Part shown: positions 1-64,000 of the stretch, piece by piece
Numbering within the stretch: the first letter of the stretch is position 1
How the letters are laid out: every line of letters begins with the position of its first letter
IMG/VR virus record: IMGVR_UViG_3300012274_000057
Span: 62,001-126,000 of that record
Strand: one strand, 5' to 3'
Length of the DNA stretch: 64,000 bases
DNA from: an uncultured virus (IMG/VR IMGVR_UViG_3300012274_000057)
Taxonomy: Duplodnaviria > Heunggongvirae > Uroviricota > Caudoviricetes
Made by a program: the position numbers and the translations under genes
The notes under the pieces: generated by a model
What the model was told of the DNA's origin: nothing
Databases searched by the model: none
The model's input: only the letters and a program-made list of their open reading frames with translations

Positions 1-71
1 TAATTAAATAATAATTAATAGACTATGTAACAGTATAATAATTTTAAATTTGTTAGGAGTTGTAAATAAAA

Positions 72-596
72 ATGATTTTAGGTGGAAAAGAAATAATTAA
101 AAGAGTAGAAAAGGGAGATATCTATATAGATAACTTTGATCCCGAGAAAGTAAATCCAAATAGCTATAATCTTACTTTAAATAATAAACTTCTAGTTTAT
201 ACTGGAGATGTCTTAGATATGAAATCTCCCAATAAATACAGAACAATAGAGATTCCAGAAGAGGGGTTAGTGCTTCAACCAGGAACATTATATTTGGCTA
301 GAACTAACGAAAGAACTATTACTGAAAAACTAGTACCAATGTTGGAAGGCAGATCTTCTATAGGAAGATTAGGAATGTCCATTCATGTAACAGCTGGATT
401 TGGCGATGTAGGATTTGATGGGTTTTGGACTTTAGAAATCTATTGTGTACAACCCTTAAAAATATATCCTAATGTAGAAATATGTCAAATATACTATCAT
501 ACAATTGATGGTGAATATGATAAATATAGAAGTGGTAAATATCAATTCAATGTAGATATTCAACCAAGTCTTTTATATAAAGATTTTCAAAAATAA
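72..596 (+). CDS. dcd: dCTP deaminase
   Basis: NPNSYNLTL, EGRSSIGRLG, AGFGDVGFDG and ICQI motifs; AGGAG RBS. Confidence 0.93.
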   Translation: MILGGKEIIKRVEKGDIYIDNFDPEKVNPNSYNLTLNNKLLVYTGDVLDMKSPNKYRTIEIPEEGLVLQPGTLYLARTNERTITEKLVPMLEGRSSIGRLGMSIHVTAGFGDVGFDGFWTLEIYCVQPLKIYPNVEICQIYYHTIDGEYDKYRSGKYQFNVDIQPSLLYKDFQK

Positions 597-614
597 TTAA
601 AAGGGGATGGAGAT

Positions 615-881
615 ATGAGAGAATTAACATTATCGGATTTATTGAATGGATTTAAAATAGCCAGAGAAGAGGAATTTAAATTTATGGCTGTAAAAATAAG
701 TATGCAAGGATTTGATAAGCCAGAAATCATTATAAATTCTAAGGAGAATTTTGAAACCAAAGCAGCTTATTATCAAAAAGCATACAATGAAGATTTAACT
801 TTGAAAACCTTTAATGGAATCAAAATTGAGAATTTTGCATATGCTAATTCATTTGACGATATTCAGACAGTTCTGATATGA
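615..881 (+). CDS. hypothetical phage protein (88 aa)
   Basis: ORF with GGAG RBS, followed by terminator hairpin 883-906. Confidence 0.8.
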   Translation: MRELTLSDLLNGFKIAREEEFKFMAVKISMQGFDKPEIIINSKENFETKAAYYQKAYNEDLTLKTFNGIKIENFAYANSFDDIQTVLI

Positions 882-964
882 TAAAATAGGACAATTGTCC
901 TATTTTATTTTTTTAATGTATCACCAACATATTAATATAGGAAAGTATAGGGAGGAATTTATTT

Positions 965-1894
965 ATGAGAATATATTTAGGTGACAAATTTTACAAGTAT
1001 ATAGAGAAGGAAGATAGAGTCGAAATTATTAGAATCATTAAAATAAAAAATGAAGATAGTTTCGTAGCAATGTCAGAAAATAATGAAACACTTAGATTTA
1101 ATAAAGAGAATTTACTAAAAGAATATACTAAGATAAAAGGAGATGGAATGTTAGCTTTCAATCTAGTAGATTTAGATGCAGATGCTAAGGATGTAATTAT
1201 TGCATTATATAGAAATAGTGATTTAGAAAGTGGAGATACACTTCCATATTGTTGCTGTAGACAAAATATAGTGGACTTATTTTCTAATATTATTAAAACG
1301 GAAAATGATACACATATGTATGTAGGAATGTCTGTAAGTAAAGATACTATTCCAGAAGATACACCTTATGAAATTACATTAGCATGTAATGGTATATCTT
1401 ATTCAATAATGGTTACTATTTATATGGATGATACTTTAGATGAAATATTAAATATGGTTAAAACAGATAAGTTTGATATGGGGCTATTTAAATTATATAA
1501 TAGTATTGATAGGAATAAAGTAATAGGATACTATAAATCTTTAAAAGAATTACTTCAAGGGTGTAATTTTATGTATGACTTTTATAAAGCATTTAATATA
1601 TATGAAGTTCCATTTAAAGTGAGTATAAATGGGGATTATTCATTACCAATAGAACAACATAGATATCTAGAAGATGAAATAAGGGTTGAAATGTTTAGAA
1701 CGTATGTAATGGAATATTCTAAAGAGATCGATCTTAAAAAAGTTGAAAGAAATTATATTATGGTTATAGATATCGAAATGAAAGCATATATAATTGCTTA
1801 CGACAAAGGTGAGTATATTAATAGAAAATATCAAAACTTAATAAAGGATAAAAGAGAGGCTATAACAATGTTGAAAAACAAAAAACATTTATAA
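965..1894 (+). CDS. hypothetical protein (309 aa)
   Basis: Long ORF, GGAGG RBS, AACA-N6-TA motif at 926-937. Confidence 0.8.
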   Translation: MRIYLGDKFYKYIEKEDRVEIIRIIKIKNEDSFVAMSENNETLRFNKENLLKEYTKIKGDGMLAFNLVDLDADAKDVIIALYRNSDLESGDTLPYCCCRQNIVDLFSNIIKTENDTHMYVGMSVSKDTIPEDTPYEITLACNGISYSIMVTIYMDDTLDEILNMVKTDKFDMGLFKLYNSIDRNKVIGYYKSLKELLQGCNFMYDFYKAFNIYEVPFKVSINGDYSLPIEQHRYLEDEIRVEMFRTYVMEYSKEIDLKKVERNYIMVIDIEMKAYIIAYDKGEYINRKYQNLIKDKREAITMLKNKKHL

Positions 1895-1961
1895 TTATAT
1901 ATTATTGTAATAGAAGTATTATACTTCTATTACAATTTATTTTAAAGGAGAGATAATATTA

Positions 1962-2210
1962 ATGATAAATATATTTAAGAAAGGTCATAAAACATTGACT
2001 TCAGATGCAGAAACATGGGTAGTAAGATGGTATAGAAGATACGGGAAATTTATGGATGATTATGAAGAGACTGCACAATTTTTTACTAATAAAGACGAAG
2101 CAAAAGCATTCGCAGATTCATTAAAAAGAGCAAATAAATTATTAGGTCATACAGCAGGTCACTTAACAACGATAATTTGCGAGAAAGTGAAAAATAATGG
2201 ATGTGATTAA
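1962..2210 (+). CDS. small hypothetical early protein
   Basis: AAGGAGAG RBS; TATATATTAT motif at 1896-1905. Confidence 0.75.
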   Translation: MINIFKKGHKTLTSDAETWVVRWYRRYGKFMDDYEETAQFFTNKDEAKAFADSLKRANKLLGHTAGHLTTIICEKVKNNGCD

Positions 2211-2262
2211 AATAATGGTTTTAAATGCAAATATATTAAAAATAAAGGAGTAAGTAGATGAA

Positions 2263-2968
2263 GATAAAGGAAATTTAATATACTTTAAAAATTCCAATGA
2301 AGAATGGAGGGAATATGATGATAAAGGGCTCATCAATTATGAAAGAAAAAGGATATGAAGAATGGAAAGAATATGATGAAAAAGGAAATATGATTCATTA
2401 TAAAGATTCCAAAGGATGCGAGTATTGGAAAGAGTATGATGATAAAGGAAATGTGATTCATTTTAGGAATTCCAAAGGATATGAGTATTGGAAAGAGTAT
2501 GATGATAAAGGAAAATTAACTTATTGTAAAAATGATGGATACGAATATTGGAGAGGATATGATGATAAAGGAAATTTAATTCATTATAAAGATTCTAAAG
2601 GATATGAAGAATGGAATAAATACGATGATAAAGGGAATTTAATACATTGTAGGAGTTCCAATGGATATGAAGAATGGAAAAAATATGATAAAGGAAATAT
2701 GATTCATTATAGAGGTTCTAAAGGATATGAAGAATGGAATAAATACGATGATAAGGGCAATCTAATACATTATAAAGATTCTGATGGAAATGAAAAATGG
2801 AGGGAATATGACGATAAGGGCGATCTAATACATTATAAAGATTCTAATGGATTTGAGGAATGGTATAAATACGATGATAAAGGAAATTTAATATACTTTA
2901 AAAATTCCAATGAAGAATGGAAGGAATATGATAATATAAAGGGATCATCAATTATGAAAGAAAAAGGA
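2263..2968 (+). repeat. ~92-bp direct repeats (2263-2353 and 2876-2968) bracketing a 63-bp tandem repeat array
   Basis: gataaaggaaatttaatatactttaaaaattccaatgaagaatgg...catcaattatgaaagaaaaagga occurs twice, with a few substitutions and a 2-nt indel. Confidence 0.9.
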
Positions 2969-3124
2969 CCCTTTCCATTTCCAAGTAAACTTGTTGAAAA
3001 TTTTGAATGCATTAAAGGTTTTAGTACAGATGAAATAATAGATTTTAATTTTAGTATGATGTATCCTACAATATTAAAGAAAGTATATGGTGACAAAAAT
3101 TATATAATAAAAGAAAAGCATTAG
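2297..3124 (+). CDS. YD-like tandem-repeat protein (about 9.5 x 21-aa GYEEWKEYDDKGNLIHYKDSx) with mosaic C-terminus
   Basis: Repeats visible in translation; true start uncertain because the upstream repeat copy is out of frame. Confidence 0.75.
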   Translation: MKNGGNMMIKGSSIMKEKGYEEWKEYDEKGNMIHYKDSKGCEYWKEYDDKGNVIHFRNSKGYEYWKEYDDKGKLTYCKNDGYEYWRGYDDKGNLIHYKDSKGYEEWNKYDDKGNLIHCRSSNGYEEWKKYDKGNMIHYRGSKGYEEWNKYDDKGNLIHYKDSDGNEKWREYDDKGDLIHYKDSNGFEEWYKYDDKGNLIYFKNSNEEWKEYDNIKGSSIMKEKGPFPFPSKLVENFECIKGFSTDEIIDFNFSMMYPTILKKVYGDKNYIIKEKH

Positions 3125-3139
3125 GAAGGAGAATGTAAT

Positions 3140-3466
3140 ATGTATTTAGTATTAGAATTTAAAGGAAAATTATCAAATGAGGAATGTGAAATAATAAAGG
3201 CGGAAGTTGATGAATTTATATGTTCCTCTGGACGTAATTGCGATGTTCATACAGATATAGGTCATGCGTATATCAAATCACAAGTAGATCACAGAAATGA
3301 TAATTATAAAGATTATGGATTTGATAGACAATTAACAGAGGGTGAGATTATAGAAATAATAAATAATATAGATGATGATTATAAATATGGAAGTATATTT
3401 GAAGAATTGCTAACAACAGTGGACCATCATATTAGTAATAAAACAGTTCATAAACTGAAGTTTTAA
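3140..3466 (+). CDS. hypothetical protein (108 aa)
   Basis: ORF with AAGGAG RBS. Confidence 0.75.
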   Translation: MYLVLEFKGKLSNEECEIIKAEVDEFICSSGRNCDVHTDIGHAYIKSQVDHRNDNYKDYGFDRQLTEGEIIEIINNIDDDYKYGSIFEELLTTVDHHISNKTVHKLKF

Positions 3467-3489
3467 AAGTCAACGAGGAGAAGATTGAT

Positions 3490-4095
3490 ATGGAGATAAA
3501 TAGCAAAGTTAAAAAATCTAATAGAATTGATAAACACTATGAATATGATGAAAATAGTAATATAATCTATTGTAAAGGTCCTAATGGTTATGAATATTGG
3601 AAAAAATACGATGGAAAAGGAAATTTAATATATTATAGAGATTCTAATGGGCTTGAAGAATGGAAAGAATATGATGAAAAAGGAAATCTAATACATCATA
3701 GAGATTCTAGTGGTTATGAATATTGGAAAAAATACGATAATAAAAGAAACATGATTCATTATAAAGATTCCAATGGATGGGAAATATGGAGAAAATATGA
3801 TGATAGAGGGAATTTAATACATTTTAGAGATTCTAGTGGATATGAAGAATGGAAAGAATATGATGAAAATAATAATATAATTCATTATAAAAATTCTACT
3901 GGAGATGAAATCAAATATGAAAATAAATATGATGAAAAAGGAAATCTAATACATTATAGAGATTCTAATGGGTTTGAAGCATGGAATAAATATGATGAAA
4001 AAGGAAATCTAATACATCATAGAGATTCTAGTGGATATGAATATGAAGATAAATACGATGATAAAGGGATTTTTATTTATCATCAAAAGATTTAA
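3490..4095 (+). CDS. YD-like tandem-repeat protein (about 9 x 21-aa units), paralog of 2297-3124
   Basis: Same GYExWxxYDxKGNLIHxRDS repeat; GAGGAG RBS. Confidence 0.85.
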   Translation: MEINSKVKKSNRIDKHYEYDENSNIIYCKGPNGYEYWKKYDGKGNLIYYRDSNGLEEWKEYDEKGNLIHHRDSSGYEYWKKYDNKRNMIHYKDSNGWEIWRKYDDRGNLIHFRDSSGYEEWKEYDENNNIIHYKNSTGDEIKYENKYDEKGNLIHYRDSNGFEAWNKYDEKGNLIHHRDSSGYEYEDKYDDKGIFIYHQKI

Positions 4096-4175
4096 AACTG
4101 AATCCATATGGACAATAAATACGTATACATGTAACAATATATCATATAATTTTTAATTAAAAGGAGAGATTAATT

Positions 4176-4280
4176 ATGAAAACAACAAATAATAAAATGG
4201 AAAGAACTAATGCTATATACGATTCATGGAATAAATATGATGATAAAGGAAATATCATTCATTCTAAATGTATACAATAA
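4176..4280 (+). CDS. 34-aa mini-ORF or remnant carrying one YD-like repeat (MKTTNNKMERTNAIYDSWNKYDDKGNIIHSKCIQ)
   Basis: Translated by hand; canonical AAGGAGAGATTAATTATG start context. Confidence 0.6.
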   Translation: MKTTNNKMERTNAIYDSWNKYDDKGNIIHSKCIQ

Positions 4281-4421
4281 TGCATTTACATGTAATAAAA
4301 AAATATATGGTAAACATAAATATAATTATATATTATAGAAATGTAATAAAGATATAATTTATATTTTTATACAAGATATAAAACAATAAATTAATTTAAA
4401 TTTAAGGGAGGAAAATAAATT

Positions 4422-5186
4422 ATGATGAGAGATTATCAACAAGCAACTAATACTAATAAGGCGAATACTGAGGTAAACCAAAATTCAAAGAAAGAGGACG
4501 ATTACAAAATCGATATCGAACCAATTGAATTCGATGGATTATTAAAGACTAAACTAACAACTACAATGACATTAGGTGCAGATATAAATAGATTATTCAG
4601 AACATTATTTAGTGATTATGAAGGCTGTGTTATTGCACCAAACAATTACAATGGAGCTTTAGAGGCAGTATTATACTTCAAAGACAAAGCAAAAATTGCT
4701 AGAGCAGACGGTAAATTCACTGCGGTAATTCCAAGAATGGAAAAAGTAAGAAGCAGAGAGAATACATCATTCTCACAAATTCAAGTATTCAATGCAAGAA
4801 CAAACACTAAGCAATATGATGTAACAGAAGAATTCAAAGGCTTAATGGCTCAGTTCGTAAATAATCACGGTAAGAAACCAGATTGGAATAGTATGGTATT
4901 CGAATTAAAGAATACAATAAACCAAATGGGTGCTTATGATATCTTAGTTGAAGTTAGAGGATTAGACCTATACAGAATATTAAAGAAAGTATATGGTGAC
5001 AAAAATGGAGATACTAAAGTAGACTACAATATATCTCTAATCAGATCTATTGGAGCTGGAGATGTAGGAGCTTTCAAAAACTTCTTAATCAGCATTCAAC
5101 AATTAGATTCTAAAGAACTAGAAAAACTAGCTTATGAAGTTGGAATGATTCCATCAATGGGTTCAGTTCCAATGATAAGAGGATAA
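4422..5186 (+). CDS. hypothetical protein, probably highly expressed
   Basis: Strong RBS, early motif 4327-4336, frequent TTC/AAC/ATC/TAC codons unlike neighbours, terminator ~5193-5228. Confidence 0.8.
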   Translation: MMRDYQQATNTNKANTEVNQNSKKEDDYKIDIEPIEFDGLLKTKLTTTMTLGADINRLFRTLFSDYEGCVIAPNNYNGALEAVLYFKDKAKIARADGKFTAVIPRMEKVRSRENTSFSQIQVFNARTNTKQYDVTEEFKGLMAQFVNNHGKKPDWNSMVFELKNTINQMGAYDILVEVRGLDLYRILKKVYGDKNGDTKVDYNISLIRSIGAGDVGAFKNFLISIQQLDSKELEKLAYEVGMIPSMGSVPMIRG

Positions 5187-5250
5187 ATTAATTAGAGTGT
5201 AGATTTTCTACACTCTACTTTTTATTTTTTAATTTTAGGAGGTATTTAAA

Positions 5251-5652
5251 ATGGCAGAAGGAAAAACAATAAATTATAATATAATAGATGAATTTGATCA
5301 TATATTTGATGAGAAAGGAAATACATTTTTATCTCTAAGAAAAATACAATGGGGAGAGAAAGGTGGAGTAAAGTTAGATTTAAGAAAATGGTATAATAAT
5401 TCAGATGGAGGAGAAACTGTTGGTAAAGGATTCAGCTTTTTAACAGAAGAAGGACCCCATGAATTAACTAGAATATTAGTTGGTAATAACTTTGGTGATA
5501 CTAAAGAAATATTAGACTCTGTGAAGGAAAGAGAAGATTTTATACCTGCTTTAAAAGCTTCAATAGGAGGAGAGCCAGAAACTTATAAAGATGCATTCAG
5601 TGGGCAGGATTATTATGATCCTTCTGAGATATTTGGAGAGGATGAGGAATAA
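5251..5652 (+). CDS. PC4/YdbC-like ssDNA-binding protein
   Basis: LRKIQWG...KLDLRKW...GKGFSF.TEE pattern and acidic tail. Confidence 0.75.
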   Translation: MAEGKTINYNIIDEFDHIFDEKGNTFLSLRKIQWGEKGGVKLDLRKWYNNSDGGETVGKGFSFLTEEGPHELTRILVGNNFGDTKEILDSVKEREDFIPALKASIGGEPETYKDAFSGQDYYDPSEIFGEDEE

Positions 5653-6704
5653 TGTTTAAAATATCTTTAGAACAACTATTGTATACAAATTATATAAAAT
5701 ATGATAGATTAACTCTATTGATTAATGAAGCATTTAAAGGTTCAAATGCTAATACTGTTAATGTATATATAGATTTATATTCTATATTAAAGGGATTATA
5801 TGTAAATAATTCATATAATATAGAAGACTATTCTATAGTAACATCTTCTATAATAAATCTAGTAGCACACATGAGAGAATTCTTTAAAACTAGATATAGA
5901 GTTTATAGTAAATTTTTCATAGTATATTCTAAAAATTGTCCGTATGTAAATAAACAATTTTATATAGGATATAATAATAAACATGAGTTATCATTTAATG
6001 CTAATAAATTAGTAGATGATATGATAGCTAATAATATTGAACTTTTAAACACTTTATGTCCATACCTGCCAGATATACACTTCATACAAGGTACGTTTGA
6101 GACAGGTGTAATTATGTATGACTTAATATGTAGGAATGAGACAGTAGACAGTAGCCCACATATTATATTATCGAAAGATATGTATAATTATCAATTAGCA
6201 GCTATGAGAGATAATATAACAATCCTACGTCCTAAAAAAGTAAATAAACAAGATGCATCTTATTTTATTAATAAGAATAATTTAATAAATATGTATCTAT
6301 GGGATAAGAAATCTGATTATCAAAATACAATACTTATGCCAGGATTGATAAGTTATATTATGGCTTTATCTTCAGTGCCAGAAAGAAACATTAAATCTGC
6401 TTTCGGAATCAAAAAGACAATGAAGACAATAGAACAAGCAGTTAGTAAATACAAGATAGTCAATGGATATAATTCAGATCCTTTAGGATTCTTTTTCAAT
6501 CTAGATATTGATAAAATTAAAATATGTGATAAGGAATTTGAATGTAGGTTTAAGGCTATAGATATACTGTTCCAGCATAATATATTTATTAATACACCAG
6601 AATGTCAGTCTATAGAATTGAAAGATTTATATGATCCTGAAACAGTTAAAGAAATTAACAATAAATATTTTGTAAAGAATCCATTAGACTTAAATAGATT
6701 ATAG
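5652..6704 (+). CDS. FEN/5'-3' exonuclease (PIN-fold)-like protein, catalytic residues look degenerate
   Basis: VYIDLYS, IILSKD and H3TH-like MALSSVPERNIKSAFGIKK segments. Confidence 0.5.
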   Translation: MFKISLEQLLYTNYIKYDRLTLLINEAFKGSNANTVNVYIDLYSILKGLYVNNSYNIEDYSIVTSSIINLVAHMREFFKTRYRVYSKFFIVYSKNCPYVNKQFYIGYNNKHELSFNANKLVDDMIANNIELLNTLCPYLPDIHFIQGTFETGVIMYDLICRNETVDSSPHIILSKDMYNYQLAAMRDNITILRPKKVNKQDASYFINKNNLINMYLWDKKSDYQNTILMPGLISYIMALSSVPERNIKSAFGIKKTMKTIEQAVSKYKIVNGYNSDPLGFFFNLDIDKIKICDKEFECRFKAIDILFQHNIFINTPECQSIELKDLYDPETVKEINNKYFVKNPLDLNRL

Positions 6705-6761
6705 AAAACATAGTAGTAAGGGTAACACCTTACTACTATTTTATTTTTTGGAGGTTATATT

Positions 6762-7943
6762 ATGGATACAAATAGATATAGATATTCAATTGAGCTAAGA
6801 TATATGAAAGACAAAACAGAATGTGTATTGGATACAACTAATATACACTATATGCTGATAGATTATGATTATGATAATAAAAATATGCCTGTTATTATAA
6901 TGAAACTAGCAATAGATAAAAATTTATTAGATGATATGATAAAAAATTCGTCTAATAAAACAGTAACCCTTATTATCCAAAAATATATATATGATTCCTC
7001 TCCATCGATTAAAGAGGATTATATTAGAAAAGAGTTCATTTATTTTTTATCAGATAATATCAATTATACAAAAGACTTAGATTATAGTGGAGAAAATACA
7101 GATAGAGAGGATATTCATAGAATTGTCGAAATAGGACTTATGGATCAAGATATGATAAATAGTAATAAGAAAGTTATAAATACTGTTGTTCAATCTGGGA
7201 ATCTTTCTAGTTTATTATTAATGTATTTAGGAGATTCTAGAATATTAATGGAGCCTGTAAACAATATAAATATTAATAATTTTATAGTTCCTCCTTTAAA
7301 TAGCAAAACCCAATTTATAAGGTATATTGATAATTGCTTTAATTTGTACAACAGTAGATATAGATTGTTTTATGATTTTGATAAGACTTATTTATTAGGC
7401 TCTACTGGAAATGCTATACCGTCTAAAGAGGAGAAGGCAACATCTATTTTTATTAATGTAGACAATACTGCAGTCCCAGAGTCTAAAACACAGGGTATGT
7501 ATATAGATTATAAAAAAAGAGCTTATATACTAGAAGTAGATACTCAGAATATAGCTATAGCCGAAGATAAAGCCACCCATAGAAGTGTAACAAAGATAAT
7601 TGGAGTAGGTAGCGATGGGAATACTTCGGAAGCTGATATAGCCAATTCTAAAAATAATAAAAGCACAAATATAGAAATTAGAAGGATGATAAATAATAAT
7701 ACCGATAATGTATCTAATATAAAATCAGATATTGATAATTATTCTACTATGGTTAGTATAACAAAAACAGAACTGGACAGCAGTATATTTACTATAAACA
7801 AAGAATATACTATAAACAACTATGATCAATTAAAAGATAAAACAGGCAGATTTTTGTTATCTAGAAAAAGAGAGATATATACAAGAGATGATCATAACTA
7901 TATTCTTACAAGTATTTTAAGTTTAAGGAAAGTAATATCCTAG
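6762..7943 (+). CDS. putative virion (baseplate hub-like) protein
   Basis: Late motif 6707-6718; beta-rich sequence; structural neighbourhood; function inferred. Confidence 0.45.
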   Translation: MDTNRYRYSIELRYMKDKTECVLDTTNIHYMLIDYDYDNKNMPVIIMKLAIDKNLLDDMIKNSSNKTVTLIIQKYIYDSSPSIKEDYIRKEFIYFLSDNINYTKDLDYSGENTDREDIHRIVEIGLMDQDMINSNKKVINTVVQSGNLSSLLLMYLGDSRILMEPVNNININNFIVPPLNSKTQFIRYIDNCFNLYNSRYRLFYDFDKTYLLGSTGNAIPSKEEKATSIFINVDNTAVPESKTQGMYIDYKKRAYILEVDTQNIAIAEDKATHRSVTKIIGVGSDGNTSEADIANSKNNKSTNIEIRRMINNNTDNVSNIKSDIDNYSTMVSITKTELDSSIFTINKEYTINNYDQLKDKTGRFLLSRKREIYTRDDHNYILTSILSLRKVIS

Positions 7944-7967
7944 TACAATACGTACTAGGATATCTTT
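7936..7967. terminator. bidirectional intrinsic terminator
   Basis: atatcctagtac-aatac-gtactaggatat between convergent genes. Confidence 0.8.
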
Positions 7968-9191
7968 TTATTTTTTTGAAATTTTATCAGTTGCATTTTT
8001 AACGCCTTTAGATACTTTATCGAAGAATGAATCCATATTGTCATCATTATTGCCAGATGATTTATCTTTGTTATCATTATAATTGGAACCATTATCCTTG
8101 GCTTTGGTATCTGAAGCGTCATTTTTTACTCCTACATAATCTCTTACATGGAGTTTAATTAACGACATGTATTCTTTATATATCTCTTCAGATATAGTCA
8201 ATTTAGCAGCCAAGAAATCACCACATATTTTAAGATATCTATTTAATCTGTCCCCATCTTCTTTAGCATTAGAAGCATTATTTTTAATATCGTCTTCATT
8301 ACTAGCATTGTCTTTATTTGAAATATTAGTATTAGCCTTAGCTGGATTTGTTTCTTTTGTTTGTTGTTGATTATTACCAGTCGTATTTGTATTATTATTC
8401 TGGTTATTACTTGTACCATTAGGTTCTACCTTTTGTACTTGAAGTTCATTTATGGATATATACCCTTCATTAATATGAGAATAATATTTAGCATCTTCAA
8501 ATATATTAGTAGATTCTTGTATCTCTCCGTCTCTAGCCATCTTATTTATAACTTCTATTGCAGTATTTCCTGCAACTCTTATAGCTCCTATATCTTTTTC
8601 TAAGCTTCTTCTTATTTGATCATAATTATAGCAATAGTTAAAAATATCTGTCATATTTATTTTATTAGAATCCATTTCAATTGGTTCAGAAGAACCCCTA
8701 AATTTAGTTTTCACTTGATCAACAAAAGATGCTTTTGAACTAGGGTTTGTATAATTATTAAAATATGCTGATATAAATGTTTCATCAGAAGATAATTTGT
8801 CTCTCATTGAACCATAATTCAATGCAGGCACTGATGCATTTACCAGTGTTTTTACATCGTATTTATACATAGTTAATTTATAATCTTTCATCTTTTTCTT
8901 TAATATAGTTTCTCTATATTTATCTAGATAGTTCTTATCGGCTTTTACAAGGTTATTCATACCTTCTAAGAATTTACCCCACATTCTAGCTATTGCCGCT
9001 ATTAATTTTTTTATTCCATTTTTAAGAGAATCTACAAATGATTCGTTTATAGCTTTAATATTTACTATATTATTATTTCCTTCAGCTATAAGAAGGCATT
9101 CATTTAAATATCTAGTCATTTTAGCATTTTCTACTACTTCTTCTGCTAAGAACATAGAATATTTTACTAATTCTAAATTATTATTTTCCAT
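7968..9191 (-). CDS. putative internal head protein, paralog family member 4
   Basis: INE|SFVDSLKNGIKKLIAAIARMWGKF: E-cleavage-like site followed by amphipathic helix, shared with neighbours. Confidence 0.6.
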   Translation of the reverse strand: MENNNLELVKYSMFLAEEVVENAKMTRYLNECLLIAEGNNNIVNIKAINESFVDSLKNGIKKLIAAIARMWGKFLEGMNNLVKADKNYLDKYRETILKKKMKDYKLTMYKYDVKTLVNASVPALNYGSMRDKLSSDETFISAYFNNYTNPSSKASFVDQVKTKFRGSSEPIEMDSNKINMTDIFNYCYNYDQIRRSLEKDIGAIRVAGNTAIEVINKMARDGEIQESTNIFEDAKYYSHINEGYISINELQVQKVEPNGTSNNQNNNTNTTGNNQQQTKETNPAKANTNISNKDNASNEDDIKNNASNAKEDGDRLNRYLKICGDFLAAKLTISEEIYKEYMSLIKLHVRDYVGVKNDASDTKAKDNGSNYNDNKDKSSGNNDDNMDSFFDKVSKGVKNATDKISKK

Positions 9192-9204
9192 AATTTATTC
9201 ACCT

Positions 9205-10284
9205 CTAATTTTGTTTATTTAATTTATTACTGTTTACTCTTTGTAAAGATTTATATAATAGTATTTTATCTTGTTTATAGCATTGAGTTATAGCATCTAA
9301 TTTAGCAGAAAATGCTAAACTATGAATAGTAGACATTTCTATAACTTGATTTGCTTTGGTCTTAATAAATAAATCTATTCTAGTCATAGTTTCATTATTA
9401 ACAGTAATGTTTTTAGTAGGGCTATCATATTTATCATCAACAGTTATTCCTAATAATTTACCAGCATCTAAATCTCTATTTCTATAAATCATAGACTGAA
9501 TTTGTTTCTTAATTTGTTCATAATCTAATTCTATCTTCCCTTTAGTATTCTTTGTTTGTTTTTCTATATCCTTATAGTTTTGGAATCTTCCTAGACACGT
9601 CATTACATAATCAGCTGTTGCTGTAATAGTATCTTTAGATGATTTTCCATTTCTATATATAGCAAATAACTCATTTGCAAAATCAGATTGAGGAATAGTA
9701 ATTCCATCTTTACCTATTACTTCTCCTCTAAATCTATCATACCATTCATAATTTAAATCTTGTTTTAAACTACCATGTGCTTTATCAACTGCATTTTTTA
9801 TATTTTCACTATTAGATAGTTCTTCAAATTTTAAACCAACAAATTTCTCATTAAATGAAGCTAAAGCATCAATAACTGGAATTTGTGGTTCTATAGTAAA
9901 TTCGTATCCTTCAAAATCAAATTCATGAATCTTATCAAATGTTGATAATTGATCTTTATGCTTATTAATAAATTTATCAGATGATACCATTTTATTTAGA
10001 TTAATTATAAATCTATTTACTAGATTTTTTATATATTGCAAGAATCTGTCTATTATATCTTTTATTTTACCAAAGAAATCTCCAAATGATTCATTTACAA
10101 TATTATATTCTTGTCCACCTTCTAATATGGACTTATAAAGTATCTTGCTTTCTTCTCTAACTTGATTTTTCATTTCAGAAAGATATTCTAGTGTTGAAAA
10201 GAAAAAAGTTTCTTCTGTTATTGAAACATCTATAGCATTTTTTGTATTTAAATTTTCAGTAAGTAAATTGTTAACTGTAAACAT
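9205..10284 (-). CDS. putative internal head protein, paralog family member 3
   Basis: VNE|SFGDFFGKIKDIIDRFLQYIKNL motif. Confidence 0.6.
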   Translation of the reverse strand: MFTVNNLLTENLNTKNAIDVSITEETFFFSTLEYLSEMKNQVREESKILYKSILEGGQEYNIVNESFGDFFGKIKDIIDRFLQYIKNLVNRFIINLNKMVSSDKFINKHKDQLSTFDKIHEFDFEGYEFTIEPQIPVIDALASFNEKFVGLKFEELSNSENIKNAVDKAHGSLKQDLNYEWYDRFRGEVIGKDGITIPQSDFANELFAIYRNGKSSKDTITATADYVMTCLGRFQNYKDIEKQTKNTKGKIELDYEQIKKQIQSMIYRNRDLDAGKLLGITVDDKYDSPTKNITVNNETMTRIDLFIKTKANQVIEMSTIHSLAFSAKLDAITQCYKQDKILLYKSLQRVNSNKLNKQN

Positions 10285-10362
10285 TATTACACCTCCATAA
10301 TTAATAAAAAATAATGGGATTACCTAATGGTAATCCCATCTTAATCACCTTTAGGTAATCTA

Positions 10363-11388
10363 TTAGATAAATTTAACAGTATCAAAGAATGTTCCTGATT
10401 CATTAACACTTGCATTTTCTTTAACTGCTTTATGAGTTATAACTCTAGCACAAATAGCTTTGGCTTGTCTGTTATTATCTTTAATAGCAGTTAGGATAGA
10501 ACCATTAACAACTTGAAGTATAGCTAACTTCTCTTTTAAGAAGTAAACTCTATTATTAGCATGTCTAATTTGTTTGCTTCTTAATTCTCTTCCATCTGCA
10601 TTTGTAGTTGCATTTAATAATTCTTTTTCTATAGCTTCTATAAATTTAATATCTTCTTTTATAGCTGTTTCTAGTTGCTTATAAGCTTCTTCAGCTTTTT
10701 TCTTACCATCTTTAGTACCAGATATGATACTAATTTGGTCAGAAATATTAACACCTTCAATTTCTTTCTTAGAATCTTCCCCAGATCTTAATTTGCTATA
10801 AAGTTCTTTATTAAATTCAGTAGCAGTAAGTTTTCCACCACCAAATACTTGACCTCTCATTTTTTCAACTGAATCAACTTTATCTTTAGCTTTGTCCAAT
10901 TCAGTATCAATAGCAGGCTCATTTAATTTTATAGTTGCTGATACAGGAATATCTATATTTCCATTTGCTTTAGCAATAGTCACAGCATCTAGATTGTATT
11001 TGAATCCTTTATATTTAAATCCAGCTGTTTCAGCCATCATTAAATCTCTCTTATATTTCTTTAAGAAAGCTTCGTCGGATTTAATATATCCATTAAACAT
11101 AGCGAAGAATTTCTTAAATAATCCTCTTATTTTTTCTAAAATATTCATGAAAAAGTTTTTAGCTTTTCCTAAAAAGCCCTTTACGTCAGCAGCTTCATAT
11201 ACCATTTCATGTCCATTCTTTTCGAAATAACTTAATTCATTAATACCTATAGTTTGCATTAATAAATTATAGTTTACCTCGGACTCAGCAATTATAGCAC
11301 AAGCACCTTCCATACATGGTTCATATTGGCACTCTATAACATTTTGATTTTCTAAATTTATTTGATTATTTGCAGTAAAAACTCCCAT
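10363..11388 (-). CDS. putative internal head protein, paralog family member 2
   Basis: VYE|AADVKGFLGKAKNFFMNILEKIRGLF motif. Confidence 0.6.
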   Translation of the reverse strand: MGVFTANNQINLENQNVIECQYEPCMEGACAIIAESEVNYNLLMQTIGINELSYFEKNGHEMVYEAADVKGFLGKAKNFFMNILEKIRGLFKKFFAMFNGYIKSDEAFLKKYKRDLMMAETAGFKYKGFKYNLDAVTIAKANGNIDIPVSATIKLNEPAIDTELDKAKDKVDSVEKMRGQVFGGGKLTATEFNKELYSKLRSGEDSKKEIEGVNISDQISIISGTKDGKKKAEEAYKQLETAIKEDIKFIEAIEKELLNATTNADGRELRSKQIRHANNRVYFLKEKLAILQVVNGSILTAIKDNNRQAKAICARVITHKAVKENASVNESGTFFDTVKFI

Positions 11389-11448
11389 TTTACATCCTCC
11401 TTAAAAATTAATTTGGGAAGGCTCTACAATATAATAGAGCCTAATTTT

Positions 11449-12540
11449 TTATACAGTTTCATATGAAGCAAAAGAACTTTCTATTTCAAACTCTGCAGCT
11501 TCACCTACAGCTTGAAGTAATTCTGCTTCTTCATTTACAGATTTATTAAATGTAACTGCTTGTTGGAATACTCTTCTACATTGTTTAATGTGGAATTTAC
11601 AAGCATCTATTAGTCCAGCACTAGTTTTGTTAGCAACTGTTTGTTGAGCAGACATAAGTTTATAATAAACATTACATCTTTTCATAGTTAATCTATCAGC
11701 CTTAGAGCTTTCTTCATCTTTGAACTTAAGATCTGCTTTTAATTTATCAGTATCTTTTAATGCTTTACTGAATGCTTCATCAACTTTCTTTTCATATGAT
11801 TTAACATTTTTAAGAATAGTTGAGCTTTCAGTTAATATAGACATTATATGATTAAGATCTGAATCTTTTAAACCTTCAACTTCTTTTTCTTCAGCAAATG
11901 CTTTTTCATGCATTTGTTTAGAAAACTCAGACGCAGTGATGGAACTACCTTCACCTACTGTTTTAGCATATAATTTTTCCATGAAATCTGAACTACTTAC
12001 TTCTTTCATAACGCTGTCTAATTCTGTTTCTGAATCCTTGAATACATCAGTTTTAGTTGAATCTATAACAGCAACAGCTGCTGCTAACCTCTTATCTACT
12101 TCAATATTAAAGCTTCTATCCGCAGGTTCAGCCCATTTGTATTTCATTTTGTGTAAGTTAGTTTTTTGTAAAACTTGTTTCTTATACTTTTCAACAAATT
12201 TTTTATTATCTCTTATGATAATACCAGTAAATTTGTCTACAAAAGATTTTAATAATCCTTTAATTTTAGCCCAAGCCTTTTTAACGAATTCTTTAATTTT
12301 GTCTACAAAACTTGAAACTCCTGCTTCTGTTACTGCTTCGAACTCCATATTTTCATGCATTGCAGCAACTTCTGCAAAATCTTGAGATATTACAGCATCA
12401 AATACTGCTTGGTCGTTTTGACAACCTTCTACTACCATTTGGAAAGAACCGAACTCTCCAAAATAATTTTCATTTGCTACGATATCTTCTCCATCGTAGT
12501 TTCCTAATCCTGTTCTATTTCCTGAATAAAAAACTGACAC
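11449..12540 (-). CDS. putative internal head protein, paralog family member 1 (GTG start)
   Basis: VTE|AGVSSFVDKIKEFVKKAWAKIKGL motif; late motif 12599-12610. Confidence 0.6.
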   Translation of the reverse strand: MSVFYSGNRTGLGNYDGEDIVANENYFGEFGSFQMVVEGCQNDQAVFDAVISQDFAEVAAMHENMEFEAVTEAGVSSFVDKIKEFVKKAWAKIKGLLKSFVDKFTGIIIRDNKKFVEKYKKQVLQKTNLHKMKYKWAEPADRSFNIEVDKRLAAAVAVIDSTKTDVFKDSETELDSVMKEVSSSDFMEKLYAKTVGEGSSITASEFSKQMHEKAFAEEKEVEGLKDSDLNHIMSILTESSTILKNVKSYEKKVDEAFSKALKDTDKLKADLKFKDEESSKADRLTMKRCNVYYKLMSAQQTVANKTSAGLIDACKFHIKQCRRVFQQAVTFNKSVNEEAELLQAVGEAAEFEIESSFASYETV

Positions 12541-12655
12541 AATTAATCATCCTTTCTCAAATTATTTTTAATTAAATTGTATTTTTTATTTAAATATTTA
12601 CTTGTATGTTCATACAAGTACTTTACTAATATGGCTATTTATTTTGATATAGCCA

Positions 12656-13672
12656 TTAAAATAAAGCAGAGGATGCAGAATCTGGTACACTATCAAATAC
12701 TTCATCTGCTTTATACTTCTTATTGTTACTTGTTATTTCTTTAGTTGCCTTTGTTTCAGATTCCTTGTTAGATATAGCTAATTTATTAGAAATTTTTCTG
12801 AATAACTCAACTATCTTCATTTGTTTGTTAGTAATTCTTTTCTTCTCGTCTTTATTTAAAGTGGAATTACTTTCAACATTGTAAGCATTCATTTGTAATA
12901 AATCAGCTTGTATATCGAAATAATCTGATACTCTTACTCTTGAATAATAAAAAAAGAATACGAGTTCTCTCATTATAGGTAATATATTTAGTATAAGCCC
13001 AACTAAAGCAATACTACCAGCTATTATACCTATATCATCTATACCTGTTAATTGTTTAATATTTTTCTTTATAACCATTTCGAAACAAGTATCTATCTGT
13101 CCAGCATCACAAGCTTTATTAAATCTCTGTAAATTAGAGAATAATAGATTTTGTTTAGTTTTATTTAAGGCAACTTTATCTAGTATTATTCCAAACTCTT
13201 CTTCAGTTGGAGTTTTAATAAACTCTATACAAGTAGCTACTAAAAAAGATGTACTGCTTATAATTGATAAACATATTGTAGAATACATAACTATTGGCAT
13301 TTCCACATTTAACTTAAATGCTTTTTCAAACAGCTCTCTTCTAGAAACAATGTTTTTTAAAGCTTCCTCTATTATTAGTACTGGTTTAGGGTCTTGTTTA
13401 TATTCTATAAGCAATGATTTTAATACACCAATACAGTCTGTGAGTTTTTCATAATTATATAATTTAGTAATATCACCTTTTGTACTAGGGATATCACCAT
13501 AATCTATATCATCAACTTTATCAACTATATGATTATATAATTTAGAAGTTAGTACTGATAATGCTTGATTTTGATCTGCCTCATTTAAAGAAATCATTAT
13601 TTTTCTAGTATCTTTATCCATTATATTGAAATTTTCATATACTATTTTATCATAGTCTTGTTTAAATCCCAT
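12656..13672 (-). CDS. putative virion protein with hydrophobic segments
   Basis: Two hydrophobic stretches (MYSTICLSIISSTSFLVATCI; IGIIAGSIALVGLILNILPI); in late operon. Confidence 0.55.
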   Translation of the reverse strand: MGFKQDYDKIVYENFNIMDKDTRKIMISLNEADQNQALSVLTSKLYNHIVDKVDDIDYGDIPSTKGDITKLYNYEKLTDCIGVLKSLLIEYKQDPKPVLIIEEALKNIVSRRELFEKAFKLNVEMPIVMYSTICLSIISSTSFLVATCIEFIKTPTEEEFGIILDKVALNKTKQNLLFSNLQRFNKACDAGQIDTCFEMVIKKNIKQLTGIDDIGIIAGSIALVGLILNILPIMRELVFFFYYSRVRVSDYFDIQADLLQMNAYNVESNSTLNKDEKKRITNKQMKIVELFRKISNKLAISNKESETKATKEITSNNKKYKADEVFDSVPDSASSALF

Positions 13673-13688
13673 TTATATCCCCTCCTTT

Positions 13689-14966
13689 TTATCTAGACAT
13701 TTTAGTCATAAGATTGATTACTTTCTTATAGCTATTATCGCCTGATTCTCTTTCTAACTGTGAAAATGAAACATGCTCATATATGTCGTCACCAGTATCG
13801 AAAATAAATTTAGCAACTTCCATAGATTCGTCCATAATACATACACCCATTAAATTATAAGCTTCCATTATTGGTCTTATCACTTTAGGGTTTTCTATAT
13901 TTATATTTTCTGTTTTTTTAAGATACTCTACTTCTTCTTGTGAAATTAGTAGAGTTGTAATTGCACTTGCATCATTTGTCTGTCCTAATACTCTTCTTAT
14001 TTTACTTTTTGTTCCTCTTCTTTCTAATATCTTCCATAATTTAGAAGATGAACCTTTTTTAGATTGAGATAGTGCATCAACTTTGGCTTTATCCAAAGCA
14101 AATAGAAAATCTCTGCAGAAACTTATTTCTCTTGTTGTCGCTCTTATTAATTTTAAGAATCCATTATTGTCTTCATTCTTAACAATGATTCTATTTAGTA
14201 TATCAGCAGAATCTATTGGGTATAGTTTAGCTTTAACCCCTATAACAGCCTGCTGAGCAATTGCTTGACCAGAATCTTGACTTACAAAGTTAATAACCAT
14301 CATGCTTGGTATTAATTCATTAGCCTTCTTTACATCTGAATCTAATAATTGAGTTTTAAACACATCATTCATATTTTTTAGAGATGAAGTATAATTTTGT
14401 CTATCTTTATAAGTGTCTTCTTGTATAATAGTATTTTTTCCCATAACTGATTCAGGATAAATTTTAAAGTCTCCTATAGAACTTTCTGATATGCTATCTG
14501 GTAATACATATGATAAATTTTTTATATCTTTTTTTACTTGTTCATATAATATAGAATCTGTTATTGCTTGTACACCAGATTCTTGTGCAGTTATAACAAA
14601 TTTATCTAGAGCATTCATGAATTGATCTACATTCATACTATCATCTATCTTTAGATTAGTATGGAATTGAGATATATATTCTATTGCATCTTTTGCAGTT
14701 GTGATATTGATAGCACTAAATAACATTTGAAGCATGGTCATTGCTTTTCTCTCTACTGCCTTAGTAGCCATTGCAGAATTATCTATAGATGTATTTCTAC
14801 TTGCTCCTACAGGAAATACAAGTGTTAAATTAGAAGATGCTTGAGCTATAGATCTAAAGCTCCCTTTCCTATTTGTTATTCCAGCTATTGCTTCTGAGTT
14901 TTTTACATCTGATATTATATCAATTACATCACGAATAATGGTTTCATGTACTATTTCACATCCCAT
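13689..14966 (-). CDS. putative virion structural protein
   Basis: Late motif 14994-15005; GGAGG RBS; context. Confidence 0.55.
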   Translation of the reverse strand: MGCEIVHETIIRDVIDIISDVKNSEAIAGITNRKGSFRSIAQASSNLTLVFPVGASRNTSIDNSAMATKAVERKAMTMLQMLFSAINITTAKDAIEYISQFHTNLKIDDSMNVDQFMNALDKFVITAQESGVQAITDSILYEQVKKDIKNLSYVLPDSISESSIGDFKIYPESVMGKNTIIQEDTYKDRQNYTSSLKNMNDVFKTQLLDSDVKKANELIPSMMVINFVSQDSGQAIAQQAVIGVKAKLYPIDSADILNRIIVKNEDNNGFLKLIRATTREISFCRDFLFALDKAKVDALSQSKKGSSSKLWKILERRGTKSKIRRVLGQTNDASAITTLLISQEEVEYLKKTENINIENPKVIRPIMEAYNLMGVCIMDESMEVAKFIFDTGDDIYEHVSFSQLERESGDNSYKKVINLMTKMSR

Positions 14967-15045
14967 TTTAAATCCTCCTTTATAATGATTATTTAATTTT
15001 ATGTTAAATGATAAAAAAATAAAGACTTATAGCAATTCAGTCACT

Positions 15046-15231
15046 TTAGAATAAAAATTCTACCATACGTTTTTTAGGTTCGTTTTTAGAATTTTTCTGG
15101 TTTTCTGAATTTATATTTATAGTAATATTTAATGAAACATTATTATTTAAATCGGTATGTTCATATCTCCCCTCTAATGAAATTGGAAATAATGGACCTA
15201 TACCTTTAAATAATGTATCTTTAATGAACAT
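15046..15231 (-). CDS. 61-aa hypothetical protein with structured leader
   Basis: AAGGGGG RBS; early motif 15336-15345 on minus strand. Confidence 0.65.
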   Translation of the reverse strand: MFIKDTLFKGIGPLFPISLEGRYEHTDLNNNVSLNITININSENQKNSKNEPKKRMVEFLF

Positions 15232-15407
15232 AATAAATTCCCCCTTAATTAAAATCTATTTTATCTAAAAACCCTCAAATGTGGAGGAAGGAATTTAAGC
15301 TTATTATTCATTATTACTATAAGTCTTTCATAGTAATAATATATAATTAAAATATTCTTTAGTTAGTTTCAACATATTTATAAGAGTGCAAGAAAGGAGA
15401 GATTAAT

Positions 15408-16379
15408 ATGTCAATATTATCTAATTCTAATGTAAAAATTACCGATGATTATGTTAAGCAACTAGTACAAGGTGCTACAATGTATAATAGGCATGAAATA
15501 GAATGGTATGATAAATTTAATAGATTTGGATGTTTAGATCCATACAACTCGGTTAAAGGTTCTAGAGAATATATATTTATTACCAAACCAGATTTGCATA
15601 TTTTTAAAAATGGAAATATAAATGCATTAAATGATCAACTTGCGGCTATGCCCTTTTGGAGAGAAGCACATGAGAGATATTTTAATGTATTAAGACAGTT
15701 ACAGATATCTCATATAAACAATAATAGTCCATTTATAAACTTAATTAGTAACGCTGTAAAAAATACACTAGAATTACCAGGGGTAACTGCATCTGAAATG
15801 GATACTGCTGCTACAATTTATGGAGATGCAGTTACGTATAGATGGAGTTCAGTTTCATCTGATACTAATCACGAATTTCAATTAGATTTTGAAGATACTA
15901 AATATCTTGAAGTATATATGCTATTTAAAATATACGATGAATATGAGAAATTAAAGTCTGAGGGAGGCATAACACCTCCTAATCCAAATTACAGATTAAA
16001 TAAAGTTCTTCATGATCAAAGTTGTGCATATAAAATAATTGTAGGAGAAGATGGAGAAACTATATTATACTATGCTAAATTATGGGGAGTATATCCTAAG
16101 TCAGTACCTAGGGAGGCATTTTCTAGTTTAGATAAAGCAGGGGGTTTAGAATTTAATGTATCATTTCATTCTGAATTTGTTGATGATATGGACCCATTAA
16201 TATTATCTGAATTTAATGATTTAACTTCAAGATATATGGCTGGAAAAACACATTCTCCTATATATAATACAAGAACTAAATCTATTAATGGAATATGGGT
16301 AGGAATGCCTTATGTTACTTATGAAAGAAAACCAATGTTTGATCCACTACCACAATATAAACTGAAATGGAGGAGTTAA
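15408..16379 (+). CDS. putative baseplate/tail-tube-fold protein
   Basis: KLWGVYPKSVP-type tail-tube-like C-terminal pattern; late motif 15371-15382. Confidence 0.5.
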   Translation: MSILSNSNVKITDDYVKQLVQGATMYNRHEIEWYDKFNRFGCLDPYNSVKGSREYIFITKPDLHIFKNGNINALNDQLAAMPFWREAHERYFNVLRQLQISHINNNSPFINLISNAVKNTLELPGVTASEMDTAATIYGDAVTYRWSSVSSDTNHEFQLDFEDTKYLEVYMLFKIYDEYEKLKSEGGITPPNPNYRLNKVLHDQSCAYKIIVGEDGETILYYAKLWGVYPKSVPREAFSSLDKAGGLEFNVSFHSEFVDDMDPLILSEFNDLTSRYMAGKTHSPIYNTRTKSINGIWVGMPYVTYERKPMFDPLPQYKLKWRS

Positions 16380-16380
16380 T

Positions 16381-18978
16381 ATGGATACTAATAATACCAC
16401 ATTTTTACCAGACATTTACGATATTACAGATGTAGTAAATAATTTACAAAAGAAATATAATGAAGACTTATCTGATGAAACTCTTAGTATGAGTATGTAC
16501 GGATGGAATACAGAATTATTTGCTAATAGTCTTCAGAATAGTATTGTTATGGCAGCGGAATGGGGTAATGAAGCGTTCCCTATAAGATCTAAATTTGAAA
16601 AAAATATATTAACAAATGCAGTTACCTATAATGTAGACGATATAAATGCTATACCAGCTCAAATGGATGTAATGATCGGATTTGTTGAAAAAGAATTGGA
16701 AGCTCAATTAGTTAACGATAAATTTACATTATATAGCGATTGTAAATTTAATATAGGAGGGTTTGAATTCCATTTAGATTACGATATAATTATAACAAAA
16801 GCTTTATCTCCACAAAATGAGTATGTATATGCAGCTAGATATGATATTGGAAGATTAAATGCTTTATCTGATATAAAAAATCCTTATTTACAACCTCCTA
16901 TCAAATTGACGATGCATAATAGTAAATGGATATTTATTACTTGTACAATAAGACAAGTACAATATGAGCAACGATATAGTAAAATCATAACAAATAATAT
17001 TTTAGATCATAAAACTTTTGATTTTGAGTTTGAAGATCAATTAGCAGCTTTCGATGTTGTCGTTACAGAAGGGAATAAAACTACTTATTTAACTCCTATA
17101 TTTGAAGGTATGCCTTTAGAAGGGGAACAATTATACTGCTTCTATACATTTTTAAATGCCAATACTATACGGATAAAATTTGATAGAAATTCTTATGAAC
17201 CTAAATTAAACTGTAACATGACTATAGATCTCAAAACTACTAAAGGTTCTGGAGGTAACTTTAATTATAATCTTAAAAGAGAGATAATCAATTCATTGGA
17301 ATCTGAAAAAACTAACTATAGAAATCTATCAGTATTGATACAACCTATAACGGTTTCTAGATATGGCATAGATAGAAAATCTATAGAGGATTTAAAACAA
17401 ATTATTCCTAAAGAAATATTATCTAGAGGAAATATTACGAATAATAAAGATTTAGAAAATTTCTTTAATACATTAGATGGGAATAGATTAATGTTTTATA
17501 GAAGACGTGATAATCAAAGGGAGAGATTATTCTATGCATATTTATTAGTAAAAGATATGTATGATAATATAATTCCTACAAATACTTTAAATATGGTAAT
17601 TAAAGAAACTGAATTTAATGAAAATAAAAATCAAAGATATATAATTAATCCAGGAAATAAGATTAAATTAATTGATAAAAATACTGCTATCATAGATAAC
17701 ACTATTCCTACAGAAAATATTTATAATGAAGAACAAAAGGGGTTTATATATAGTACACCGTTTATATGCGTAGTAAATAAACATCCTTTATCTGTATCGT
17801 ATTATATGAATAATATAAATAAAGATTTTTATTTTAAGTTTGGTTTTATAAATACAAATTCTAGTTTACAGTTTATATCTACATCATTAAATTGTAGTAG
17901 AAACTATATAGATACAAACAATTATAAGATATCTTTAAAGGCAACTCAAAACATGAACTTAGATAGAGATATAGTTCAGTTAGATCAATTTGGGAATATA
18001 ATATCTTGTAATATAAAACCAGTATTAGTAATAAGGACTGAAAAATATAATTATTATGTATACGGTAAAGTAGTTTCTGTTGATCAAGATTTATATCAAT
18101 ATAATATTGAATTTGAATTAGAAACGGATAATATTATAAATCAGGATAATCAAATAAAAATAAATAATGTATATATAGGAGGTTCATCTTCTATAGAAAA
18201 GGAATATATTTATTTGAATGATTCTGTAGACATTTCTGTATACATGACTGTAAAATTCCCAGATGGTGTATATGGTCGAGATGATTTAGATTCTATAATT
18301 CCTACAGGAATGGAAGAATATACAGTATGTAACAGATATGATACTATAGGGAAAATGGATCTATTTTATAACTATTCTCATATAATGAAATCTACTGTAA
18401 AAGTTATCGGTAGGACTGAAGAAGAAAAAGAATATATATTCCAAATAAAAGGCGTACCGATGGTTAGATACTCTTATTTAAGTGATGTAGAAAGATGTAT
18501 GTCTATTATAGATTACTTGCAATATAGAAAAGTATATATTGATAGTGCTTTAGAAGTATTAGAAGATTCATTTACTGTAGACCTTAAATTCTTTAATACG
18601 TATGGTCCATCCAAGATGTTTGAGATAGGTCATAATGATGATATACTAGATAAAGTGAATTTATCATTAACGTTTAAAACAAAATTAAAAGTTGGTGCTG
18701 ATAAAAAAACAGTAGATAAATTAACAGCATCTATAAAAGAATATGTGGAAAATATTAATGATATAAGAAGCATACACATTTCTAACCTTATAACGGAATT
18801 GACCAATACTTATAAGGCAGATATAGAATTTATTGAATTCTTGGGGGCAAATAACTATAATGCATTATATCAATATATTAAAAAAGTAGAGACAGAAATA
18901 TTAGATGATGTTCCAGAGTTTGTAAATATAAACTTAAAGGAAGATTTAAAACCAGACATCAATATTATTTTAGCTTAA
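16381..18978 (+). CDS. putative baseplate wedge protein (T4 gp6-like)
   Basis: TTKGSGGNF...SIEDLKQIIP...SRGNITNNKDLENFF pattern reminiscent of gp6/baseplate J; 865 aa. Confidence 0.6.
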   Translation: MDTNNTTFLPDIYDITDVVNNLQKKYNEDLSDETLSMSMYGWNTELFANSLQNSIVMAAEWGNEAFPIRSKFEKNILTNAVTYNVDDINAIPAQMDVMIGFVEKELEAQLVNDKFTLYSDCKFNIGGFEFHLDYDIIITKALSPQNEYVYAARYDIGRLNALSDIKNPYLQPPIKLTMHNSKWIFITCTIRQVQYEQRYSKIITNNILDHKTFDFEFEDQLAAFDVVVTEGNKTTYLTPIFEGMPLEGEQLYCFYTFLNANTIRIKFDRNSYEPKLNCNMTIDLKTTKGSGGNFNYNLKREIINSLESEKTNYRNLSVLIQPITVSRYGIDRKSIEDLKQIIPKEILSRGNITNNKDLENFFNTLDGNRLMFYRRRDNQRERLFYAYLLVKDMYDNIIPTNTLNMVIKETEFNENKNQRYIINPGNKIKLIDKNTAIIDNTIPTENIYNEEQKGFIYSTPFICVVNKHPLSVSYYMNNINKDFYFKFGFINTNSSLQFISTSLNCSRNYIDTNNYKISLKATQNMNLDRDIVQLDQFGNIISCNIKPVLVIRTEKYNYYVYGKVVSVDQDLYQYNIEFELETDNIINQDNQIKINNVYIGGSSSIEKEYIYLNDSVDISVYMTVKFPDGVYGRDDLDSIIPTGMEEYTVCNRYDTIGKMDLFYNYSHIMKSTVKVIGRTEEEKEYIFQIKGVPMVRYSYLSDVERCMSIIDYLQYRKVYIDSALEVLEDSFTVDLKFFNTYGPSKMFEIGHNDDILDKVNLSLTFKTKLKVGADKKTVDKLTASIKEYVENINDIRSIHISNLITELTNTYKADIEFIEFLGANNYNALYQYIKKVETEILDDVPEFVNINLKEDLKPDINIILA

Positions 18979-19014
18979 CATCAAAGTAATTAAATTAAAG
19001 GAGGAATAGGTAAT

Positions 19015-19941
19015 ATGGCATATTGCAGTGGAAAAAAATATGTAGAACTTCTTATCAAAGATAAAGAAGCATCTATGAATAGAGTAAATGCTAAAAAATC
19101 TGGAATTATGGAGCAACAAGACAATTTGAATTCAGTTGCTAATAATATCAAAACTTTAAGAGAAAATAGAATATCATTGGAAGGCAAATATAGGAAATTT
19201 ACAAAAGAATTAAAGGAAAGTTTAATATCCGAATGTATTATGAGCCTATATAATAAATCTTTAGGTGTTCAATTAGAGAACGCTCATCAAGATGCTATTA
19301 AAAGAAATTTAGTAAATCAGTTTGTCGAGGAAAATGGTGCTGATAATCTTCTACGTTCATTTAAGAAAAATTCATTTTTGTTAGCAGAATATGCTAGAAT
19401 ATCTGAAAAATATTATAATATAGTAATCGAAGGCTGTGATAAAAAAAATGAAAATACATTTATTATGGAACCTACAGACAAAGATGATTTCTATGCAGAT
19501 CTTGAAATACCTGAAAGTGATGAAGTTGCCAGTGTTATAAAATTAAGGGTTTCATCAGCTATAAATCATTTTAATGATGCTTATCAAACAGATAGAGCAG
19601 AGATTAAAAATATTTTACAAGATTCTCAAGAGAAGATACAATCTGCAGATAGTGAATCTATGAAAGAATCATATGAATTAGCTGCTAAAAGAAAAATAAA
19701 TAGTGTACGAAATAAAAGAGTACAAAATGTATTTGAAAATATGGTAATAAAAACTGCTAAAGCTGCTATGGATGATGATAATGCAAAAAATGTCTATCTA
19801 AACGAATCTGGTAAATTAGATATGGATACTATTGTAGATAACTGTTCTATTATGTATACATTCTTAGAGGTTTTAAATACTGCTAAGATTCAAAAAATAG
19901 ATGAGTCTTATATAACAAATTTATTGGATAATTTTTCATAA
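19015..19941 (+). CDS. putative virion/head-associated protein
   Basis: Late motif 18977-18988; helical; terminator 19946-19975. Confidence 0.5.
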   Translation: MAYCSGKKYVELLIKDKEASMNRVNAKKSGIMEQQDNLNSVANNIKTLRENRISLEGKYRKFTKELKESLISECIMSLYNKSLGVQLENAHQDAIKRNLVNQFVEENGADNLLRSFKKNSFLLAEYARISEKYYNIVIEGCDKKNENTFIMEPTDKDDFYADLEIPESDEVASVIKLRVSSAINHFNDAYQTDRAEIKNILQDSQEKIQSADSESMKESYELAAKRKINSVRNKRVQNVFENMVIKTAKAAMDDDNAKNVYLNESGKLDMDTIVDNCSIMYTFLEVLNTAKIQKIDESYITNLLDNFS

Positions 19942-19945
19942 GAAA

Positions 19946-19976
19946 TACCCCTATAGGAGAAATCCTATAGGGGTTT
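19946..19976. terminator. bidirectional intrinsic terminator
   Basis: acccctatagga-gaaa-tcctataggggt between convergent genes. Confidence 0.85.
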
Positions 19977-19999
19977 ATAATTTATAAAAATATTCTTTT

Positions 20000-20434
20000 C
20001 TATAAATATATAACAACTATATTGTCTGATAATGTTGTTATATTATAAATCATAGATATGCAATTATAGTTATATAAATATTTTGTATTTATATTTAAAT
20101 TAGCACATCTATTCAATGTACTCTCAATAAACATTTTGTTCTGACTAAATACATTACATAATATATTATTAATTATTTGATAGTAAAAACTAGAATTATG
20201 TTCAAATGATTGAGTTTTTTTCATATCTGTTTTTTTTATTTTCATTGTTATATTTTTTTGTTCATTTGAATAATCTAGGGTAAATAAGTTGAAATTATCA
20301 CTTATTTCTTTAAGTATTTGTTGAAGAATGAATCCACAGTTAGCATCATATATATGCTCATGTAAGAATATTTTTAAGTTTTTTGCTTCCTCTAGTTCCG
20401 TTGTAGATATTTGTTGTGTTGGTTGTGTTAGCAT
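20000..20434 (-). CDS. hypothetical protein (144 aa)
   Basis: ORF with GGGGG RBS, downstream of rusA-like gene. Confidence 0.7.
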   Translation of the reverse strand: MLTQPTQQISTTELEEAKNLKIFLHEHIYDANCGFILQQILKEISDNFNLFTLDYSNEQKNITMKIKKTDMKKTQSFEHNSSFYYQIINNILCNVFSQNKMFIESTLNRCANLNINTKYLYNYNCISMIYNITTLSDNIVVIYL

Positions 20435-20437
20435 AAT

Positions 20438-21145
20438 TTATTCCCCCTTGAAATATTGTATTTCCTGATCTTCAATTTTTTTAACCATAGAATTATATTG
20501 ATATTTGTTGTATAAACAATTTAAATATCTTAGCTTTATCTCTACTCTGGGTAATATGGAATAGAACCTGTTTACAGTTCCTGATATTACTAGAGTATCG
20601 TCTAACCATATGTTGTGATTAAACATATCCGAATACTTTTTCCCTAGGTTGTCCCAATCTGGTTTTGATATAGGTCTTATTAAACCTATTTCAGATAGGA
20701 ATACATCGGTTGTGTTAAATGCTGATGGCGTTTTCATATATGCATTAAATTCGACTACGCATGGTGTATAAATCATACTTTGTAATTGAACCAATTCCTG
20801 ATCTACCATTCTCCTCATAAACACATTATCTTCTTTTGCATTTAGACTATATACATGAACAAAACTTCCATTATTTATAGCTTCATTCATGAAATTACTC
20901 CTATTAATTAACCTAAACCTCGGTCTTGGAGTACCTTCTGGTTCTTCAAATAAGATTATATTTAAGTCATTATAATATAAACTATTTTGCATCTCAAATT
21001 TCTTTGTAGCTATCTCCATTGCTTTCTTATCTGTTATATTATATTTATCATACATCCAATTTAATCTCTCATAATAATCTACTGGTATTTCACCATATTT
21101 ATTTTGATATTCTTCTTGTTTTTGTTTTCTATTTTTTCTTGTCAT
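20438..21145 (-). CDS. rusA: RusA-family Holliday junction resolvase
   Basis: PRPR N-motif and KPDWDNLGK..SD......WLDD catalytic motif. Confidence 0.85.
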   Translation of the reverse strand: MTRKNRKQKQEEYQNKYGEIPVDYYERLNWMYDKYNITDKKAMEIATKKFEMQNSLYYNDLNIILFEEPEGTPRPRFRLINRSNFMNEAINNGSFVHVYSLNAKEDNVFMRRMVDQELVQLQSMIYTPCVVEFNAYMKTPSAFNTTDVFLSEIGLIRPISKPDWDNLGKKYSDMFNHNIWLDDTLVISGTVNRFYSILPRVEIKLRYLNCLYNKYQYNSMVKKIEDQEIQYFKGE

Positions 21146-21218
21146 ATTATCATCACCTTAAAAATATAATTAAGATACGTATGATATTACGTATCTTAAT
21201 TTAGTGTTATAGTGTTTG

Positions 21219-22862
21219 TTATTTTTTATATAATGAGCTGGCTAAATTTGACACCCATTGTCTTACACCTAAAAAACTGTCAAACGTCACAGCATCTATT
21301 GCCTTATTAGTAAATTGAGTATAATAGATATCAATTGTTCTTAATATATCGGGTTTATTGATATTTATACCACACATATTCGCTAGATAGTCTAATAATA
21401 TAGTATTTTCCAATAAATCTATTTTACTTTTATCACTAGTAATAGTCATTATTTGGTATAAATCTTTCATATCTATAGATACATCTACTTCTGTAGGTAG
21501 TCCTTTTAATGTCCACTTACCTTTATCACCTTTTGAAATATTCATACTAGTTATTATTCCCATATCACAATTGAAAAAACCTTTATAATATCCTCTTACT
21601 AAAAATGGAGAATTAAATCCATTTGGTCCCATTTGTTGTGGTGCAACTAATGCTATTAAATGTAATAAAGGTACTGCTATATTCATATACCAACTAAAAT
21701 CATCAGCATCTGGGCTTCTTAACTTAATATTTATATTATATGAACGAGAAAACTGGGAATCATTGTATATTTCAGGAAATATCATTTTACCTCCAGTTGC
21801 TACTGTCATAAATCCTTGAGTAAGATTTTTCATTAATTTATCTGGTAAAAACGAGGTATATTTAGATGTGAATTTATCAAATTCTGCTAAAGACGCTTCA
21901 TAATTTTCTTTTTTCAATTTATCAAATTCTATACCAGCCGCTCCTCCTAATAAAAATTGCATCTCTCTACCCATATCCGATATAGAGTTTACACTACTGG
22001 ATAACATACTTTCTCCAGTACTATTAGAAAATGATTCAGATATTTGAGTCTCAGAATCTATATAAAAGGCTACAGATTCGGCACTAGATATAAATCCTTT
22101 CATTTCACTATTAGTGAAATTTTCCCATTGGAATCTATCCAATTTTTTTCCATCAATCATCTCATTTTGTATTCCTAAAAATCTAGCAACACTTTGACAC
22201 ATAGGATTTACATACGAATAATATCTTTGATAGTCAAATTTAAATGAATAAAATTTTCCTTCATCCTTGTTTAATAGTTGTTGCAATAGTGTCTGTTCCG
22301 TATTTTTATTTAATGCATATTTTATAATGTCTTTTTTTTCTGCAGCTGAATATCCATTCATAAATTTAGGAGTTCCTGGAGTTAATAGTAACATCGGCAT
22401 TTTAGTTATTATTTTTTCAGCATATTTCCTTCCAAATGTACTTCCAGGAAGTCTTGTATCTGCAGATGGCATGTATTGGTATGGCATACCATGAATACCT
22501 CTAACATTTTTTAAAAATAGTTCTGATGCCTTAGATGCATTGAATTTTGCATCTGAATTATTTAAATATGGTGTATAATCTGTAGGTATTGGTTTTTGGG
22601 CACTTGCTGGAGCTGACGGTTTCTTACTAGTAGTAACTGTAGTGTCTGGTTTAAAGTCTATTATCTTTGTTCCATCAGCTTCTAATGTAGAACTCCATCC
22701 TCCTTTATTATGTCTAATCCACCATTTACTTTGTTCATAAACTTCTAATACTTCTCCTCTTTGTACAGTTCTCACTTTACGTCCTGAAGAGATTGTTGGT
22801 CCTGTCCATACCCAAACAGCCCCTGCAGTAACTGTAGCTTTACCTATTACTTTCTCAGCCAT
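21219..22862 (-). CDS. tail/baseplate protein with N-terminal SH3b-like cell-wall-binding domain
   Basis: ATVTAGAVWVWTGP...VQRGEVLEVYEQSKWW..GGW SH3b pattern, PT-rich linker, then baseplate-like body. Confidence 0.6.
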   Translation of the reverse strand: MAEKVIGKATVTAGAVWVWTGPTISSGRKVRTVQRGEVLEVYEQSKWWIRHNKGGWSSTLEADGTKIIDFKPDTTVTTSKKPSAPASAQKPIPTDYTPYLNNSDAKFNASKASELFLKNVRGIHGMPYQYMPSADTRLPGSTFGRKYAEKIITKMPMLLLTPGTPKFMNGYSAAEKKDIIKYALNKNTEQTLLQQLLNKDEGKFYSFKFDYQRYYSYVNPMCQSVARFLGIQNEMIDGKKLDRFQWENFTNSEMKGFISSAESVAFYIDSETQISESFSNSTGESMLSSSVNSISDMGREMQFLLGGAAGIEFDKLKKENYEASLAEFDKFTSKYTSFLPDKLMKNLTQGFMTVATGGKMIFPEIYNDSQFSRSYNINIKLRSPDADDFSWYMNIAVPLLHLIALVAPQQMGPNGFNSPFLVRGYYKGFFNCDMGIITSMNISKGDKGKWTLKGLPTEVDVSIDMKDLYQIMTITSDKSKIDLLENTILLDYLANMCGININKPDILRTIDIYYTQFTNKAIDAVTFDSFLGVRQWVSNLASSLYKK

Positions 22863-22926
22863 ATTATCACCTCTCCTTTACAATAATGTTCAGATAGGTA
22901 CAAGAGTACCTATCTGAAACTATTTA

Positions 22927-25900
22927 TTATTCTATTGCTAATTTATTTAATATACTTAACAAAGAACTATCATCTAGTGTACCACCATTTGCTTTAGTAC
23001 TTTCATTAATTATATTTATCATAGAACGGGCATTTTTAGCATTTTTAGTAACTTTATCAGTTTGTTGTGAAACATCGACTCCTAATTTGCTACTCAATAT
23101 ACTAACAATTTGAGCCATACTTGCTGTATCACTAGTACTATTGTCAACAAGTTTACTTAATAACTGAATAATACTCATAAGTAAATTGTTATAACTAGAG
23201 GATTCCCCACCTTTATTATTTCTAATTCTTGCTTGGTCTTTCTCTCTAATTCTATTTGCACCTGCCTTTGTTTCTATTCTATGATATTCGTACTCTTCAT
23301 CTCTTGGTAATAAATCTCTAGGAGGTTGTTTCATTCTGTTGTCTGCCCCATAATTGTCTACACCACTTGATGCTGAAGCATTTCTTCTCTGATTTATTTC
23401 ATTCACAGAAGTTTGAACTGAAGAATTTTTATAAATCTTAGATAGATATTGGTTAGGTTCATACCTAGTAGACCAATCACCATTTTTCCTAATTTCATAG
23501 TGTAAGTGAGGTCCAGTAGATCTACCTGTGCTACCAACTTTACCCACAGATTGTCCAACAGAAACTCTACTTCCTACTGATAATGGGCTTCTATTTTGCA
23601 TATGTCCAAATATATGGTCTGCACCATTATTATCTGTAATAGCTACATAATTTCCAAATCCAGCACCTTCAAATGTATTTTGGAACACTTTACCTGCAAT
23701 AGGAGATTTGATATCTTTTCCAAGTATTCCGCCAGCACTATAATCTATACCAGTGTGTTTAGCTTGTTGTCCTGTTATAGGATCTACTCTGTCTGCATAT
23801 GGAGATGTAACAGTAGCTCCTAAAGTATCTAAATACCATTTATCGGAAATTTTAGCTGCTGATGTATCCAAAGAACCAGTGCCTCCATCAACACCTGCTA
23901 CTGAAGCTGAAGATTCATCAGAATTTTCGAATCCAAATAATCTATTAAATGCGTTTGAGCCTGCACTTGCTAAATCACTAAAGAAATTCCAAATAGATGG
24001 TTTTTCTGCTTCTGCTGTTCCTGCTTCGCCTTCTTCCCCATTTGCTGAATAACTTCCCGATGCTGATAATTTACCAGAATTTCCATTACCAGCTCCTGGA
24101 GTGTCCATCATAATAGAACTTATTCCACTTATCCAACTTTCACTAGGTTTACCGTTATTATCAACTGCATAAGTATGTCCAGGTTTTCCATATTGCATTA
24201 AATGTAAACTATCTTGACCTCCATCTACAAAGTTTTCTTTAATCCATTTAGCTCCAGCAATAATTCCATCTCTAGGCGTACTAAATGATTTAGCACTTGA
24301 ATAAGGACTATCGTTAAATGCAGCTATACCAAAGAAGTTATTTTTATCACGAACTATTTGGGATGTTCCCCAACCAGATTCCCACGCTGCATGTGCAGCA
24401 ATATATCTAGGATCTAATCCAGTAATTCTTCCAGCTTCGATAAATGCCGCTCCTTGTCCTCGCATTAATCCTTTATTTCCACTTGGTTTAGATGCTATCC
24501 AAGAGTTTAATTGATCAGCAGTAACACTAGGACCTAAAGAAGAAGTTACTTTATAGTTTCTTATATTAGATTTATTTATAGTTTGTGAAGCTCCACCGCT
24601 AGCACTGTTACCTGAAGAACTCATACCGTCTATAATCGAACTAGAGCCTCCCATACCTAATGACATAACTTTAGGTTTATAATTAGCTCCACTGTATATA
24701 GCAGTTTTTACATTACTATTTATAGGTTCATATTGTCCTCCTCTAACGCCATGCTTTTGTCTTCTACTCTCAGCTGTATAATTTCTATTAGTCCATCTTG
24801 ATGAATTAGAGTAAGAGGATGATTTAACTGAACTATTATTATATCCACTACTTTTATTCTTACTGTTTGTAGTCGCACCAGATTTACTTGGTGTATTTCC
24901 TTTAAATACAGATTGAACTTTATTAGAAACTTTCTTGAAGAAACCTACATCACCTTTAACTTCTGTATTATATTCTTTTACACTATAATCTGTACCATTC
25001 TTTTTATTATATTCGCTTACAGTTTTATCAGCTTCGTCCCTGAGTTTCTGTATATTACTATCTTCTTCTCCAAATATAGGTAATATAAAGTCAAAGAATA
25101 AATTAGCCCAAGTGCTTTCTGGAATAAATGATGTGACTATAAATAAACCACTTAGAGCCTTGAGTAATCCACAACATACCTTTTGTCCAAAAGTAGGTTC
25201 TTCTATGATACCTAATGTAGTCTTAGCATCATTAAATCCAGATATAAAATCTGCAGCAGCAAATGCTATATTAAGTAACCCTCCTGTAGATACTAGAGCA
25301 CCAACTTTAACTGCTAATTTTCCACCAGCTTTAGCTAAACTTTCAGATGCTTCTTTTAATAATTTAGGTATAAAAGTTTCAATTATAGTATCTGCTTTTT
25401 TACCTATAATACTTCTTACAGTTACATTATTAAGAAGTTTTTCCATCGTACCTTGTAATGTATTTAATGCAGCTTTTATTAATTGATTATCAGATGTAAT
25501 CGCATTCAATGCTTTACCAGCAATATTATCAGCATTTGAGGCAAGTTTTTTAGTTATTCCTCCAGATATATCAGAAATAGATCTTTTACCTATCTTTAAA
25601 ACATCATCTATTTTATTATACTGTTTTCCTATTCCCTCTGCAGTTTCTGTTATAGCAGTTCCTGCAGTCTTAGTAGTAGACCATATACTTTTACTAGTAT
25701 ATTTTAAAGATTTAAATGCTTTAGGTTTGAATGAACCATTTAATCCAGGTATCATTTGCCTTGCAGCTTTAAGACCATATTTTCCTGAATTTTTTGCACC
25801 TTGAAGTAATCCTACGCCACCCTTAAGTTTTGGTAGGAATTTAGCCGATGTTTTTCCTCCAGTAATTAAATGTCTAAATATTCCTTTACCAACTCTTCCA

Positions 25901-28900
25901 GCAATGTTTTCACTATTAATGCTTTTTACTTCAGCTTGTGCTGGAATTTGTTCTATATCCACTGGCTCATATAATCCATCTACCAATATATACATTTGAC
26001 CATTTTCATCTTGAACATATTCTCCTGTAGGAGGTAATTCAACCTGAGGTTGCTGAACATTTGTTGGCAAAGATTGCTGTTGTTCATCTATTACAGGAGT
26101 AGTTGCCATAGAATAATTGTTATATGATGAAGGATCATTATATATATTTTGTACAGCAGAGTCACTTACTCCAGAGATTTCTGAACTTATGTCGTATCCT
26201 GCAATGCTTCCTGTGGAGACAGATTCATCTTCTTTTTTACTAAATAAACTAAACTTAGATTTTTTCTTTTCTTGTTGTATCGGAGCCGTATTATTATATG
26301 ATGTTCCATTAGCTTGATTAGTGAAATAATCTTCATAATTGTTATAGTCGGTGTTTTGTGAGTCTTTTTTTCCAGTTACACCACCTACTATTTTACCATT
26401 AACAATTTTTTGTCCAGCTGCTAATTGTTTTACATTGGTATCATTTTTAACAGTGGTTGGATCTTTAAACCAATTTATTGCACTCTTAGCAACTTCTACT
26501 ACACCCTCTCCTAATGATGCAACTATTTTTCCACTATTTTTAACTAATTCTGGTAATAAATCTGTAATAGCCCATCCTAATGCTGTTCCTAATAATTTTC
26601 CGAGTTCAGGTATTAATTTAACTACACCATCAATTATATATGGAACAACTGATGACATACCTTCTGTTATTTTTGGTAATATAGATTGGAATGCACCTAC
26701 TAATGTAGGGAGTCCTTTGTCAAATACCCATTTTAAACCATCTGTTATAGCTGGTACAACTTTATCAGTTACAAATGGAATTGCGGTGTCATTTATCCAT
26801 GGTTTAACATGTTCTTCCCATGTCTGTCCAAGCATTGGAGTAACATTACCATTTATAAGACCTAATAACTTAGAGCCTAAGAACATCCCTGCTACTAATT
26901 TAGCTCCTGTTCCTAAAATACTCTTTCCAGAAAAGAAACCTTTTATTCCTCCGCCTACTCCACCTAAGAAGTTTTTTATTTTTCCAAAGAAACCAGTTTC
27001 CTCTTCTTCATCTTCGTCTTTCTTTTTAAATTTAGAAAAGAATTTAGCCATAAATCCTGTATTTTCAGCTGATTGTTCAGCAGTTTCTTTTTCAGCATTG
27101 GCTTCTTTAATAGCTTGTCTTGTAGATCTATCAGTCTTATCTACCTCTAAACCGTCTCTGCCTTTCTTTAATTTAATCTCATTACCGAATTTATCTACGA
27201 TAACTTTAGAAGCTTGTTTATCAGGATTAGCAATAACCTCTAAAGATGCATTAGCCATAGATAATAAGTCTACGATTTTATTATGTCTCTTCTCTGTTGC
27301 CATTTCTTGACTTTTAGCTATTCTTTCTGCTTCGGTTGTAGTATCCATCTTATTTCTGAAATCTTTTTCTTTTCCAAATAATCCTAAATATTTTTTGGCA
27401 TTGGTTTCATCAAAATCTTTAAATCCTAATCGTCTAAGTCTTTTAGCTGTATCAGATTTAATTTTTGATACACCTTCTTTACTAGCATCAACCTGTTCAT
27501 ATTCTTTATATTTTATATCTAAATAACTAACAAGTTCATCTTGTTGTTCTGCTGTAAGTCCTGATTTTTTACTATAAATATAATCTACAGCAGATTGGTA
27601 ATCCATGTTTGTTACAGCCTTCATTACTTTTTTAGCCTTATTATAATGCATGTCCTGAGAAACTCTAGCACCCATGTCATTAGTTAATTCCTTACGTTTA
27701 TTAGAAAGCTTATCTTTGACATTAACAAATTCATCTAACTGTCCATATATTTCATCTATTTGTTCTGGTGATAATCCTTCCATAAAAGAATCCAATTGTC
27801 TAAATTTATCCCTACCAAATACGCCCATTGAATTTACACCTTTTTTACGTCTAAATTCATTTCTTTCCTTAGCAGACATATAATCAGCATTACCTTCTCT
27901 AATTTGTTTTTTTCTATAATGTGTACCAATGGCACCTACTAATTTAAATGGAGTAGCAGCTACAGCTTTAACTGGGAACATTACAGTTTTAAATATAGTT
28001 TTAAATATATTACTTGCTGGTGTTAGAATTTTATCTTCTAAGAATTTGTGCAATGGTATCCCTAAACTAGATTCAAACATTTTATTTAGGAAACCTCCAA
28101 TTTTATCAAACATACCTTTCATCATTAATTCTACCTGTTTTTTTAATGGCTCGAATGCTTCTTTTAAAGGTTTAAGCATGTGTTCTTGAACAAAATCAAA
28201 CACATTATTCTTCATAGTACCCATGAACTTTTTAAGAGGATCTACGACTACTTTTCTAGCTGCAGGTAAGAACCCACCTTCATATTCACCAGTTTTTTCA
28301 TTATATTTTCCTAATATCATTTCTTTAAACTTATCTGTACTTGCTAATAATCCTACTCCAGAACCTAATAATGCATTTCCTAGCAATCCAAATGGACCTG
28401 CAATCATAGCAGCAGCTGCTCCTACTCCCATCTTAGGAAGTGCTTTATTCAGTTTTTGTTTAAATTCAGGTTTAAACAAGCCTTCTTCTCCAAATAAACT
28501 TTTTTGAACTGAATCATTATTCTTAGCAAATGCAACAGCAGAACCTAGCATTAATCCACCAACTGGTCCAAAAGGTATAAATGGTATTAATCCTGATACT
28601 CCACCTACTATTCCATAAGTTTTTAAATCTGGTGCATATTTATCAATAGAACCCATTAGCTTTTTATTAACTAATCCACCTTTACGTCCATCTTCGGTCA
28701 TTTCTCCAAATAACCAATTTTGAACCTTCTCACTATTTTTGGCTAAAGATATTCCAGCACCAACAGCAGCTCCTACTAAAGGACCTCCTATAGCACCTGT
28801 TAATATAGATACACCACCACCTAATAACCCAGTTGCTATCATACCAGGAGCATATTGAGATACATTTCCCATTACATCATCTAAAGCTTCTCCAAAGTTT

Positions 28901-31900
28901 TTCTTTTCCTGAGAAGATGACTTTCCAAATAAAGATTCTTTGGTTATACTAAATGCAGATTTCGTCTCTTCAAGCATCTGTTTGATTAATGGTTGAGTCT
29001 CTAAGAATATAGCCTTCTTTACAGGGTCTACAGGCATTCCATTATTATCCACTTCACCATAATTTAATTTTTCAGACTCTACTTTACCAATTATTTTATT
29101 TAATTGTTCAGGATGAGCAGATTTTAATATATTCATAAAATCTTCAGCATTCATATTCCCAAATTCTCTTTGAAGATATTGTGGTGAATTTTTTCTCATA
29201 CTTCCATATGCAGAACGCAATGATTTATCAGCTAAATTTAAATCCTTTTCACCTTTAACTAATTCAGTTAACTCAGTCAAAGCATTTATAAGTTTATCCT
29301 TATCCTCTACAGATAATACCATTTCGCCTTTAGATAAAGATGCTATTTGAGTCTTATCTACAGATTTACCTCCCGTACCTTCAGCATATTTAGGTAGACT
29401 TCCAAACATAAAGTTCGCTATATGATTTGATAATTGATTTGAAAGATCTGTATATGCTTGACCTTCAGGATGCTTCATTATATTAGGATTTAATCCAACT
29501 ATAGGAGTTTTAGAACTTGTCATTGAATTAGCAAATAAAAGGTTTCTTATATCATGAATATCACTACTTATTGATTTAAATATATTCGCTGTAGGTAATA
29601 CAGATTTCATACTTGTTGTATTTTCTGCAGAATCTTGTAACAACTTCTTTCTATTTAATTTAGAGCCTCTGAATATATTTGAATATCTTAATCGAGAACT
29701 TCTCCGTTCACCCTCACTTTCACCAGAAGGTATTGTATTTTCAGATGACATTTTTGAAACAAAGTTACCAGTTACAATATCATTCATAGTTGCTGTAGGG
29801 GCTATTGATGCTAATTCAGCTAAAGTCATATCGTATTCATTTTCTTGTAATAAGAATTGTGGAGCTAACCTTTTTTTATTAGCCATCTTATCTTTTATTT
29901 TTCCTACTAAAGGTCCAAAGGCATCTTTAAACGCATCTTTAATAGTATCTCCAGCCGATTTAAAGGTATTTTTTATTTCTTCATTTATTTTACTAAATAT
30001 TCCTTTTTCATTCTCATCTCCAACTAGGAAAGTTTTTAACTTTTTGCTTAATTCATCAACATCTAAACCGAACATACCGAAAAACTTCTTACCTACATCT
30101 TTAAAATTTTCTACATTAAGTTTATCTTTTACAGGATTTAATATAGTTTCATCTAACCAATTGTTAAATTTGCTAAATGTTTGATTTAAATTATATGTCA
30201 ATGAATCTATAAATCCCATGTGTTTATTCTCTTCAGGTTTGCCATAAATAGCTTCATACAGTTTTTGATCAACCTTATCAAGTGTTCTAGCAAAGAATTC
30301 TACTGGTTTCTTACTTATTTGATCCATTTGATCTATAAATACTTTAGTTTTCTCAGATAAATTAGTCGCATTTAATAATTTATCTATTAAACTAACAGAT
30401 TTATTTTCTTTTTCTTTTAATTTAGAATTTATATTTCTAACCTCTAGCATATTGTCTAATGATGATACTACATCATCACTGTCCATATTTGAGTAATCAA
30501 CATATCCCAGTCTACTTTTTTCCATCCTAGATTTTTGTTCCCTTAAAAATCTCTCGTTATCTCTTTGATATTGTTCTCTTTGTTTAATATCATTAGTTTT
30601 ATTATTTGCATTAGAACTCGGTATTTGAATAGAGTTGAAATCTAATATTTCTCCATTGCCTCCAAACATTATTCCAGCTTGTCTTATATAAGTAAGCTCT
30701 TTATACATATTTTGAAGATAGAAAAATATATTACGCCCTTTATCATCTATCGATTTTAATATAGAATTACTGGATAGACCTGTAACTATTTGATCTTTTT
30801 CTTTATTATTGAAGCCAAAATTATTAAATAGATGTCTATACATGGAATCAGATTGTTCTATATCTTTTATAGCAGCATCTTCTCTTTCACGTCCTTGCAT
30901 TATACTAGTATTTATTCCATGTTTCATATGCCTAGGAGCATTTTTAAACATACCTCTAATATATTGATAATTTTTTGTACTTACTCCATATTTAATTGCT
31001 TCAGAAGTCCAGTCATCACTCTTAGCATTTATATTAAATAACTCCTGGTTATTATATAAGTAAGAGAGAATAGTATCTATATCTTTCTCTAATTCATCCC
31101 TATCTTTTTTAGATTCAAAAGCAATTGCTTTCATATATTCTAGGAACTGATCTTTCATCTCTGAAGTAGAATCTTTGGCAAAGTTATCTCTCATTTTTCT
31201 ATATTCTTGACTCAGAATGTTACTGCTTACGAATTTACCAGATTTATAATCAAATATTTGAGGGGCTTGACCAGATAATAATGAAATTATTTTACTCATT
31301 TGCATAGGTAACACTTCAGTTAAGGCTTTACGAGATATTCCATCCCAATCTACCTTTCCTTTATTATATAATCCAGTATCTGCTTCACCCTTAACATTAT
31401 TTCTAATTCCTAATATTCTTCCTATTGCAGACGCAATCATATTATCGTCATTAGCCATAGAATTAAATTTAGTCATTAATGAACCAAAGAACCCATTTAT
31501 AGATTTATCTAAGTTGGCAGCTGATTTTTCTATAACCTTAGGTGTAAGTTTATTTATAATGGCATTAGGAATAAACTTTAATGGAGACGATGCAAATGCT
31601 AAAAGTAAATTACTATCCTCTCCAAACATATCGTTCATAGAACTAACTGCACCTAATTCGCCAGATAGATTTCTTTTTACCTGGGTCGCATATTTTTTTA
31701 TATCAAACCCTCCAAGAGATATATCCGAATAAGAAAGTGACTTACTACCTCCACTTTCTTTTTTCTGTTGTTCATTATCATTTTTAGTCATAGATTCAGC
31801 TATTTGTCTTAAAAGTGCTACTTGATCTTGCTGTAATTTAACTGACTCTTCATAAAATATTTTTGAGTTAGATGCATGAGATTGTATAGTGCTTGTAGAG

Positions 31901-32508
31901 AATTGTAATAGATTAGCTATATTATTATTAATAGAAAATAAATTACTATTAAACTTATTAAATGCTCTTATATTTTGAGTATATAAGATATTCGTATTAG
32001 ATTTTTGATTTTCTACTATATATTCTCCTGTTTTTACTAATGCCATAGAAACTGCATCAGCTGAAGACCTTGATGATTCGCCTATCATACTTGCTATAGC
32101 TTTTTCGCCACTAGTTATATCAGTATTATCATCAAAAACACCAAAATCTGAGTCACCATCATTAAAATCAGATTCAAAGTCCCAATCGTCTCCATCTAAA
32201 CCCATAACTTTTCTATCTAATTCGTCTTCTCGTTGTTTATTATAGAATTTACCAGATTTTATATCTTCTATAATTGAAGTTTTTAATTGATCCCCAGCTT
32301 CATATATTTTAGAACCTGCAAATACAGATTTTGCTCTGAGGAATGTTCCTCTATAGTCTCTAATAGAATGATGAACATCTTTAAATAATTCTGCATTGGT
32401 TTCTACGAACTCTGCCGTAGAAGGCGTCATCTTTTTTATTTTATCCACTGCTGAATAGCTTACAGACTTTCCTAAGTTGCTTATATATCCCGCTATATTA
32501 GTTGCCAT
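22927..32508 (-). CDS. tape-measure-like tail protein with C-terminal GH73 glucosaminidase and M23 peptidase domains
   Basis: 3193 aa; YAEGT...LSKGEMV motif, Gly-rich hydrophobic helices, AAWESGWG..NNFFGI (GH73), HTGID...GH...STGPHLHYE (M23). Confidence 0.85.
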   Translation of the reverse strand: MATNIAGYISNLGKSVSYSAVDKIKKMTPSTAEFVETNAELFKDVHHSIRDYRGTFLRAKSVFAGSKIYEAGDQLKTSIIEDIKSGKFYNKQREDELDRKVMGLDGDDWDFESDFNDGDSDFGVFDDNTDITSGEKAIASMIGESSRSSADAVSMALVKTGEYIVENQKSNTNILYTQNIRAFNKFNSNLFSINNNIANLLQFSTSTIQSHASNSKIFYEESVKLQQDQVALLRQIAESMTKNDNEQQKKESGGSKSLSYSDISLGGFDIKKYATQVKRNLSGELGAVSSMNDMFGEDSNLLLAFASSPLKFIPNAIINKLTPKVIEKSAANLDKSINGFFGSLMTKFNSMANDDNMIASAIGRILGIRNNVKGEADTGLYNKGKVDWDGISRKALTEVLPMQMSKIISLLSGQAPQIFDYKSGKFVSSNILSQEYRKMRDNFAKDSTSEMKDQFLEYMKAIAFESKKDRDELEKDIDTILSYLYNNQELFNINAKSDDWTSEAIKYGVSTKNYQYIRGMFKNAPRHMKHGINTSIMQGREREDAAIKDIEQSDSMYRHLFNNFGFNNKEKDQIVTGLSSNSILKSIDDKGRNIFFYLQNMYKELTYIRQAGIMFGGNGEILDFNSIQIPSSNANNKTNDIKQREQYQRDNERFLREQKSRMEKSRLGYVDYSNMDSDDVVSSLDNMLEVRNINSKLKEKENKSVSLIDKLLNATNLSEKTKVFIDQMDQISKKPVEFFARTLDKVDQKLYEAIYGKPEENKHMGFIDSLTYNLNQTFSKFNNWLDETILNPVKDKLNVENFKDVGKKFFGMFGLDVDELSKKLKTFLVGDENEKGIFSKINEEIKNTFKSAGDTIKDAFKDAFGPLVGKIKDKMANKKRLAPQFLLQENEYDMTLAELASIAPTATMNDIVTGNFVSKMSSENTIPSGESEGERRSSRLRYSNIFRGSKLNRKKLLQDSAENTTSMKSVLPTANIFKSISSDIHDIRNLLFANSMTSSKTPIVGLNPNIMKHPEGQAYTDLSNQLSNHIANFMFGSLPKYAEGTGGKSVDKTQIASLSKGEMVLSVEDKDKLINALTELTELVKGEKDLNLADKSLRSAYGSMRKNSPQYLQREFGNMNAEDFMNILKSAHPEQLNKIIGKVESEKLNYGEVDNNGMPVDPVKKAIFLETQPLIKQMLEETKSAFSITKESLFGKSSSQEKKNFGEALDDVMGNVSQYAPGMIATGLLGGGVSILTGAIGGPLVGAAVGAGISLAKNSEKVQNWLFGEMTEDGRKGGLVNKKLMGSIDKYAPDLKTYGIVGGVSGLIPFIPFGPVGGLMLGSAVAFAKNNDSVQKSLFGEEGLFKPEFKQKLNKALPKMGVGAAAAMIAGPFGLLGNALLGSGVGLLASTDKFKEMILGKYNEKTGEYEGGFLPAARKVVVDPLKKFMGTMKNNVFDFVQEHMLKPLKEAFEPLKKQVELMMKGMFDKIGGFLNKMFESSLGIPLHKFLEDKILTPASNIFKTIFKTVMFPVKAVAATPFKLVGAIGTHYRKKQIREGNADYMSAKERNEFRRKKGVNSMGVFGRDKFRQLDSFMEGLSPEQIDEIYGQLDEFVNVKDKLSNKRKELTNDMGARVSQDMHYNKAKKVMKAVTNMDYQSAVDYIYSKKSGLTAEQQDELVSYLDIKYKEYEQVDASKEGVSKIKSDTAKRLRRLGFKDFDETNAKKYLGLFGKEKDFRNKMDTTTEAERIAKSQEMATEKRHNKIVDLLSMANASLEVIANPDKQASKVIVDKFGNEIKLKKGRDGLEVDKTDRSTRQAIKEANAEKETAEQSAENTGFMAKFFSKFKKKDEDEEEETGFFGKIKNFLGGVGGGIKGFFSGKSILGTGAKLVAGMFLGSKLLGLINGNVTPMLGQTWEEHVKPWINDTAIPFVTDKVVPAITDGLKWVFDKGLPTLVGAFQSILPKITEGMSSVVPYIIDGVVKLIPELGKLLGTALGWAITDLLPELVKNSGKIVASLGEGVVEVAKSAINWFKDPTTVKNDTNVKQLAAGQKIVNGKIVGGVTGKKDSQNTDYNNYEDYFTNQANGTSYNNTAPIQQEKKKSKFSLFSKKEDESVSTGSIAGYDISSEISGVSDSAVQNIYNDPSSYNNYSMATTPVIDEQQQSLPTNVQQPQVELPPTGEYVQDENGQMYILVDGLYEPVDIEQIPAQAEVKSINSENIAGRVGKGIFRHLITGGKTSAKFLPKLKGGVGLLQGAKNSGKYGLKAARQMIPGLNGSFKPKAFKSLKYTSKSIWSTTKTAGTAITETAEGIGKQYNKIDDVLKIGKRSISDISGGITKKLASNADNIAGKALNAITSDNQLIKAALNTLQGTMEKLLNNVTVRSIIGKKADTIIETFIPKLLKEASESLAKAGGKLAVKVGALVSTGGLLNIAFAAADFISGFNDAKTTLGIIEEPTFGQKVCCGLLKALSGLFIVTSFIPESTWANLFFDFILPIFGEEDSNIQKLRDEADKTVSEYNKKNGTDYSVKEYNTEVKGDVGFFKKVSNKVQSVFKGNTPSKSGATTNSKNKSSGYNNSSVKSSSYSNSSRWTNRNYTAESRRQKHGVRGGQYEPINSNVKTAIYSGANYKPKVMSLGMGGSSSIIDGMSSSGNSASGGASQTINKSNIRNYKVTSSLGPSVTADQLNSWIASKPSGNKGLMRGQGAAFIEAGRITGLDPRYIAAHAAWESGWGTSQIVRDKNNFFGIAAFNDSPYSSAKSFSTPRDGIIAGAKWIKENFVDGGQDSLHLMQYGKPGHTYAVDNNGKPSESWISGISSIMMDTPGAGNGNSGKLSASGSYSANGEEGEAGTAEAEKPSIWNFFSDLASAGSNAFNRLFGFENSDESSASVAGVDGGTGSLDTSAAKISDKWYLDTLGATVTSPYADRVDPITGQQAKHTGIDYSAGGILGKDIKSPIAGKVFQNTFEGAGFGNYVAITDNNGADHIFGHMQNRSPLSVGSRVSVGQSVGKVGSTGRSTGPHLHYEIRKNGDWSTRYEPNQYLSKIYKNSSVQTSVNEINQRRNASASSGVDNYGADNRMKQPPRDLLPRDEEYEYHRIETKAGANRIREKDQARIRNNKGGESSSYNNLLMSIIQLLSKLVDNSTSDTASMAQIVSILSSKLGVDVSQQTDKVTKNAKNARSMINIINESTKANGGTLDDSSLLSILNKLAIE

Positions 32509-32612
32509 AATTGTGACCTCCTTTACTATTTAATTATATTTATGTTAAGGAGACAAAAAACAAAGGTATGAGTATTTAAACTCATACCTTTATTAAAAAT
32601 TTATTATTATAA

Positions 32613-33137
32613 TTATTTAAGCCATTCTGGGCAAGAACCTATTACTCTAGCACTTGTATGTGCTTTTGTAGTAGTCTCAGCTGGTACATATATACCTTTA
32701 CCATTATCATCTACTCCAACTTTTTGAGGATAAGTTCTCTTAGTTTCCTCAACATCTTTTTTAATTAAAGAAATGTTCGAAGTTGCTCTTCCTCCTAATG
32801 GAAGCTTTCTTCCTGTTTGAAGGTAAGTATTAACGAATTCTTTACTTACACCTACAAGTGTAACAGCATCTGATTTTTTGAAATCATATTCGTCTGCTAA
32901 TTTTTGTGCTTCTGCACTTGGAATTTTTGCTGCTGAAGATATTACATTTCCTACCATTGATCTAATGTCTTCTGCTGGACAATATTCTCCTTCTTTTCCA
33001 TTCTTGCTGTAAATATCTACTTTGAATTCTCTGTCGTTTACCATAGCTTTCATTACTGATATTTCATCCTTCTGAGATGAAGATTCCTGTGTTCTGTTCT
33101 CGTTTATAGTTTTTACTAACTCTAATACTTTTTCCAT
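32613..33137 (-). CDS. conserved-looking hypothetical protein (174 aa)
   Basis: GGGAGG RBS, late motif 33178-33189, terminator 32562-32591. Confidence 0.75.
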   Translation of the reverse strand: MEKVLELVKTINENRTQESSSQKDEISVMKAMVNDREFKVDIYSKNGKEGEYCPAEDIRSMVGNVISSAAKIPSAEAQKLADEYDFKKSDAVTLVGVSKEFVNTYLQTGRKLPLGGRATSNISLIKKDVEETKRTYPQKVGVDDNGKGIYVPAETTTKAHTSARVIGSCPEWLK

Positions 33138-33206
33138 TTTTTATTTCCTCCCTTAATTAAGTAAAATATTTATTTTTTATTTATTTGTTATAGTAATAAT
33201 AATTTA

Positions 33207-33344
33207 TTACTTTAAGAACGATACTAATTTAACTGGTTTCGGTTTCTTTCCTTTTTGTTCTATTAAATCGTTTATTTCTTTAGGTTTTAATTGTGTTAAA
33301 AACTCTATAAAATTTTGTTTTTTCTTTTCTTTTTCTAAACTCAA
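33207..33344 (-). CDS. 45-aa basic protein (MSLEKEKKKQNFIEFLTQLKPKEINDLIEQKGKKPKPVKLVSFLK), TTG start, not in ORF track
   Basis: Hand translation; AGGAAGGAAGG RBS; own AACA-N6-TA motif at 33366-33377. Confidence 0.65.
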   Translation of the reverse strand: MSLEKEKKKQNFIEFLTQLKPKEINDLIEQKGKKPKPVKLVSFLK

Positions 33345-33419
33345 TTATATTCGCCTTCCTTCCTATACTTATATGTTTAGATGTTGTTAAAAAATAATTT
33401 CTAGAGTAAGCTAAAATGC

Positions 33420-33725
33420 TTACTCTAGATTATCTTCTAATTTAATAGAAAAGTTTCTACTTAAATTTTTAGTATCTTTTATGATTAACATGTTATTAGT
33501 TATGGTGATTATAGCACCGTTTGCTATTTTTGCTACATTCAAATCCTCACCTGGTTTATTATTTTCTATAACAATGGTATTATTTGGATATCTTCTTACT
33601 GCTAAATCATTTGGTTTTCCTATACATCTTCCAGCTACATAAACATTTTTATTACCTGATAAAAACTGTCTTATATATTTTAAAACTGATGTCATATTTG
33701 TTGGATTTGATTGAATATCGATCAT
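33420..33725 (-). CDS. hypothetical protein (101 aa)
   Basis: AAGGGGG RBS, late motif 33751-33762, terminator ~33400-33429. Confidence 0.75.
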   Translation of the reverse strand: MIDIQSNPTNMTSVLKYIRQFLSGNKNVYVAGRCIGKPNDLAVRRYPNNTIVIENNKPGEDLNVAKIANGAIITITNNMLIIKDTKNLSRNFSIKLEDNLE

Positions 33726-33834
33726 TATATTATCCCCCTTATAAGTTATTTACTACTATGTTTATTATAAATTGTTTTAAGATTATTTATACTTGTTTAA
33801 CAATCTATTAATAATATAATAGGAGGTAGTTACT

Positions 33835-36800
33835 ATGATCTTTTTAGATGAATTAAATTATATGATGCTATATAAAAAGAAATTTCATTTACCGATAAAT
33901 GAAAAAGATAAAAGAAAAGGAAGTGCTATATTTCTTTTAACACCAAATTTTGAATCATCAATAAAAATAATAAATAATCCTTTATTAGTAAATAATAGAT
34001 ACTTTGAATCTTACTATATTGAAAAAAGTGTTACTTATTATATAACTAGTGAAGGATATGTAATAGATGTGTCAGATGCATCTTTTAAAAATGTGCTTAA
34101 TGAAAATAGATTAATCACAAATACAGAATTAATATTGTCTGAAGCTTCCGATGAAGTTTTAAATGATCCTAAGAGATACGTTAGATCTCTAAAGCTTAAA
34201 ATGAATAGACCTAAATATAAATTAAATCAATTGTCTGATAAAGAAAGAAACGATGTTGGAATTACTAAGGATAATTCAGGTAGCCCTAATAATGTTTCTG
34301 GTCCTCAAATGCCTAATCCGCAAATACCCCAACTCCCACCTAAACCTGTAATTACTGAAAATGCGGAATATTTTGGTAGTACTTATAAAGATTATATGAT
34401 AGAGCAAGATTTTATAAGATATAAGATAGATGAAGAAGGAAATTCATTAATGACCGTATTTTCTGAAGGGTCTAACGCAGTATTTAATCAAAAATTACAA
34501 AGATTATTATATAAAGAGAGATTAAAAACTAATGCAGATGTAATAGAAATATATAATAGGGTTAGAGATCTGTGTCCGTTTATAACTAAAACGTTTATTG
34601 ATATAAACAAATATAAATCACGTAATGTATTTATAGATCTATCTTATTACAATCAGACTTTCTTTAATAATAATATATATAAGAAGGATTTAGCTGTTAA
34701 TCTATATTTTGAACTTATGGATAGATTCATAAGAGATACTAGAATCAGTGATGATATATATAATAAAAAAACAGTATTTGTACCACTATTAGACTGGATT
34801 AGTGATTCTAAACAATCTTTAGATTTTAATTATTCTATTAACCCATTATCTATTATTTATAGATTACTTAGAAAAAACAGTACTGAACTTAAGAAATGGG
34901 ATGGAATAGATTTCGTATTTTTAACCGACTATGGATATTTTAAGATAGATTTTGGTAAAATAGATAAAAAAGATATGTTTAAAATAACTTTATTAATAGA
35001 AAAAATTCTAAGTAAAGAGCCTATACAAGATTTAGATAATAATAAAGAATCTACTAAATCTATCATAGCAAATATAGTAAGTAAAATAGAGGATGGTCAA
35101 AAAATAAAAGTTGATAATCTTACAGGTAAAAGCGGAGAAATAGATAAAGATGAACTTGTTCATAAGATAGAAAAAGCTGCTGCAGTTTCAACAGATACAG
35201 ATGAAACATTAAATGAGTTAGATAATGATGATTATATGAAACGTATAATCGATACTTTAGCTGCTGAAGAGGAAGGTAATATAAAAATTAATGCAGCAAG
35301 AGCTAGTAGAATGAATGCATTGCAACAAGATTTTCTAGGAAAATCTTTAAAAGGCACTACAGTAAGAGATATGATTGATCCAAAAAATTCAGATAAAGAA
35401 TTACCAGTCACCTCTCTAAAGATTGATACTGTAAATGAAGAATGGAAAGATTTAAAATATGTAAACTTCGAAAAAACCTATAATATAGATGAAGATATTA
35501 TGCTTATATTAAATTCTTTCTCTAAAAAATCAATGCCATTATCAGTTCGTAATATTAAAGTAGAGGATACCTCCACTTCTGAAGATTTGATTGAAACTTA
35601 TATAGTAAATATGGAAGACTCTAATGGACAGAGATTTACTGTTAAATTTGATGTACCTAAATTTAGAGATAATAAATTTATGCTGCTAAGAGGTAATGAT
35701 AAAACAATAAATGGTCAATCTATGTTGTTGCCGATAATTAAAACAGATGAAGATACGGTTCAAATTGTTTCAAACCGTAATAAAATATTTATTAGAAGAT
35801 TTGGAACAACATCTGGTAAATCTTTACCTTCTGTAGATAGAATTATGAAAACATTTAAAAAATATGATGGTAATAAAATAAAAATATCTCTAGGGGATAA
35901 CACAAAAATCTGTTCTAAATATGAACTACCTATAGACTATATAGATCTAGCATCAGTTTATAATAAGATAGAAACTAGTAATACAATATATTACTTTAAT
36001 CAAGATGAAATTAGGGAAAAATATAATAATTATGATAAAACTAAAATACCGATAGGAGTTTTAAAAAATGGAAAACAAGATTTAATATATTTATCAGATT
36101 ATTCAATATCTCCATTTAGCTCTACCTTAGCGACAGATCTACGAGTTTCTGATACTAAATTTGCAGATATATACGATAAAACATCTTTATCAACAAGATA
36201 TACGTATTCTAAGGCAAGTATACTAAATACCCAAATTCCTTTAATAGTAATTATGGGATATAATGAAGGTTTAATAAAAAGTCTAAATAAAGCTAATATT
36301 CATTACACAATACAAGAAAAACGACCATCTATAAATAAAGATGTATCTGATATGATTAAATTTAAAGATGGATATTTATTATATGATTTAGATTACAATT
36401 CAAGTTTATTATTAAATGGACTTAAAGAATGTAATACTGAGGATTACTCCATTTCAGAAATTAATAACAAATCAATGTATTTAGATTTCTTGGATCTATT
36501 TGGAGGAAGAATATTAGCAGATGGTTTGGATAACTTCTGGGATACAATGATAGATCCTATGACAGAAGATGTCTTAAGAAAATATAAACTTCCTACAGAT
36601 TATATAGAAATTTTAGCTTATGCTAATATGCTATTATCAGATAATAAATACTTTAAGCATACTGATTATAGAAGTAAGAGATATCGTTCAAATGAGATAG
36701 TTGCTGGTTACTTATATAAGGCATTAGCGGAGGCTTATGGTGATTATGTAAGAGATGTAAGAAGAGGTAAAAAGGCAACGTTAACAATGAAACAAAGTAA

Positions 36801-38340
36801 AGTAATTGATAATGTTTTATTAGATCCTACATGTTCAGATTTATCTTCATTAAATGCATTAACAGAAGCAGAAGCTATAAATGCTGTATCTACTAAAGGT
36901 TTATCAGGAATGAACTCAGATAGAAGTTATAGTCTAGATAAACGTACGTATGACGAATCTATGATAAACGTATTAGCATTGTCAACAGGATTTGCAGGAA
37001 ATGTTGGTATAACCAGACAGTCTACAATAGATATGAATATTGAAGGTAAAAGAGGATATATTAAAGTAGATCCAGATCCAAATAAATTAAGTGTAACTAA
37101 AACATTTGCAGTTACTGAAGCTTTGACCCCTTATGGAACCACAAGAGATGACCCATTCAGATCTGCTATGACGTTTATACAAACATCTAAACATGGTATG
37201 AGAATACAGGAAGGCACACCATTATTGATAACAAATGGTGCAGATCAAGCTTTACCATATATTGGTTCTAATACTTTCTCATTTAAAGCAAAACAAAATG
37301 GAAAGGTAATAGAAAAAACAGATGATTACGTGATCGTTGAGTATTCCAATGGACAACACGATTTTGTAGATTTAAGAAGTACAATTAAGAAAAACTCTAA
37401 TGGTGGATTCTTTATTACTATTAAACTTGATACGGATTTAAAACTAGGCTCCGTAGTAAAAAAAGATCAAATTTTAGCATATGATAAATTATCTTTTTCT
37501 GATAAAATAGGGGATGGCTCTAATATAGCTTATAATTTAGGATGTCTCACCAAAATAGCTATCCTTAATACTGATGAAGGATTTGAAGATAGTGCTATTA
37601 TATCAGAATATTTATCAAACGCTATGGCTTCGGAAGTCGTAGTAAAGAAAGAAGTTGTATTACCTAAAAATACTAATATATATAACATGGTCAAGAAAGG
37701 ACAACCAATTCAAGAAGGTGATCCTTTACTAATATTCCAAAATGCGTTTGAAGAAGACGATGTAAATACTCTATTAAAGAATTTAGTAGATGATGAGAAG
37801 GAGATATCAGACTTAGGAAGGATACGTTTAAAATCTAAAATTACTGGATTTGTAGAAGATATTAAAGTATATAGAACAGTAGAAAAAGATGAGTTATCAG
37901 ATTCTTTAAGAAAGACAGTAAATGAATTAGAAAAACCTAATAATAATATTAAAAAATCTATGGCTAAGTATTCTGATTTAAATTCTAATGTAATACAATC
38001 TACTGATAAACTAGAAGCTACAGGAAAATTAAAAAATGCTAAAGATGGAGTATTAATAGAATTTTATTTAAAATATTTAGATCAAATGTCTATAGGAGAT
38101 AAATTAATCTATTATTCTGCATTAAAAGGTGTAACTAAAACTATTTTCCCTTTAGATAAAGAGCCACATACTGATTTTAGACCAAAAGAAAAAATACATT
38201 CGTTATTATCAATGGGTTCTGTTTCAGGACGTATGGTGTGTAGTATTAAGCTTAACTTAGGTTTAAATAAAGTATTAGTAGAAATGGATAGAAAAATTAA
38301 AGATAAACTTGGAATTAAATGGACAAATTTAGATGAATAG
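33835..38340 (+). CDS. phage multisubunit RNA polymerase beta-like large subunit (probably virion RNAP), lacking the beta C-terminal part
   Basis: DDPFRSAMTFIQTSKH, GFEDSAIISE, IGDKLIYYSALKGV and MGSVSGRM correspond to RpoB motifs; ORF ends about 35 aa after the last; late motif 33799-33810. Confidence 0.9.
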   Translation: MIFLDELNYMMLYKKKFHLPINEKDKRKGSAIFLLTPNFESSIKIINNPLLVNNRYFESYYIEKSVTYYITSEGYVIDVSDASFKNVLNENRLITNTELILSEASDEVLNDPKRYVRSLKLKMNRPKYKLNQLSDKERNDVGITKDNSGSPNNVSGPQMPNPQIPQLPPKPVITENAEYFGSTYKDYMIEQDFIRYKIDEEGNSLMTVFSEGSNAVFNQKLQRLLYKERLKTNADVIEIYNRVRDLCPFITKTFIDINKYKSRNVFIDLSYYNQTFFNNNIYKKDLAVNLYFELMDRFIRDTRISDDIYNKKTVFVPLLDWISDSKQSLDFNYSINPLSIIYRLLRKNSTELKKWDGIDFVFLTDYGYFKIDFGKIDKKDMFKITLLIEKILSKEPIQDLDNNKESTKSIIANIVSKIEDGQKIKVDNLTGKSGEIDKDELVHKIEKAAAVSTDTDETLNELDNDDYMKRIIDTLAAEEEGNIKINAARASRMNALQQDFLGKSLKGTTVRDMIDPKNSDKELPVTSLKIDTVNEEWKDLKYVNFEKTYNIDEDIMLILNSFSKKSMPLSVRNIKVEDTSTSEDLIETYIVNMEDSNGQRFTVKFDVPKFRDNKFMLLRGNDKTINGQSMLLPIIKTDEDTVQIVSNRNKIFIRRFGTTSGKSLPSVDRIMKTFKKYDGNKIKISLGDNTKICSKYELPIDYIDLASVYNKIETSNTIYYFNQDEIREKYNNYDKTKIPIGVLKNGKQDLIYLSDYSISPFSSTLATDLRVSDTKFADIYDKTSLSTRYTYSKASILNTQIPLIVIMGYNEGLIKSLNKANIHYTIQEKRPSINKDVSDMIKFKDGYLLYDLDYNSSLLLNGLKECNTEDYSISEINNKSMYLDFLDLFGGRILADGLDNFWDTMIDPMTEDVLRKYKLPTDYIEILAYANMLLSDNKYFKHTDYRSKRYRSNEIVAGYLYKALAEAYGDYVRDVRRGKKATLTMKQSKVIDNVLLDPTCSDLSSLNALTEAEAINAVSTKGLSGMNSDRSYSLDKRTYDESMINVLALSTGFAGNVGITRQSTIDMNIEGKRGYIKVDPDPNKLSVTKTFAVTEALTPYGTTRDDPFRSAMTFIQTSKHGMRIQEGTPLLITNGADQALPYIGSNTFSFKAKQNGKVIEKTDDYVIVEYSNGQHDFVDLRSTIKKNSNGGFFITIKLDTDLKLGSVVKKDQILAYDKLSFSDKIGDGSNIAYNLGCLTKIAILNTDEGFEDSAIISEYLSNAMASEVVVKKEVVLPKNTNIYNMVKKGQPIQEGDPLLIFQNAFEEDDVNTLLKNLVDDEKEISDLGRIRLKSKITGFVEDIKVYRTVEKDELSDSLRKTVNELEKPNNNIKKSMAKYSDLNSNVIQSTDKLEATGKLKNAKDGVLIEFYLKYLDQMSIGDKLIYYSALKGVTKTIFPLDKEPHTDFRPKEKIHSLLSMGSVSGRMVCSIKLNLGLNKVLVEMDRKIKDKLGIKWTNLDE

Positions 38341-38342
38341 AC

Positions 38343-38382
38343 AAAAAAAAAATAAAGAAGATGCATTATGCATCTTCTTTTT
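38343..38382. terminator. bidirectional intrinsic terminator
   Basis: aaagaagatgca-tta-tgcatcttcttt with A/T tracts on both sides. Confidence 0.85.
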
Positions 38383-38393
38383 ACTTTAACAAA

Positions 38394-38672
38394 TTATTTT
38401 GCTACTTGATTTAAATCTTCACTATAATAATTATATACTAATTGTAATGTTTTCTTTTCTTTATCTCTAGCAATTTTATCTAATTTAACATTTGCCATAA
38501 CGTTTAATATTATTTCTATTCCAAGTATAGCTAAGAATACTACTATTGTTTTAATAGATATATATTCATGTCTAATAAAGTCTCCGAATGAATCTGCTAA
38601 TACCCAGAATATAAACATAGTTGTTATAGCTATAACTTTCCCTGTTAAATTTCTAAACTTTCTTATTGACAT
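38394..38672 (-). CDS. small membrane protein (two TM helices)
   Basis: Two hydrophobic segments; start moved to ATG 38672 behind GAGG..GGA; early motif 38748-38757. Confidence 0.65.
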   Translation of the reverse strand: MSIRKFRNLTGKVIAITTMFIFWVLADSFGDFIRHEYISIKTIVVFLAILGIEIILNVMANVKLDKIARDKEKKTLQLVYNYYSEDLNQVAK

Positions 38673-38774
38673 ATTAATCCATCCTCTCAAAATAAGTTTT
38701 ATAATTTTATATTAAATAAAGATAACTTATAACTTTATTCTATTAATATAATATATAACTTATTTTATTAACTT

Positions 38775-40082
38775 TTACATATCTTCTTCTATAGTATACT
38801 CTTCTAGTACTTCATCCACAGATTCTTCTTCTGGATTTTGAATATTATAGTATACAGGTTCTAAATAACTGATCATTTCTTTTATAGGCATTTCCGAAAT
38901 GTTTATAAAATCATCCCTCAGTGATAATGCTAATATCCTTACCTCTGCCTGTGCTGCACTATCAGTTCTGAGTTCTAAAAACTTAATGAAACTTTTAAAT
39001 GTAAATGTCATATATAAAGATGTAGTGCTATTATTAGGCAAATATGCTCTTGCATCTTCTTTTAATAATGCCTTATTTTCTGTTAATTGAGGATATATAT
39101 TCATCATAATATCACCCAATTCTTGAAGCGTAAACATTTTGTATGATTTAGCAGAAGTGCCTGGGATATCAAAAGATATTTTATATTTCTTTGTGTTATC
39201 ATATTTCTCAGGTTTAAATTTACCAGGTGAATTAAATTTAAATTCACCTGAAGAATAATCTACATATCTTTGTGATAATTGAGTTATTCCAACCCTGTGT
39301 CTTGTTAATTGTTGAGATATTATTCTAGATACATCTTTTATTAAAATAGTAATTGAACACATGCTAAGAATATCCCTTTTTGTGAATATATCTGGAATTA
39401 CATCTCTTATTTTATATAACGGATCAGCATTCAATATATTATAACTATCTCTTATTAATGGTTCAAATCTTTGGGTTATACCTAATTCTCTCTCCGAAGG
39501 TTCTATAGAAATTTTACTTTGTAATTCCCCTTCATTTAGTATCCAATCATCTGGTTCTGTATCCAATGGAAATTTCCTCTGATCCATTATACCAGCTTCT
39601 ATAAAGTCGATAAAATAACAACTACTTGTACCATATAATAAATTTAATATTTCCCTGGATATTTTATTTTCTGCGTTCTGTATTTCCCTAAAGATATGTT
39701 TGTATGCCCTAATACTCCCTCCTATTAAAAGATATCCTATACCGTCTTTTTCCTTATATTTAGTTTCCAGATATCTGCATACATCTAATACTTCAACTAA
39801 ATCTTCAGACATATCTTTAGAAAATTCCAATAGCATAACAATATTAGAATGTTCTAGAATAGATTCATGTCCTGATTTTAATCTAGTAGCTATATATTTA
39901 GCTTTATTTTCATAAGTGTCTTTATTATCCTTATTATAACATATTTTGCATGCATCATGTACTAAATTTACATGATCATTCATATGTATAATAGCACCTT
40001 TTACTATTCCTGTTAGTTTACTCTCCTCTTTATTTTTATTAAAAATCCTATTAAATATTGCTTTGATATTATTTTTATTCAT
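38775..40082 (-). CDS. thyX: FAD-dependent thymidylate synthase, extended/tandem-domain form
   Basis: GHESILEH, SRIISQQLTRHR..SQRY, EDARAYLPN, FLELRT..AAQAEVR; start moved to ATG 40082 behind GGAGG. Confidence 0.88.
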   Translation of the reverse strand: MNKNNIKAIFNRIFNKNKEESKLTGIVKGAIIHMNDHVNLVHDACKICYNKDNKDTYENKAKYIATRLKSGHESILEHSNIVMLLEFSKDMSEDLVEVLDVCRYLETKYKEKDGIGYLLIGGSIRAYKHIFREIQNAENKISREILNLLYGTSSCYFIDFIEAGIMDQRKFPLDTEPDDWILNEGELQSKISIEPSERELGITQRFEPLIRDSYNILNADPLYKIRDVIPDIFTKRDILSMCSITILIKDVSRIISQQLTRHRVGITQLSQRYVDYSSGEFKFNSPGKFKPEKYDNTKKYKISFDIPGTSAKSYKMFTLQELGDIMMNIYPQLTENKALLKEDARAYLPNNSTTSLYMTFTFKSFIKFLELRTDSAAQAEVRILALSLRDDFINISEMPIKEMISYLEPVYYNIQNPEEESVDEVLEEYTIEEDM

Positions 40083-40132
40083 TATCCTTACCTCCAAATT
40101 ATTTATATTTATTATAAAGTTACATAGACAGT

Positions 40133-40228
40133 AAAAAGGTAGTACAACTATGTGTACTACCTTTTTGGCAACTTGCGATTTAAATTTAATATAAATGTAG
40201 ACGGGGTAATATTATTTATTATATTGTT
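40133..40228 (-). ncRNA. candidate ~85-nt small RNA (late promoter + non-coding body + terminator)
   Basis: AACA-ATATAA-TA at 40228-40217; 14-bp hairpin 40133-40166 with U-tract; no ORF. Confidence 0.4.
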
Positions 40229-40238
40229 ATTTGATTAA

Positions 40239-41048
40239 TTATTTAAATATGTTATTATATTCACATATTGTTAAAATGTCATTAAAAATTTCTTCTTCTG
40301 TTCTAATACTATTATTATCAGTACATTTTACTACTTCATAACCCATAATATCTATTACTGTTTTTGAACTTTCCTCTACTAATTTCATAAAATTATAATT
40401 ATTTTCATGTTCATCTTTCTTACCATTAGTTTTCAATTTTCTTTTTTGCATCAATTCATAAGAGATGTCTATAGGCATATCCATAAATATACATAAATCT
40501 TCTTTTGGAAGGTCTAAGTGGAAATATTCAACCTTACAAATATTTTGAATAAAATCATGTTCATTATACTCCTTCTTGAAGATATTATAATCCATTTTAT
40601 AATATTTATCATACTCTGGTACTTTTTCATAATCTAATTTATAAAGATCAGTCTCTATACCATATAGCATTCGTCTATAATTATAAACATGTTTTGCTAT
40701 TTCTTTAACTTTTGCAGTCTGAAATGTTAAATTTGAACCTATATACCTATCAAATATAATATACCATCCTTTTTCTAATAATTTATTTATTTCTAATTTA
40801 ATTATAGAGTCCATTCTGTCTAAAGAATAGCAGTATGAAGCTTTATATGGATCAATATAAGATGCATTTCCATATGCCCCTGCTAAATACTCTTTTATAA
40901 AAAATGAAGATGGTGAATGATAATTTGGAAATGAAAAATGTAATACTTTATTAGTTATATTACTATTTATATAGTGTTCTAATTTAATTGAATTTGTTTC
41001 TTTGAAGGAATAATCTAATCCCTCGAATACTATTAATTTACCTTTCAT
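40239..41048 (-). CDS. tmk: thymidylate (dNMP) kinase
   Basis: GKLIVFEGLDYSFKETN (variant P-loop), FSFPNY, IIFDRY motifs. Confidence 0.85.
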   Translation of the reverse strand: MKGKLIVFEGLDYSFKETNSIKLEHYINSNITNKVLHFSFPNYHSPSSFFIKEYLAGAYGNASYIDPYKASYCYSLDRMDSIIKLEINKLLEKGWYIIFDRYIGSNLTFQTAKVKEIAKHVYNYRRMLYGIETDLYKLDYEKVPEYDKYYKMDYNIFKKEYNEHDFIQNICKVEYFHLDLPKEDLCIFMDMPIDISYELMQKRKLKTNGKKDEHENNYNFMKLVEESSKTVIDIMGYEVVKCTDNNSIRTEEEIFNDILTICEYNNIFK

Positions 41049-41155
41049 AGTTAAATCCCCCTTTTGGTTTTAAATAATTACTTTATTGTTTTACTATGAA
41101 TAAAAAATAAAAAAAAATAAAGATAGGCTTGGAGCCTATCTTTAATCTTTCTATT

Positions 41156-41803
41156 TTACAGATATAGAAAATTCGATCCTTTATAACTATTTTTATAATA
41201 TAAAGGCATTATTGTAATCCTTCTATCTGATTCTTTATCATTCATTTGTATGATGGTATCTCGTGCTTCACAGATGTCTACATTATTTTTAAAATCTATT
41301 TTAAAAATATCTAGTATATCATTATTCACATATTCTATAGTTAATGCGGATTGGGCTAATTCAATTTTTGTTATTAACCAATCTCTTCCTGTACTTATTC
41401 CACGTGAACGTATATCAACATATACTTTATTATTATCTTTAGGCATTATTACTTTGAGTATATAATAATATGCAAAAGAAGCTTTAATTTCTGCACTTGA
41501 TAATTCTGCTGAAAAATTATCTCTATTTATTTCAAATCTAGATAGTGCATATTTTTTATGAGATAATAATGAGGATAATAACGATAAAAACATATATTTA
41601 TTAGTATCATTAGAATTATCATTTATATCTTGTAACATATGTTCTAATTTGCCTAAAATACTTTTTATCTCTAAATCTGTTATATTATCATGATCTAAAG
41701 TACTAGAGATAGATACATATCCATTTATAAAATCACTTATTTTATCTAAATCATATTCCCTTTCATCATAATGCAATTTGTTGTTATTCATAAATATTGC
41801 CAC
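41156..41803 (-). CDS. hypothetical early protein
   Basis: Early motif 41852-41861; terminator 41118-41143. Confidence 0.7.
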   Translation of the reverse strand: MAIFMNNNKLHYDEREYDLDKISDFINGYVSISSTLDHDNITDLEIKSILGKLEHMLQDINDNSNDTNKYMFLSLLSSLLSHKKYALSRFEINRDNFSAELSSAEIKASFAYYYILKVIMPKDNNKVYVDIRSRGISTGRDWLITKIELAQSALTIEYVNNDILDIFKIDFKNNVDICEARDTIIQMNDKESDRRITIMPLYYKNSYKGSNFLYL

Positions 41804-41893
41804 CCTTCAATAAAAATTATATATTTGAAATAGAATACCCTATCCTAATATATAATATATAATTTAGATATCGTAATTTAGCAATGTATATTT

Positions 41894-42202
41894 TTAATCT
41901 ATTATTATCTTCTTTATATTTAAACTTTTCTTAAGTTGTTCTAATTCATTGTCTGGTATTATAAAATTAGATTCCTCATATTCACCGAATATTATATCTT
42001 TAGGAACATAGAAAAGTTTTACGTGCAATATATTATCTTCTATATGTACTTTCTTAATACTTTTATTTTCTAAAACTGTTATAATTTCAGATACTTGCTC
42101 TCCTAAAACATTTTGATGTTCATTAATTGTCATTATATACCCTGTGCAAAAAGATACTAAAGCACATACGACAATAATAACTATAATTAATTTTTTTTTC
42201 AT
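41894..42202 (-). CDS. hypothetical protein with N-terminal signal/membrane anchor
   Basis: MKKKLIIVIIVVCALVSF; AGGAGG RBS. Confidence 0.75.
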   Translation of the reverse strand: MKKKLIIVIIVVCALVSFCTGYIMTINEHQNVLGEQVSEIITVLENKSIKKVHIEDNILHVKLFYVPKDIIFGEYEESNFIIPDNELEQLKKSLNIKKIIID

Positions 42203-42336
42203 ATTTTTTCCTCCTTTTTTATATTATTATTTTGTTTTATGCCTTTTATTAAATAACCAAATTACCATTATTTTATAAATTTGGTTATTATAAAAAATAA
42301 ACTAGAGGTTAGCCTCTAGTTTAGATTATTTGATAT

Positions 42337-42795
42337 TTATTTTATTTCATATACTATATATTCGTTCTCTTTAATTAAATTTATTTTCTGTTCAATTGCT
42401 AAATTTTCTAAATTATTTAATGTTACACAATTTTTACATTTCATTTTATTATCTTCTTTATCTAATACAAGATATTCTTTATTATCACATTCGCATTGTC
42501 CATTCAACAACATTTTTAATATTCCATCCAAATCATCAAAGTTTTTATTAAATTCTTCTGTTTGCATGTCATAAAATTTATATTTCTTTTCATTTTCTCT
42601 TTGTTTACGACTTCCATAATAATATTCACTATCATGAGCTATAGCATAAGTAGTGCCTTTATTGTCGTAATATAGTTCTATATTTCCTACATCAGCGGAT
42701 GTAGAACCAATGATTTCTAAATCATTTATCAATGTACCTAATTCTTCTACTTCCATCCCGTCTATTTCTCTAAATACACCTATTAATTTTTCCAT
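42337..42795 (-). CDS. hypothetical early protein with Cys cluster (CxC...CxxC)
   Basis: Start moved to ATG 42795 behind GGGAGAGATTAATT; early motif 42830-42839. Confidence 0.75.
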   Translation of the reverse strand: MEKLIGVFREIDGMEVEELGTLINDLEIIGSTSADVGNIELYYDNKGTTYAIAHDSEYYYGSRKQRENEKKYKFYDMQTEEFNKNFDDLDGILKMLLNGQCECDNKEYLVLDKEDNKMKCKNCVTLNNLENLAIEQKINLIKENEYIVYEIK

Positions 42796-42871
42796 AATTA
42801 ATCTCTCCCTTTTATTTTTATTCAATATTATAATATATAATTATAAATATATTTATCCTATTTGCTTATAA

Positions 42872-43531
42872 TTATATATTTCCATTATGATATACATTAG
42901 TACAAGAACAAGATATAATTTTACTATCTTGAGAATATAAAATTATATCTGAAGGATCAGAAATATAAATGCAAATTATTCGATTATCAATCTTTTTGTG
43001 TATAGTTATTTTCTCAGTAATTGATATTATATTGTCTTCTGTTGATATATTAATTGAATAAGGTGTTGTACCTGGTATATTATCATGTATAATAATTACA
43101 ATAGATTTTTTGTCTGGTGATACTACATATTCTATTTTTGGAGCTAATGAAAATGAAAAATAATTATATTTATATAAATCACCTATATTGTGTACTATAG
43201 TTAAAAAATGATCTTTTTTACCATTAATGCGTATAAACTTATCTATTATAGCTATTATATCTTCAGCACGTTTCGATAATATCATTTCTATATTAAATTT
43301 ACTATTCATACTTTGCATAACTAATTCTATATTCATCATCAATCCTTTACATAATTCACTATCATTTTCTAACTCTGAAAAGTTATTTTCATACATACAT
43401 AATTGTTTGTATATATTTTTTATTAGTAAAACGCCAAAGGTTCCTTCCCATTCTATAATACTATCTTTTAGAAAATCCTTTATTGTATTATAATTATATT
43501 CTTTTCCTTGATAGTTTATTACTTTTTCCAT
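42872..43531 (-). CDS. hypothetical early protein
   Basis: AAGGAGAG RBS. Confidence 0.75.
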   Translation of the reverse strand: MEKVINYQGKEYNYNTIKDFLKDSIIEWEGTFGVLLIKNIYKQLCMYENNFSELENDSELCKGLMMNIELVMQSMNSKFNIEMILSKRAEDIIAIIDKFIRINGKKDHFLTIVHNIGDLYKYNYFSFSLAPKIEYVVSPDKKSIVIIIHDNIPGTTPYSINISTEDNIISITEKITIHKKIDNRIICIYISDPSDIILYSQDSKIISCSCTNVYHNGNI

Positions 43532-43555
43532 AATTAAATCTCTCCTTTTTATTTT

Positions 43556-44182
43556 CTATATAAATTCCATATTTGATTTATTAATTGTGCATAATTCATG
43601 TTCATAATATTCCGCAATTAAATCTTCTATGGTCATTGGTATTATTTTAACTTTAAATTCGTCTGAGATTATTTCTAATATATCATCAGTTATTTCAATT
43701 TTAGAATTGCAAAATGATATATTAATATTTTTTTGTGTAGAAGATTTATTCTTGCTGGATAACGATATATTATTATTTATCTTATCAATACATATCGATG
43801 AAGATATAACTAGTTTATAACTAGTTGAATGATTTGTTATGCATCGTATAAATAAACATTTACCATCTAAATGTTGCTTATGGTTACTTATCTTAAGATA
43901 ATTATTTTCTTCCTCATCATAAATACAAGAATCTATGTCTACATTATTAGAAACTCTATTTAAAGAATTTATTATTGTATTCATATATGCATTTATCATT
44001 ATTTCATCACCTTTGATTATATCAAAATTATGAAGTCTTATAAATTTAATTATAGCATTTATGTTATTTTCGGTTTGTTGATGTTCGAATCTCCAATCTA
44101 TTTTTTCTAAATCCTCTATCAATTTGTTTAAGTCATAATTCTTTCCTTTATAATTTATTATTTGTAATTTTGGTTTGTCCAT
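43556..44182 (-). CDS. hypothetical early protein
   Basis: AAGGAGAGATTAATTATG start. Confidence 0.75.
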   Translation of the reverse strand: MDKPKLQIINYKGKNYDLNKLIEDLEKIDWRFEHQQTENNINAIIKFIRLHNFDIIKGDEIMINAYMNTIINSLNRVSNNVDIDSCIYDEEENNYLKISNHKQHLDGKCLFIRCITNHSTSYKLVISSSICIDKINNNISLSSKNKSSTQKNINISFCNSKIEITDDILEIISDEFKVKIIPMTIEDLIAEYYEHELCTINKSNMEFI

Positions 44183-44202
44183 AATTAATCTCTCCTTTTA
44201 TT

Positions 44203-44700
44203 TTAAAAATAAAATTTACCTTTATCTCTCATTAAATTTAATTTATTTATATATTTAACACTATGACTATATTGTCTTTGCAGTAGTTTTAATTCGCCTT
44301 TAATTTGATTATAATAAACCCTCATATCTTTTCTACTACCTTTAGGTAATGAATTTAATATTTTATATATTTCAAATTCATTTATCATTTTTTCTTTTAT
44401 TAATATAGCCTTTATTTTTGCTTGTTCTTTCTGAATTAAAACTGTATAAGTTAAGAAATATAAAATATTTGCTATTTCGTCTTTTACAAATATTTTATAT
44501 TTAATCATAAAAATTTGTTTCTTTCTATTTTTACACCATACAATAATATAATTTCCTTTTTCATTATACTCATAATGAATAGCATTTTTTGAATGATGTT
44601 TATCATTCAAATCTATCCAGAATGTTTTTACGATATGTGGTTTATAATTTTGTAAAGTATCAAATAATACTTTAAAATCAGATATGTTTCCATCAACCAT
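44203..44700 (-). CDS. hypothetical basic protein
   Basis: AAGGAGA RBS. Confidence 0.7.
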   Translation of the reverse strand: MVDGNISDFKVLFDTLQNYKPHIVKTFWIDLNDKHHSKNAIHYEYNEKGNYIIVWCKNRKKQIFMIKYKIFVKDEIANILYFLTYTVLIQKEQAKIKAILIKEKMINEFEIYKILNSLPKGSRKDMRVYYNQIKGELKLLQRQYSHSVKYINKLNLMRDKGKFYF

Positions 44701-44775
44701 AATTAATTTCTCCTTTTTTATTTTTAAAAATATATTAGAAGATTAGAAATAAATCTAATCTTCTTTTTAAATAAA

Positions 44776-44912
44776 TTAAAATCTCACGAAGTGAGATTTA
44801 TCAGCCTCCCCTTCATGTCTTCTAAAACATGAATAATTTACATTTATATTGTATTTATAATAATGAATTATAAATTAATTCAATGTTTTATACTTTGTAA
44901 AAATGTACAAGC
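44776..44912 (-). repeat. left copy of ~135-bp inverted repeat
   Basis: Reverse complement aligns with 46492-46625. Confidence 0.9.
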
Positions 44913-44916
44913 TCCC

Positions 44917-45708
44917 TTATTTATAAAAGTCCATAGAGAAGACATAGCAATCTTCTCTATCTACAAGAACATAATCGTTCATAGATATCAGTACTCTATT
45001 TTCGCCAAATAATAACTTACGTATTATATTATTTAATATTTGGCTATTAGTATTAAATTCACCATGAAGTTTTAAATACTCAAATGTATTTGGTTCTATA
45101 TTGCTTTTTATTATTATATTAAACGATTCTTTCATAGCAGTTATAGCATCATCATCTGTAAATAATAAATCAGTAACCTTTCTAATATAAAAGTTTTCAA
45201 TAGTTTCTTCCTCATATATAATTGTATCTATATCTAATTTAGTCATAGGTTTTTTTATGTATAACCTATCTGAATCCATTAATGTCGTTAAAAGATTAGT
45301 ATTATCATCCATATATTTTAATGCTAAATTATATGCTATATTTTTTATATCTGCATTATTTTTTTGTCTATCATATTTATAATTTAAAAAGTATAATCCA
45401 GATATAATCTCGTTTATTATAATTGATTTAATTAAAATCATTTTTTCATATTCGCTATGAATATTATGTGCATGATCAATAATATTATTTATATCTATCA
45501 CCATAGTATTTACAAATATACATGATAAATTTTTACACATATCATAATCTTTTTCATTAAATAATAGCTGTATTGGAATTGCTATATTTAATTCGTCCTT
45601 CACTGTTCTAAATACCTTTTGTGCTAATATTTTTAAATTGAACATAATATCCTCGTTCAATTTAAGTCTAGTTGCCTTTTCATGCTTAAGTTTAATAATG
45701 TTATTCAT
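44917..45708 (-). CDS. hypothetical early protein, possibly a degenerate zincin-like paralog of 45863-46483
   Basis: GAGGGGG RBS; early-motif variant 45750-45759; IIINEIIS in place of HExxH. Confidence 0.7.
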   Translation of the reverse strand: MNNIIKLKHEKATRLKLNEDIMFNLKILAQKVFRTVKDELNIAIPIQLLFNEKDYDMCKNLSCIFVNTMVIDINNIIDHAHNIHSEYEKMILIKSIIINEIISGLYFLNYKYDRQKNNADIKNIAYNLALKYMDDNTNLLTTLMDSDRLYIKKPMTKLDIDTIIYEEETIENFYIRKVTDLLFTDDDAITAMKESFNIIIKSNIEPNTFEYLKLHGEFNTNSQILNNIIRKLLFGENRVLISMNDYVLVDREDCYVFSMDFYK

Positions 45709-45862
45709 TTGTAATCCCCCTCAAAAATATATTTTTTTTATTCAATATTATAATATATCATTGTATTATACTTTACCATTTTTTCTATGTTCCTGGAAAA
45801 ATGGCTATAATTATATATTATAGTAATGAATAAATATAGAAAATATTAAAGGAGAGATTAAT

Positions 45863-46483
45863 ATGAATAAATTAATAGTAGATCCAAATAACTATAGTAT
45901 AGTATCAATTTCAAATGAGACATCCTTTGAAGAAACAGAGACTGATAAACTATGTAGACATATACTAGGTTTATTTAGTGATCTTAAAGATTTAGAGATA
46001 GAAATTGATGTGGATAAATATAACAATTTTGAAGCATGTTTTCGTACAGAAAAAATAAACAATAAAAAAAGACAATATAAATATATTATAAATCTTAGAC
46101 CATTTCAAGACTGTTTTAAAAAGGGAAGCATTTGTAGAAATAGTAGAGAAATTATAGAAGGTTTGGAGATAGATGAACTTTTAAGAATAAATAGTATTGA
46201 TGAAAAATATAAATTTAAAGTTTACTATTTATTTTATATATTACATGAAATTGGACATATTAAGCATTTTAATATAAATGAACGATATATCAATAAATTA
46301 AAATTGGCAGATGTGTCTCTAGATTGTTCATTGCGTCAAACTTATTATAATGCTAATAAGAAACATTCTTATACGATATATCAATATGGATTATTCGAAT
46401 CCCAAGCAAATTTATTTGCATTTAAATATTTCACATATATTTGGAATAATGTATTAAAAAATACAAATTTTCTTAATATGTAA
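45863..46483 (+). CDS. HExxH zinc metallopeptidase-like protein (ImmA/IrrE-like)
   Basis: ILHEIGH and downstream FESQANLFA; early motif 45812-45821. Confidence 0.7.
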   Translation: MNKLIVDPNNYSIVSISNETSFEETETDKLCRHILGLFSDLKDLEIEIDVDKYNNFEACFRTEKINNKKRQYKYIINLRPFQDCFKKGSICRNSREIIEGLEIDELLRINSIDEKYKFKVYYLFYILHEIGHIKHFNINERYINKLKLADVSLDCSLRQTYYNANKKHSYTIYQYGLFESQANLFAFKYFTYIWNNVLKNTNFLNM

Positions 46484-46491
46484 AAATATAG

Positions 46492-46625
46492 GCTTGTACA
46501 TTTTTACAAAGTACAAAACATTTAAATATTTATATTTAAATTATATAAATTTAATATATAAAAATATTCATGTTTCTACAATACATGATGAGAGGATTGT
46601 CAAATCTCACTTCGTGAGATTTTAA
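46492..46625 (+). repeat. right copy of ~135-bp inverted repeat
   Basis: gcttgtacatttttacaaagta.aaaacatt ... tattcatgttt...acatga ... aaatctcacttcgtgagattttaa. Confidence 0.9.
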
Positions 46626-46639
46626 AGGAGGAATAAAAA

Positions 46640-46816
46640 ATGAAAGATTCTAAAATAAATCTAAATAATAAGTGGTTTACTATAGAACGAGATCATTACA
46701 AATGTAAATTATGTAAATTCTATTATAAAATATACAATGAAACTGAACCCAGTAAATGTCCTAATTGTAATCATAGTACTAAAGATGAACAAAAGAATAT
46801 CAATAAAAATAAATAA
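46640..46816 (+). CDS. 58-aa zinc-ribbon/rubredoxin-like protein, not in ORF track
   Basis: Hand translation ...YKCKLCKFYYKIYNETEPSKCPNCN...; AAGGAGG RBS; terminator 46825-46857. Confidence 0.8.
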   Translation: MKDSKINLNNKWFTIERDHYKCKLCKFYYKIYNETEPSKCPNCNHSTKDEQKNINKNK

Positions 46817-46907
46817 TATATTAAATAAACTAGGGAAACAATCTCTAGTTTATTTTTTGTGTATTTACATAAGATAACATTCATATAATTATGAAAGGAG
46901 TGATACT

Positions 46908-47720
46908 ATGAGAGATCCACAAAATATTCAACAAGTCGAATATAATGGAAATAAAATAAGTATAGTTAAAATGGACGATATACCTCCATTTGATATTCCA
47001 GACTATGACCTATTAGATAGTAAAGAACTTAGTAAATATTTTGATGATATTGAAAGAAAAATAATAAGAAATTCATTTGAATATAGACAAATGGTGAATT
47101 TCTTAAGAGAAAATTTAGATATGAATAAATGTAGTTTCTATCAGAATGTAAATAATATAGATACATTTAAAATAAAAATACATTTACATCATGAACCATT
47201 TACATTATATGATTTAGTTACTATAGTGTATAATAAGAGATTATTTTTCCATGAATGTTTAGAAGCAGAATTAGTAGCTAAAGAAGTTATGTACCTACAT
47301 TACAAATTAATGGTAGGTCTTATACCTTTAGCAGAAACTGTACATGAATTAGTACACAATAGCTATTTATTTGTTCCTATGGATAAAGTATTTGGAAATG
47401 TACAAGAATTTATAAACATGTATGAAGATTTTATGTCTCCAGAACAATTAGATTTACTAGAAAGAAATCGACAATATACTAAAACTTACTGTGAAGAATT
47501 ATCAAATAACCATATCCTAAATAAAAACTATATATATTTAGATTTAACAGGTGCATATGATATTCCTACATTAGAAGAAGTAGTAGATTCTATGAATGCG
47601 AAGATAAAGGAGATAAAAGGGGATACCTCATCTATATATGTAGAAGAGAAACCAAAAAAACAATTACAGCAGATGGTATCTTTTGGACAAGCACCTGATA
47701 GTGTTTTACCTGATAAATAA
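46908..47720 (+). CDS. HNH-like protein, paralog of 57383-58036
   Basis: C..IHLHH...TLYD...LIPL...HELVHN pattern; late motif 46876-46887. Confidence 0.55.
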   Translation: MRDPQNIQQVEYNGNKISIVKMDDIPPFDIPDYDLLDSKELSKYFDDIERKIIRNSFEYRQMVNFLRENLDMNKCSFYQNVNNIDTFKIKIHLHHEPFTLYDLVTIVYNKRLFFHECLEAELVAKEVMYLHYKLMVGLIPLAETVHELVHNSYLFVPMDKVFGNVQEFINMYEDFMSPEQLDLLERNRQYTKTYCEELSNNHILNKNYIYLDLTGAYDIPTLEEVVDSMNAKIKEIKGDTSSIYVEEKPKKQLQQMVSFGQAPDSVLPDK

Positions 47721-47858
47721 AATCTTAAACTATTTATTATTATGTACCTATATATTATTTATATTTATTATTTTTTATATATTTTTTTACATGAATATAG
47801 ATGACTAAAATAGATATAATAAACATTATATTAATTAATCTATAAAGGAGGAATAAAA

Positions 47859-48356
47859 ATGGCAGATTTATTTACTAAAAGTATAATTGATATTTTAAAT
47901 GAAGCATCAGATTGTGAAGCTTGTTCTAATGAAGAATTAGAACTTGATGGGGAATTAGAAGATGAATACGATGATGTAGAAGAATTAGAAGACGATATAG
48001 AATATACTGAAGAAATGGTTAATGTAATATTACAAGAATCAAATTCACAAACTAAATATTTGATAGAATATGATAATCTTTGCAAATTGATGGAGTCTAA
48101 ACGCATGGATATAAAGGAGGCTATGATATCAGTTTGTGAGCATAACCAAATTTCATTCAGTCACGCATACCTTGTATTAGAATCCGATGAAACTTTCGCA
48201 GAAGCATTAAATGAAGCAAAAGCATCAATAAAATATGCAAATAACCCAATAGATAAAACAAAAAATAAAAAGAAAGTAGGAAAGGTTTATGATACTTTCA
48301 AGGATATAAAGAATAAAGGAATAAAAGTATTAAAGAAAAAATCTAAGAAAAAATAA
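47859..48356 (+). CDS. acidic-N/basic-C protein, possibly head-associated
   Basis: Late motif 47822-47833; LNE|A sites; AAGGAGG RBS. Confidence 0.7.
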   Translation: MADLFTKSIIDILNEASDCEACSNEELELDGELEDEYDDVEELEDDIEYTEEMVNVILQESNSQTKYLIEYDNLCKLMESKRMDIKEAMISVCEHNQISFSHAYLVLESDETFAEALNEAKASIKYANNPIDKTKNKKKVGKVYDTFKDIKNKGIKVLKKKSKKK

Positions 48357-48362
48357 TTATAT

Positions 48363-48467
48363 AACATATATTTAAAAAATATAATATTTTTTTATTTTCC
48401 TTTCTAAGTTATATTTAAACCAGATATATAAATGAATATAGAAAACTATATTCATTTATATTATTTT
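48363..48467 (+). ncRNA. candidate small RNA unit 1 (promoter included)
   Basis: AACA-TATATT-TA; TTTTCCTTTCT anti-SD-like core; 16-bp hairpin 48426-48461. Confidence 0.5.
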
Positions 48468-48478
48468 AATATCAATAT

Positions 48479-48572
48479 AACAATAAAGTGAATTAGAAAT
48501 TATTCATTTATTCTATTTCATAATTAATCTCACTTCGGTAAAGTAGTATATCGTTATGATATACTACTTTTT
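48479..48572 (+). ncRNA. candidate small RNA unit 2 (promoter included)
   Basis: AACA-ATAAAG-TG; TTTCATAATTAATCTC anti-start core; 13-bp hairpin 48540-48570 ending in a T run. Confidence 0.55.
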
Positions 48573-48593
48573 ATTATTAAATAATAATACTAT

Positions 48594-48696
48594 AACATAT
48601 AATTGAATAGCAAGTTTCATACTTAACCTCACCCTAAAGTTTTTATGATTTGAAATCAAATATAAAAGATAGAGATTAGTTTCTCTATCTTTTATA
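48594..48696 (+). ncRNA. candidate small RNA unit 3 (promoter included)
   Basis: AACA-TATAAT-TG; TTTCATACTTAACCTCACCCT anti-start/anti-SD core; 15-bp hairpin 48661-48696. Confidence 0.55.
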
Positions 48697-48780
48697 CTGT
48701 CTAAATATATACATAATTATATATTATAATAATGAAATAAACAATAAATTAATATTAAAAAATTTAAAGGAGGAATAAGT

Positions 48781-49377
48781 ATGAAGTTTTATTTCGATAC
48801 AGAATTTACACAATTAAGAAAAGAAACAACATTAATCTCTGTAGGTATATTATCAGAAGATTATTCATGTTCTTTTTATGCAGAATTAACAGATTTTAAT
48901 CAATCTTTATGTGATGATTGGATAAACAAAAACGTTATAGATAATTGTATCTATATATCTAGAAAAGGAAAACAACAATATATATTTAATAGAACTATAG
49001 AAAGCTCTGAAACAAATAATATATCAATATGTGGAAATAGAGAAGAGGTTTCGAAAGAATTAGTAAGATGGCTTTCGAGATTTAGTGAAATTCAATTTGT
49101 AGCAGATGTATGTAATTATGATTTCGTATTATTAATAGATCTAATCACAAATGGTGGTACCGCATTCGACTTACCAGTGAAAATATCACCATATTGTCAT
49201 GATATAAATCAAGATATCGCTGATTTTCTATCTATATCTGATAGTGCAGCATTTGATGTAAATAGAGAAGAATTGGCTTTGAAAATAAATCCATATTTAA
49301 AATTAAATGAAAAGTCTAAACATAATGCATTATATGATGCAAGAATGTGTGCTATTGTTTATAAATCAATAAAATAA
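48781..49377 (+). CDS. DEDDh 3'-5' exo(ribo)nuclease (Rv2179c-like)
   Basis: FDTEF, YD and HNALYDAR motifs; early motif 48718-48727. Confidence 0.85.
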   Translation: MKFYFDTEFTQLRKETTLISVGILSEDYSCSFYAELTDFNQSLCDDWINKNVIDNCIYISRKGKQQYIFNRTIESSETNNISICGNREEVSKELVRWLSRFSEIQFVADVCNYDFVLLIDLITNGGTAFDLPVKISPYCHDINQDIADFLSISDSAAFDVNREELALKINPYLKLNEKSKHNALYDARMCAIVYKSIK

Positions 49378-49397
49378 TATATAGGAAGTGAATCTAA

Positions 49398-49727
49398 ATG
49401 GGAATGTATTTTTATAAAGGTGTACCTTTATTTAATTATCATACAAGATTTAAAGACACTGACATTACTGTATATAATGGATATATGGGTCATAACATAG
49501 AATGGTTAATAAATGATTTAGAACAACAATTTACAAAATATAATAATAAAAATACAATATTAATTAATCCAGATAATGGAGAGATATGTGTATATGATAA
49601 AAATGAAAAACAAGAATTAAAATTTCAAATAGAAGATAGCAAAGATTATCAAAATTTGAAACATATTATTATAAATAATATGAATACAGTATGTATAGAT
49701 CATACTGAAAATTATCAGCTATGTTAA
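49398..49727 (+). CDS. hypothetical protein
   Basis: ORF in operon, AGGAAG RBS. Confidence 0.7.
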   Translation: MGMYFYKGVPLFNYHTRFKDTDITVYNGYMGHNIEWLINDLEQQFTKYNNKNTILINPDNGEICVYDKNEKQELKFQIEDSKDYQNLKHIIINNMNTVCIDHTENYQLC

Positions 49728-49780
49728 ATAAAGAACTTAAAGTTCTTTAATATAAAAAATGAAAATAGGGGGAGAAGGAA

Positions 49781-50092
49781 ATGAAAATATTTAATTGTCA
49801 AATCGTAAAAGGAGAAATAGTAGATATGTATGGAAGCGGTGTTGGTGAAGCACCCCAATATTTACTATTAGTGGAAGATAATGAGCATGAAGGATTAGAC
49901 ATAGAACCTTCAAAAATAATCTATTTAACAGAAGATTTAGCAGATGATGTAAAAGATGTACATTATCAAATAATCGATGCTATGATAGATATGCTATCAG
50001 AAACAGAAGTAAATAATATAAGAATTAATAACTCTGAGTCAGCAATTGTTATAGGAGGTGCTGAAATTACGAGGAGGAAAAGTATTCTGTAA
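49781..50092 (+). CDS. hypothetical acidic protein
   Basis: GGGGGAG RBS. Confidence 0.7.
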   Translation: MKIFNCQIVKGEIVDMYGSGVGEAPQYLLLVEDNEHEGLDIEPSKIIYLTEDLADDVKDVHYQIIDAMIDMLSETEVNNIRINNSESAIVIGGAEITRRKSIL

Positions 50093-50102
50093 GGAGAAAA
50101 AT

Positions 50103-50798
50103 ATGAATTATGAAGACATATTTAATAAAAATACATTAAATATATTTACTGATGCTTCAATCAGTAAAATAGGAAATGAAACAGTTGGTTGTAGTGGTTG
50201 TATAGCCACTACAACTGATAATTATGGAAAATCGATAATAGTAGATGAATTTTATTTTATAAATAGAGATACTACTAATAATGATTCAGAATTAAAAGCT
50301 ATACATGCTGGTATATATAAAGCTATACAGTATAGAAATAATTATAAACAAATTAATTTATTCTCTGATTCTCTTGTTTCAGTTAAGGGATTAAAAGAAT
50401 GGATATTTAATTGGATTAATAATATGAAACTAGGAGTATTATACGGAAGTTCTGGAGAAGTGAAAAATCAAGAATTAATAAAATCTATTATATCGGATAT
50501 AATAACTTCTCAATTACAAATTAAAATTTATCACCAAAAAGGTCATATAAAAATCAATGATTATGATGATTTATTAAAAGCTCAAAGAATATTTTTAAGG
50601 GAGAACAATATTACTGCTCCTTTAGAATTAATTAAAGATTTATGCTATTACAATGATATTGTAGATAATACAAGTAGACAACGATTATTAATATATGTAA
50701 GTGATAAAACCCAATCACTTCAGTTACAAAAAAATCCTATAAGTCATCTTATAGATACAACAAGAATAAGGAATGAATATAGAATATTGGTTAAGTAA
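50103..50798 (+). CDS. rnhA: ribonuclease HI-like protein
   Basis: IFTDAS, TTNNDSELKAI, FSDS, HQKGH, YNDIVD; start moved to ATG 50103 behind AAGGAG. Confidence 0.88.
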   Translation: MNYEDIFNKNTLNIFTDASISKIGNETVGCSGCIATTTDNYGKSIIVDEFYFINRDTTNNDSELKAIHAGIYKAIQYRNNYKQINLFSDSLVSVKGLKEWIFNWINNMKLGVLYGSSGEVKNQELIKSIISDIITSQLQIKIYHQKGHIKINDYDDLLKAQRIFLRENNITAPLELIKDLCYYNDIVDNTSRQRLLIYVSDKTQSLQLQKNPISHLIDTTRIRNEYRILVK

Positions 50799-50812
50799 AG
50801 GAGATTTTTATT

Positions 50813-51223
50813 ATGAAATCAGAAGACTTATATAAAATGGATAAAGCCTATGAATTATTAGAAGAATGTGAACCAACATATAAGAGTTTAGATATACTTA
50901 TATGCTTAAACAAACCATTATTTATTATGTATTTTTCTAGTATTGATATCTTATTAAATAATGATGAAAAATATAATCGGTTTAATACTGCTATTGATAA
51001 TTTAACTAAACCAATGTATGATATTTTATCAACAGTAGAGCATAGTATTGATAAAGAAAAAATAATGAATATGAAAGAACTTTTAAAGATATGTATAATG
51101 CATGAAGTATTATATTTAGTATCATCTGAAGAAGTATTCGATAAGCCATCTTCTATGAATTGTTTAGATAATTTAGTAAATAGTATTTTTACTGGGTTTA
51201 GTAAAATAAAAGGTTATTTTTAG
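50813..51223 (+). CDS. hypothetical protein
   Basis: AAGGAG RBS; hairpin 51253-51280 downstream. Confidence 0.7.
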   Translation: MKSEDLYKMDKAYELLEECEPTYKSLDILICLNKPLFIMYFSSIDILLNNDEKYNRFNTAIDNLTKPMYDILSTVEHSIDKEKIMNMKELLKICIMHEVLYLVSSEEVFDKPSSMNCLDNLVNSIFTGFSKIKGYF

Positions 51224-51313
51224 CTTATATATATTTAAGAGAAATGTAAAATATAGGTTACTACAAAAGTAGTAACCTATTATTAATATTAAAAATAAAG
51301 GGAGAGATTAATT

Positions 51314-52135
51314 ATGAATAAACAACAATTAAAGCCGATGGTAAAATTTGAAGATAATTTACAGTATAAGAATACAACTTATACAGCAGAAACAATGTAT
51401 AGTAAAATAGCACAAATTTATACTAATGAGAAATTATTAGAAAGTGGTTATCCAGAAAATGAATTAATGTTAAACCACAGGAGAATGTGTTTAGAACAAA
51501 CTTTTAGAAATAGAGTTCAATTTTTATTAATGCAAGTTATTGAGAGCTTTAATAATAAGGTATATGAAGTGAACTCTTTATTAGAAAAAACAAAAAGTGG
51601 ATTCACAATTTATAGGTCACATACAGGAACATTAAATGGATATATAGAGTCTAAATTTGATTATATATATGATATATATAGTTATATGCATATATTAAAT
51701 AATCCAATAACAATTAGTGACATATCATTAACTTTATCTACACTGATGTATAATGCAATAAATATATCAGTGCAAATACCTGAAGAGATGAGAGATATCT
51801 ATTATAATGAGATGTATGAGGTTAAGTTTGATAAATATATGCATAATGTAGATCCAAATATATTATTATCATTTGAGCAATATAGGACAAACTTAAGTAA
51901 ATACTTTACAATGCTAATAATGAAAATGTTCGAGCAATTATGTGGAGAAGTAAAAACAATTTATTTAGATGCAGGATATCCTAGATATGCGGAACCTTGT
52001 AAGTTCTGTTCAGAAGAAGAACTATCTAGGGCAATACAATTACATCAACCAGTAAAAACAATTGAAGCAACAGAAGGAAAAAAACGTAGATATAGAAAAC
52101 TAGATATTCCATTATTTGAAGAATTGGAAAAATAA
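51314..52135 (+). CDS. hypothetical protein
   Basis: GGGAGAGATTAATTATG start. Confidence 0.75.
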   Translation: MNKQQLKPMVKFEDNLQYKNTTYTAETMYSKIAQIYTNEKLLESGYPENELMLNHRRMCLEQTFRNRVQFLLMQVIESFNNKVYEVNSLLEKTKSGFTIYRSHTGTLNGYIESKFDYIYDIYSYMHILNNPITISDISLTLSTLMYNAINISVQIPEEMRDIYYNEMYEVKFDKYMHNVDPNILLSFEQYRTNLSKYFTMLIMKMFEQLCGEVKTIYLDAGYPRYAEPCKFCSEEELSRAIQLHQPVKTIEATEGKKRRYRKLDIPLFEELEK

Positions 52136-52168
52136 TTATCTGAATTTATTAAGGAGAATTAATTTACT

Positions 52169-52678
52169 ATGAATACACAAGTTTTATTTTCTAGTAATGA
52201 TCAAACTTGGGAAACACCTTTAGAGGTGTTTTCCAAATTAAATAATGAGTTTAATTTCACATTAGATGTATGCTGCACCATGTATACTACTAAATGTAAA
52301 AAATTTTTTACCCCAGAACAAAATGGATTAATTCAAGATTGGAGTAATAATGTATGTTGGATGAATCCACCTTACGGAACGGAGATACCTATTTGGATAG
52401 AAAAAGCTTATAATGAAAGTTTAAAAGGAGCTATCGTAGTTTGCTTAATTCCAGCTAGAACAGATACAAAGTATTGGCATAATTTTTGTATGAAATCAGC
52501 TGAAATTAGATTTATAAAAGGTAGATTAAAATTTGGTAATTCAAAAAATTCTGCACCATTTCCAAGTGCAATTGTGATTTTTAATAATAAAATAAATGAA
52601 TTAACTGTATCTAGTTATACAGTATATGGTAGATTAATTAATTTTAAGCTTCCAAAAATGGTAAGATACTTATATTAA
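52169..52678 (+). CDS. phage DNA N6-adenine methyltransferase
   Basis: WETP, FTLDVC, WMNPPY, LIPARTDT.YWH, IRFIKGRLKF motifs. Confidence 0.9.
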   Translation: MNTQVLFSSNDQTWETPLEVFSKLNNEFNFTLDVCCTMYTTKCKKFFTPEQNGLIQDWSNNVCWMNPPYGTEIPIWIEKAYNESLKGAIVVCLIPARTDTKYWHNFCMKSAEIRFIKGRLKFGNSKNSAPFPSAIVIFNNKINELTVSSYTVYGRLINFKLPKMVRYLY

Positions 52679-52747
52679 TTTATATTATAATCATATATTA
52701 TATATGTAGGAAATAAATATAAATTTAATATAAATGGAGGGGATTAA

Positions 52748-53512
52748 ATGTTTTATCAACAATCTCCTATAGCTATGAATATGGGTGGTAATATGAATCA
52801 AGGATTTATACCACCCAATCCAATTAGTAATGTAGCAATAGGTAGTAACGGGTATAATGGAATAGGAAATATGGGTTCTTATTATACAGGAACTTATAAT
52901 AATTATTATAATCCATATATGGCAATGAAACAGCAAGAAGCAATGGAAGCTGTATATATGGAAGAACAAAGACAACAAGTTGATATTATGAAAACAATAT
53001 CAAAAAATGTAAATAAATCTTATGGGACAGAAGTTGATGATATATTTCTAAAACGCTATGATCCTGTCGATATAATTCAACAGAATAGAGATCCTGAAAT
53101 AGATATAAATATAAGATTAGCCAATGCACGTGCTGAAGCACAGTATGGAAGGAATCCAGAAGTAGAAGGGTACATTTACGCAATTAATACGATGTATGAT
53201 AAATCTAAAGAAATATATCCAGATAGTATGGGTATATATGAATTTAATAAGATATCTTCTGAAATAAATTTACAATATTTAGAAGAAGAATATAGAGAGA
53301 AACAAAGAAATGTTGGGACACTATATAATAGATCTCAATATAATCAGCTTATATCAGAACATAGCAAAGCAAATAATTCATTTAGTAATGTTTTTGGAAA
53401 TACAAAAAACATTAATTCCATAGATGATTTAGAAGTTACATTACCAAGTCATTTAAGTAATGAACTTGCAGCTCGAAGAGAAATGTTTATGAAAAGTATA
53501 ATGGGTAAATAA
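52748..53512 (+). CDS. hypothetical protein with low-complexity N/G/Y/Q-rich N-terminus
   Basis: GGAGGGG RBS; early-motif variant 52692-52701. Confidence 0.75.
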   Translation: MFYQQSPIAMNMGGNMNQGFIPPNPISNVAIGSNGYNGIGNMGSYYTGTYNNYYNPYMAMKQQEAMEAVYMEEQRQQVDIMKTISKNVNKSYGTEVDDIFLKRYDPVDIIQQNRDPEIDINIRLANARAEAQYGRNPEVEGYIYAINTMYDKSKEIYPDSMGIYEFNKISSEINLQYLEEEYREKQRNVGTLYNRSQYNQLISEHSKANNSFSNVFGNTKNINSIDDLEVTLPSHLSNELAARREMFMKSIMGK

Positions 53513-53525
53513 GGGGGAATATAAT

Positions 53526-54863
53526 ATGGCAAGAGTAGATTTATTAAGTGTATTATATTCTAAAGAAAAATCACCATTAGAATTTAAATTCGATTCAATG
53601 TGGATGCCATCAATGTATAATTATCTTACGCAACAGGATATACAAGCATTGTATAATATAGCATCCTCTATTAGATATAGTTCTAAGATAGAATTAAAAT
53701 ATAAACTCATAGATGATATTATGACAGTAAGAGGATTTAAGAAATTTGCCTCTGGAACTAATAGGGTAGTTTATAGTTATTTAGAAGACCAATCATTTTT
53801 AGTAAAAATAGCAATAGATAGAGTTGGTCTTGGAGATAATCCAGCAGAATATAAAAATCAATTTTTATTAAAACCTTTTGTATCTAAAATGTTTGAATGT
53901 AGTCCATGTGGGACTGTAGCATTTGTAGAAAGATTAGAGCCCATAACATCTAGACAAGAATTTTTATCTATAGGCGAAGATATATTTAATTTATTAAATG
54001 AATTTATTATAGGTAAATATGTATTAGAAGATATAGGAAGTAAATATTTTATGAACTATGGATTGCGTAAAGGATTTGGTGTATGCCTCTTAGACTATCC
54101 TTATGTGTATGAATTGGATGGAAATAAACTGTATTGTAATAAGCAAGAACTTGAAACAAAGAATCTTTGTGGAGGAGAAATAGATTATGATGCAGGATTC
54201 AACAATTTAATATGTAGTAAGTGTGGCAAAAGATTCAAAGCCAAAGATTTACAACAGTCTGTTCAAAATAAATTAATTTTATTAAAAAATGAAGGAGAGA
54301 TTGATATGAAAATTAAAGTTAGTTATCGTGGAGAAGTAATAAGAGAATTTAATTCATCTGATGAAAGTGATGTTATTGTTAGAAAGCAAAAACAGCAATC
54401 ACAACCAACAATGAATGTAAAAGTAAATGGAGTTCCGATAGGGGGTCCAAAAACTCCGATTAACAATGTAAGAGAGTCTGCTTTTATCAATAAAAATAGA
54501 CACGATATAAAGGGAGATAAAAAAAGATATGCAGAAATGGGAAACGCTAAATCAGTTCAAAAAGATAATACACAAGAAATAAAAAATCAAGTATCCCAGG
54601 CAGATTCTAAACCTGAAACTATAGAAAAAACAGATAATATATATACTATTGCGGTCAAATCTGAATCTCTTAAAGTTCCTACAATAGATGCAGCAACTTT
54701 AAATTCTATAGGATTATCAGATAAAGATTTTGAAGAAGAGGACTCATCGAATAAAGAAGAAGATAAAGACTTAGCAGCTAAATATTACGATGAGTATAAA
54801 GATTTTGAAGAAGAGGATAATTTTCAAAAAATTAAAAAGAATAAAATTATAGATAGATATTAA
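53526..54863 (+). CDS. protein-kinase-like domain + Zn ribbon + low-complexity tail
   Basis: ASGTNRVVY (Gly loop), LVKIA, AEY, EDIG...NYG, LLDY; C..CGG and CSKCG cysteines. Confidence 0.6.
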   Translation: MARVDLLSVLYSKEKSPLEFKFDSMWMPSMYNYLTQQDIQALYNIASSIRYSSKIELKYKLIDDIMTVRGFKKFASGTNRVVYSYLEDQSFLVKIAIDRVGLGDNPAEYKNQFLLKPFVSKMFECSPCGTVAFVERLEPITSRQEFLSIGEDIFNLLNEFIIGKYVLEDIGSKYFMNYGLRKGFGVCLLDYPYVYELDGNKLYCNKQELETKNLCGGEIDYDAGFNNLICSKCGKRFKAKDLQQSVQNKLILLKNEGEIDMKIKVSYRGEVIREFNSSDESDVIVRKQKQQSQPTMNVKVNGVPIGGPKTPINNVRESAFINKNRHDIKGDKKRYAEMGNAKSVQKDNTQEIKNQVSQADSKPETIEKTDNIYTIAVKSESLKVPTIDAATLNSIGLSDKDFEEEDSSNKEEDKDLAAKYYDEYKDFEEEDNFQKIKKNKIIDRY

Positions 54864-54876
54864 TGGGGGGATCATT

Positions 54877-55539
54877 ATGTTATTCAATGGATCTATCTTT
54901 GTAACGACAGATTTAAATGTTGTTAGAAATAATTTTACAACAAGTAAAGTCGTTGTAATTGGAGATAATCAGCCAAGCAACCAAGAATTAGTAACATCGG
55001 TTGGTGGAGTATTAGCAAGTGTATTGCTACCTCCATATCAATCTATGGAAGCATATTTAGATAATAGAAAAGAAGATTTTATAAATCTATACTATGCATA
55101 CTTATTTAGTCGAGAAACATTGGCATTATTAGCAGCTCTGGTGAGAGCTATAATGAATGGTACAAACATTCTTATCTATATTAATGCGGATGAATATAAT
55201 ATGTATTTTGAAGCATTGTATAATTTTATAGCAATAAATTTTGGAATATTTATTGGAACTGGAACAAACCAATTTGGATTTTCAAACAATCCAATTCACA
55301 TTAAATTTATTTGTGATACTTTATATTTAAATGAATTTTTAAGTATACCAGAATTATTTGCATTATATCCTGCAGATGCAGATTTTCTTCAAGAAGTTGT
55401 TGTTAAATTAATAAATGAGTTAAATCCATATGTTGCAGATACTTCTTTTGAAGGTTATTGTAATTATTTTAGAAACTATAGAAATCAAATGTTAGCGAAT
55501 AATGGTTCGTTCTTAAAACCATTGGTGCATAAATGTTAG
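54877..55539 (+). CDS. hypothetical protein
   Basis: GGGGGG RBS; operon. Confidence 0.75.
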   Translation: MLFNGSIFVTTDLNVVRNNFTTSKVVVIGDNQPSNQELVTSVGGVLASVLLPPYQSMEAYLDNRKEDFINLYYAYLFSRETLALLAALVRAIMNGTNILIYINADEYNMYFEALYNFIAINFGIFIGTGTNQFGFSNNPIHIKFICDTLYLNEFLSIPELFALYPADADFLQEVVVKLINELNPYVADTSFEGYCNYFRNYRNQMLANNGSFLKPLVHKC

Positions 55540-56000
55540 TATTTGGTGACTATACATGTTTGAAGCCAGTAATGAAGAATTTCTTTATATTTAATCTGGC
55601 TTCTTCATTAGAAGGTTTCGAAAGGGTAGATATAATACCAAGATTTCAAATGGAATATTCAAATAGAGATTTTGATGTGCTATATGCAAAATATATAATG
55701 GAAACAGATTCAGTGTTTTATGAATTTATGAAAATAATAATTTCATTATATAATGGATTTGATGTATTTATATTAACTAATAGAAGCGGATTTTATGAGG
55801 ATATTATAGAATCCCTTCAAAAGTTAATTCAGCAACGATATGGTATAATATCTAATATTATAAATGAACCAGATGATTGGAATTATGTCCAAGAATCTTG
55901 TTTTAATATTAATGGTTTATATAATTTAGATATAGACAAAGAAAGATATGCAGTGATGTTTACAAATTTAAATTTAGATACTATACTAAAGTCATTGTAA
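55533..56000 (+). CDS. hypothetical protein
   Basis: Overlapping start; terminator ~56007-56039. Confidence 0.75.
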   Translation: MLVFGDYTCLKPVMKNFFIFNLASSLEGFERVDIIPRFQMEYSNRDFDVLYAKYIMETDSVFYEFMKIIISLYNGFDVFILTNRSGFYEDIIESLQKLIQQRYGIISNIINEPDDWNYVQESCFNINGLYNLDIDKERYAVMFTNLNLDTILKSL

Positions 56001-56052
56001 AATTAATAAAGTTAGAGATTATCTCTAACTTTATTTTTTCGGAGGTTTTTAA

Positions 56053-56874
56053 ATGAGTAATTTATTATGGAATAAAGTAAATTATACTGCAGATATAGAA
56101 TATATAATATCTAGTTATATTAGAGAATATGATATAAAAAAGGCAAATATAAATATTTTATATAATAAAGGAGTATTGACTAAGAATCAATATGAATATT
56201 ATCATAGTTTAGAAAAGAAAAAAAGAGAAGTTAGTATAGGTTGTTTATTAAGAGATAATCCTCAATATAATAAAGTATTAATTGATGGTATAAAAGAATA
56301 TAAACAGAAATTCTTTGAAGCCAATAATATTAAATTTGAGGAAGTATTATCAATAAAAAATGATGCTGTATTTATAATAAATAAAATCCCTAATATAACT
56401 GTATTTGATAATAATGTAGAATTTGTAAATAAAAATATATTTACGTCTTATTATAAATTAGGTCCAAATAAATCTGATATTGAAGCTTATTATTATTATG
56501 ATATGGTTAATAATACTGAAAAAATAGATATTAAAGGTATCAAAGATGAAAAAATATATTTACATGAAGATTACTTTTTAGAATTTTTAAAAGTATGTTT
56601 TTGTTCTGCTCAATCTGAAGGCATAAAACCTACTATAGATTTAATATCATCATTTTATAATAGATATATTAATTTGCAATTAGATATAGGATATTATAGA
56701 GAATTTAGATCAGATTGTTGTTACACATTAAAAGGATTAAGCCAATATAGTATATTTAAATCTTTTAATTTGGAAGAACATAATAAACAATATGTAAATA
56801 TTATAGTTAATTTAAATATAATTAGACAACTTCATAAATACTTTTCTCAAATTTATTTTTCTAATAGTAGATAA
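56053..56874 (+). CDS. stand-alone DNA polymerase palm-like protein (family B-like motifs A and C)
   Basis: IREYDIKKANINIL (motif A-like), LSIKNDAVF (motif C-like), IDIKGI. Confidence 0.5.
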   Translation: MSNLLWNKVNYTADIEYIISSYIREYDIKKANINILYNKGVLTKNQYEYYHSLEKKKREVSIGCLLRDNPQYNKVLIDGIKEYKQKFFEANNIKFEEVLSIKNDAVFIINKIPNITVFDNNVEFVNKNIFTSYYKLGPNKSDIEAYYYYDMVNNTEKIDIKGIKDEKIYLHEDYFLEFLKVCFCSAQSEGIKPTIDLISSFYNRYINLQLDIGYYREFRSDCCYTLKGLSQYSIFKSFNLEEHNKQYVNIIVNLNIIRQLHKYFSQIYFSNSR

Positions 56875-56910
56875 AAAAGGATAGCGTTAAATCGCTATCC
56901 TTTATTTTTT
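56873..56910. terminator. bidirectional intrinsic terminator
   Basis: aaaggatagcg-ttaaat-cgctatccttt between convergent genes. Confidence 0.85.
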
Positions 56911-57351
56911 ATATGTTGCAACTTCCTGTCCATTGTTATTTTCAATAACATATTGCATTACTCTTAAATATACCTTCTCATTTATAAGTTCACCTAAACC
57001 GTCTTTATTATAAATTAATGATAATTTATCGATCATAGCAGGTGATATTGTATTCAGTATCTTATAAGATACATGTTTAACTATTTCTGCTTCTGATTTA
57101 GAATCTATATAATGTGTATCTTTAAATGCTTCATTCAAAGCCAAATATTCTAAAAAACATTCTTCTATTAAAGAAGGTAATAATGCAAAGTCTTCAGGTG
57201 TGATTTTATAATTTACATTTATCATATAATAATCCTGTCTGATTTTTTTACTCTCATTTCTTGATGATACTATTAAATACCATGAAAAAGTTAATATAAA
57301 AATAATTGAAGTTATTAAAGCTAAAAATAATAATTGTTCTAAAATATTCAT
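56902..57351 (-). CDS. membrane-anchored hypothetical protein
   Basis: N-terminal TM helix; AGGAGG RBS. Confidence 0.75.
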   Translation of the reverse strand: MNILEQLLFLALITSIIFILTFSWYLIVSSRNESKKIRQDYYMINVNYKITPEDFALLPSLIEECFLEYLALNEAFKDTHYIDSKSEAEIVKHVSYKILNTISPAMIDKLSLIYNKDGLGELINEKVYLRVMQYVIENNNGQEVATYKK

Positions 57352-57382
57352 AAATAAATTCCTCCTAAATATATATATATTA

Positions 57383-58036
57383 TTATCTATTTAAACAAGA
57401 CCAGTCCAATATTCTATCCCTTACTTGAAGAAGATCTGCATCTACTGAACCACCGTTTTGTATTGCTCTTTTAATATAAAATAATATTTTAAATGCTATA
57501 TCCTGTGTTAAACCTGTATTATATCTTAATAGAAAATCATACCAATTTCCAAAACACATATCTGGATGTATAAAGAAATCGGGATTATTATGATATAATT
57601 GATGTGGCGTTAGTGATAGCATTACCAATTGTATACGATTATTGATATGTTCATGTTTTAAAAGAGTAACTAAATCAAAGGTAGTTATTTTGCCTTTAGT
57701 ATTTAAAACATGTTCTGTGATAATTACAGCTATATCAAATATGGTAATCATATTATGATGCATTTCTACTTTAGCCATTGTATCTGCAACTATGCTAGAA
57801 TGGAATTGGCATCTATCGAATCCTAATCCATAAAGGTAACCCTTATAATGTTTATAAGTCCTACTATGCCTAAATCTAGCTATTGCATTTTCTATAAATC
57901 TTTTATAAGATTCGACATCTAATAAGGTATCTCTAGTTTGAGCAAAAGGCAATTCATATGGACTGTTCGGTGAGGATATTGTTGGGTTTTCATCATTATA
58001 CGAATCAATATCTGGTAATTTATTATAGTCTTCCAT
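57383..58036 (-). CDS. HNH-like protein, paralog of 46908-47720
   Basis: C..VEMHH...TIFD...LVML...HQLYHN; late motif 58063-58074. Confidence 0.55.
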   Translation of the reverse strand: MEDYNKLPDIDSYNDENPTISSPNSPYELPFAQTRDTLLDVESYKRFIENAIARFRHSRTYKHYKGYLYGLGFDRCQFHSSIVADTMAKVEMHHNMITIFDIAVIITEHVLNTKGKITTFDLVTLLKHEHINNRIQLVMLSLTPHQLYHNNPDFFIHPDMCFGNWYDFLLRYNTGLTQDIAFKILFYIKRAIQNGGSVDADLLQVRDRILDWSCLNR

Positions 58037-58209
58037 TTTAAAGACCTCCTCTTATTTGTTGTTATTTAGATGTTATTCTCCAATATTTGGCAATTATACA
58101 TAATTGTATATCTTTAGAATTTAAATTATATATTATAATAATGTAATAAAGTTTGTAAGTTCTTTATATAGAAATAAAAATATTAAACTTACAGAAGGGG
58201 TTAAATATA

Positions 58210-58890
58210 ATGTCAAGAATATGTGTAAAAGTTGAAGAAAAGGATGGGAAGTTATTTATAACTTCTATAGAGGGTAATGTGGATAAATTTTACTTAACTG
58301 TATATAATCCACTAGAACCTAATATTATAGGTATATTTGAAGATGGGGATAGCTTCATTCATACCAATCAATTTAAAGAATGGACTGTTAAAAAAGTATC
58401 AGAGGGAGAATGGAGATTTGAGCATTCTACATTTAAAGATAAATTAATCAAATCGGGAAATTTATATTTATTAGCTACAAGTTCTGGAGCAGCTAGAAAT
58501 GGAATAATGCATAATTATAAAGAACCTGAAAATATATTAGATGTTTTAATGCAATCGTCTAAAGGTAAAATAAAGTATAGGAAAGCTCGTCTAAACGAGA
58601 GTGATATTTATATTTCAGGGGATACATTATTAGGAGATCGTTCTTATAAAATTACGAGATGTATTTCTGATGGTAGACCAATAGAAATATCTCAAAAGGA
58701 TAAATATACTATATGTAAATATGACAATGCATCTGTAGTCATTTATATAACTATACAAAATCTTTATGATAATTATAATATAACTTTAGAGCTATATACT
58801 AATATGAGTATAGAGGAAGTATGTAACAAAAGTAATTTAATCAATGATACTATAACCATAATAAAAGAAAATACAGAAGGGGTATTATAG
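58210..58890 (+). CDS. hypothetical early protein
   Basis: Early motif 58127-58136; GAAGGGG RBS. Confidence 0.75.
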   Translation: MSRICVKVEEKDGKLFITSIEGNVDKFYLTVYNPLEPNIIGIFEDGDSFIHTNQFKEWTVKKVSEGEWRFEHSTFKDKLIKSGNLYLLATSSGAARNGIMHNYKEPENILDVLMQSSKGKIKYRKARLNESDIYISGDTLLGDRSYKITRCISDGRPIEISQKDKYTICKYDNASVVIYITIQNLYDNYNITLELYTNMSIEEVCNKSNLINDTITIIKENTEGVL

Positions 58891-58893
58891 AAA

Positions 58894-59190
58894 ATGGAGG
58901 AAAATAATTATACTGTAACCACCAAACAATTTAAATGTAAAAGCGAGGCAATGTTAGATGTCACATTAGATGATGAAAAAATATCTATTCCTGTATCCGA
59001 ATTATTAAATTGTCAAATAGGATATTCATATAATATATCGTCTAATGATAATTCAAACAGAAAAATACTTACATTAACAAATAAAGCTTTATATGGATGC
59101 GAGTTATCACTAATATATTATGAAATTAATACATTGAAATCTATTACAATTATAAAAATTACTATTGAATCGAGTTCTATAGTAATATAG
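58894..59190 (+). CDS. hypothetical protein
   Basis: Operon ORF. Confidence 0.65.
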   Translation: MEENNYTVTTKQFKCKSEAMLDVTLDDEKISIPVSELLNCQIGYSYNISSNDNSNRKILTLTNKALYGCELSLIYYEINTLKSITIIKITIESSSIVI

Positions 59191-59204
59191 GAGATTAAAG
59201 AAAT

Positions 59205-59483
59205 ATGTTTGTCAAAAATAAGAAAAATACTGTTGATATTTATAATTCTGATATAATTACTCTAAAGGCAGGACATCGAGAATTAGATATAACTGGGTGG
59301 CAATTATTTGATTTACCAATTGGCGGCACGATAGGAATTATAGATGGAGCATATTCTCATTTTATATTTGTAAATGAAATAGATATAAAAAGGAAGAGAT
59401 GTGTTGTTACAATGTCAAAAAGAAACATTGATAATCCATCTTATAGCAATATAATAAAAATAACATATAATATTAAAGATTAG
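59205..59483 (+). CDS. hypothetical protein
   Basis: AGGAG RBS; terminator 59484-59515. Confidence 0.7.
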   Translation: MFVKNKKNTVDIYNSDIITLKAGHRELDITGWQLFDLPIGGTIGIIDGAYSHFIFVNEIDIKRKRCVVTMSKRNIDNPSYSNIIKITYNIKD

Positions 59484-59576
59484 AATAAACCAGGCTCTCC
59501 CCTGGTTTATTTTTTCTCTATTACATTTATTTTTTAACTACATATAAGTAATAATAGAAGGGAGATGTGATTAGTT

Positions 59577-62072
59577 ATGGCATATAACGTGGAAAATATT
59601 AAAACTGATAATATACCTTTATTGGATGAATTAATATTTAATTTAAAAAAATTGCTATATGATTCTGTAATGAAGGACGAAGAAGCAGCTTTAAATAATG
59701 AAACTTTAGAATCACAAAAAGAATCAGATGTCTATATATCTTGTTTACAAGACAGGGCTAATTTAAATATGTTTGATTATAAAATGCAGGAATTAATAAA
59801 TCTTGGAATACCTGATTATTTAATAAATGATATCTTATTAGATCCGAGTAATACTCCAGATAGTTTTAAGAAACCTTTATTAAAGTTTAAAACACAACAA
59901 TTTATAGATAATTATGTAGAAAAAAATAATTATTATCGTATGTTGAATGGTATACCCGATATAGGAGATTCTGGTATTAAAATACCAGAAGAATATTTAG
60001 ATATTCAATTAAGAGGTATAATAGATACTAATATTTATGTACATCAAATGAGGGATACAGAAATAGATATATTATATACATTTAATATAATCAATAGACT
60101 CATTCAGGAAAATCCTACAAAGAAATACCTAGAGCATATGGGATCTAAGAGTATACCTATTATTGATGCTAGAACATCAAAGAAATTTGAATTGTTATAT
60201 ACAACTATTGATTGCCCTAGAGAAGTATTAGTTAGATTTAGAGAAAAATTCGAACAAAATAGAATTTATACTTTAAAGGTGTTATATTCTGATGCATTTA
60301 AATTTGGTTCAGATTATTACGATAATTTTATGCAAGTTCTTATTCTTATCGAAACAGCTAAAGATATGTTAGCTGAGTTACCAGATTTTATTATTAAAAA
60401 GGATATCTTTGATTTTAGAATGATAGAATTAATATTTCAATCTAACGGTATAGATTTTTTTCCAGAGATTCCTTTTAGATATCAAATAGCTATGGTAAGA
60501 AATTTAAATAGGTTAATTAAATTTAAATCCACTACAAAGAATATAATAGATATTTGTTCACTATTTGGGTTTGAAAACATACAAGTATTCAAATACTATC
60601 TACTCAGAGATAGGAAATATGATAAGTTTGGAAACTATGAATTCAATTTTAAAGAAATTGTAAATGATGATAGTGGAGAGATAGAAATAGTAGAGGATGT
60701 TGCCGAGAATTATGATTTAAAATTCTTAAAAGTACCAATTCAGGATAAAGCTGACGATTACTTATATGATAGAAGTAAATATCTAGATTATGATGAAATA
60801 GCTCTTGGAGATAAATATTGGAATGGTGATTTAGATCATAATGATGTAAAAAGAGCAATATTGGAAGATGAATTTAATTATTTACAGTCTAAATATATTT
60901 CTATAGATACAATATATAGTATGACAGAATTATCTTTTCAATTATGCTATTTTTATAATATATTATTTGATGAATATAAACTTGAAGATAAATTATTCGT
61001 AAGAGTTCCCACTATAAATGGATTAGCTAAATTTAAATTGGTAGATCTAATAAGCTATCTTTATTCTTTAATGTATGAATACAATGGAGTGGTGGATGAT
61101 TTAATGGATACCCCTACTAAAATACTTTATATTAAAGGATTTAATTTTTCTGTAGATATGACTGCATTGGCGGCGTATGTTCAAGAACAAGGATTTACTA
61201 TGGAAGAATTAGGAGTAGGTGGATTTATAATTCCAGAAACAGGTCTTTTATCTTACGAACAGTTAATACATGTGTATACTAATAATAAAAATATACATGA
61301 TCATATTGTTAAGCAATTATATAAAGCTGATAATAAGAAGATATATGATATATATAAGAAAATATATGATAGTTTAATGATAATGGAATTAAGTATGAAA
61401 TTTTTTACTTTAAAAGATGGTACTATTGCAAAAACGTATACCCAGTTTCTAAAAGAAAGAGATGTTATTCTTTATCAATCGCTTATAACAGTAAGGGCAA
61501 CTGATAACAATAGAGTTAAACAACAAAAGATAACAGAACTTATAGATGCTGTAATATACGCAATAGAAGAATATTTAGATGATGAACAGTTTAAGTTTAT
61601 TTTTTCATTCTTACCTTCTGCTTCATCTGAAGCTGTAAAAAGATATATATATAAAGTAGTTAATTTCTTTAAATCTTATAAAGTAGATATACTTAGTATT
61701 AATACTATATATAAATTTGATGATAAGTTAGAAAATAAAATAAATATTATAGATGATATATTTATCAAATATTTTTATACAAAACATGAGACTATAGATG
61801 CAATTTCTAAATTAAGGAATAATGTAAATTTAACCAAAAAGGATATGCAGAAAATAATTGAGAAAATATATTTTGAAACCACTTTCTGGATGGATTTATT
61901 TAATTCGGATAATATTACTACAAAAGATATAATGAATTTATTATCTACATTAAATCCTAAATCGTATGTTGATATCGGTGAAACAATAAGTACAATTGTA
62001 ACTAAAAGACTTGAAAAGGAAAGTTTAAATATTAATGATAAGATTAGTATAACACCATTTACTGAAATCTAA
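59577..62072 (+). CDS. putative baseplate/tail structural protein (831 aa)
   Basis: RNLNRLIKFKSTTKNIIDICSLFGF resembles wedge (gp7/tail I-like) core; context. Confidence 0.5.
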   Translation: MAYNVENIKTDNIPLLDELIFNLKKLLYDSVMKDEEAALNNETLESQKESDVYISCLQDRANLNMFDYKMQELINLGIPDYLINDILLDPSNTPDSFKKPLLKFKTQQFIDNYVEKNNYYRMLNGIPDIGDSGIKIPEEYLDIQLRGIIDTNIYVHQMRDTEIDILYTFNIINRLIQENPTKKYLEHMGSKSIPIIDARTSKKFELLYTTIDCPREVLVRFREKFEQNRIYTLKVLYSDAFKFGSDYYDNFMQVLILIETAKDMLAELPDFIIKKDIFDFRMIELIFQSNGIDFFPEIPFRYQIAMVRNLNRLIKFKSTTKNIIDICSLFGFENIQVFKYYLLRDRKYDKFGNYEFNFKEIVNDDSGEIEIVEDVAENYDLKFLKVPIQDKADDYLYDRSKYLDYDEIALGDKYWNGDLDHNDVKRAILEDEFNYLQSKYISIDTIYSMTELSFQLCYFYNILFDEYKLEDKLFVRVPTINGLAKFKLVDLISYLYSLMYEYNGVVDDLMDTPTKILYIKGFNFSVDMTALAAYVQEQGFTMEELGVGGFIIPETGLLSYEQLIHVYTNNKNIHDHIVKQLYKADNKKIYDIYKKIYDSLMIMELSMKFFTLKDGTIAKTYTQFLKERDVILYQSLITVRATDNNRVKQQKITELIDAVIYAIEEYLDDEQFKFIFSFLPSASSEAVKRYIYKVVNFFKSYKVDILSINTIYKFDDKLENKINIIDDIFIKYFYTKHETIDAISKLRNNVNLTKKDMQKIIEKIYFETTFWMDLFNSDNITTKDIMNLLSTLNPKSYVDIGETISTIVTKRLEKESLNINDKISITPFTEI

Positions 62073-62135
62073 TTATAACGTTTACTTTGTAAACATATAT
62101 ATAATTATGAGTAAATTAAGATAGGAGGAAATAGA

Positions 62136-62945
62136 ATGAAAAATAAAATTCTTCCTTTATTTGATAAAGGAAAAAATTACGATTCATGTTCAGTTCATAG
62201 AACTAATATAGTTATAAAGAATGAGTTTACTGGAGAAGAAGTTTTCAGGGGTTCTAATAAAGTAATAATTGGAGGTTCAGCATTTACAGCTGCTAAGCAT
62301 TGGAATATAGCACCACCAGTTTTTACGCCAACATATAATACTATAATGGGATTAGATAATTCTGTTATAGAACCTTATTCGGGTGATGGTATTAGAAAAG
62401 AAGAACAGGTATTTTTATTTGCAGTAGGTACAGATGGCTGTGGACAAGAAAACTCACAAGTATTCGATGTAAATTATACTAAATGGATAGCTCCAGAAAA
62501 TTTAGTTCCATTTAGATATCAATTAGAAACAAATGATATCGCAGGACATTTAAGAGATAAATATTTTGGAAGAAAAACAACAACAAATAGAATAGCTTAT
62601 TATTTTAAAGCATTCGAGATGCCACCTCTATTTAAACAGCAATATGTAGATGGGACACCAATAGATGAAAATATTTATACATCAAGCAGAATAGAAGAAG
62701 TTGAATCTTTTGTAGAAATAAATTTAAAAATAACTAAAGAAGATTGCAGAGACTTCTTTTTAGCAACAACAGGTATAAACGATGCTAGAATTAACACTAT
62801 ATCTCTATTGACAGCATGGAAAAAAGAAATAGATGGTTATGTTTATTATCAAGATATTAGACCATTAACAAAGCTAAACTTTCCTAACGAGTCATTGATT
62901 GATATGTCAAAAGGATTAGACATTATATACGATATATATTATTAA
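62136..62945 (+). CDS. putative baseplate/tail structural protein
   Basis: NKVIIGG...FAVGTDG...INTISL...IIYDIYY pattern; late motif 62092-62103. Confidence 0.5.
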   Translation: MKNKILPLFDKGKNYDSCSVHRTNIVIKNEFTGEEVFRGSNKVIIGGSAFTAAKHWNIAPPVFTPTYNTIMGLDNSVIEPYSGDGIRKEEQVFLFAVGTDGCGQENSQVFDVNYTKWIAPENLVPFRYQLETNDIAGHLRDKYFGRKTTTNRIAYYFKAFEMPPLFKQQYVDGTPIDENIYTSSRIEEVESFVEINLKITKEDCRDFFLATTGINDARINTISLLTAWKKEIDGYVYYQDIRPLTKLNFPNESLIDMSKGLDIIYDIYY

Positions 62946-62999
62946 AATAATAAAGAGGAGGTATAATCTCCTCTTTATTTTTTAGAGGAGGAATTAAAT

Positions 63000-64000
63000 A
63001 TGGCACAGAAAAGACAAATAAGAACAGCAAGAGCTGTTACTAAAAAAGAAGATATTGATTATTTAGTTAATATAAAAGAAGAAGATATTACAACAAGTTT
63101 TATAATGGATACATTTGCAGAATTTAATGGTAAAACTAGATTTGATCCATATGATACTATAACTATACCTCCTGGTTCTTATGGTCCAGAAGGAAAAAAG
63201 AATAAAAATTCATTTGACACAACAGTAGGATTATGGATTTTTAATAAATATTTTATAGAGAAAGATTTATTTAATTTATTTTTACCAAGTGGATATATAA
63301 ATAAGTCTATAGATAAGAAAACTTTTGGAATGATAAATACCAAATTATCCAGGGCGATATTAGAAGATGATATAGAATTAGAAGCATCAAAAAGATATTT
63401 AATGAAAACACAAAAGAGTATGCCTTATGTTAGTATATTATCTCCTAGCCATACATTAAGTTTATTATTAAGTCCTAAAGAAATAGAAAAAAAGAAAAAA
63501 GAACTAGCTAAAAAATATGCTAAAGAGTTAGAAGCAGGAGACGAAATAGTAGCGGAAAAAATAGAAACAGAGTTATTAGAATTTGCTAAGAGTTTTCTGG
63601 CAGGAGACCCTTCTATGGATTTCTATAATTCAGGAGCCAGAGGCTCATTTGGAAATAACTTTAAAAATATGTATGTAATGAAGGGTGCAATCAAAGATCC
63701 AGATCCAAACAAAGGTTATAATATCGCAATGTCAAATTATATGAATGGCATATCTAGAGAAGAATATGCAACATTCGCAAACTCATTAGCAGCTGGTCCT
63801 TATGCTAGAGGAAAGAAAACAGAAATCGGTGGTTATATGGAAAAACTATATTTATCGGCATTTCAACATATCACTTTAGACAAGCCTGGTTCAGATTGTC
63901 ATACTGATCAATATATAGAAGTTTTATTAGAAGGAAAATCAATAGATGATTATATGTATTCATATGTAATAGACGGAAATAATCTTGTAGAATTAACTTC
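63000..64000 (+). CDS. RNA polymerase beta' C-terminal-part subunit (partial, runs off window; probably virion RNAP)
   Basis: Hand translation MAQKRQIR...TTVGLWIFN...YNSGARGS...SNYMNGIS.EEY...GPYARGKKTEIGGYMEKL...SDC matches RpoC funnel and bridge-helix region; GAGGAGG RBS. Confidence 0.88.
   Translation, partial: MAQKRQIRTARAVTKKEDIDYLVNIKEEDITTSFIMDTFAEFNGKTRFDPYDTITIPPGSYGPEGKKNKNSFDTTVGLWIFNKYFIEKDLFNLFLPSGYINKSIDKKTFGMINTKLSRAILEDDIELEASKRYLMKTQKSMPYVSILSPSHTLSLLLSPKEIEKKKKELAKKYAKELEAGDEIVAEKIETELLEFAKSFLAGDPSMDFYNSGARGSFGNNFKNMYVMKGAIKDPDPNKGYNIAMSNYMNGISREEYATFANSLAAGPYARGKKTEIGGYMEKLYLSAFQHITLDKPGSDCHTDQYIEVLLEGKSIDDYMYSYVIDGNNLVELT

Follow-up and report, generated by a model that had tools for sequence, protein, structure and literature searches.

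The locus examined here raises a question of arrangement: why is a divergent pair of genes in an uncultured tailed phage bracketed by two structured inverted repeats of ~135 nt? The repeats lie in a window of 64,000 nucleotides, the whole stretch of DNA analysed (positions 62,001 to 126,000 of IMG/VR record IMGVR_UViG_3300012274_000057). The first-pass annotation had left four options for them, namely a duplicated structured ncRNA or leader, an invertible cassette, an old inverted duplication, or an origin-like element. The first of these fits best, since the repeats have outward late-type promoters, hairpins kept through G-U and compensatory changes, and a terminator-like hairpin or RBS at their ends; the others are unsupported or partial. 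We think it probable that the left (L) and right (R) repeats belong to a set of four paralogous copies of a regulatory cassette specific to this lineage, composed of a late promoter and a structured leader or small RNA.

Copies and distribution of the cassette

Both repeats lie where they had first been placed and are homologous to each other (Table 1); they share a 5' block that is conserved, an AT-rich middle that has drifted, and two hairpins, one of them 21 nt long and identical in both. A repeat search of the window recovered inverted arms at 44873-44912 and 46492-46531 (40 nt, 90% complementary) together with the hairpin pair at 44779-44799 and 46602-46622. Within the window, the 21-nt hairpin and a 22-nt inner block each occur at two sites only, L and R, with 0 expected for either in 100 shuffles. 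The two copies are 80.4% identical over 138 nt in a local blastn alignment and 68.8% identical over the 144 columns of a seven-row MAFFT alignment.

The inverted repeats around the gene pair are therefore real, but the two-copy framing is incidental, as a search beyond the pair brought the genome total to four copies, not two. In this 230-kb AR9-like jumbo phage (G000), three copies are direct at distant loci and one is inverted; copies 3 and 4 lie ~100 kb and ~120 kb from the L/R pair, in direct orientation, and one copy is split across the record ends by an assembly break. Strain G001, which is 97.5-100% identical to G000 and is the one close relative compared for the cassette, has the same four copies with equal spacing between them.

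Beyond these two genomes, the cassette is absent from four more distant relatives (G002, G003, L078, and G004) searched with a covariance model, whose best match there (E 0.12-0.17) is not credible and lies antisense within an early-promoter cassette. When viral contigs were scanned for exact patterns, 51 and 7 stretches came up, among which the real ones, four and four, are from G001 only; three hairpin matches, from one GC-rich phage family, lie in a gene context. The phages collection yielded no cassette match in near or distant mode, and the genome contigs yielded none for the upstream block and two for the hairpin, both by chance. In Rfam, the window gave no match at the gathering score, and the four loci gave a single chance-level match elsewhere (E 2). 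The cassette is confined to one species-level clade of uncultured phages.

Table 1. Features of the L and R copies and of their surroundings, in window coordinates.
Feature	Position	Strand	Remark
R copy	46492-46625	+	homologous to L
R upstream block, GCTTGTACATTTTTACA and following bases	46492..46516	+	invariant over 17 nt in 7/7 full copies
R late-type promoter, AACA-N6-TA	46517..46528	+	predicted start is the last A, 46528, by analogy with AR9
R AU-only hairpin	46529..46551	+	begins 1 nt past predicted start; 2 pairs with compensatory change
R hairpin 1, TCATGT..ACATGA	46568..46588	+	other lineages keep the stem with different pairs
R purine-rich linker	46589..46601	+	unpaired in predicted fold; fast-changing between copies and strains
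R hairpin 2, AAATCTCAC-TTC-GTGAGATTT	46602..46622	+	A-tract/stem/T-tract shape; identical in 6/7 full copies
RBS, AAAGGAGG	46624-46631	+	just 3' of R copy
58-aa CxxC..CxxC Zn-ribbon ORF	46640-46816	+	reached by R leader of ~112 nt
Strong terminator-like hairpin closing the R unit	46823..46855	+	from terminator scan
L copy	44776..44912	-	homologous to R
L upstream block	44912-44888	-	
L late-type promoter, AACA-N6-TA	44887-44876	-	predicted start 44876
L AU hairpin	~44875-44853	-	
L hairpin 1	44833-44812	-	
L hairpin 2	44799-44779	-	
L hairpin 3, AGAAGATTAGA..TCTAATCTTCT	44737..44764	-	terminator-like; common to L and copy 4 via compensatory change
Terminator-like hairpin just upstream of L	44933..44960	-	at end of 263-aa early ORF
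263-aa ORFan	44917..45708	-	without family; no homolog found outside lineage
Early promoter, GATATATTAT	45759-45750	-	start G 45743; one mismatch to TATATATTAT core; drives interior ORF
Early promoter, TATATATTAT core	45812-45821	+	start G 45828; drives interior ORF
206-aa HExxH ORFan	45863..46483	+	two distant homologs only

A late-type promoter in every copy

According to the AR9 transcription report, late promoters of that phage read AACA-(6N)-TA/G, transcription starting at the final base, and are used by the non-virion RNAP (PMC5312081). The outward-facing AACA-N6-TA that had been noted in L and R is present in both, and all four copies of G000 and all four of G001 carry it, with AACA and TA invariant and N6 variable. 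Across G000, AACA-N6-TA has 293 matches, of which 93 are intergenic, where intergenic DNA makes up 8.1% of the genome; 86 of 101 sites at intergenic edges are found <150 nt upstream of a same-strand ORF, mostly at 16-33 nt. When 2577 AACA sites were scored with a matrix built from the 66 gene-proximal AACA-N6-TA sites (10-40 nt upstream of a same-strand ORF), the cassette promoters ranked 63, 66, 67, and 101. By its motif and genome-wide position, the cassette promoter appears to be of the AR9-type late class and is predicted to fire. The R leader (~112 nt) is long relative to the usual late spacing of 16-33 nt, and the gene after the R unit has its own AACA-N6-TA promoter at 46876.

As a candidate polymerase subunit, the phage encodes a 1501-aa RNAP beta-like protein with a weak Pfam Rpb2_6 match (E 0.0094, below the cut-off). 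In tblastn it is 27-35% identical to RNAP beta of PBS1-group, Listeria, Staphylococcus, and Fusobacterium jumbo phages, a comparison that does not distinguish the virion from the non-virion set, and its best matches are from Listeria LPJP1, PBS1-group, and Staphylococcus jumbo phages. Genes for ThyX and thymidylate kinase are also present, so uracil is not a necessary component of the phage DNA.

The conserved upstream block is not part of the generic late promoter, and since this block, the most conserved one, precedes the predicted start, RNA structure in the late transcript cannot explain it. The same position bears on the TTGTAC..GTA(C/T)AA stem, in which the first-pass annotation had seen G-C replaced by G-U: the copies do differ as GTACAA and GTATAA, and the stem, being upstream of the predicted late start, cannot belong to the late RNA. 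A host sigma70 promoter in the upstream block was rejected, with 27 sites against 33.4 expected and an unfit spacing.

Conservation and predicted RNA structure

Each of the four copies adjoins a terminator-like hairpin on its upstream side. On the 3' side, the R copy runs directly into the RBS of the Zn-ribbon gene, as had been described, and in the other three a further terminator-like hairpin follows; that of L, hairpin 3, had been given as 44738-44765, one position from where we find it, and is followed by the RBS of a 165-aa ORF (44203-44700). Five terminator-like hairpins were found flanking the units by the scan versus 0.2 expected. The tails after hairpins 2 and 3 are T-poorer than those of the usual terminators of this genome.

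The copies fall into three lineages that are 66-73% identical overall, and their invariant columns are gathered in runs of 17-20, such runs appearing in 8-21 of 20000 column shuffles. The old inverted duplication proposed at the outset is thus partly right, in that these are old paralogs, and the clustered conservation argues against plain neutrality. The TCATGT..ACATGA hairpins with differing loops are present in L and R as reported, and one position of hairpin 1 is kept as U.U, U.G, or C-G among copies, along with differing stem extensions. In hairpin 3, a T-A pair of one copy is matched by A-T in the other when L and copy 4 are compared. In the structure test, 90.5% of cells are paired versus 31-58% with slid partners, and compensatory change is seen at three pairs; the covariation score of 0.117 versus 0.048 is reached by 1 of 500 shuffles, in an alignment fitted to the structure, and since there are only three independent lineages in one species-level clade it reflects very few events. 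These few compensatory changes support an RNA structure, and we infer a function of the hairpins in RNA. The z-scores of the folds, -0.8 to -3.0, are modest, G.U states occur on the outward strand, and only in 5 of 7 copies does this strand fold more stably than its complement, with a margin no larger than 4.8 kcal/mol. Gene conversion is also evident as patches, since R and copy 3 share a 77-nt tract at 100% identity and a flipped loop sets the copy 4 sequences of the two strains apart, and such conversion could mimic selective constraint.

Several smaller readings of the transcribed part were considered and set aside. A mini-ORF from an ATG at hairpin 1 to a TGA in hairpin 2 (9-10 codons, in all copies) is without a Shine-Dalgarno sequence and its ATG varies in position; as for the linker being a real RBS, the codon found at the right spacing is ATC in every copy, and the downstream frames disagree. 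For a hammerhead-like GATGAG, the core positions disagree and Rfam is negative. Antisense targets were sought as exact complements of the linkers and by calculating duplex energies with every 5' region; apart from self-matches, only long AU duplexes without meaning came up. Finally, the cassette edges are without the terminal inverted repeats or target duplications of a MITE.

Interior genes and their early promoters

The divergent genes between L and R have back-to-back early-type promoters, as the first-pass annotation had recognised. It was likewise correct about the HExxH protein, whose motif reads HEIGH and for which SprT-like and M78 families are leads only; its suggestion of a degenerate paralog is not supported, as the best BLASTP match between the 263-aa and 206-aa proteins has E 1.8. 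Nothing favours an origin-like element other than the strand switch, and the latter is explained by the divergent early promoters. Early control sequences are also repeated elsewhere, as a large family of promoter-leader modules in G000 and as tandem terminator/early-promoter cassettes in G002.

Proposed explanation

In the explanation that we favour, each cassette would have been placed just past the terminator-like hairpin of a preceding gene and would comprise three parts: a conserved upstream block of 25-27 nt; an AACA-N6-TA late-type promoter, presumably read by the non-virion multisubunit RNAP of the phage; and a ~100-nt transcript that would open with an AU hairpin at its 5' end and continue through an AU-rich spacer, hairpin 1, a purine-rich linker, and hairpin 2. 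R itself would form the long leader of the Zn-ribbon mRNA, and the L copy would lead, via hairpin 3, into a three-gene block without its own promoter. Copies 3 and 4 would run into terminator-like hairpins and yield stand-alone RNAs of ~100-150 nt. The bracketed look of L and R would arise solely because both fire outward from a divergent early ORFan pair. The four copies, the class of the promoter motif, the clustered conservation, and the hairpins are observed; for the RNA itself, the most likely roles are 5' protection, transcript control, or partial termination.

It is also conceivable, if unlikely, that the cassettes encode late small RNAs, a family synthesised by the non-canonical RNAP and acting in its own right. 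In cis, a put-like signal might let the phage RNAP pass the following hairpins and so feed the promoter-less block left of L; in trans, the RNA might act elsewhere or associate with a protein of the phage, for instance the Zn-ribbon one whose gene follows R. If true, either mode would give AR9-type nvRNAPs their first described RNA-based control element.

Alternative explanations

The cassette may instead be a mobile regulatory element of the PeSL kind without an RNA function of its own, that is, a promoter with stem-loops that moves or recombines near accessory ORFans, with conversion keeping the copies alike and the hairpins being just terminators. Its surroundings agree with such a history, because all four copies are beside lineage-specific genes, both interior ORFs are ORFans, G002 has homologs for just 2 of the 11 flanking proteins, and synteny at the window locus differs among relatives. 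The identity of R and copy 3, the conversion-like patch in copy 4 between strains, and the repeated early modules of G000 and G002 point the same way. However, collinearity between G000 and G001 extends over all four loci with no rearrangement at any cassette, the copy number is just four, and pairing persists through changes in hairpin 1 and the 5' AU hairpin, neither of which has the shape of a terminator. We regard mobility without RNA function as rather unlikely; a mobile cassette is compatible with, and not exclusive of, the explanation given above.

The perfect palindrome of hairpin 2 would suit a dimeric DNA-binding protein equally well, and the conserved parts might act as DNA, the 17-nt block and the 9-3-9 palindrome binding a phage protein such as a late-transcription regulator or a replication or partition factor at the strand switch. 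The most conserved parts are indeed a sequence-specific block upstream of the start and this palindrome, which is found nowhere else in the genome and whose loop is flipped in one strain, as a symmetric DNA site could tolerate. Yet three of the four copies are away from any strand switch, the distance from the promoter down to the palindrome is ~75-95 nt, changes of the G.U type fall on one strand, and among the neighbouring genes no DNA-binding family match and no candidate binder was found, which makes a DNA-level role quite improbable. More improbable still, to the point of being very nearly dismissed, is an inversion of the 1.6-kb interior through recombination of L with R, one of the options that the first-pass annotation had left. 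Near-identical inverted repeats of 30-40 nt do flank the divergent promoters, but the orientation is the same in G000 and G001, which are collinear across the region; none of 20 window proteins scanned, including the ten ORFs at 40239-49377, matches a recombinase family at the gathering cut-off; flipping a symmetric divergent pair between like cassettes would alter little; and the two direct copies elsewhere would then cause deletions.

Comparison with known systems

In AR9-type jumbo phages, late genes are transcribed by a polymerase that reads a very short promoter, and we know of no account of how individual late units are tuned. As far as the AR9 report describes them (PMC5312081), AR9 late units have the motif and the genome-wide positional behaviour seen in this phage, where an early promoter of the AAATATATATTAT-(6N)-G type of AR9 is also present. 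In contrast to AR9, the promoter here belongs to a repeated unit of 135 nt that also includes an additional conserved upstream block, and its structured leader is ~100 nt long instead of the usual 16-33 nt.

In HK022 (putL/putR) and lambda (nutL/nutR), two hairpins just past outward promoters flank a divergent control region and are followed by terminators. This layout matches L and copies 3 and 4, and by analogy antitermination may be considered, although the cassette has no sequence or Rfam match to put or nut, the RNAP is a non-canonical phage enzyme, and copy 4 is without a downstream gene. Firmicute mRNAs have 5' stabiliser hairpins and Shine-Dalgarno-like stabilisers. Similarly, the cassette has a hairpin 1 nt from its predicted 5' end and L has an unpaired GGGGAGG, whereas this SD-like stretch is not retained in copy 4.

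Short non-coding RNAs with their own promoters and terminators are described for jumbo phages, for example in the transcriptome report on Pseudomonas phage 201phi2-1 (PMC11512511), which concerns a different phage group and promoter type and RNAs without homology to the cassette. The closest concept appears to be the PeSL (promoter-early stem-loop) of T4-type phages, described as numerous, with sigma70-type early promoters for the host RNAP, and shown to recombine and form mini-circles (PMC2839356, PMC4122927). As those reports present them, PeSLs resemble the cassette as small repeated composites of promoter and stem-loop beside ORFans in variable regions, with copies that stay similar. Unlike PeSLs, the cassette has four copies, a late-type promoter for a phage RNAP, and a long transcribed structured part, and between G000 and G001, the sole close relative compared, there are no cassette-bounded indels or exchanges. 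The practical weight of the element is modest, as it is limited to one uncultured lineage. The comparison suggests that AR9-type phages, like T4-type phages, may spread ready-made control cassettes beside new genes, and the cassette may serve as a handle on the tuning of late units, with a defined DNA block and two hairpins to mutate.

Four copies of a structured cassette

The repeat search in the window recovered two outward-facing homologous stretches, copies L and R (see table), which have in common an arm pair of 40 nt with 90% complementarity and a shared 21-nt hairpin. Each of the two best-conserved pieces occurs within the window at L and R only, with 0 occurrences expected in 100 shuffles. 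The L/R alignment bears out what the first-pass annotation had described: a near-identical inner block, an AT-rich middle drifting with indels, a TCATGT..ACATGA hairpin with unlike loops, and an identical AAATCTCAC-TTC-GTGAGATTT hairpin. Its picture of a single bracket of two repeats has to be widened, since the further copies that it proposed to look for do exist: with R as query, G000, the 230,112-bp virus record whose bases 62001-126000 form the window, returned both window copies and two others outside it, copies 3 and 4. Copy 3 is split across the ends of this "linear" record, where 230036-230112 joins 1-93 outside the window. It is uninterrupted in the close strain G001, on which the ends of G000 overlap by 6 nt with the break inside copy 3; thus, G000 is a closed or permuted assembly broken inside a repeat.

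G001 (IMG/VR record 3300013368_000005, 186,590 bp) has the same four copies at equal spacing and is 97.6-100% identical to G000 across the four loci, and therefore adds little independent information. Compared with the G001 R copy (locus L021), the AT-rich spacer of R in G000 (window 46560 region) is shorter by 12 nt, and spacer length can thus vary freely from strain to strain. A covariance model built for the cassette gave no credible match in four more distant relatives, namely G002 and G003 (50% amino-acid identity to the window's 270-aa protein), L078 (47% to the same protein) and G004 (58% in an RNAP beta-like protein). Only chance hairpin matches appeared in the phage collection of GenBank and across 185,579 prokaryote genomes, and the suggested Rfam search of the cassette gave no match.

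Coordinates of the features discussed (window positions unless G000 or G002 is named)
Feature	Location	Strand	Remark
Copy L	44776-44912	-
Copy R	46492-46625	+
Copy 3	G000 230036-230112 plus 8-93	+	match to R query; split across record ends
Copy 4	G000 209607-209740	+	match to R query
Terminator-like hairpin before L	44933-44960
263-aa ORF	interior between L and R	-
Early-type promoter of 263-aa ORF	45759-45743	-	one mismatch
206-aa ORF	45863-46483	+	HEIGH motif
Early-type promoter of 206-aa ORF	45812-45828	+
Shared early leader	38691-38774	-
Shared early leader	58037-58209	+
Shared early leader	G000 26010-26115, 32416-32569, 53621-53840, 130363-130524, 133416-133561
Tandem early cassettes	G002 70723-79409		seven
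Second early leader family	G002 1-230, 55232-55437, 196401-196567, 221892-222731		in direct terminal repeat
thyX	38775-40097	-
Thymidylate kinase gene	40239-41048	-
3193-aa ORF	22927-32508	-

Promoter words and cassette anatomy

The genome has a G+C content of 21-33%, and a 1501-aa window protein with a weak Rpb2 domain match finds its best tblastn matches in the RNA polymerase beta genes of Listeria phage LPJP1, the PBS1 group and Staphylococcus jumbo phages. Two promoter words are known from Bacillus phage AR9 (PMC5312081), and both are readable across the whole genome. AACA-N6-TA occurs at 293 sites, 93 of them in the intergenic 8.1% (the remainder outside a crude ORF map); at intergenic edges, 86 of 101 sites precede a same-strand ORF by <150 nt, and the distance to the start codon is mostly 16-33 nt. 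TATATATTAT, the word of the early-type promoters, occurs at 68 sites genome-wide, about 40 of them as aatTATATATTATa-N4-tG upstream of genes. The phage that uses this AR9-type AACA-N6-TA word also has genes for ThyX (Pfam Thy1, E 1.6e-34) and for a thymidylate kinase (E 3.9e-13), hence its DNA need not be uracil DNA. Towards its C-terminus, a 3193-aa ORF has domains of the Peptidase_M23 and glucosaminidase types; its product is probably a giant tail protein or a virion-associated hydrolase of the cell wall.

The order of parts is identical in all four copies. Before each copy stands a terminator-like hairpin of the preceding gene; for copies 3 and 4 it is canonical and has a long T run, and for R it is weak. 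There follow an invariant GCTTGTACATTTTTACA with a few further conserved bases, AACA-N6-TA, an A/T-only stretch whose hairpin begins 1 nt past the predicted start, hairpin 1, a purine-rich linker and hairpin 2, which ends the unit. Scored on a late-promoter weight matrix for which 66 gene-proximal late-type sites were used, the cassette promoters take ranks 63, 66, 67 and 101 of 2577 AACA positions and are ordinary members of the late-type class; as the matrix has no preference upstream of AACA, the conserved upstream block is an extra.

What follows hairpin 2 differs among copies. R leads into AAAGGAGG and a 58-aa Zn-ribbon ORF, with a leader of ~112 nt versus the usual 16-33, and a strong terminator closes the unit. 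Copy 3 keeps a degenerate AAAGGATG, then a hairpin with a T run; further on, a 956-aa ORF, probably a ribonucleotide reductase judging by its N-terminus, has a separate late-type promoter of its own. A third hairpin, AGAAGA(T/A)TAG..CTA(A/T)TCTTCT, is common to L and copy 4, and the change in it is compensated. Past it, L reaches the RBS of a 165-aa ORF, the first of three genes, none of which has its own promoter word, and a convergent gene faces copy 4. A consensus scan called both L hairpins 2 and 3 terminator-like; it covered 2.9 kb and yielded 5 such sites where 0.2 would be expected.

Structure, conversion and competing readings

The three lineages, R/3, L and 4, are about equidistant (66-73% identity over cassette columns), and invariant columns are bunched in runs of 17-20, the longest being reached in 8-21 of 20000 column shuffles. 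The 5' AU hairpin, hairpin 1 and hairpin 2 were tested on seven copies (six distinct) in an alignment fitted to the structure, where 90.5% of cells are paired versus 31-58% with partners slid 1-3 columns, three pairs have changed on both sides, and the covariation score is 0.117 versus 0.048 in shuffles, a value that 1 of 500 shuffles reached. The lineages preserve hairpin 1 by different routes, with the outer stem extended in R and L and the inner stem in copy 4, and one of its positions reads U.U, U.G and C-G across the three lineages; the sole hairpin 2 change, in G000 copy 4, makes a U.G pair when read outward. These pairing and covariation points, few in number, favour an RNA read outward. 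The reading that we hold, on balance, to be likely is that the cassette is specific to this lineage and opens a late transcription unit whose leader is long and structured. Its RNA may stand alone as a small RNA at two or three of the four places; candidate roles are 5' protection, partial termination at hairpin 2 or control of what follows. The boldest reading, an RNA that serves the phage's non-canonical polymerase by acting in cis in a put-like way or by binding protein, is unlikely. A test for antisense targets, using exact complements of the linkers and duplex energies against all 5' regions, gave nothing beyond self-matches and long, meaningless AU duplexes.

Gene conversion could imitate constraint in the cassette, and it is visible in 77 nt identical between R and copy 3. 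Copy 4 differs between G000 and G001 by a flipped hairpin loop and neighbouring changes, at a locus otherwise 98.4% identical: hairpin 2 has loop GAA and the U.G pair in G000 (209720-209740; locus L005 1614-1634), but in G001 (locus L044) the loop is TTC and the stem perfect, the mark of either a flipped palindrome or a short tract of conversion. That the cassette acts solely as promoter and terminator, with likeness among its copies kept by conversion, fits these tracts; set beside the pairs changed on both sides, it is unlikely. Single-sequence folds have z-scores of -0.8 to -3.0, and in only five of seven copies is the fold of the outward strand better than that of its complement. That the cassette consists of DNA-binding sites is very unlikely. 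An invertible segment would explain repeats in opposite orientation around an interior, and is extremely improbable given two further copies in direct orientation and the same orientation of the interior in both strains. For the origin-like element also proposed, the strand switch is the sole point in favour.

Neighbouring genes and related modules

Back-to-back early promoters had been read between L and R, correctly, as each divergent interior ORF has one early-type promoter. The predicted HExxH protein is the 206-aa ORF, and the 263-aa protein as its degenerate paralog is not supported. Neither has a homolog outside the lineage in a word-indexed search; full HMMER over 1.84 billion representatives gave the 206-aa ORFan only two distant homologs (E 5e-9 and 8e-4). 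Weak Atlas leads for it suggest a peptidase of the SprT-like or M78 kind.

This phage group is rich in repeated promoter-leader modules. Similarity of their early promoters connects 39 intergenic regions of G000, and at least seven early-type promoters share a ~60-70 nt leader whose GTAAGT, close to the 5' end, forms a stem with ACTTAC immediately ahead of the RBS; with its compensated variants GATAGT/ACTATC and ATAAGT/ACTTAT, it reads as a family of structured, covarying leaders of early mRNAs. Between small genes of G002 stand seven terminator/early-promoter/leader cassettes in tandem, and G002 also has a second repeated early promoter-leader family. The four-copy cassette is the late-promoter counterpart of these early modules.

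G002 has homologs of only 2 of 11 flanking proteins, and synteny near the window locus is unlike in relatives. Unlike what PeSL cassettes of T4-type phages would lead one to expect, no exchange is seen at any cassette between G000 and G001. Nevertheless, PeSL cassettes are described from a like setting (PMC2839356, PMC4122927), and all four copies of the present cassette adjoin lineage-specific genes.

Follow-up and report, generated by a model that had tools for sequence, protein, structure and literature searches.

The 64,000-nt stretch of DNA analyzed here (the window; all coordinates are window positions unless marked as genome positions) comes from a phage with a 230-kb genome of 26.6% GC that carries its own RNA polymerase genes, with RNAP beta-like genes at 33835-38340 and from 63000. 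Judged by these genes and by the occurrence of the early and late consensus motifs of Bacillus phage AR9, transcription in this phage is AR9-like. Between a gene for a 165-aa protein and a gene for a DnaQ-like / RNase AS-like 3'-5' exonuclease lies a 424-bp gap (48357-48780) without an annotated gene, and it houses three units of about 115 bp (Table 1). Every unit opens with AACA-N6-T(A/G), has a perfect 13-16-bp hairpin 61-67 nt further on, and follows its predecessor at a spacing of 116 or 115 bp. The sequence thus reads as the first-pass annotation had described it, with three AACA starts, regular spacing, a separate hairpin for each unit and a gap poor in ORFs. The minus-strand ATGs do open MK-stop in unit 2 and an 18-codon ORF in unit 3, as had also been noted. 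No plus-strand ORF with a ribosome-binding site was found within the gap, and the plus-strand mini-ORFs inside H1 and H2 (19 and 16 codons) were rejected because of their start-site scores of 0.5 and 3.2. By eye, and without a statistic, the second minus-strand frame of unit 2 resembles the peptide of unit 3.

Table 1. Features of the gap and its flanking genes, in window coordinates (strand "." where the feature is symmetrical).
Feature	Position	Strand	Remarks
Gene for 165-aa protein	47859..48356	+	upstream of array; final codons and stop similar to the start of unit 3
Unit 1 late-promoter-type motif, AACA-N6-TA	48363..48374	+	AACA-TATATT-TA; predicted start A 48374; PWM 11.5, 24th percentile of 76 gene-proximal sites
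Unit 1 pyrimidine core, TTTTCCTTTCT	48395..48405	+	mirror of SD-like AGAAAGGAAAA; start-codon mirror absent
Hairpin H1	48426..48461	.	16-bp perfect stem, loop of 4 (AAAA; TTTT in the 99% relative)
Unit 2 minus strand	48461..48521	-	ATG-AAA-TAG at 48513-48521; other frame, FLIHFIVILILK-stop, at 48461-48499
Unit 2 motif, AACA-N6-TG	48479..48490	+	AACA-ATAAAG-TG; predicted start G 48490; PWM 10.1, 12th percentile
Unit 2 core, TTTCATAATTAATCTCACTTC	48516..48536	+	antisense of start-site box GAGATTAATTATGAAA(T)
Hairpin H2	48540..48570	.	13-bp perfect stem, loop of 5; T-rich plus-strand tail
18-codon ORF, MKLAIQLYVIVLLFNNKK-stop	48564..48620	-	behind the start-site mirror of unit 3; stop inside H2
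Unit 3 motif, AACA-N6-TG	48594..48605	+	AACA-TATAAT-TG; predicted start G 48605; PWM 9.0, 8th percentile
Unit 3 core, TTTCATACTTAACCTCACCCT	48615..48635	+	antisense of AGGGTGAGGTTAAGTATGAAA
Hairpin H3	48661..48696	.	15-bp perfect stem, loop of 6; minus-strand tail better
Exonuclease early-type promoter, TTATATATTAT-N6-G	48713-48734	+	early consensus as given in PMC5312081
Exonuclease late-type promoter	AACA 48740, start 48751	+	score 11.7
Exonuclease start site	48751..48785	+	predicted partner of unit 3 core (duplex, match and fold predictions)
DnaQ-like / RNase AS-like 3'-5' exonuclease gene	48781..49377	+	downstream of array

The units had been described as conserved in architecture and not in sequence. 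They have indeed diverged, but pairs of units align above shuffles (300 shuffles; p = 0.010 for units 1 and 2, 0.017 for units 2 and 3, and 0.10 for units 1 and 3), so on sequence the description holds only in part. In the three-unit alignment, 41 of 130 columns are invariant, and TATAACA together with the T at +10 is constant in all copies. The alignments indicate that the units are weakly homologous tandem duplicates.

AACA-N6-T(A/G) is the late consensus of AR9, its last A/G being the start, according to PMC5312081 and PMC5449584. In all three units AACA occupies -11 to -8, T is found at -1, and +1 is A or G, which is the arrangement of AR9-type late promoters. Across this genome, T occupies +10 in 75% of 112 AACA sites upstream of genes against 31% elsewhere, and A occupies +11 in 77% against 34%; of the motif sites that reach at least 12 bits by PWM, 64 of 75 are intergenic, while the intergenic share of the genome is 8.3%. 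This enrichment upstream of genes and the identity with the AR9 consensus bear out the first-pass annotation in treating the late motif as a genuine promoter-type signal of the phage. The coding background has 294 consensus matches over 2 x 211 kb, so that a stretch of 424 nt would be expected to have about 0.3 on each strand; the gap has four, all of them on the plus strand. The gene-proximal consensus sites have TA in 75 of 76 cases and TG in one, compared with 199 TA and 95 TG in the coding background, and the TG of units 2 and 3, rare at gene-proximal sites, therefore weakens the late-promoter call. TG at -1/+1 is present in several AR9 promoters, including the strongest (Table S3 of PMC5312081). 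A whole-genome scan for promoters scoring at least 8 with a hairpin within 110 nt returned 19 pairs, four rows of which are one AT-repeat site repeated. This is the genome-wide search for such units that the first-pass annotation had proposed, and it left only six distinct wholly non-coding units, three of which are those described here. From 48300 to 56599, no minus-strand late-type site scores above 2, and no phage-type minus-strand promoter, early or late, was found within 8 kb upstream of the 18-codon ORF. The absence of a competing minus-strand promoter counts for plus-strand RNAs directed against start sites.

The three hairpins were considered as candidate terminators. Perfect hairpins are mostly intergenic in this genome (94/123) and trail most genes. 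The stems of H1 to H3 are AT-rich, with 2-4 G-C pairs each, and within 8 nt on each side the tails have 5 T after and 4 A before the stem in H1, 6 T and 1 A in H2, and 3 T and 6 A in H3; a terminator scan calls H2 alone. The mixed tail polarity, with H3 favoring the minus strand, argues against plus-strand RNAs; as a guide to the strand, tail polarity is weak genome-wide (31 vs 16 in ++ contexts). The cores of the units are unpaired in predicted RNA folds, which counts for RNAs that act on start sites.

Each unit had been said to mirror a translation-initiation region. This stands for units 2 and 3, whose cores are true start-site mirrors by PWM and match length, but not for unit 1, which has an SD mirror but no start-codon mirror and no target. 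The unit 2 core is exactly antisense, over 13-17 nt, to a box, GAGATTAATTATG, that is common to eight unrelated genes, among them those at 51314 and 43556, with perfect complementarity of 17, 16, 15 and 13 nt to the start sites of these genes. In a scan for orphan anti-start-site sequences, with filters to remove promoter palindromes and the strands opposite real start sites, unit 2 ranked first genome-wide among antisense matches to annotated start sites. No paralogy was found among the eight box genes, and no family matches were found for them except for one with an RHS repeat. All differences between unit 2 and the box lie in the SD part, and none lie in the 17-nt spacer/start part (p about 0.02 by our own count). 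Read on the minus strand as a start site, unit 2 has a PWM score of 11.5, below the 25th percentile of genes (12.4).

The start of the neighboring exonuclease gene is the predicted pairing site for the unit 3 core. Positions 48616-48650 are 71% complementary to 48751-48785, the duplex (-21.1 kcal/mol) ranks fourth among 241 start sites, and the perfect match of 10 nt (TAAGTATGAA) is tied for the longest. In the predicted fold of 48605-48830, the segment 48616-48635 pairs with the SD/start of the exonuclease gene in both the MFE and the centroid structure, and the folding energy is -44.6 kcal/mol compared with -24.9 +/- 3.4 for shuffles (z = -5.9). This pairing with the adjacent gene counts for anti-start-site RNAs. 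Duplex energies were calculated for each unit RNA against the 241 start sites, with 40 dinucleotide shuffles as controls. The comparison of pairing with shuffled sequence, proposed as a check in the first-pass annotation, went against its claim as far as the best targets are concerned, because the fractions of shuffles that did at least as well were 0.075, 0.175 and 0.6; the mean duplex energy over all start sites was the sole pairing measure better than shuffles. No overall preference for early- or late-gene start sites was observed (Mann-Whitney p = 0.97, 0.14 and 0.31).

Searches for relatives returned one array-bearing record, which is 99% identical. Neither blastn of 47800-49400 against phages nor tblastn of the 165-aa neighbor gave a match. 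The exonuclease gene led to four IMG/VR loci, the 99% record and three at 36-46% without the gap, and a metagenome scan with the same gene led to three loci at 26-49% in which the array is absent. The 165-aa gene retrieved the same 99% record only, and a 270-aa gene retrieved two identical loci at 50% with other neighbors. The pattern TTTCATAMTTAAYCTCAC occurs at 24 IMG/VR loci, among them the 99% relative. None of the remaining 23 has the unit layout. The mirror there belongs to a generic start site or to coding sequence read in frame, and 10 of these 23 loci have ORFs of at least 83 codons or ORFs open to the end of the locus. Homology to a late leader element (46517-46640 and its copies) was rejected since the alignment was not above shuffles (p = 0.03-0.88). 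Only an 11-mer, ATCTCACTTCG, common to the units and the late leader element stands out. CRISPR-repeat mimics, retron RNA and attenuator peptides were likewise set aside, as the 13-16-bp stems are AT-rich, no reverse transcriptase lies nearby, and there is no plus-strand leader ORF with an SD. A look-up of sequencing runs for 47000-50500 listed none, RNA included. A search for tRNA and tmRNA found none, and Rfam (c4, RF01695, and all other models) gave no match at gathering score in the whole window; the best E-value in the gap, 0.15, belongs to an unrelated microRNA model and is at chance level.

The reading that we consider best, to which we give a probability of roughly 0.37, is that the units yield late plus-strand RNAs against start sites. 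Transcription, the RNA ends, pairing in vivo and the effect on translation are predictions made from the sequence. The gap would be a tandem triplication of a cassette in which a late promoter is followed by a pyrimidine-rich segment without structure and then by a hairpin terminator. The non-virion RNA polymerase of the phage would initiate late in infection at the three predicted starts (Table 1) and halt at the three hairpins, giving predicted RNAs of about 95, 89 and 96 nt, whose 5' halves would pair with translation-initiation regions and so block ribosome loading. Unit 2 would aim at the box GAGAUUAAUUAUG(AAA) in at least eight unrelated genes, five of them behind early promoters, and unit 3 at the exonuclease gene next to it, acting in trans or, on a read-through RNA, in cis. 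Unit 1 would offer an anti-Shine-Dalgarno stretch only and may be degenerate. The earlier proposal of a cassette of anti-RBS small RNAs is thus retained in a tentative form: the motif, the hairpins, the mirrors of units 2 and 3 and a comparable layout in AR9 speak for it, and the TG dinucleotides, the pairing energies, the state of unit 1 and the decay-like grading speak against it. This grading, from unit 3 (intact mirror and ORF) through unit 2 (weaker mirror, apparently frameshifted ORF) to unit 1 (no start codon), fits decay as well as design, and decaying copies of a minus-strand mini-gene would be expected to show it.

Duplicated leftover DNA is a serious alternative to anti-start-site RNAs, although we regard it as somewhat unlikely. 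A stretch comprising the 3' end of the upstream gene with its 3'UTR and terminator, fused to an inverted gene-start fragment, would have been duplicated twice and would now be decaying, with any transcripts as functionless by-products. Such an origin is consistent with the weak homology among the units and with their graded intactness (unit 3 > unit 2 > unit 1), and the start of unit 3 (48579-48607) matches the end of the upstream gene, stop codon included (48348-48376), at 83% over 29 nt. TG is typical of non-promoter consensus matches, the best-target energies are no better than those of shuffles, and the array is missing from all relatives below 99% identity. Even the perfect stems could be kept without selection by palindrome turnover, the H1 loop being inverted between the two 99% identical records. 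What decay would not lead one to expect is the invariance of TATAACA (a seven-column run, with a chance probability of about 0.04 by a rough estimate) and of the T at +10, or an unchanged 17-nt box-matching part of unit 2 while the SD part holds all the changes. The pairing of unit 3 with the adjacent exonuclease start and the very strong mapped start of a like layout in AR9 also argue against it.

An improbable reading places the function on the minus strand, where unit 3 would encode an 18-residue hydrophobic peptide whose start is covered by a cis-antisense plus-strand RNA, as in a type I toxin-antitoxin-like system or a regulated small membrane peptide, with units 2 and 1 as decayed copies. 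The start site of unit 3 scores 15.2 on the minus strand, near the gene median of 15.5, and is fifth among 24 orphan sites (ORFs of fewer than 20 codons with scores of at least the 25th percentile of genes). The peptide combines hydrophobic character with a basic tail, unit 2 retains a related frame out of register with its ATG, the sole array substitution in the 99% relative is a conservative V11A, and the H3 tail is better on the minus strand. The same antisense layout is found over real genes at genome position 223229 and, in weaker form, at 38350 and 185824. Ibs/Sib and SymE/SymR come to mind in view of the tandem copies and of a promoter that lies inside the ORF and reads across its start site. 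Set against these points are the lack of a phage-type minus-strand promoter within 8 kb upstream, a sigma-70-like match over H3 of only 9/12 in a region where such matches are fewer than in shuffles (15 vs 21.1), and the poor quality of H2 as a minus-strand terminator (1 A in 8). AT-rich DNA gives frames rich in I/L/F/Y/N/K by default, the chance of an 18-codon open frame is about 0.2 by our estimate, and a peptide of this length is below the reach of family searches. The predicted fold, the weak plus-strand tail of H3 and the position of the exonuclease promoters downstream of H3 would also suit a cis-acting leader or insulator, in which stacked terminators shield the exonuclease gene, the unit 3 segment of read-through RNA masks its SD/start, and only RNAs from its own promoters are translated. 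We consider this a long shot, because it accounts for unit 3 alone, leaves units 1 and 2 without an equivalent cis partner, and has no need of three promoter-like motifs. Least credible is a DNA-level element, that is, a phased array of protein-binding sites or palindromes for replication, packaging or recombination. The regular period (115.5 bp, about 11 helical turns), the perfect palindromes with one loop inverted in the relative, and a turn of the cumulative GC skew near 46 kb would fit such an element; the skew turn matches the switch in gene orientation at 45.7-45.9 kb and not the gap, comparable hairpins trail most genes, and apart from its use in promoters the repeated heptamer shows no enrichment elsewhere (129 copies, 16 of them intergenic).

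If anti-start-site RNAs are indeed made, a wider and doubtful proposal is that a virulent jumbo phage has a set of late riboregulators specific to its polymerase and arranged as a modular array. Each would display the mirror of an initiation region, and one would address a regulon of unrelated, mostly early genes that is defined by the conserved spacer box GAGAUUAAUUAUG in their start sites and not by promoters. This would amount to an RNA-based translational switch from early to late genes, and the same design would explain strong "antisense" late starts in AR9. In AR9-like and phiKZ-like jumbo phages, timing is currently credited to two phage RNA polymerases and their promoters, and for virulent phages there is, to our knowledge, hardly any description of translational control by phage RNAs. 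Should the units make anti-start-site RNAs, the early-to-late switch would also have a post-transcriptional level, the conserved start-site box of unrelated early genes would gain a function, and a reading would be at hand for the second-strongest late start of AR9. If the array is debris, promoter-plus-terminator look-alikes arise readily where nearly every gene has both, and the local TA/TG preference would be a useful filter for promoter-terminator calls.

Among known systems, Ibs/Sib-type loci have a hydrophobic ORF of 18-19 residues whose start is covered by an antisense RNA beginning within the ORF, and they occur as tandem diverged copies. Unit 3 is similar in its small hydrophobic ORF, in the candidate antisense RNA across the start and in having tandem diverged copies. 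It differs in that no promoter for a peptide mRNA was found here and in its setting, a virulent jumbo phage with its own polymerases. Of the features expected of a type I toxin-antitoxin locus, a small hydrophobic ORF with a good start site is present in unit 3 only, and a toxin-mRNA promoter was not found: a minus-strand phage-type site is absent, and the sigma-70-like match is weak.

The c4 RNA arises by processing of an operon transcript in a temperate phage, where it acts in immunity. In PMC12197685, c4 of phages P1/P7 is an antisense RNA that blocks a ribosome-binding site, and late antisense transcripts of AR9 are published (PMC5312081); the statement in the first-pass annotation that no equivalent has been described was therefore too strong. 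Like the proposed units, c4 is a short phage RNA that blocks translation by pairing around a ribosome-binding site, and it lies just upstream of its target in the same orientation, as unit 3 precedes the exonuclease gene. In contrast to what is proposed for the units, it is not known to have a late promoter of its own or to form an array.

The AR9 late start 75478(-) has a step height of 3757, the second-highest in Table S3 of Lavysh et al. 2017 (PMC5312081). This start is followed by UCCUCCU and then by a 15-bp hairpin, and the layout at 115851(+) is similar. Both resemble the units in the AACA-N6-T(A/G) consensus and late timing, and in a short unstructured C/U-rich stretch (UCCUCCU, CCCCUC), a perfect hairpin and the absence of an ORF on that strand; their RNA lengths are predictions. 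The part of PMC5312081 considered here lists them only as antisense starts and does not discuss SD mirrors. They are single and antisense to flanking genes, in contrast to the array described here, and no sequence similarity was found between them and the array units. The exonuclease locus of AR9 was rejected as an analogue of the array because the gene follows the DNA polymerase gene there without a gap. Pseudomonas phage PAK_P3 produces sRNA1 and sRNA2, abundant late intergenic RNAs of about 100 nt for which translational silencing was suggested (PMC4933390). These RNAs were detected by RNA-seq, whereas the units are predictions; their phage and its polymerase are unrelated to those described here, and a start-site mirror is not reported in the available part of that paper. 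The PAK_P3 RNAs are nevertheless like the predicted products of the units in coming from a virulent phage, in lying in neighboring gaps, in being late and in having a length of about 100 nt.

The gap at 48357-48780 holds three promoter-to-hairpin copies of about 115 bp (units 1 to 3), and this three-unit array is a sound, non-random observation. Every element listed in the first-pass annotation is present in the sequence: the AACA of the late-type motif AACA-N6-T(A/G) opens each unit, a perfect hairpin ends it (H1, H2 and H3), a pyrimidine-rich core was found in all three, and the minus-strand ATGs open MK* and an 18-codon ORF. The plus strand of the gap has no ORF with a ribosome-binding site. 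The plus-strand ATG frames inside H1 and H2 were rejected: as start sites they score 0.5 and 3.2, where the median for genes is 15.5.

The gap is flanked on both sides by plus-strand genes in a contig of 230,112 bp with 26.6% G+C (bases 62001-126000 being the window), which belongs to a jumbo phage. The window has genes like that for the RNA polymerase beta subunit at 33835-38340 and from 63000, and virion genes are numerous. Genes were called with a simple greedy ORF caller (at least 50 aa), which gave 241 genes and 91.7% coding DNA and missed small genes. The first gene past the gap encodes a DnaQ-like/RNase AS-like exonuclease, whose distant relatives include those of AR9 and PBS1 at 36% identity. 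Elsewhere in the window, a 3193-codon ORF has a G+C content of 0.32-0.33, clearly higher than the rest (0.21-0.28). A late-promoter-plus-leader element of about 130 nt is repeated in the genome and contains two hairpins, one of which (ATCTCAC-TTCG-GTGAGAT) is directly 5' of the Shine-Dalgarno (SD) sequence. Two copies form an inverted pair flanking the divergent genes 44917-45708 and 45863-46483, and one copy spans the contig ends, which shows circular permutation or terminal joining of the contig. An 11-mer of this element, ATCTCACTTCG, is also present in unit 2 (three window matches against 0.37 expected).

The annotation had called the units late-promoted, which stands for the motif as a class. 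At AACA sites in non-coding DNA 15-110 nt 5' of a same-strand gene (n=112), T occurs at +10 in 75% and A at +11 in 77%, compared with 31% and 34% at other AACA sites (n=2464). A weight matrix trained on 76 gene-upstream sites, gap excluded, placed 64 of 75 sites of at least 12 bits in intergenic DNA, which makes up 8.3% of the genome. The motif is identical to the AR9 late consensus AACA-(6N)-TA/G, which starts at its last base (PMC5312081) and is read in vitro by the AR9 non-virion polymerase (PMC5449584), and as a class it is a promoter-type signal here. A second repeated element, TTATATATTAT-N6-G, is identical to the AR9 early consensus (PMC5312081); 60 sites match a 16-mer of it with up to two mismatches, most of them 19-100 nt 5' of genes. 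Both an early-type and a late-type promoter precede the exonuclease gene. Units 1, 2 and 3 score 11.5, 10.1 and 9.0 bits, at the 24th, 12th and 8th percentiles of gene-proximal sites; 4.8%, 7.8% and 12.6% of in-gene consensus matches score as high. Units 2 and 3 end in TG, which is atypical in this phage: TA ends 75 of 76 gene-proximal sites, against a coding background of 199 TA and 95 TG, whereas in AR9 several late promoters use TG. The two lineages differ in this way in the start base that they prefer. Function is compatible with TG, since AR9 uses it also at its strongest late promoter, but the odds of function are lowered for units 2 and 3 because both carry it.

Perfect hairpins (stem at least 10 bp, loop 3-8) number 123 genome-wide, four of these entries being one AT repeat, and 94 are intergenic, mostly a few bases 3' of where a gene stops (in ++ contexts the median distance from the stop codon is 12 nt). 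As hairpins routinely stand 3' of genes, the promoter-to-hairpin unit is the phage's standard gene cassette, here in a gap without a gene. Over the whole genome the polarity of the tails gives little guidance, the plus tail being ahead 31 to 16 in ++ contexts, and in the gap it is mixed (T vs A: 5 vs 4 for H1, 6 vs 1 for H2, 3 vs 6 for H3).

The cores had been described as reverse complements of translation starts, which holds for units 2 and 3; in unit 1 only an SD-like stretch is mirrored. Read in reverse complement, the cores of units 2 and 3 differ at 3-4 of 21 positions from the commonest start site of the phage, AAGGAGAGATTAATTATGAAA. A start-site matrix from 213 ATG genes gives unit 3 a score of 15.2 (median of the genes, 15.5) and unit 2 one of 11.5 (25th percentile, 12.4). 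Unit 2 is perfectly complementary over 17, 16, 15 and 13 nt to eight genes with the start-site box GAGATTAATTATG, in one of them as a variant. After removal of sites opposite annotated starts and of two opposite unannotated 34- and 45-aa ORFs, it exceeds in length every other orphan antisense match to start sites genome-wide. The eight box genes show no paralogy among them, and apart from an RHS repeat in one, no family could be assigned. Of 213 ATG genes, 10 have the spacer ATTAATT, and its fixed form in non-paralogous genes suggests a site for a common regulator, RNA or protein. An early-type promoter lies within 160 nt of five of the eight and a late-type promoter of none; among all 241 genes, 35 have the early type only and 16 have both.

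Complementarity to targets exceeded that of shuffled sequences in one respect only. Averaged over 241 start sites, the duplex energies of units 1 and 3 beat every one of the 40 shuffles, and those of unit 2 beat 39 of them. The energy of the best target was not better: shuffles equalled or surpassed it in fractions of 0.075, 0.175 and 0.6 for units 1, 2 and 3. Overall, the predicted pairing did not favour early genes above late ones (p 0.97, 0.14 and 0.31), and only the top 15 predicted targets of unit 2 include six early-only genes. For unit 3, the exonuclease gene ranks fourth of 241 by duplex energy, with a 10-nt perfect match spanning the start codon. In a read-through RNA (48605-48830), the unit 3 core is predicted to pair with the SD and start of this gene in both MFE and centroid folds (z -5.9).

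Similar layouts occur elsewhere in this genome and in AR9. Six of the eight antisense late-type sites inside genes (at least 8.8 bits) fall in the first 100 nt, where 1.1 are expected. By the gene map, three of these six probably serve divergent neighbours, and three true antisense sites cross the start site to an upstream hairpin. In two places a strong late-type site (13.0 and 13.1 bits) leads through a C-rich stretch, with no ORF, to a perfect hairpin, and one of these units (genome 186775-186873) is antisense to its flanking genes, as is the AR9 unit at 75478(-). Table S3 of PMC5312081 gives seven antisense late starts in AR9, and the step height there of 75478(-), 3757, is second only to 6091.5. 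This start, between g090 and g091, is followed by UCCUCCU near the 5' end, a 15-bp hairpin and a U-rich tail, with a predicted RNA of about 70 nt; RNA lengths for AR9 starts are all predictions. Its AACAT is the reverse complement of the ATGTT that opens an upstream ORF (21 codons, strong SD) before g091 (AR9 75410-75490, L010:610-690). AR9 115851(+) has CCCCUC and then an 11-bp hairpin; the other five starts are weak (15-47) and lack the layout, with one partial exception. Among long gaps, the 634-bp one between converging genes at genome 48948-49581, 12.4-13.1 kb before the window start, carries on its minus strand several mini-ORFs (10-15 codons) preceded by very strong SDs; one scores 17.5 as a start site, higher than any other orphan genome-wide. 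Those at genome 134171-134705 (535 bp) and 189731-190412 (682 bp) have no convincing ORFs, and the latter has facing late-type sites of 13.0 and 15.1 bits.

Coordinates of features in the window and in the whole record (genome)
Feature	Coordinates	Strand	Remark
Unit AACA, units 1, 2, 3	window 48363, 48479, 48594	+	
H1, H2, H3	window 48426-48461, 48540-48570, 48661-48696		
Exonuclease gene	window 48781-49377	+	
Exonuclease gene promoters	window 48713-48734; 48740-48751	+	early; late
Box genes	window 43556-44182; 51314-52135	-; +	GAGATTAATTATG
Box genes	genome 208825, 171148, 133562, 61124, 56832, 27174 (L043-L048)		GAGATTAATTATG
Candidate cis-antisense late RNA	genome 223229-223320 (L049:430-521)	+	13.1 bits; true antisense site
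Candidate cis-antisense late RNAs	genome 38350, 185824, 196371	-	late-type site in gene's first 100 nt; true antisense at 38350, 185824
ORF-less late units	genome 186775-186873 (L050); window 40133-40228	-; -	C-rich GUCCCCUU; ACCCCGUCU
Late-promoter-plus-leader copies	window 46517-46640; ~44700-44890	+; -	
Late-promoter-plus-leader copy	genome 230065 onward and 1-80		contig end and start
Late-promoter-plus-leader partial copy	genome 209739	-	
3193-codon ORF	window 22927-32508	-	

We tentatively prefer, at a probability of about 0.37, that the array encodes late plus-strand RNAs against start sites, in which unit 2 would act on the box genes and unit 3 on the exonuclease gene, unit 1 being perhaps degenerate. 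That the units are debris of duplication is somewhat unlikely. Their sequences had been called not conserved, which the alignments bear out only in part: against 300 shuffles, p was 0.010 (units 1-2), 0.017 (2-3) and 0.10 (1-3), with reverse-complement controls at 0.66, 0.79 and 0.05. The units have in common TATAACA with flanks and an 18-nt core at 89% identity, units 2 and 3 GAAT(T)AG past the start, and units 1 and 3 the region that leads up to and enters the left arm of the hairpin. The array therefore arose by tandem triplication and has since diverged. There is also a resemblance between the beginning of unit 3 and the final codons of the gene upstream of the gap. The array is in one other IMG/VR record, 99% identical, and the gap is absent from every other relative found. 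The two copies differ by A to G at 48589 and in the H1 loop (48442-48445), AAAA here and TTTT there (L001:2662-2665), a clean inversion of the kind that marks template switching inside a palindrome. Events like this can keep stems perfect without selection on an RNA. An element acting at the DNA level is very improbable.

A minus-strand mini-gene with a cis-antisense RNA is an improbable reading. The peptide predicted from the unit 3 ORF is hydrophobic and its end is basic, and a frame like it, FLIHFIVILILK*, is kept in unit 2 but is not in register with the ATG there. Since the mirror of the start site is also lost by degrees, decaying mini-gene copies would fit as well as design. Minus-strand 48300-56599 has no late-type consensus site scoring above 2 and no good early-type site, so no phage-driven minus-strand RNA is predicted. 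A cis leader or insulator is likewise improbable. No described equivalent of the array had been known to the annotation, which goes too far: it is kin to two known kinds, phage anti-RBS RNAs and the late antisense transcripts of AR9, and is itself a variant not described before.
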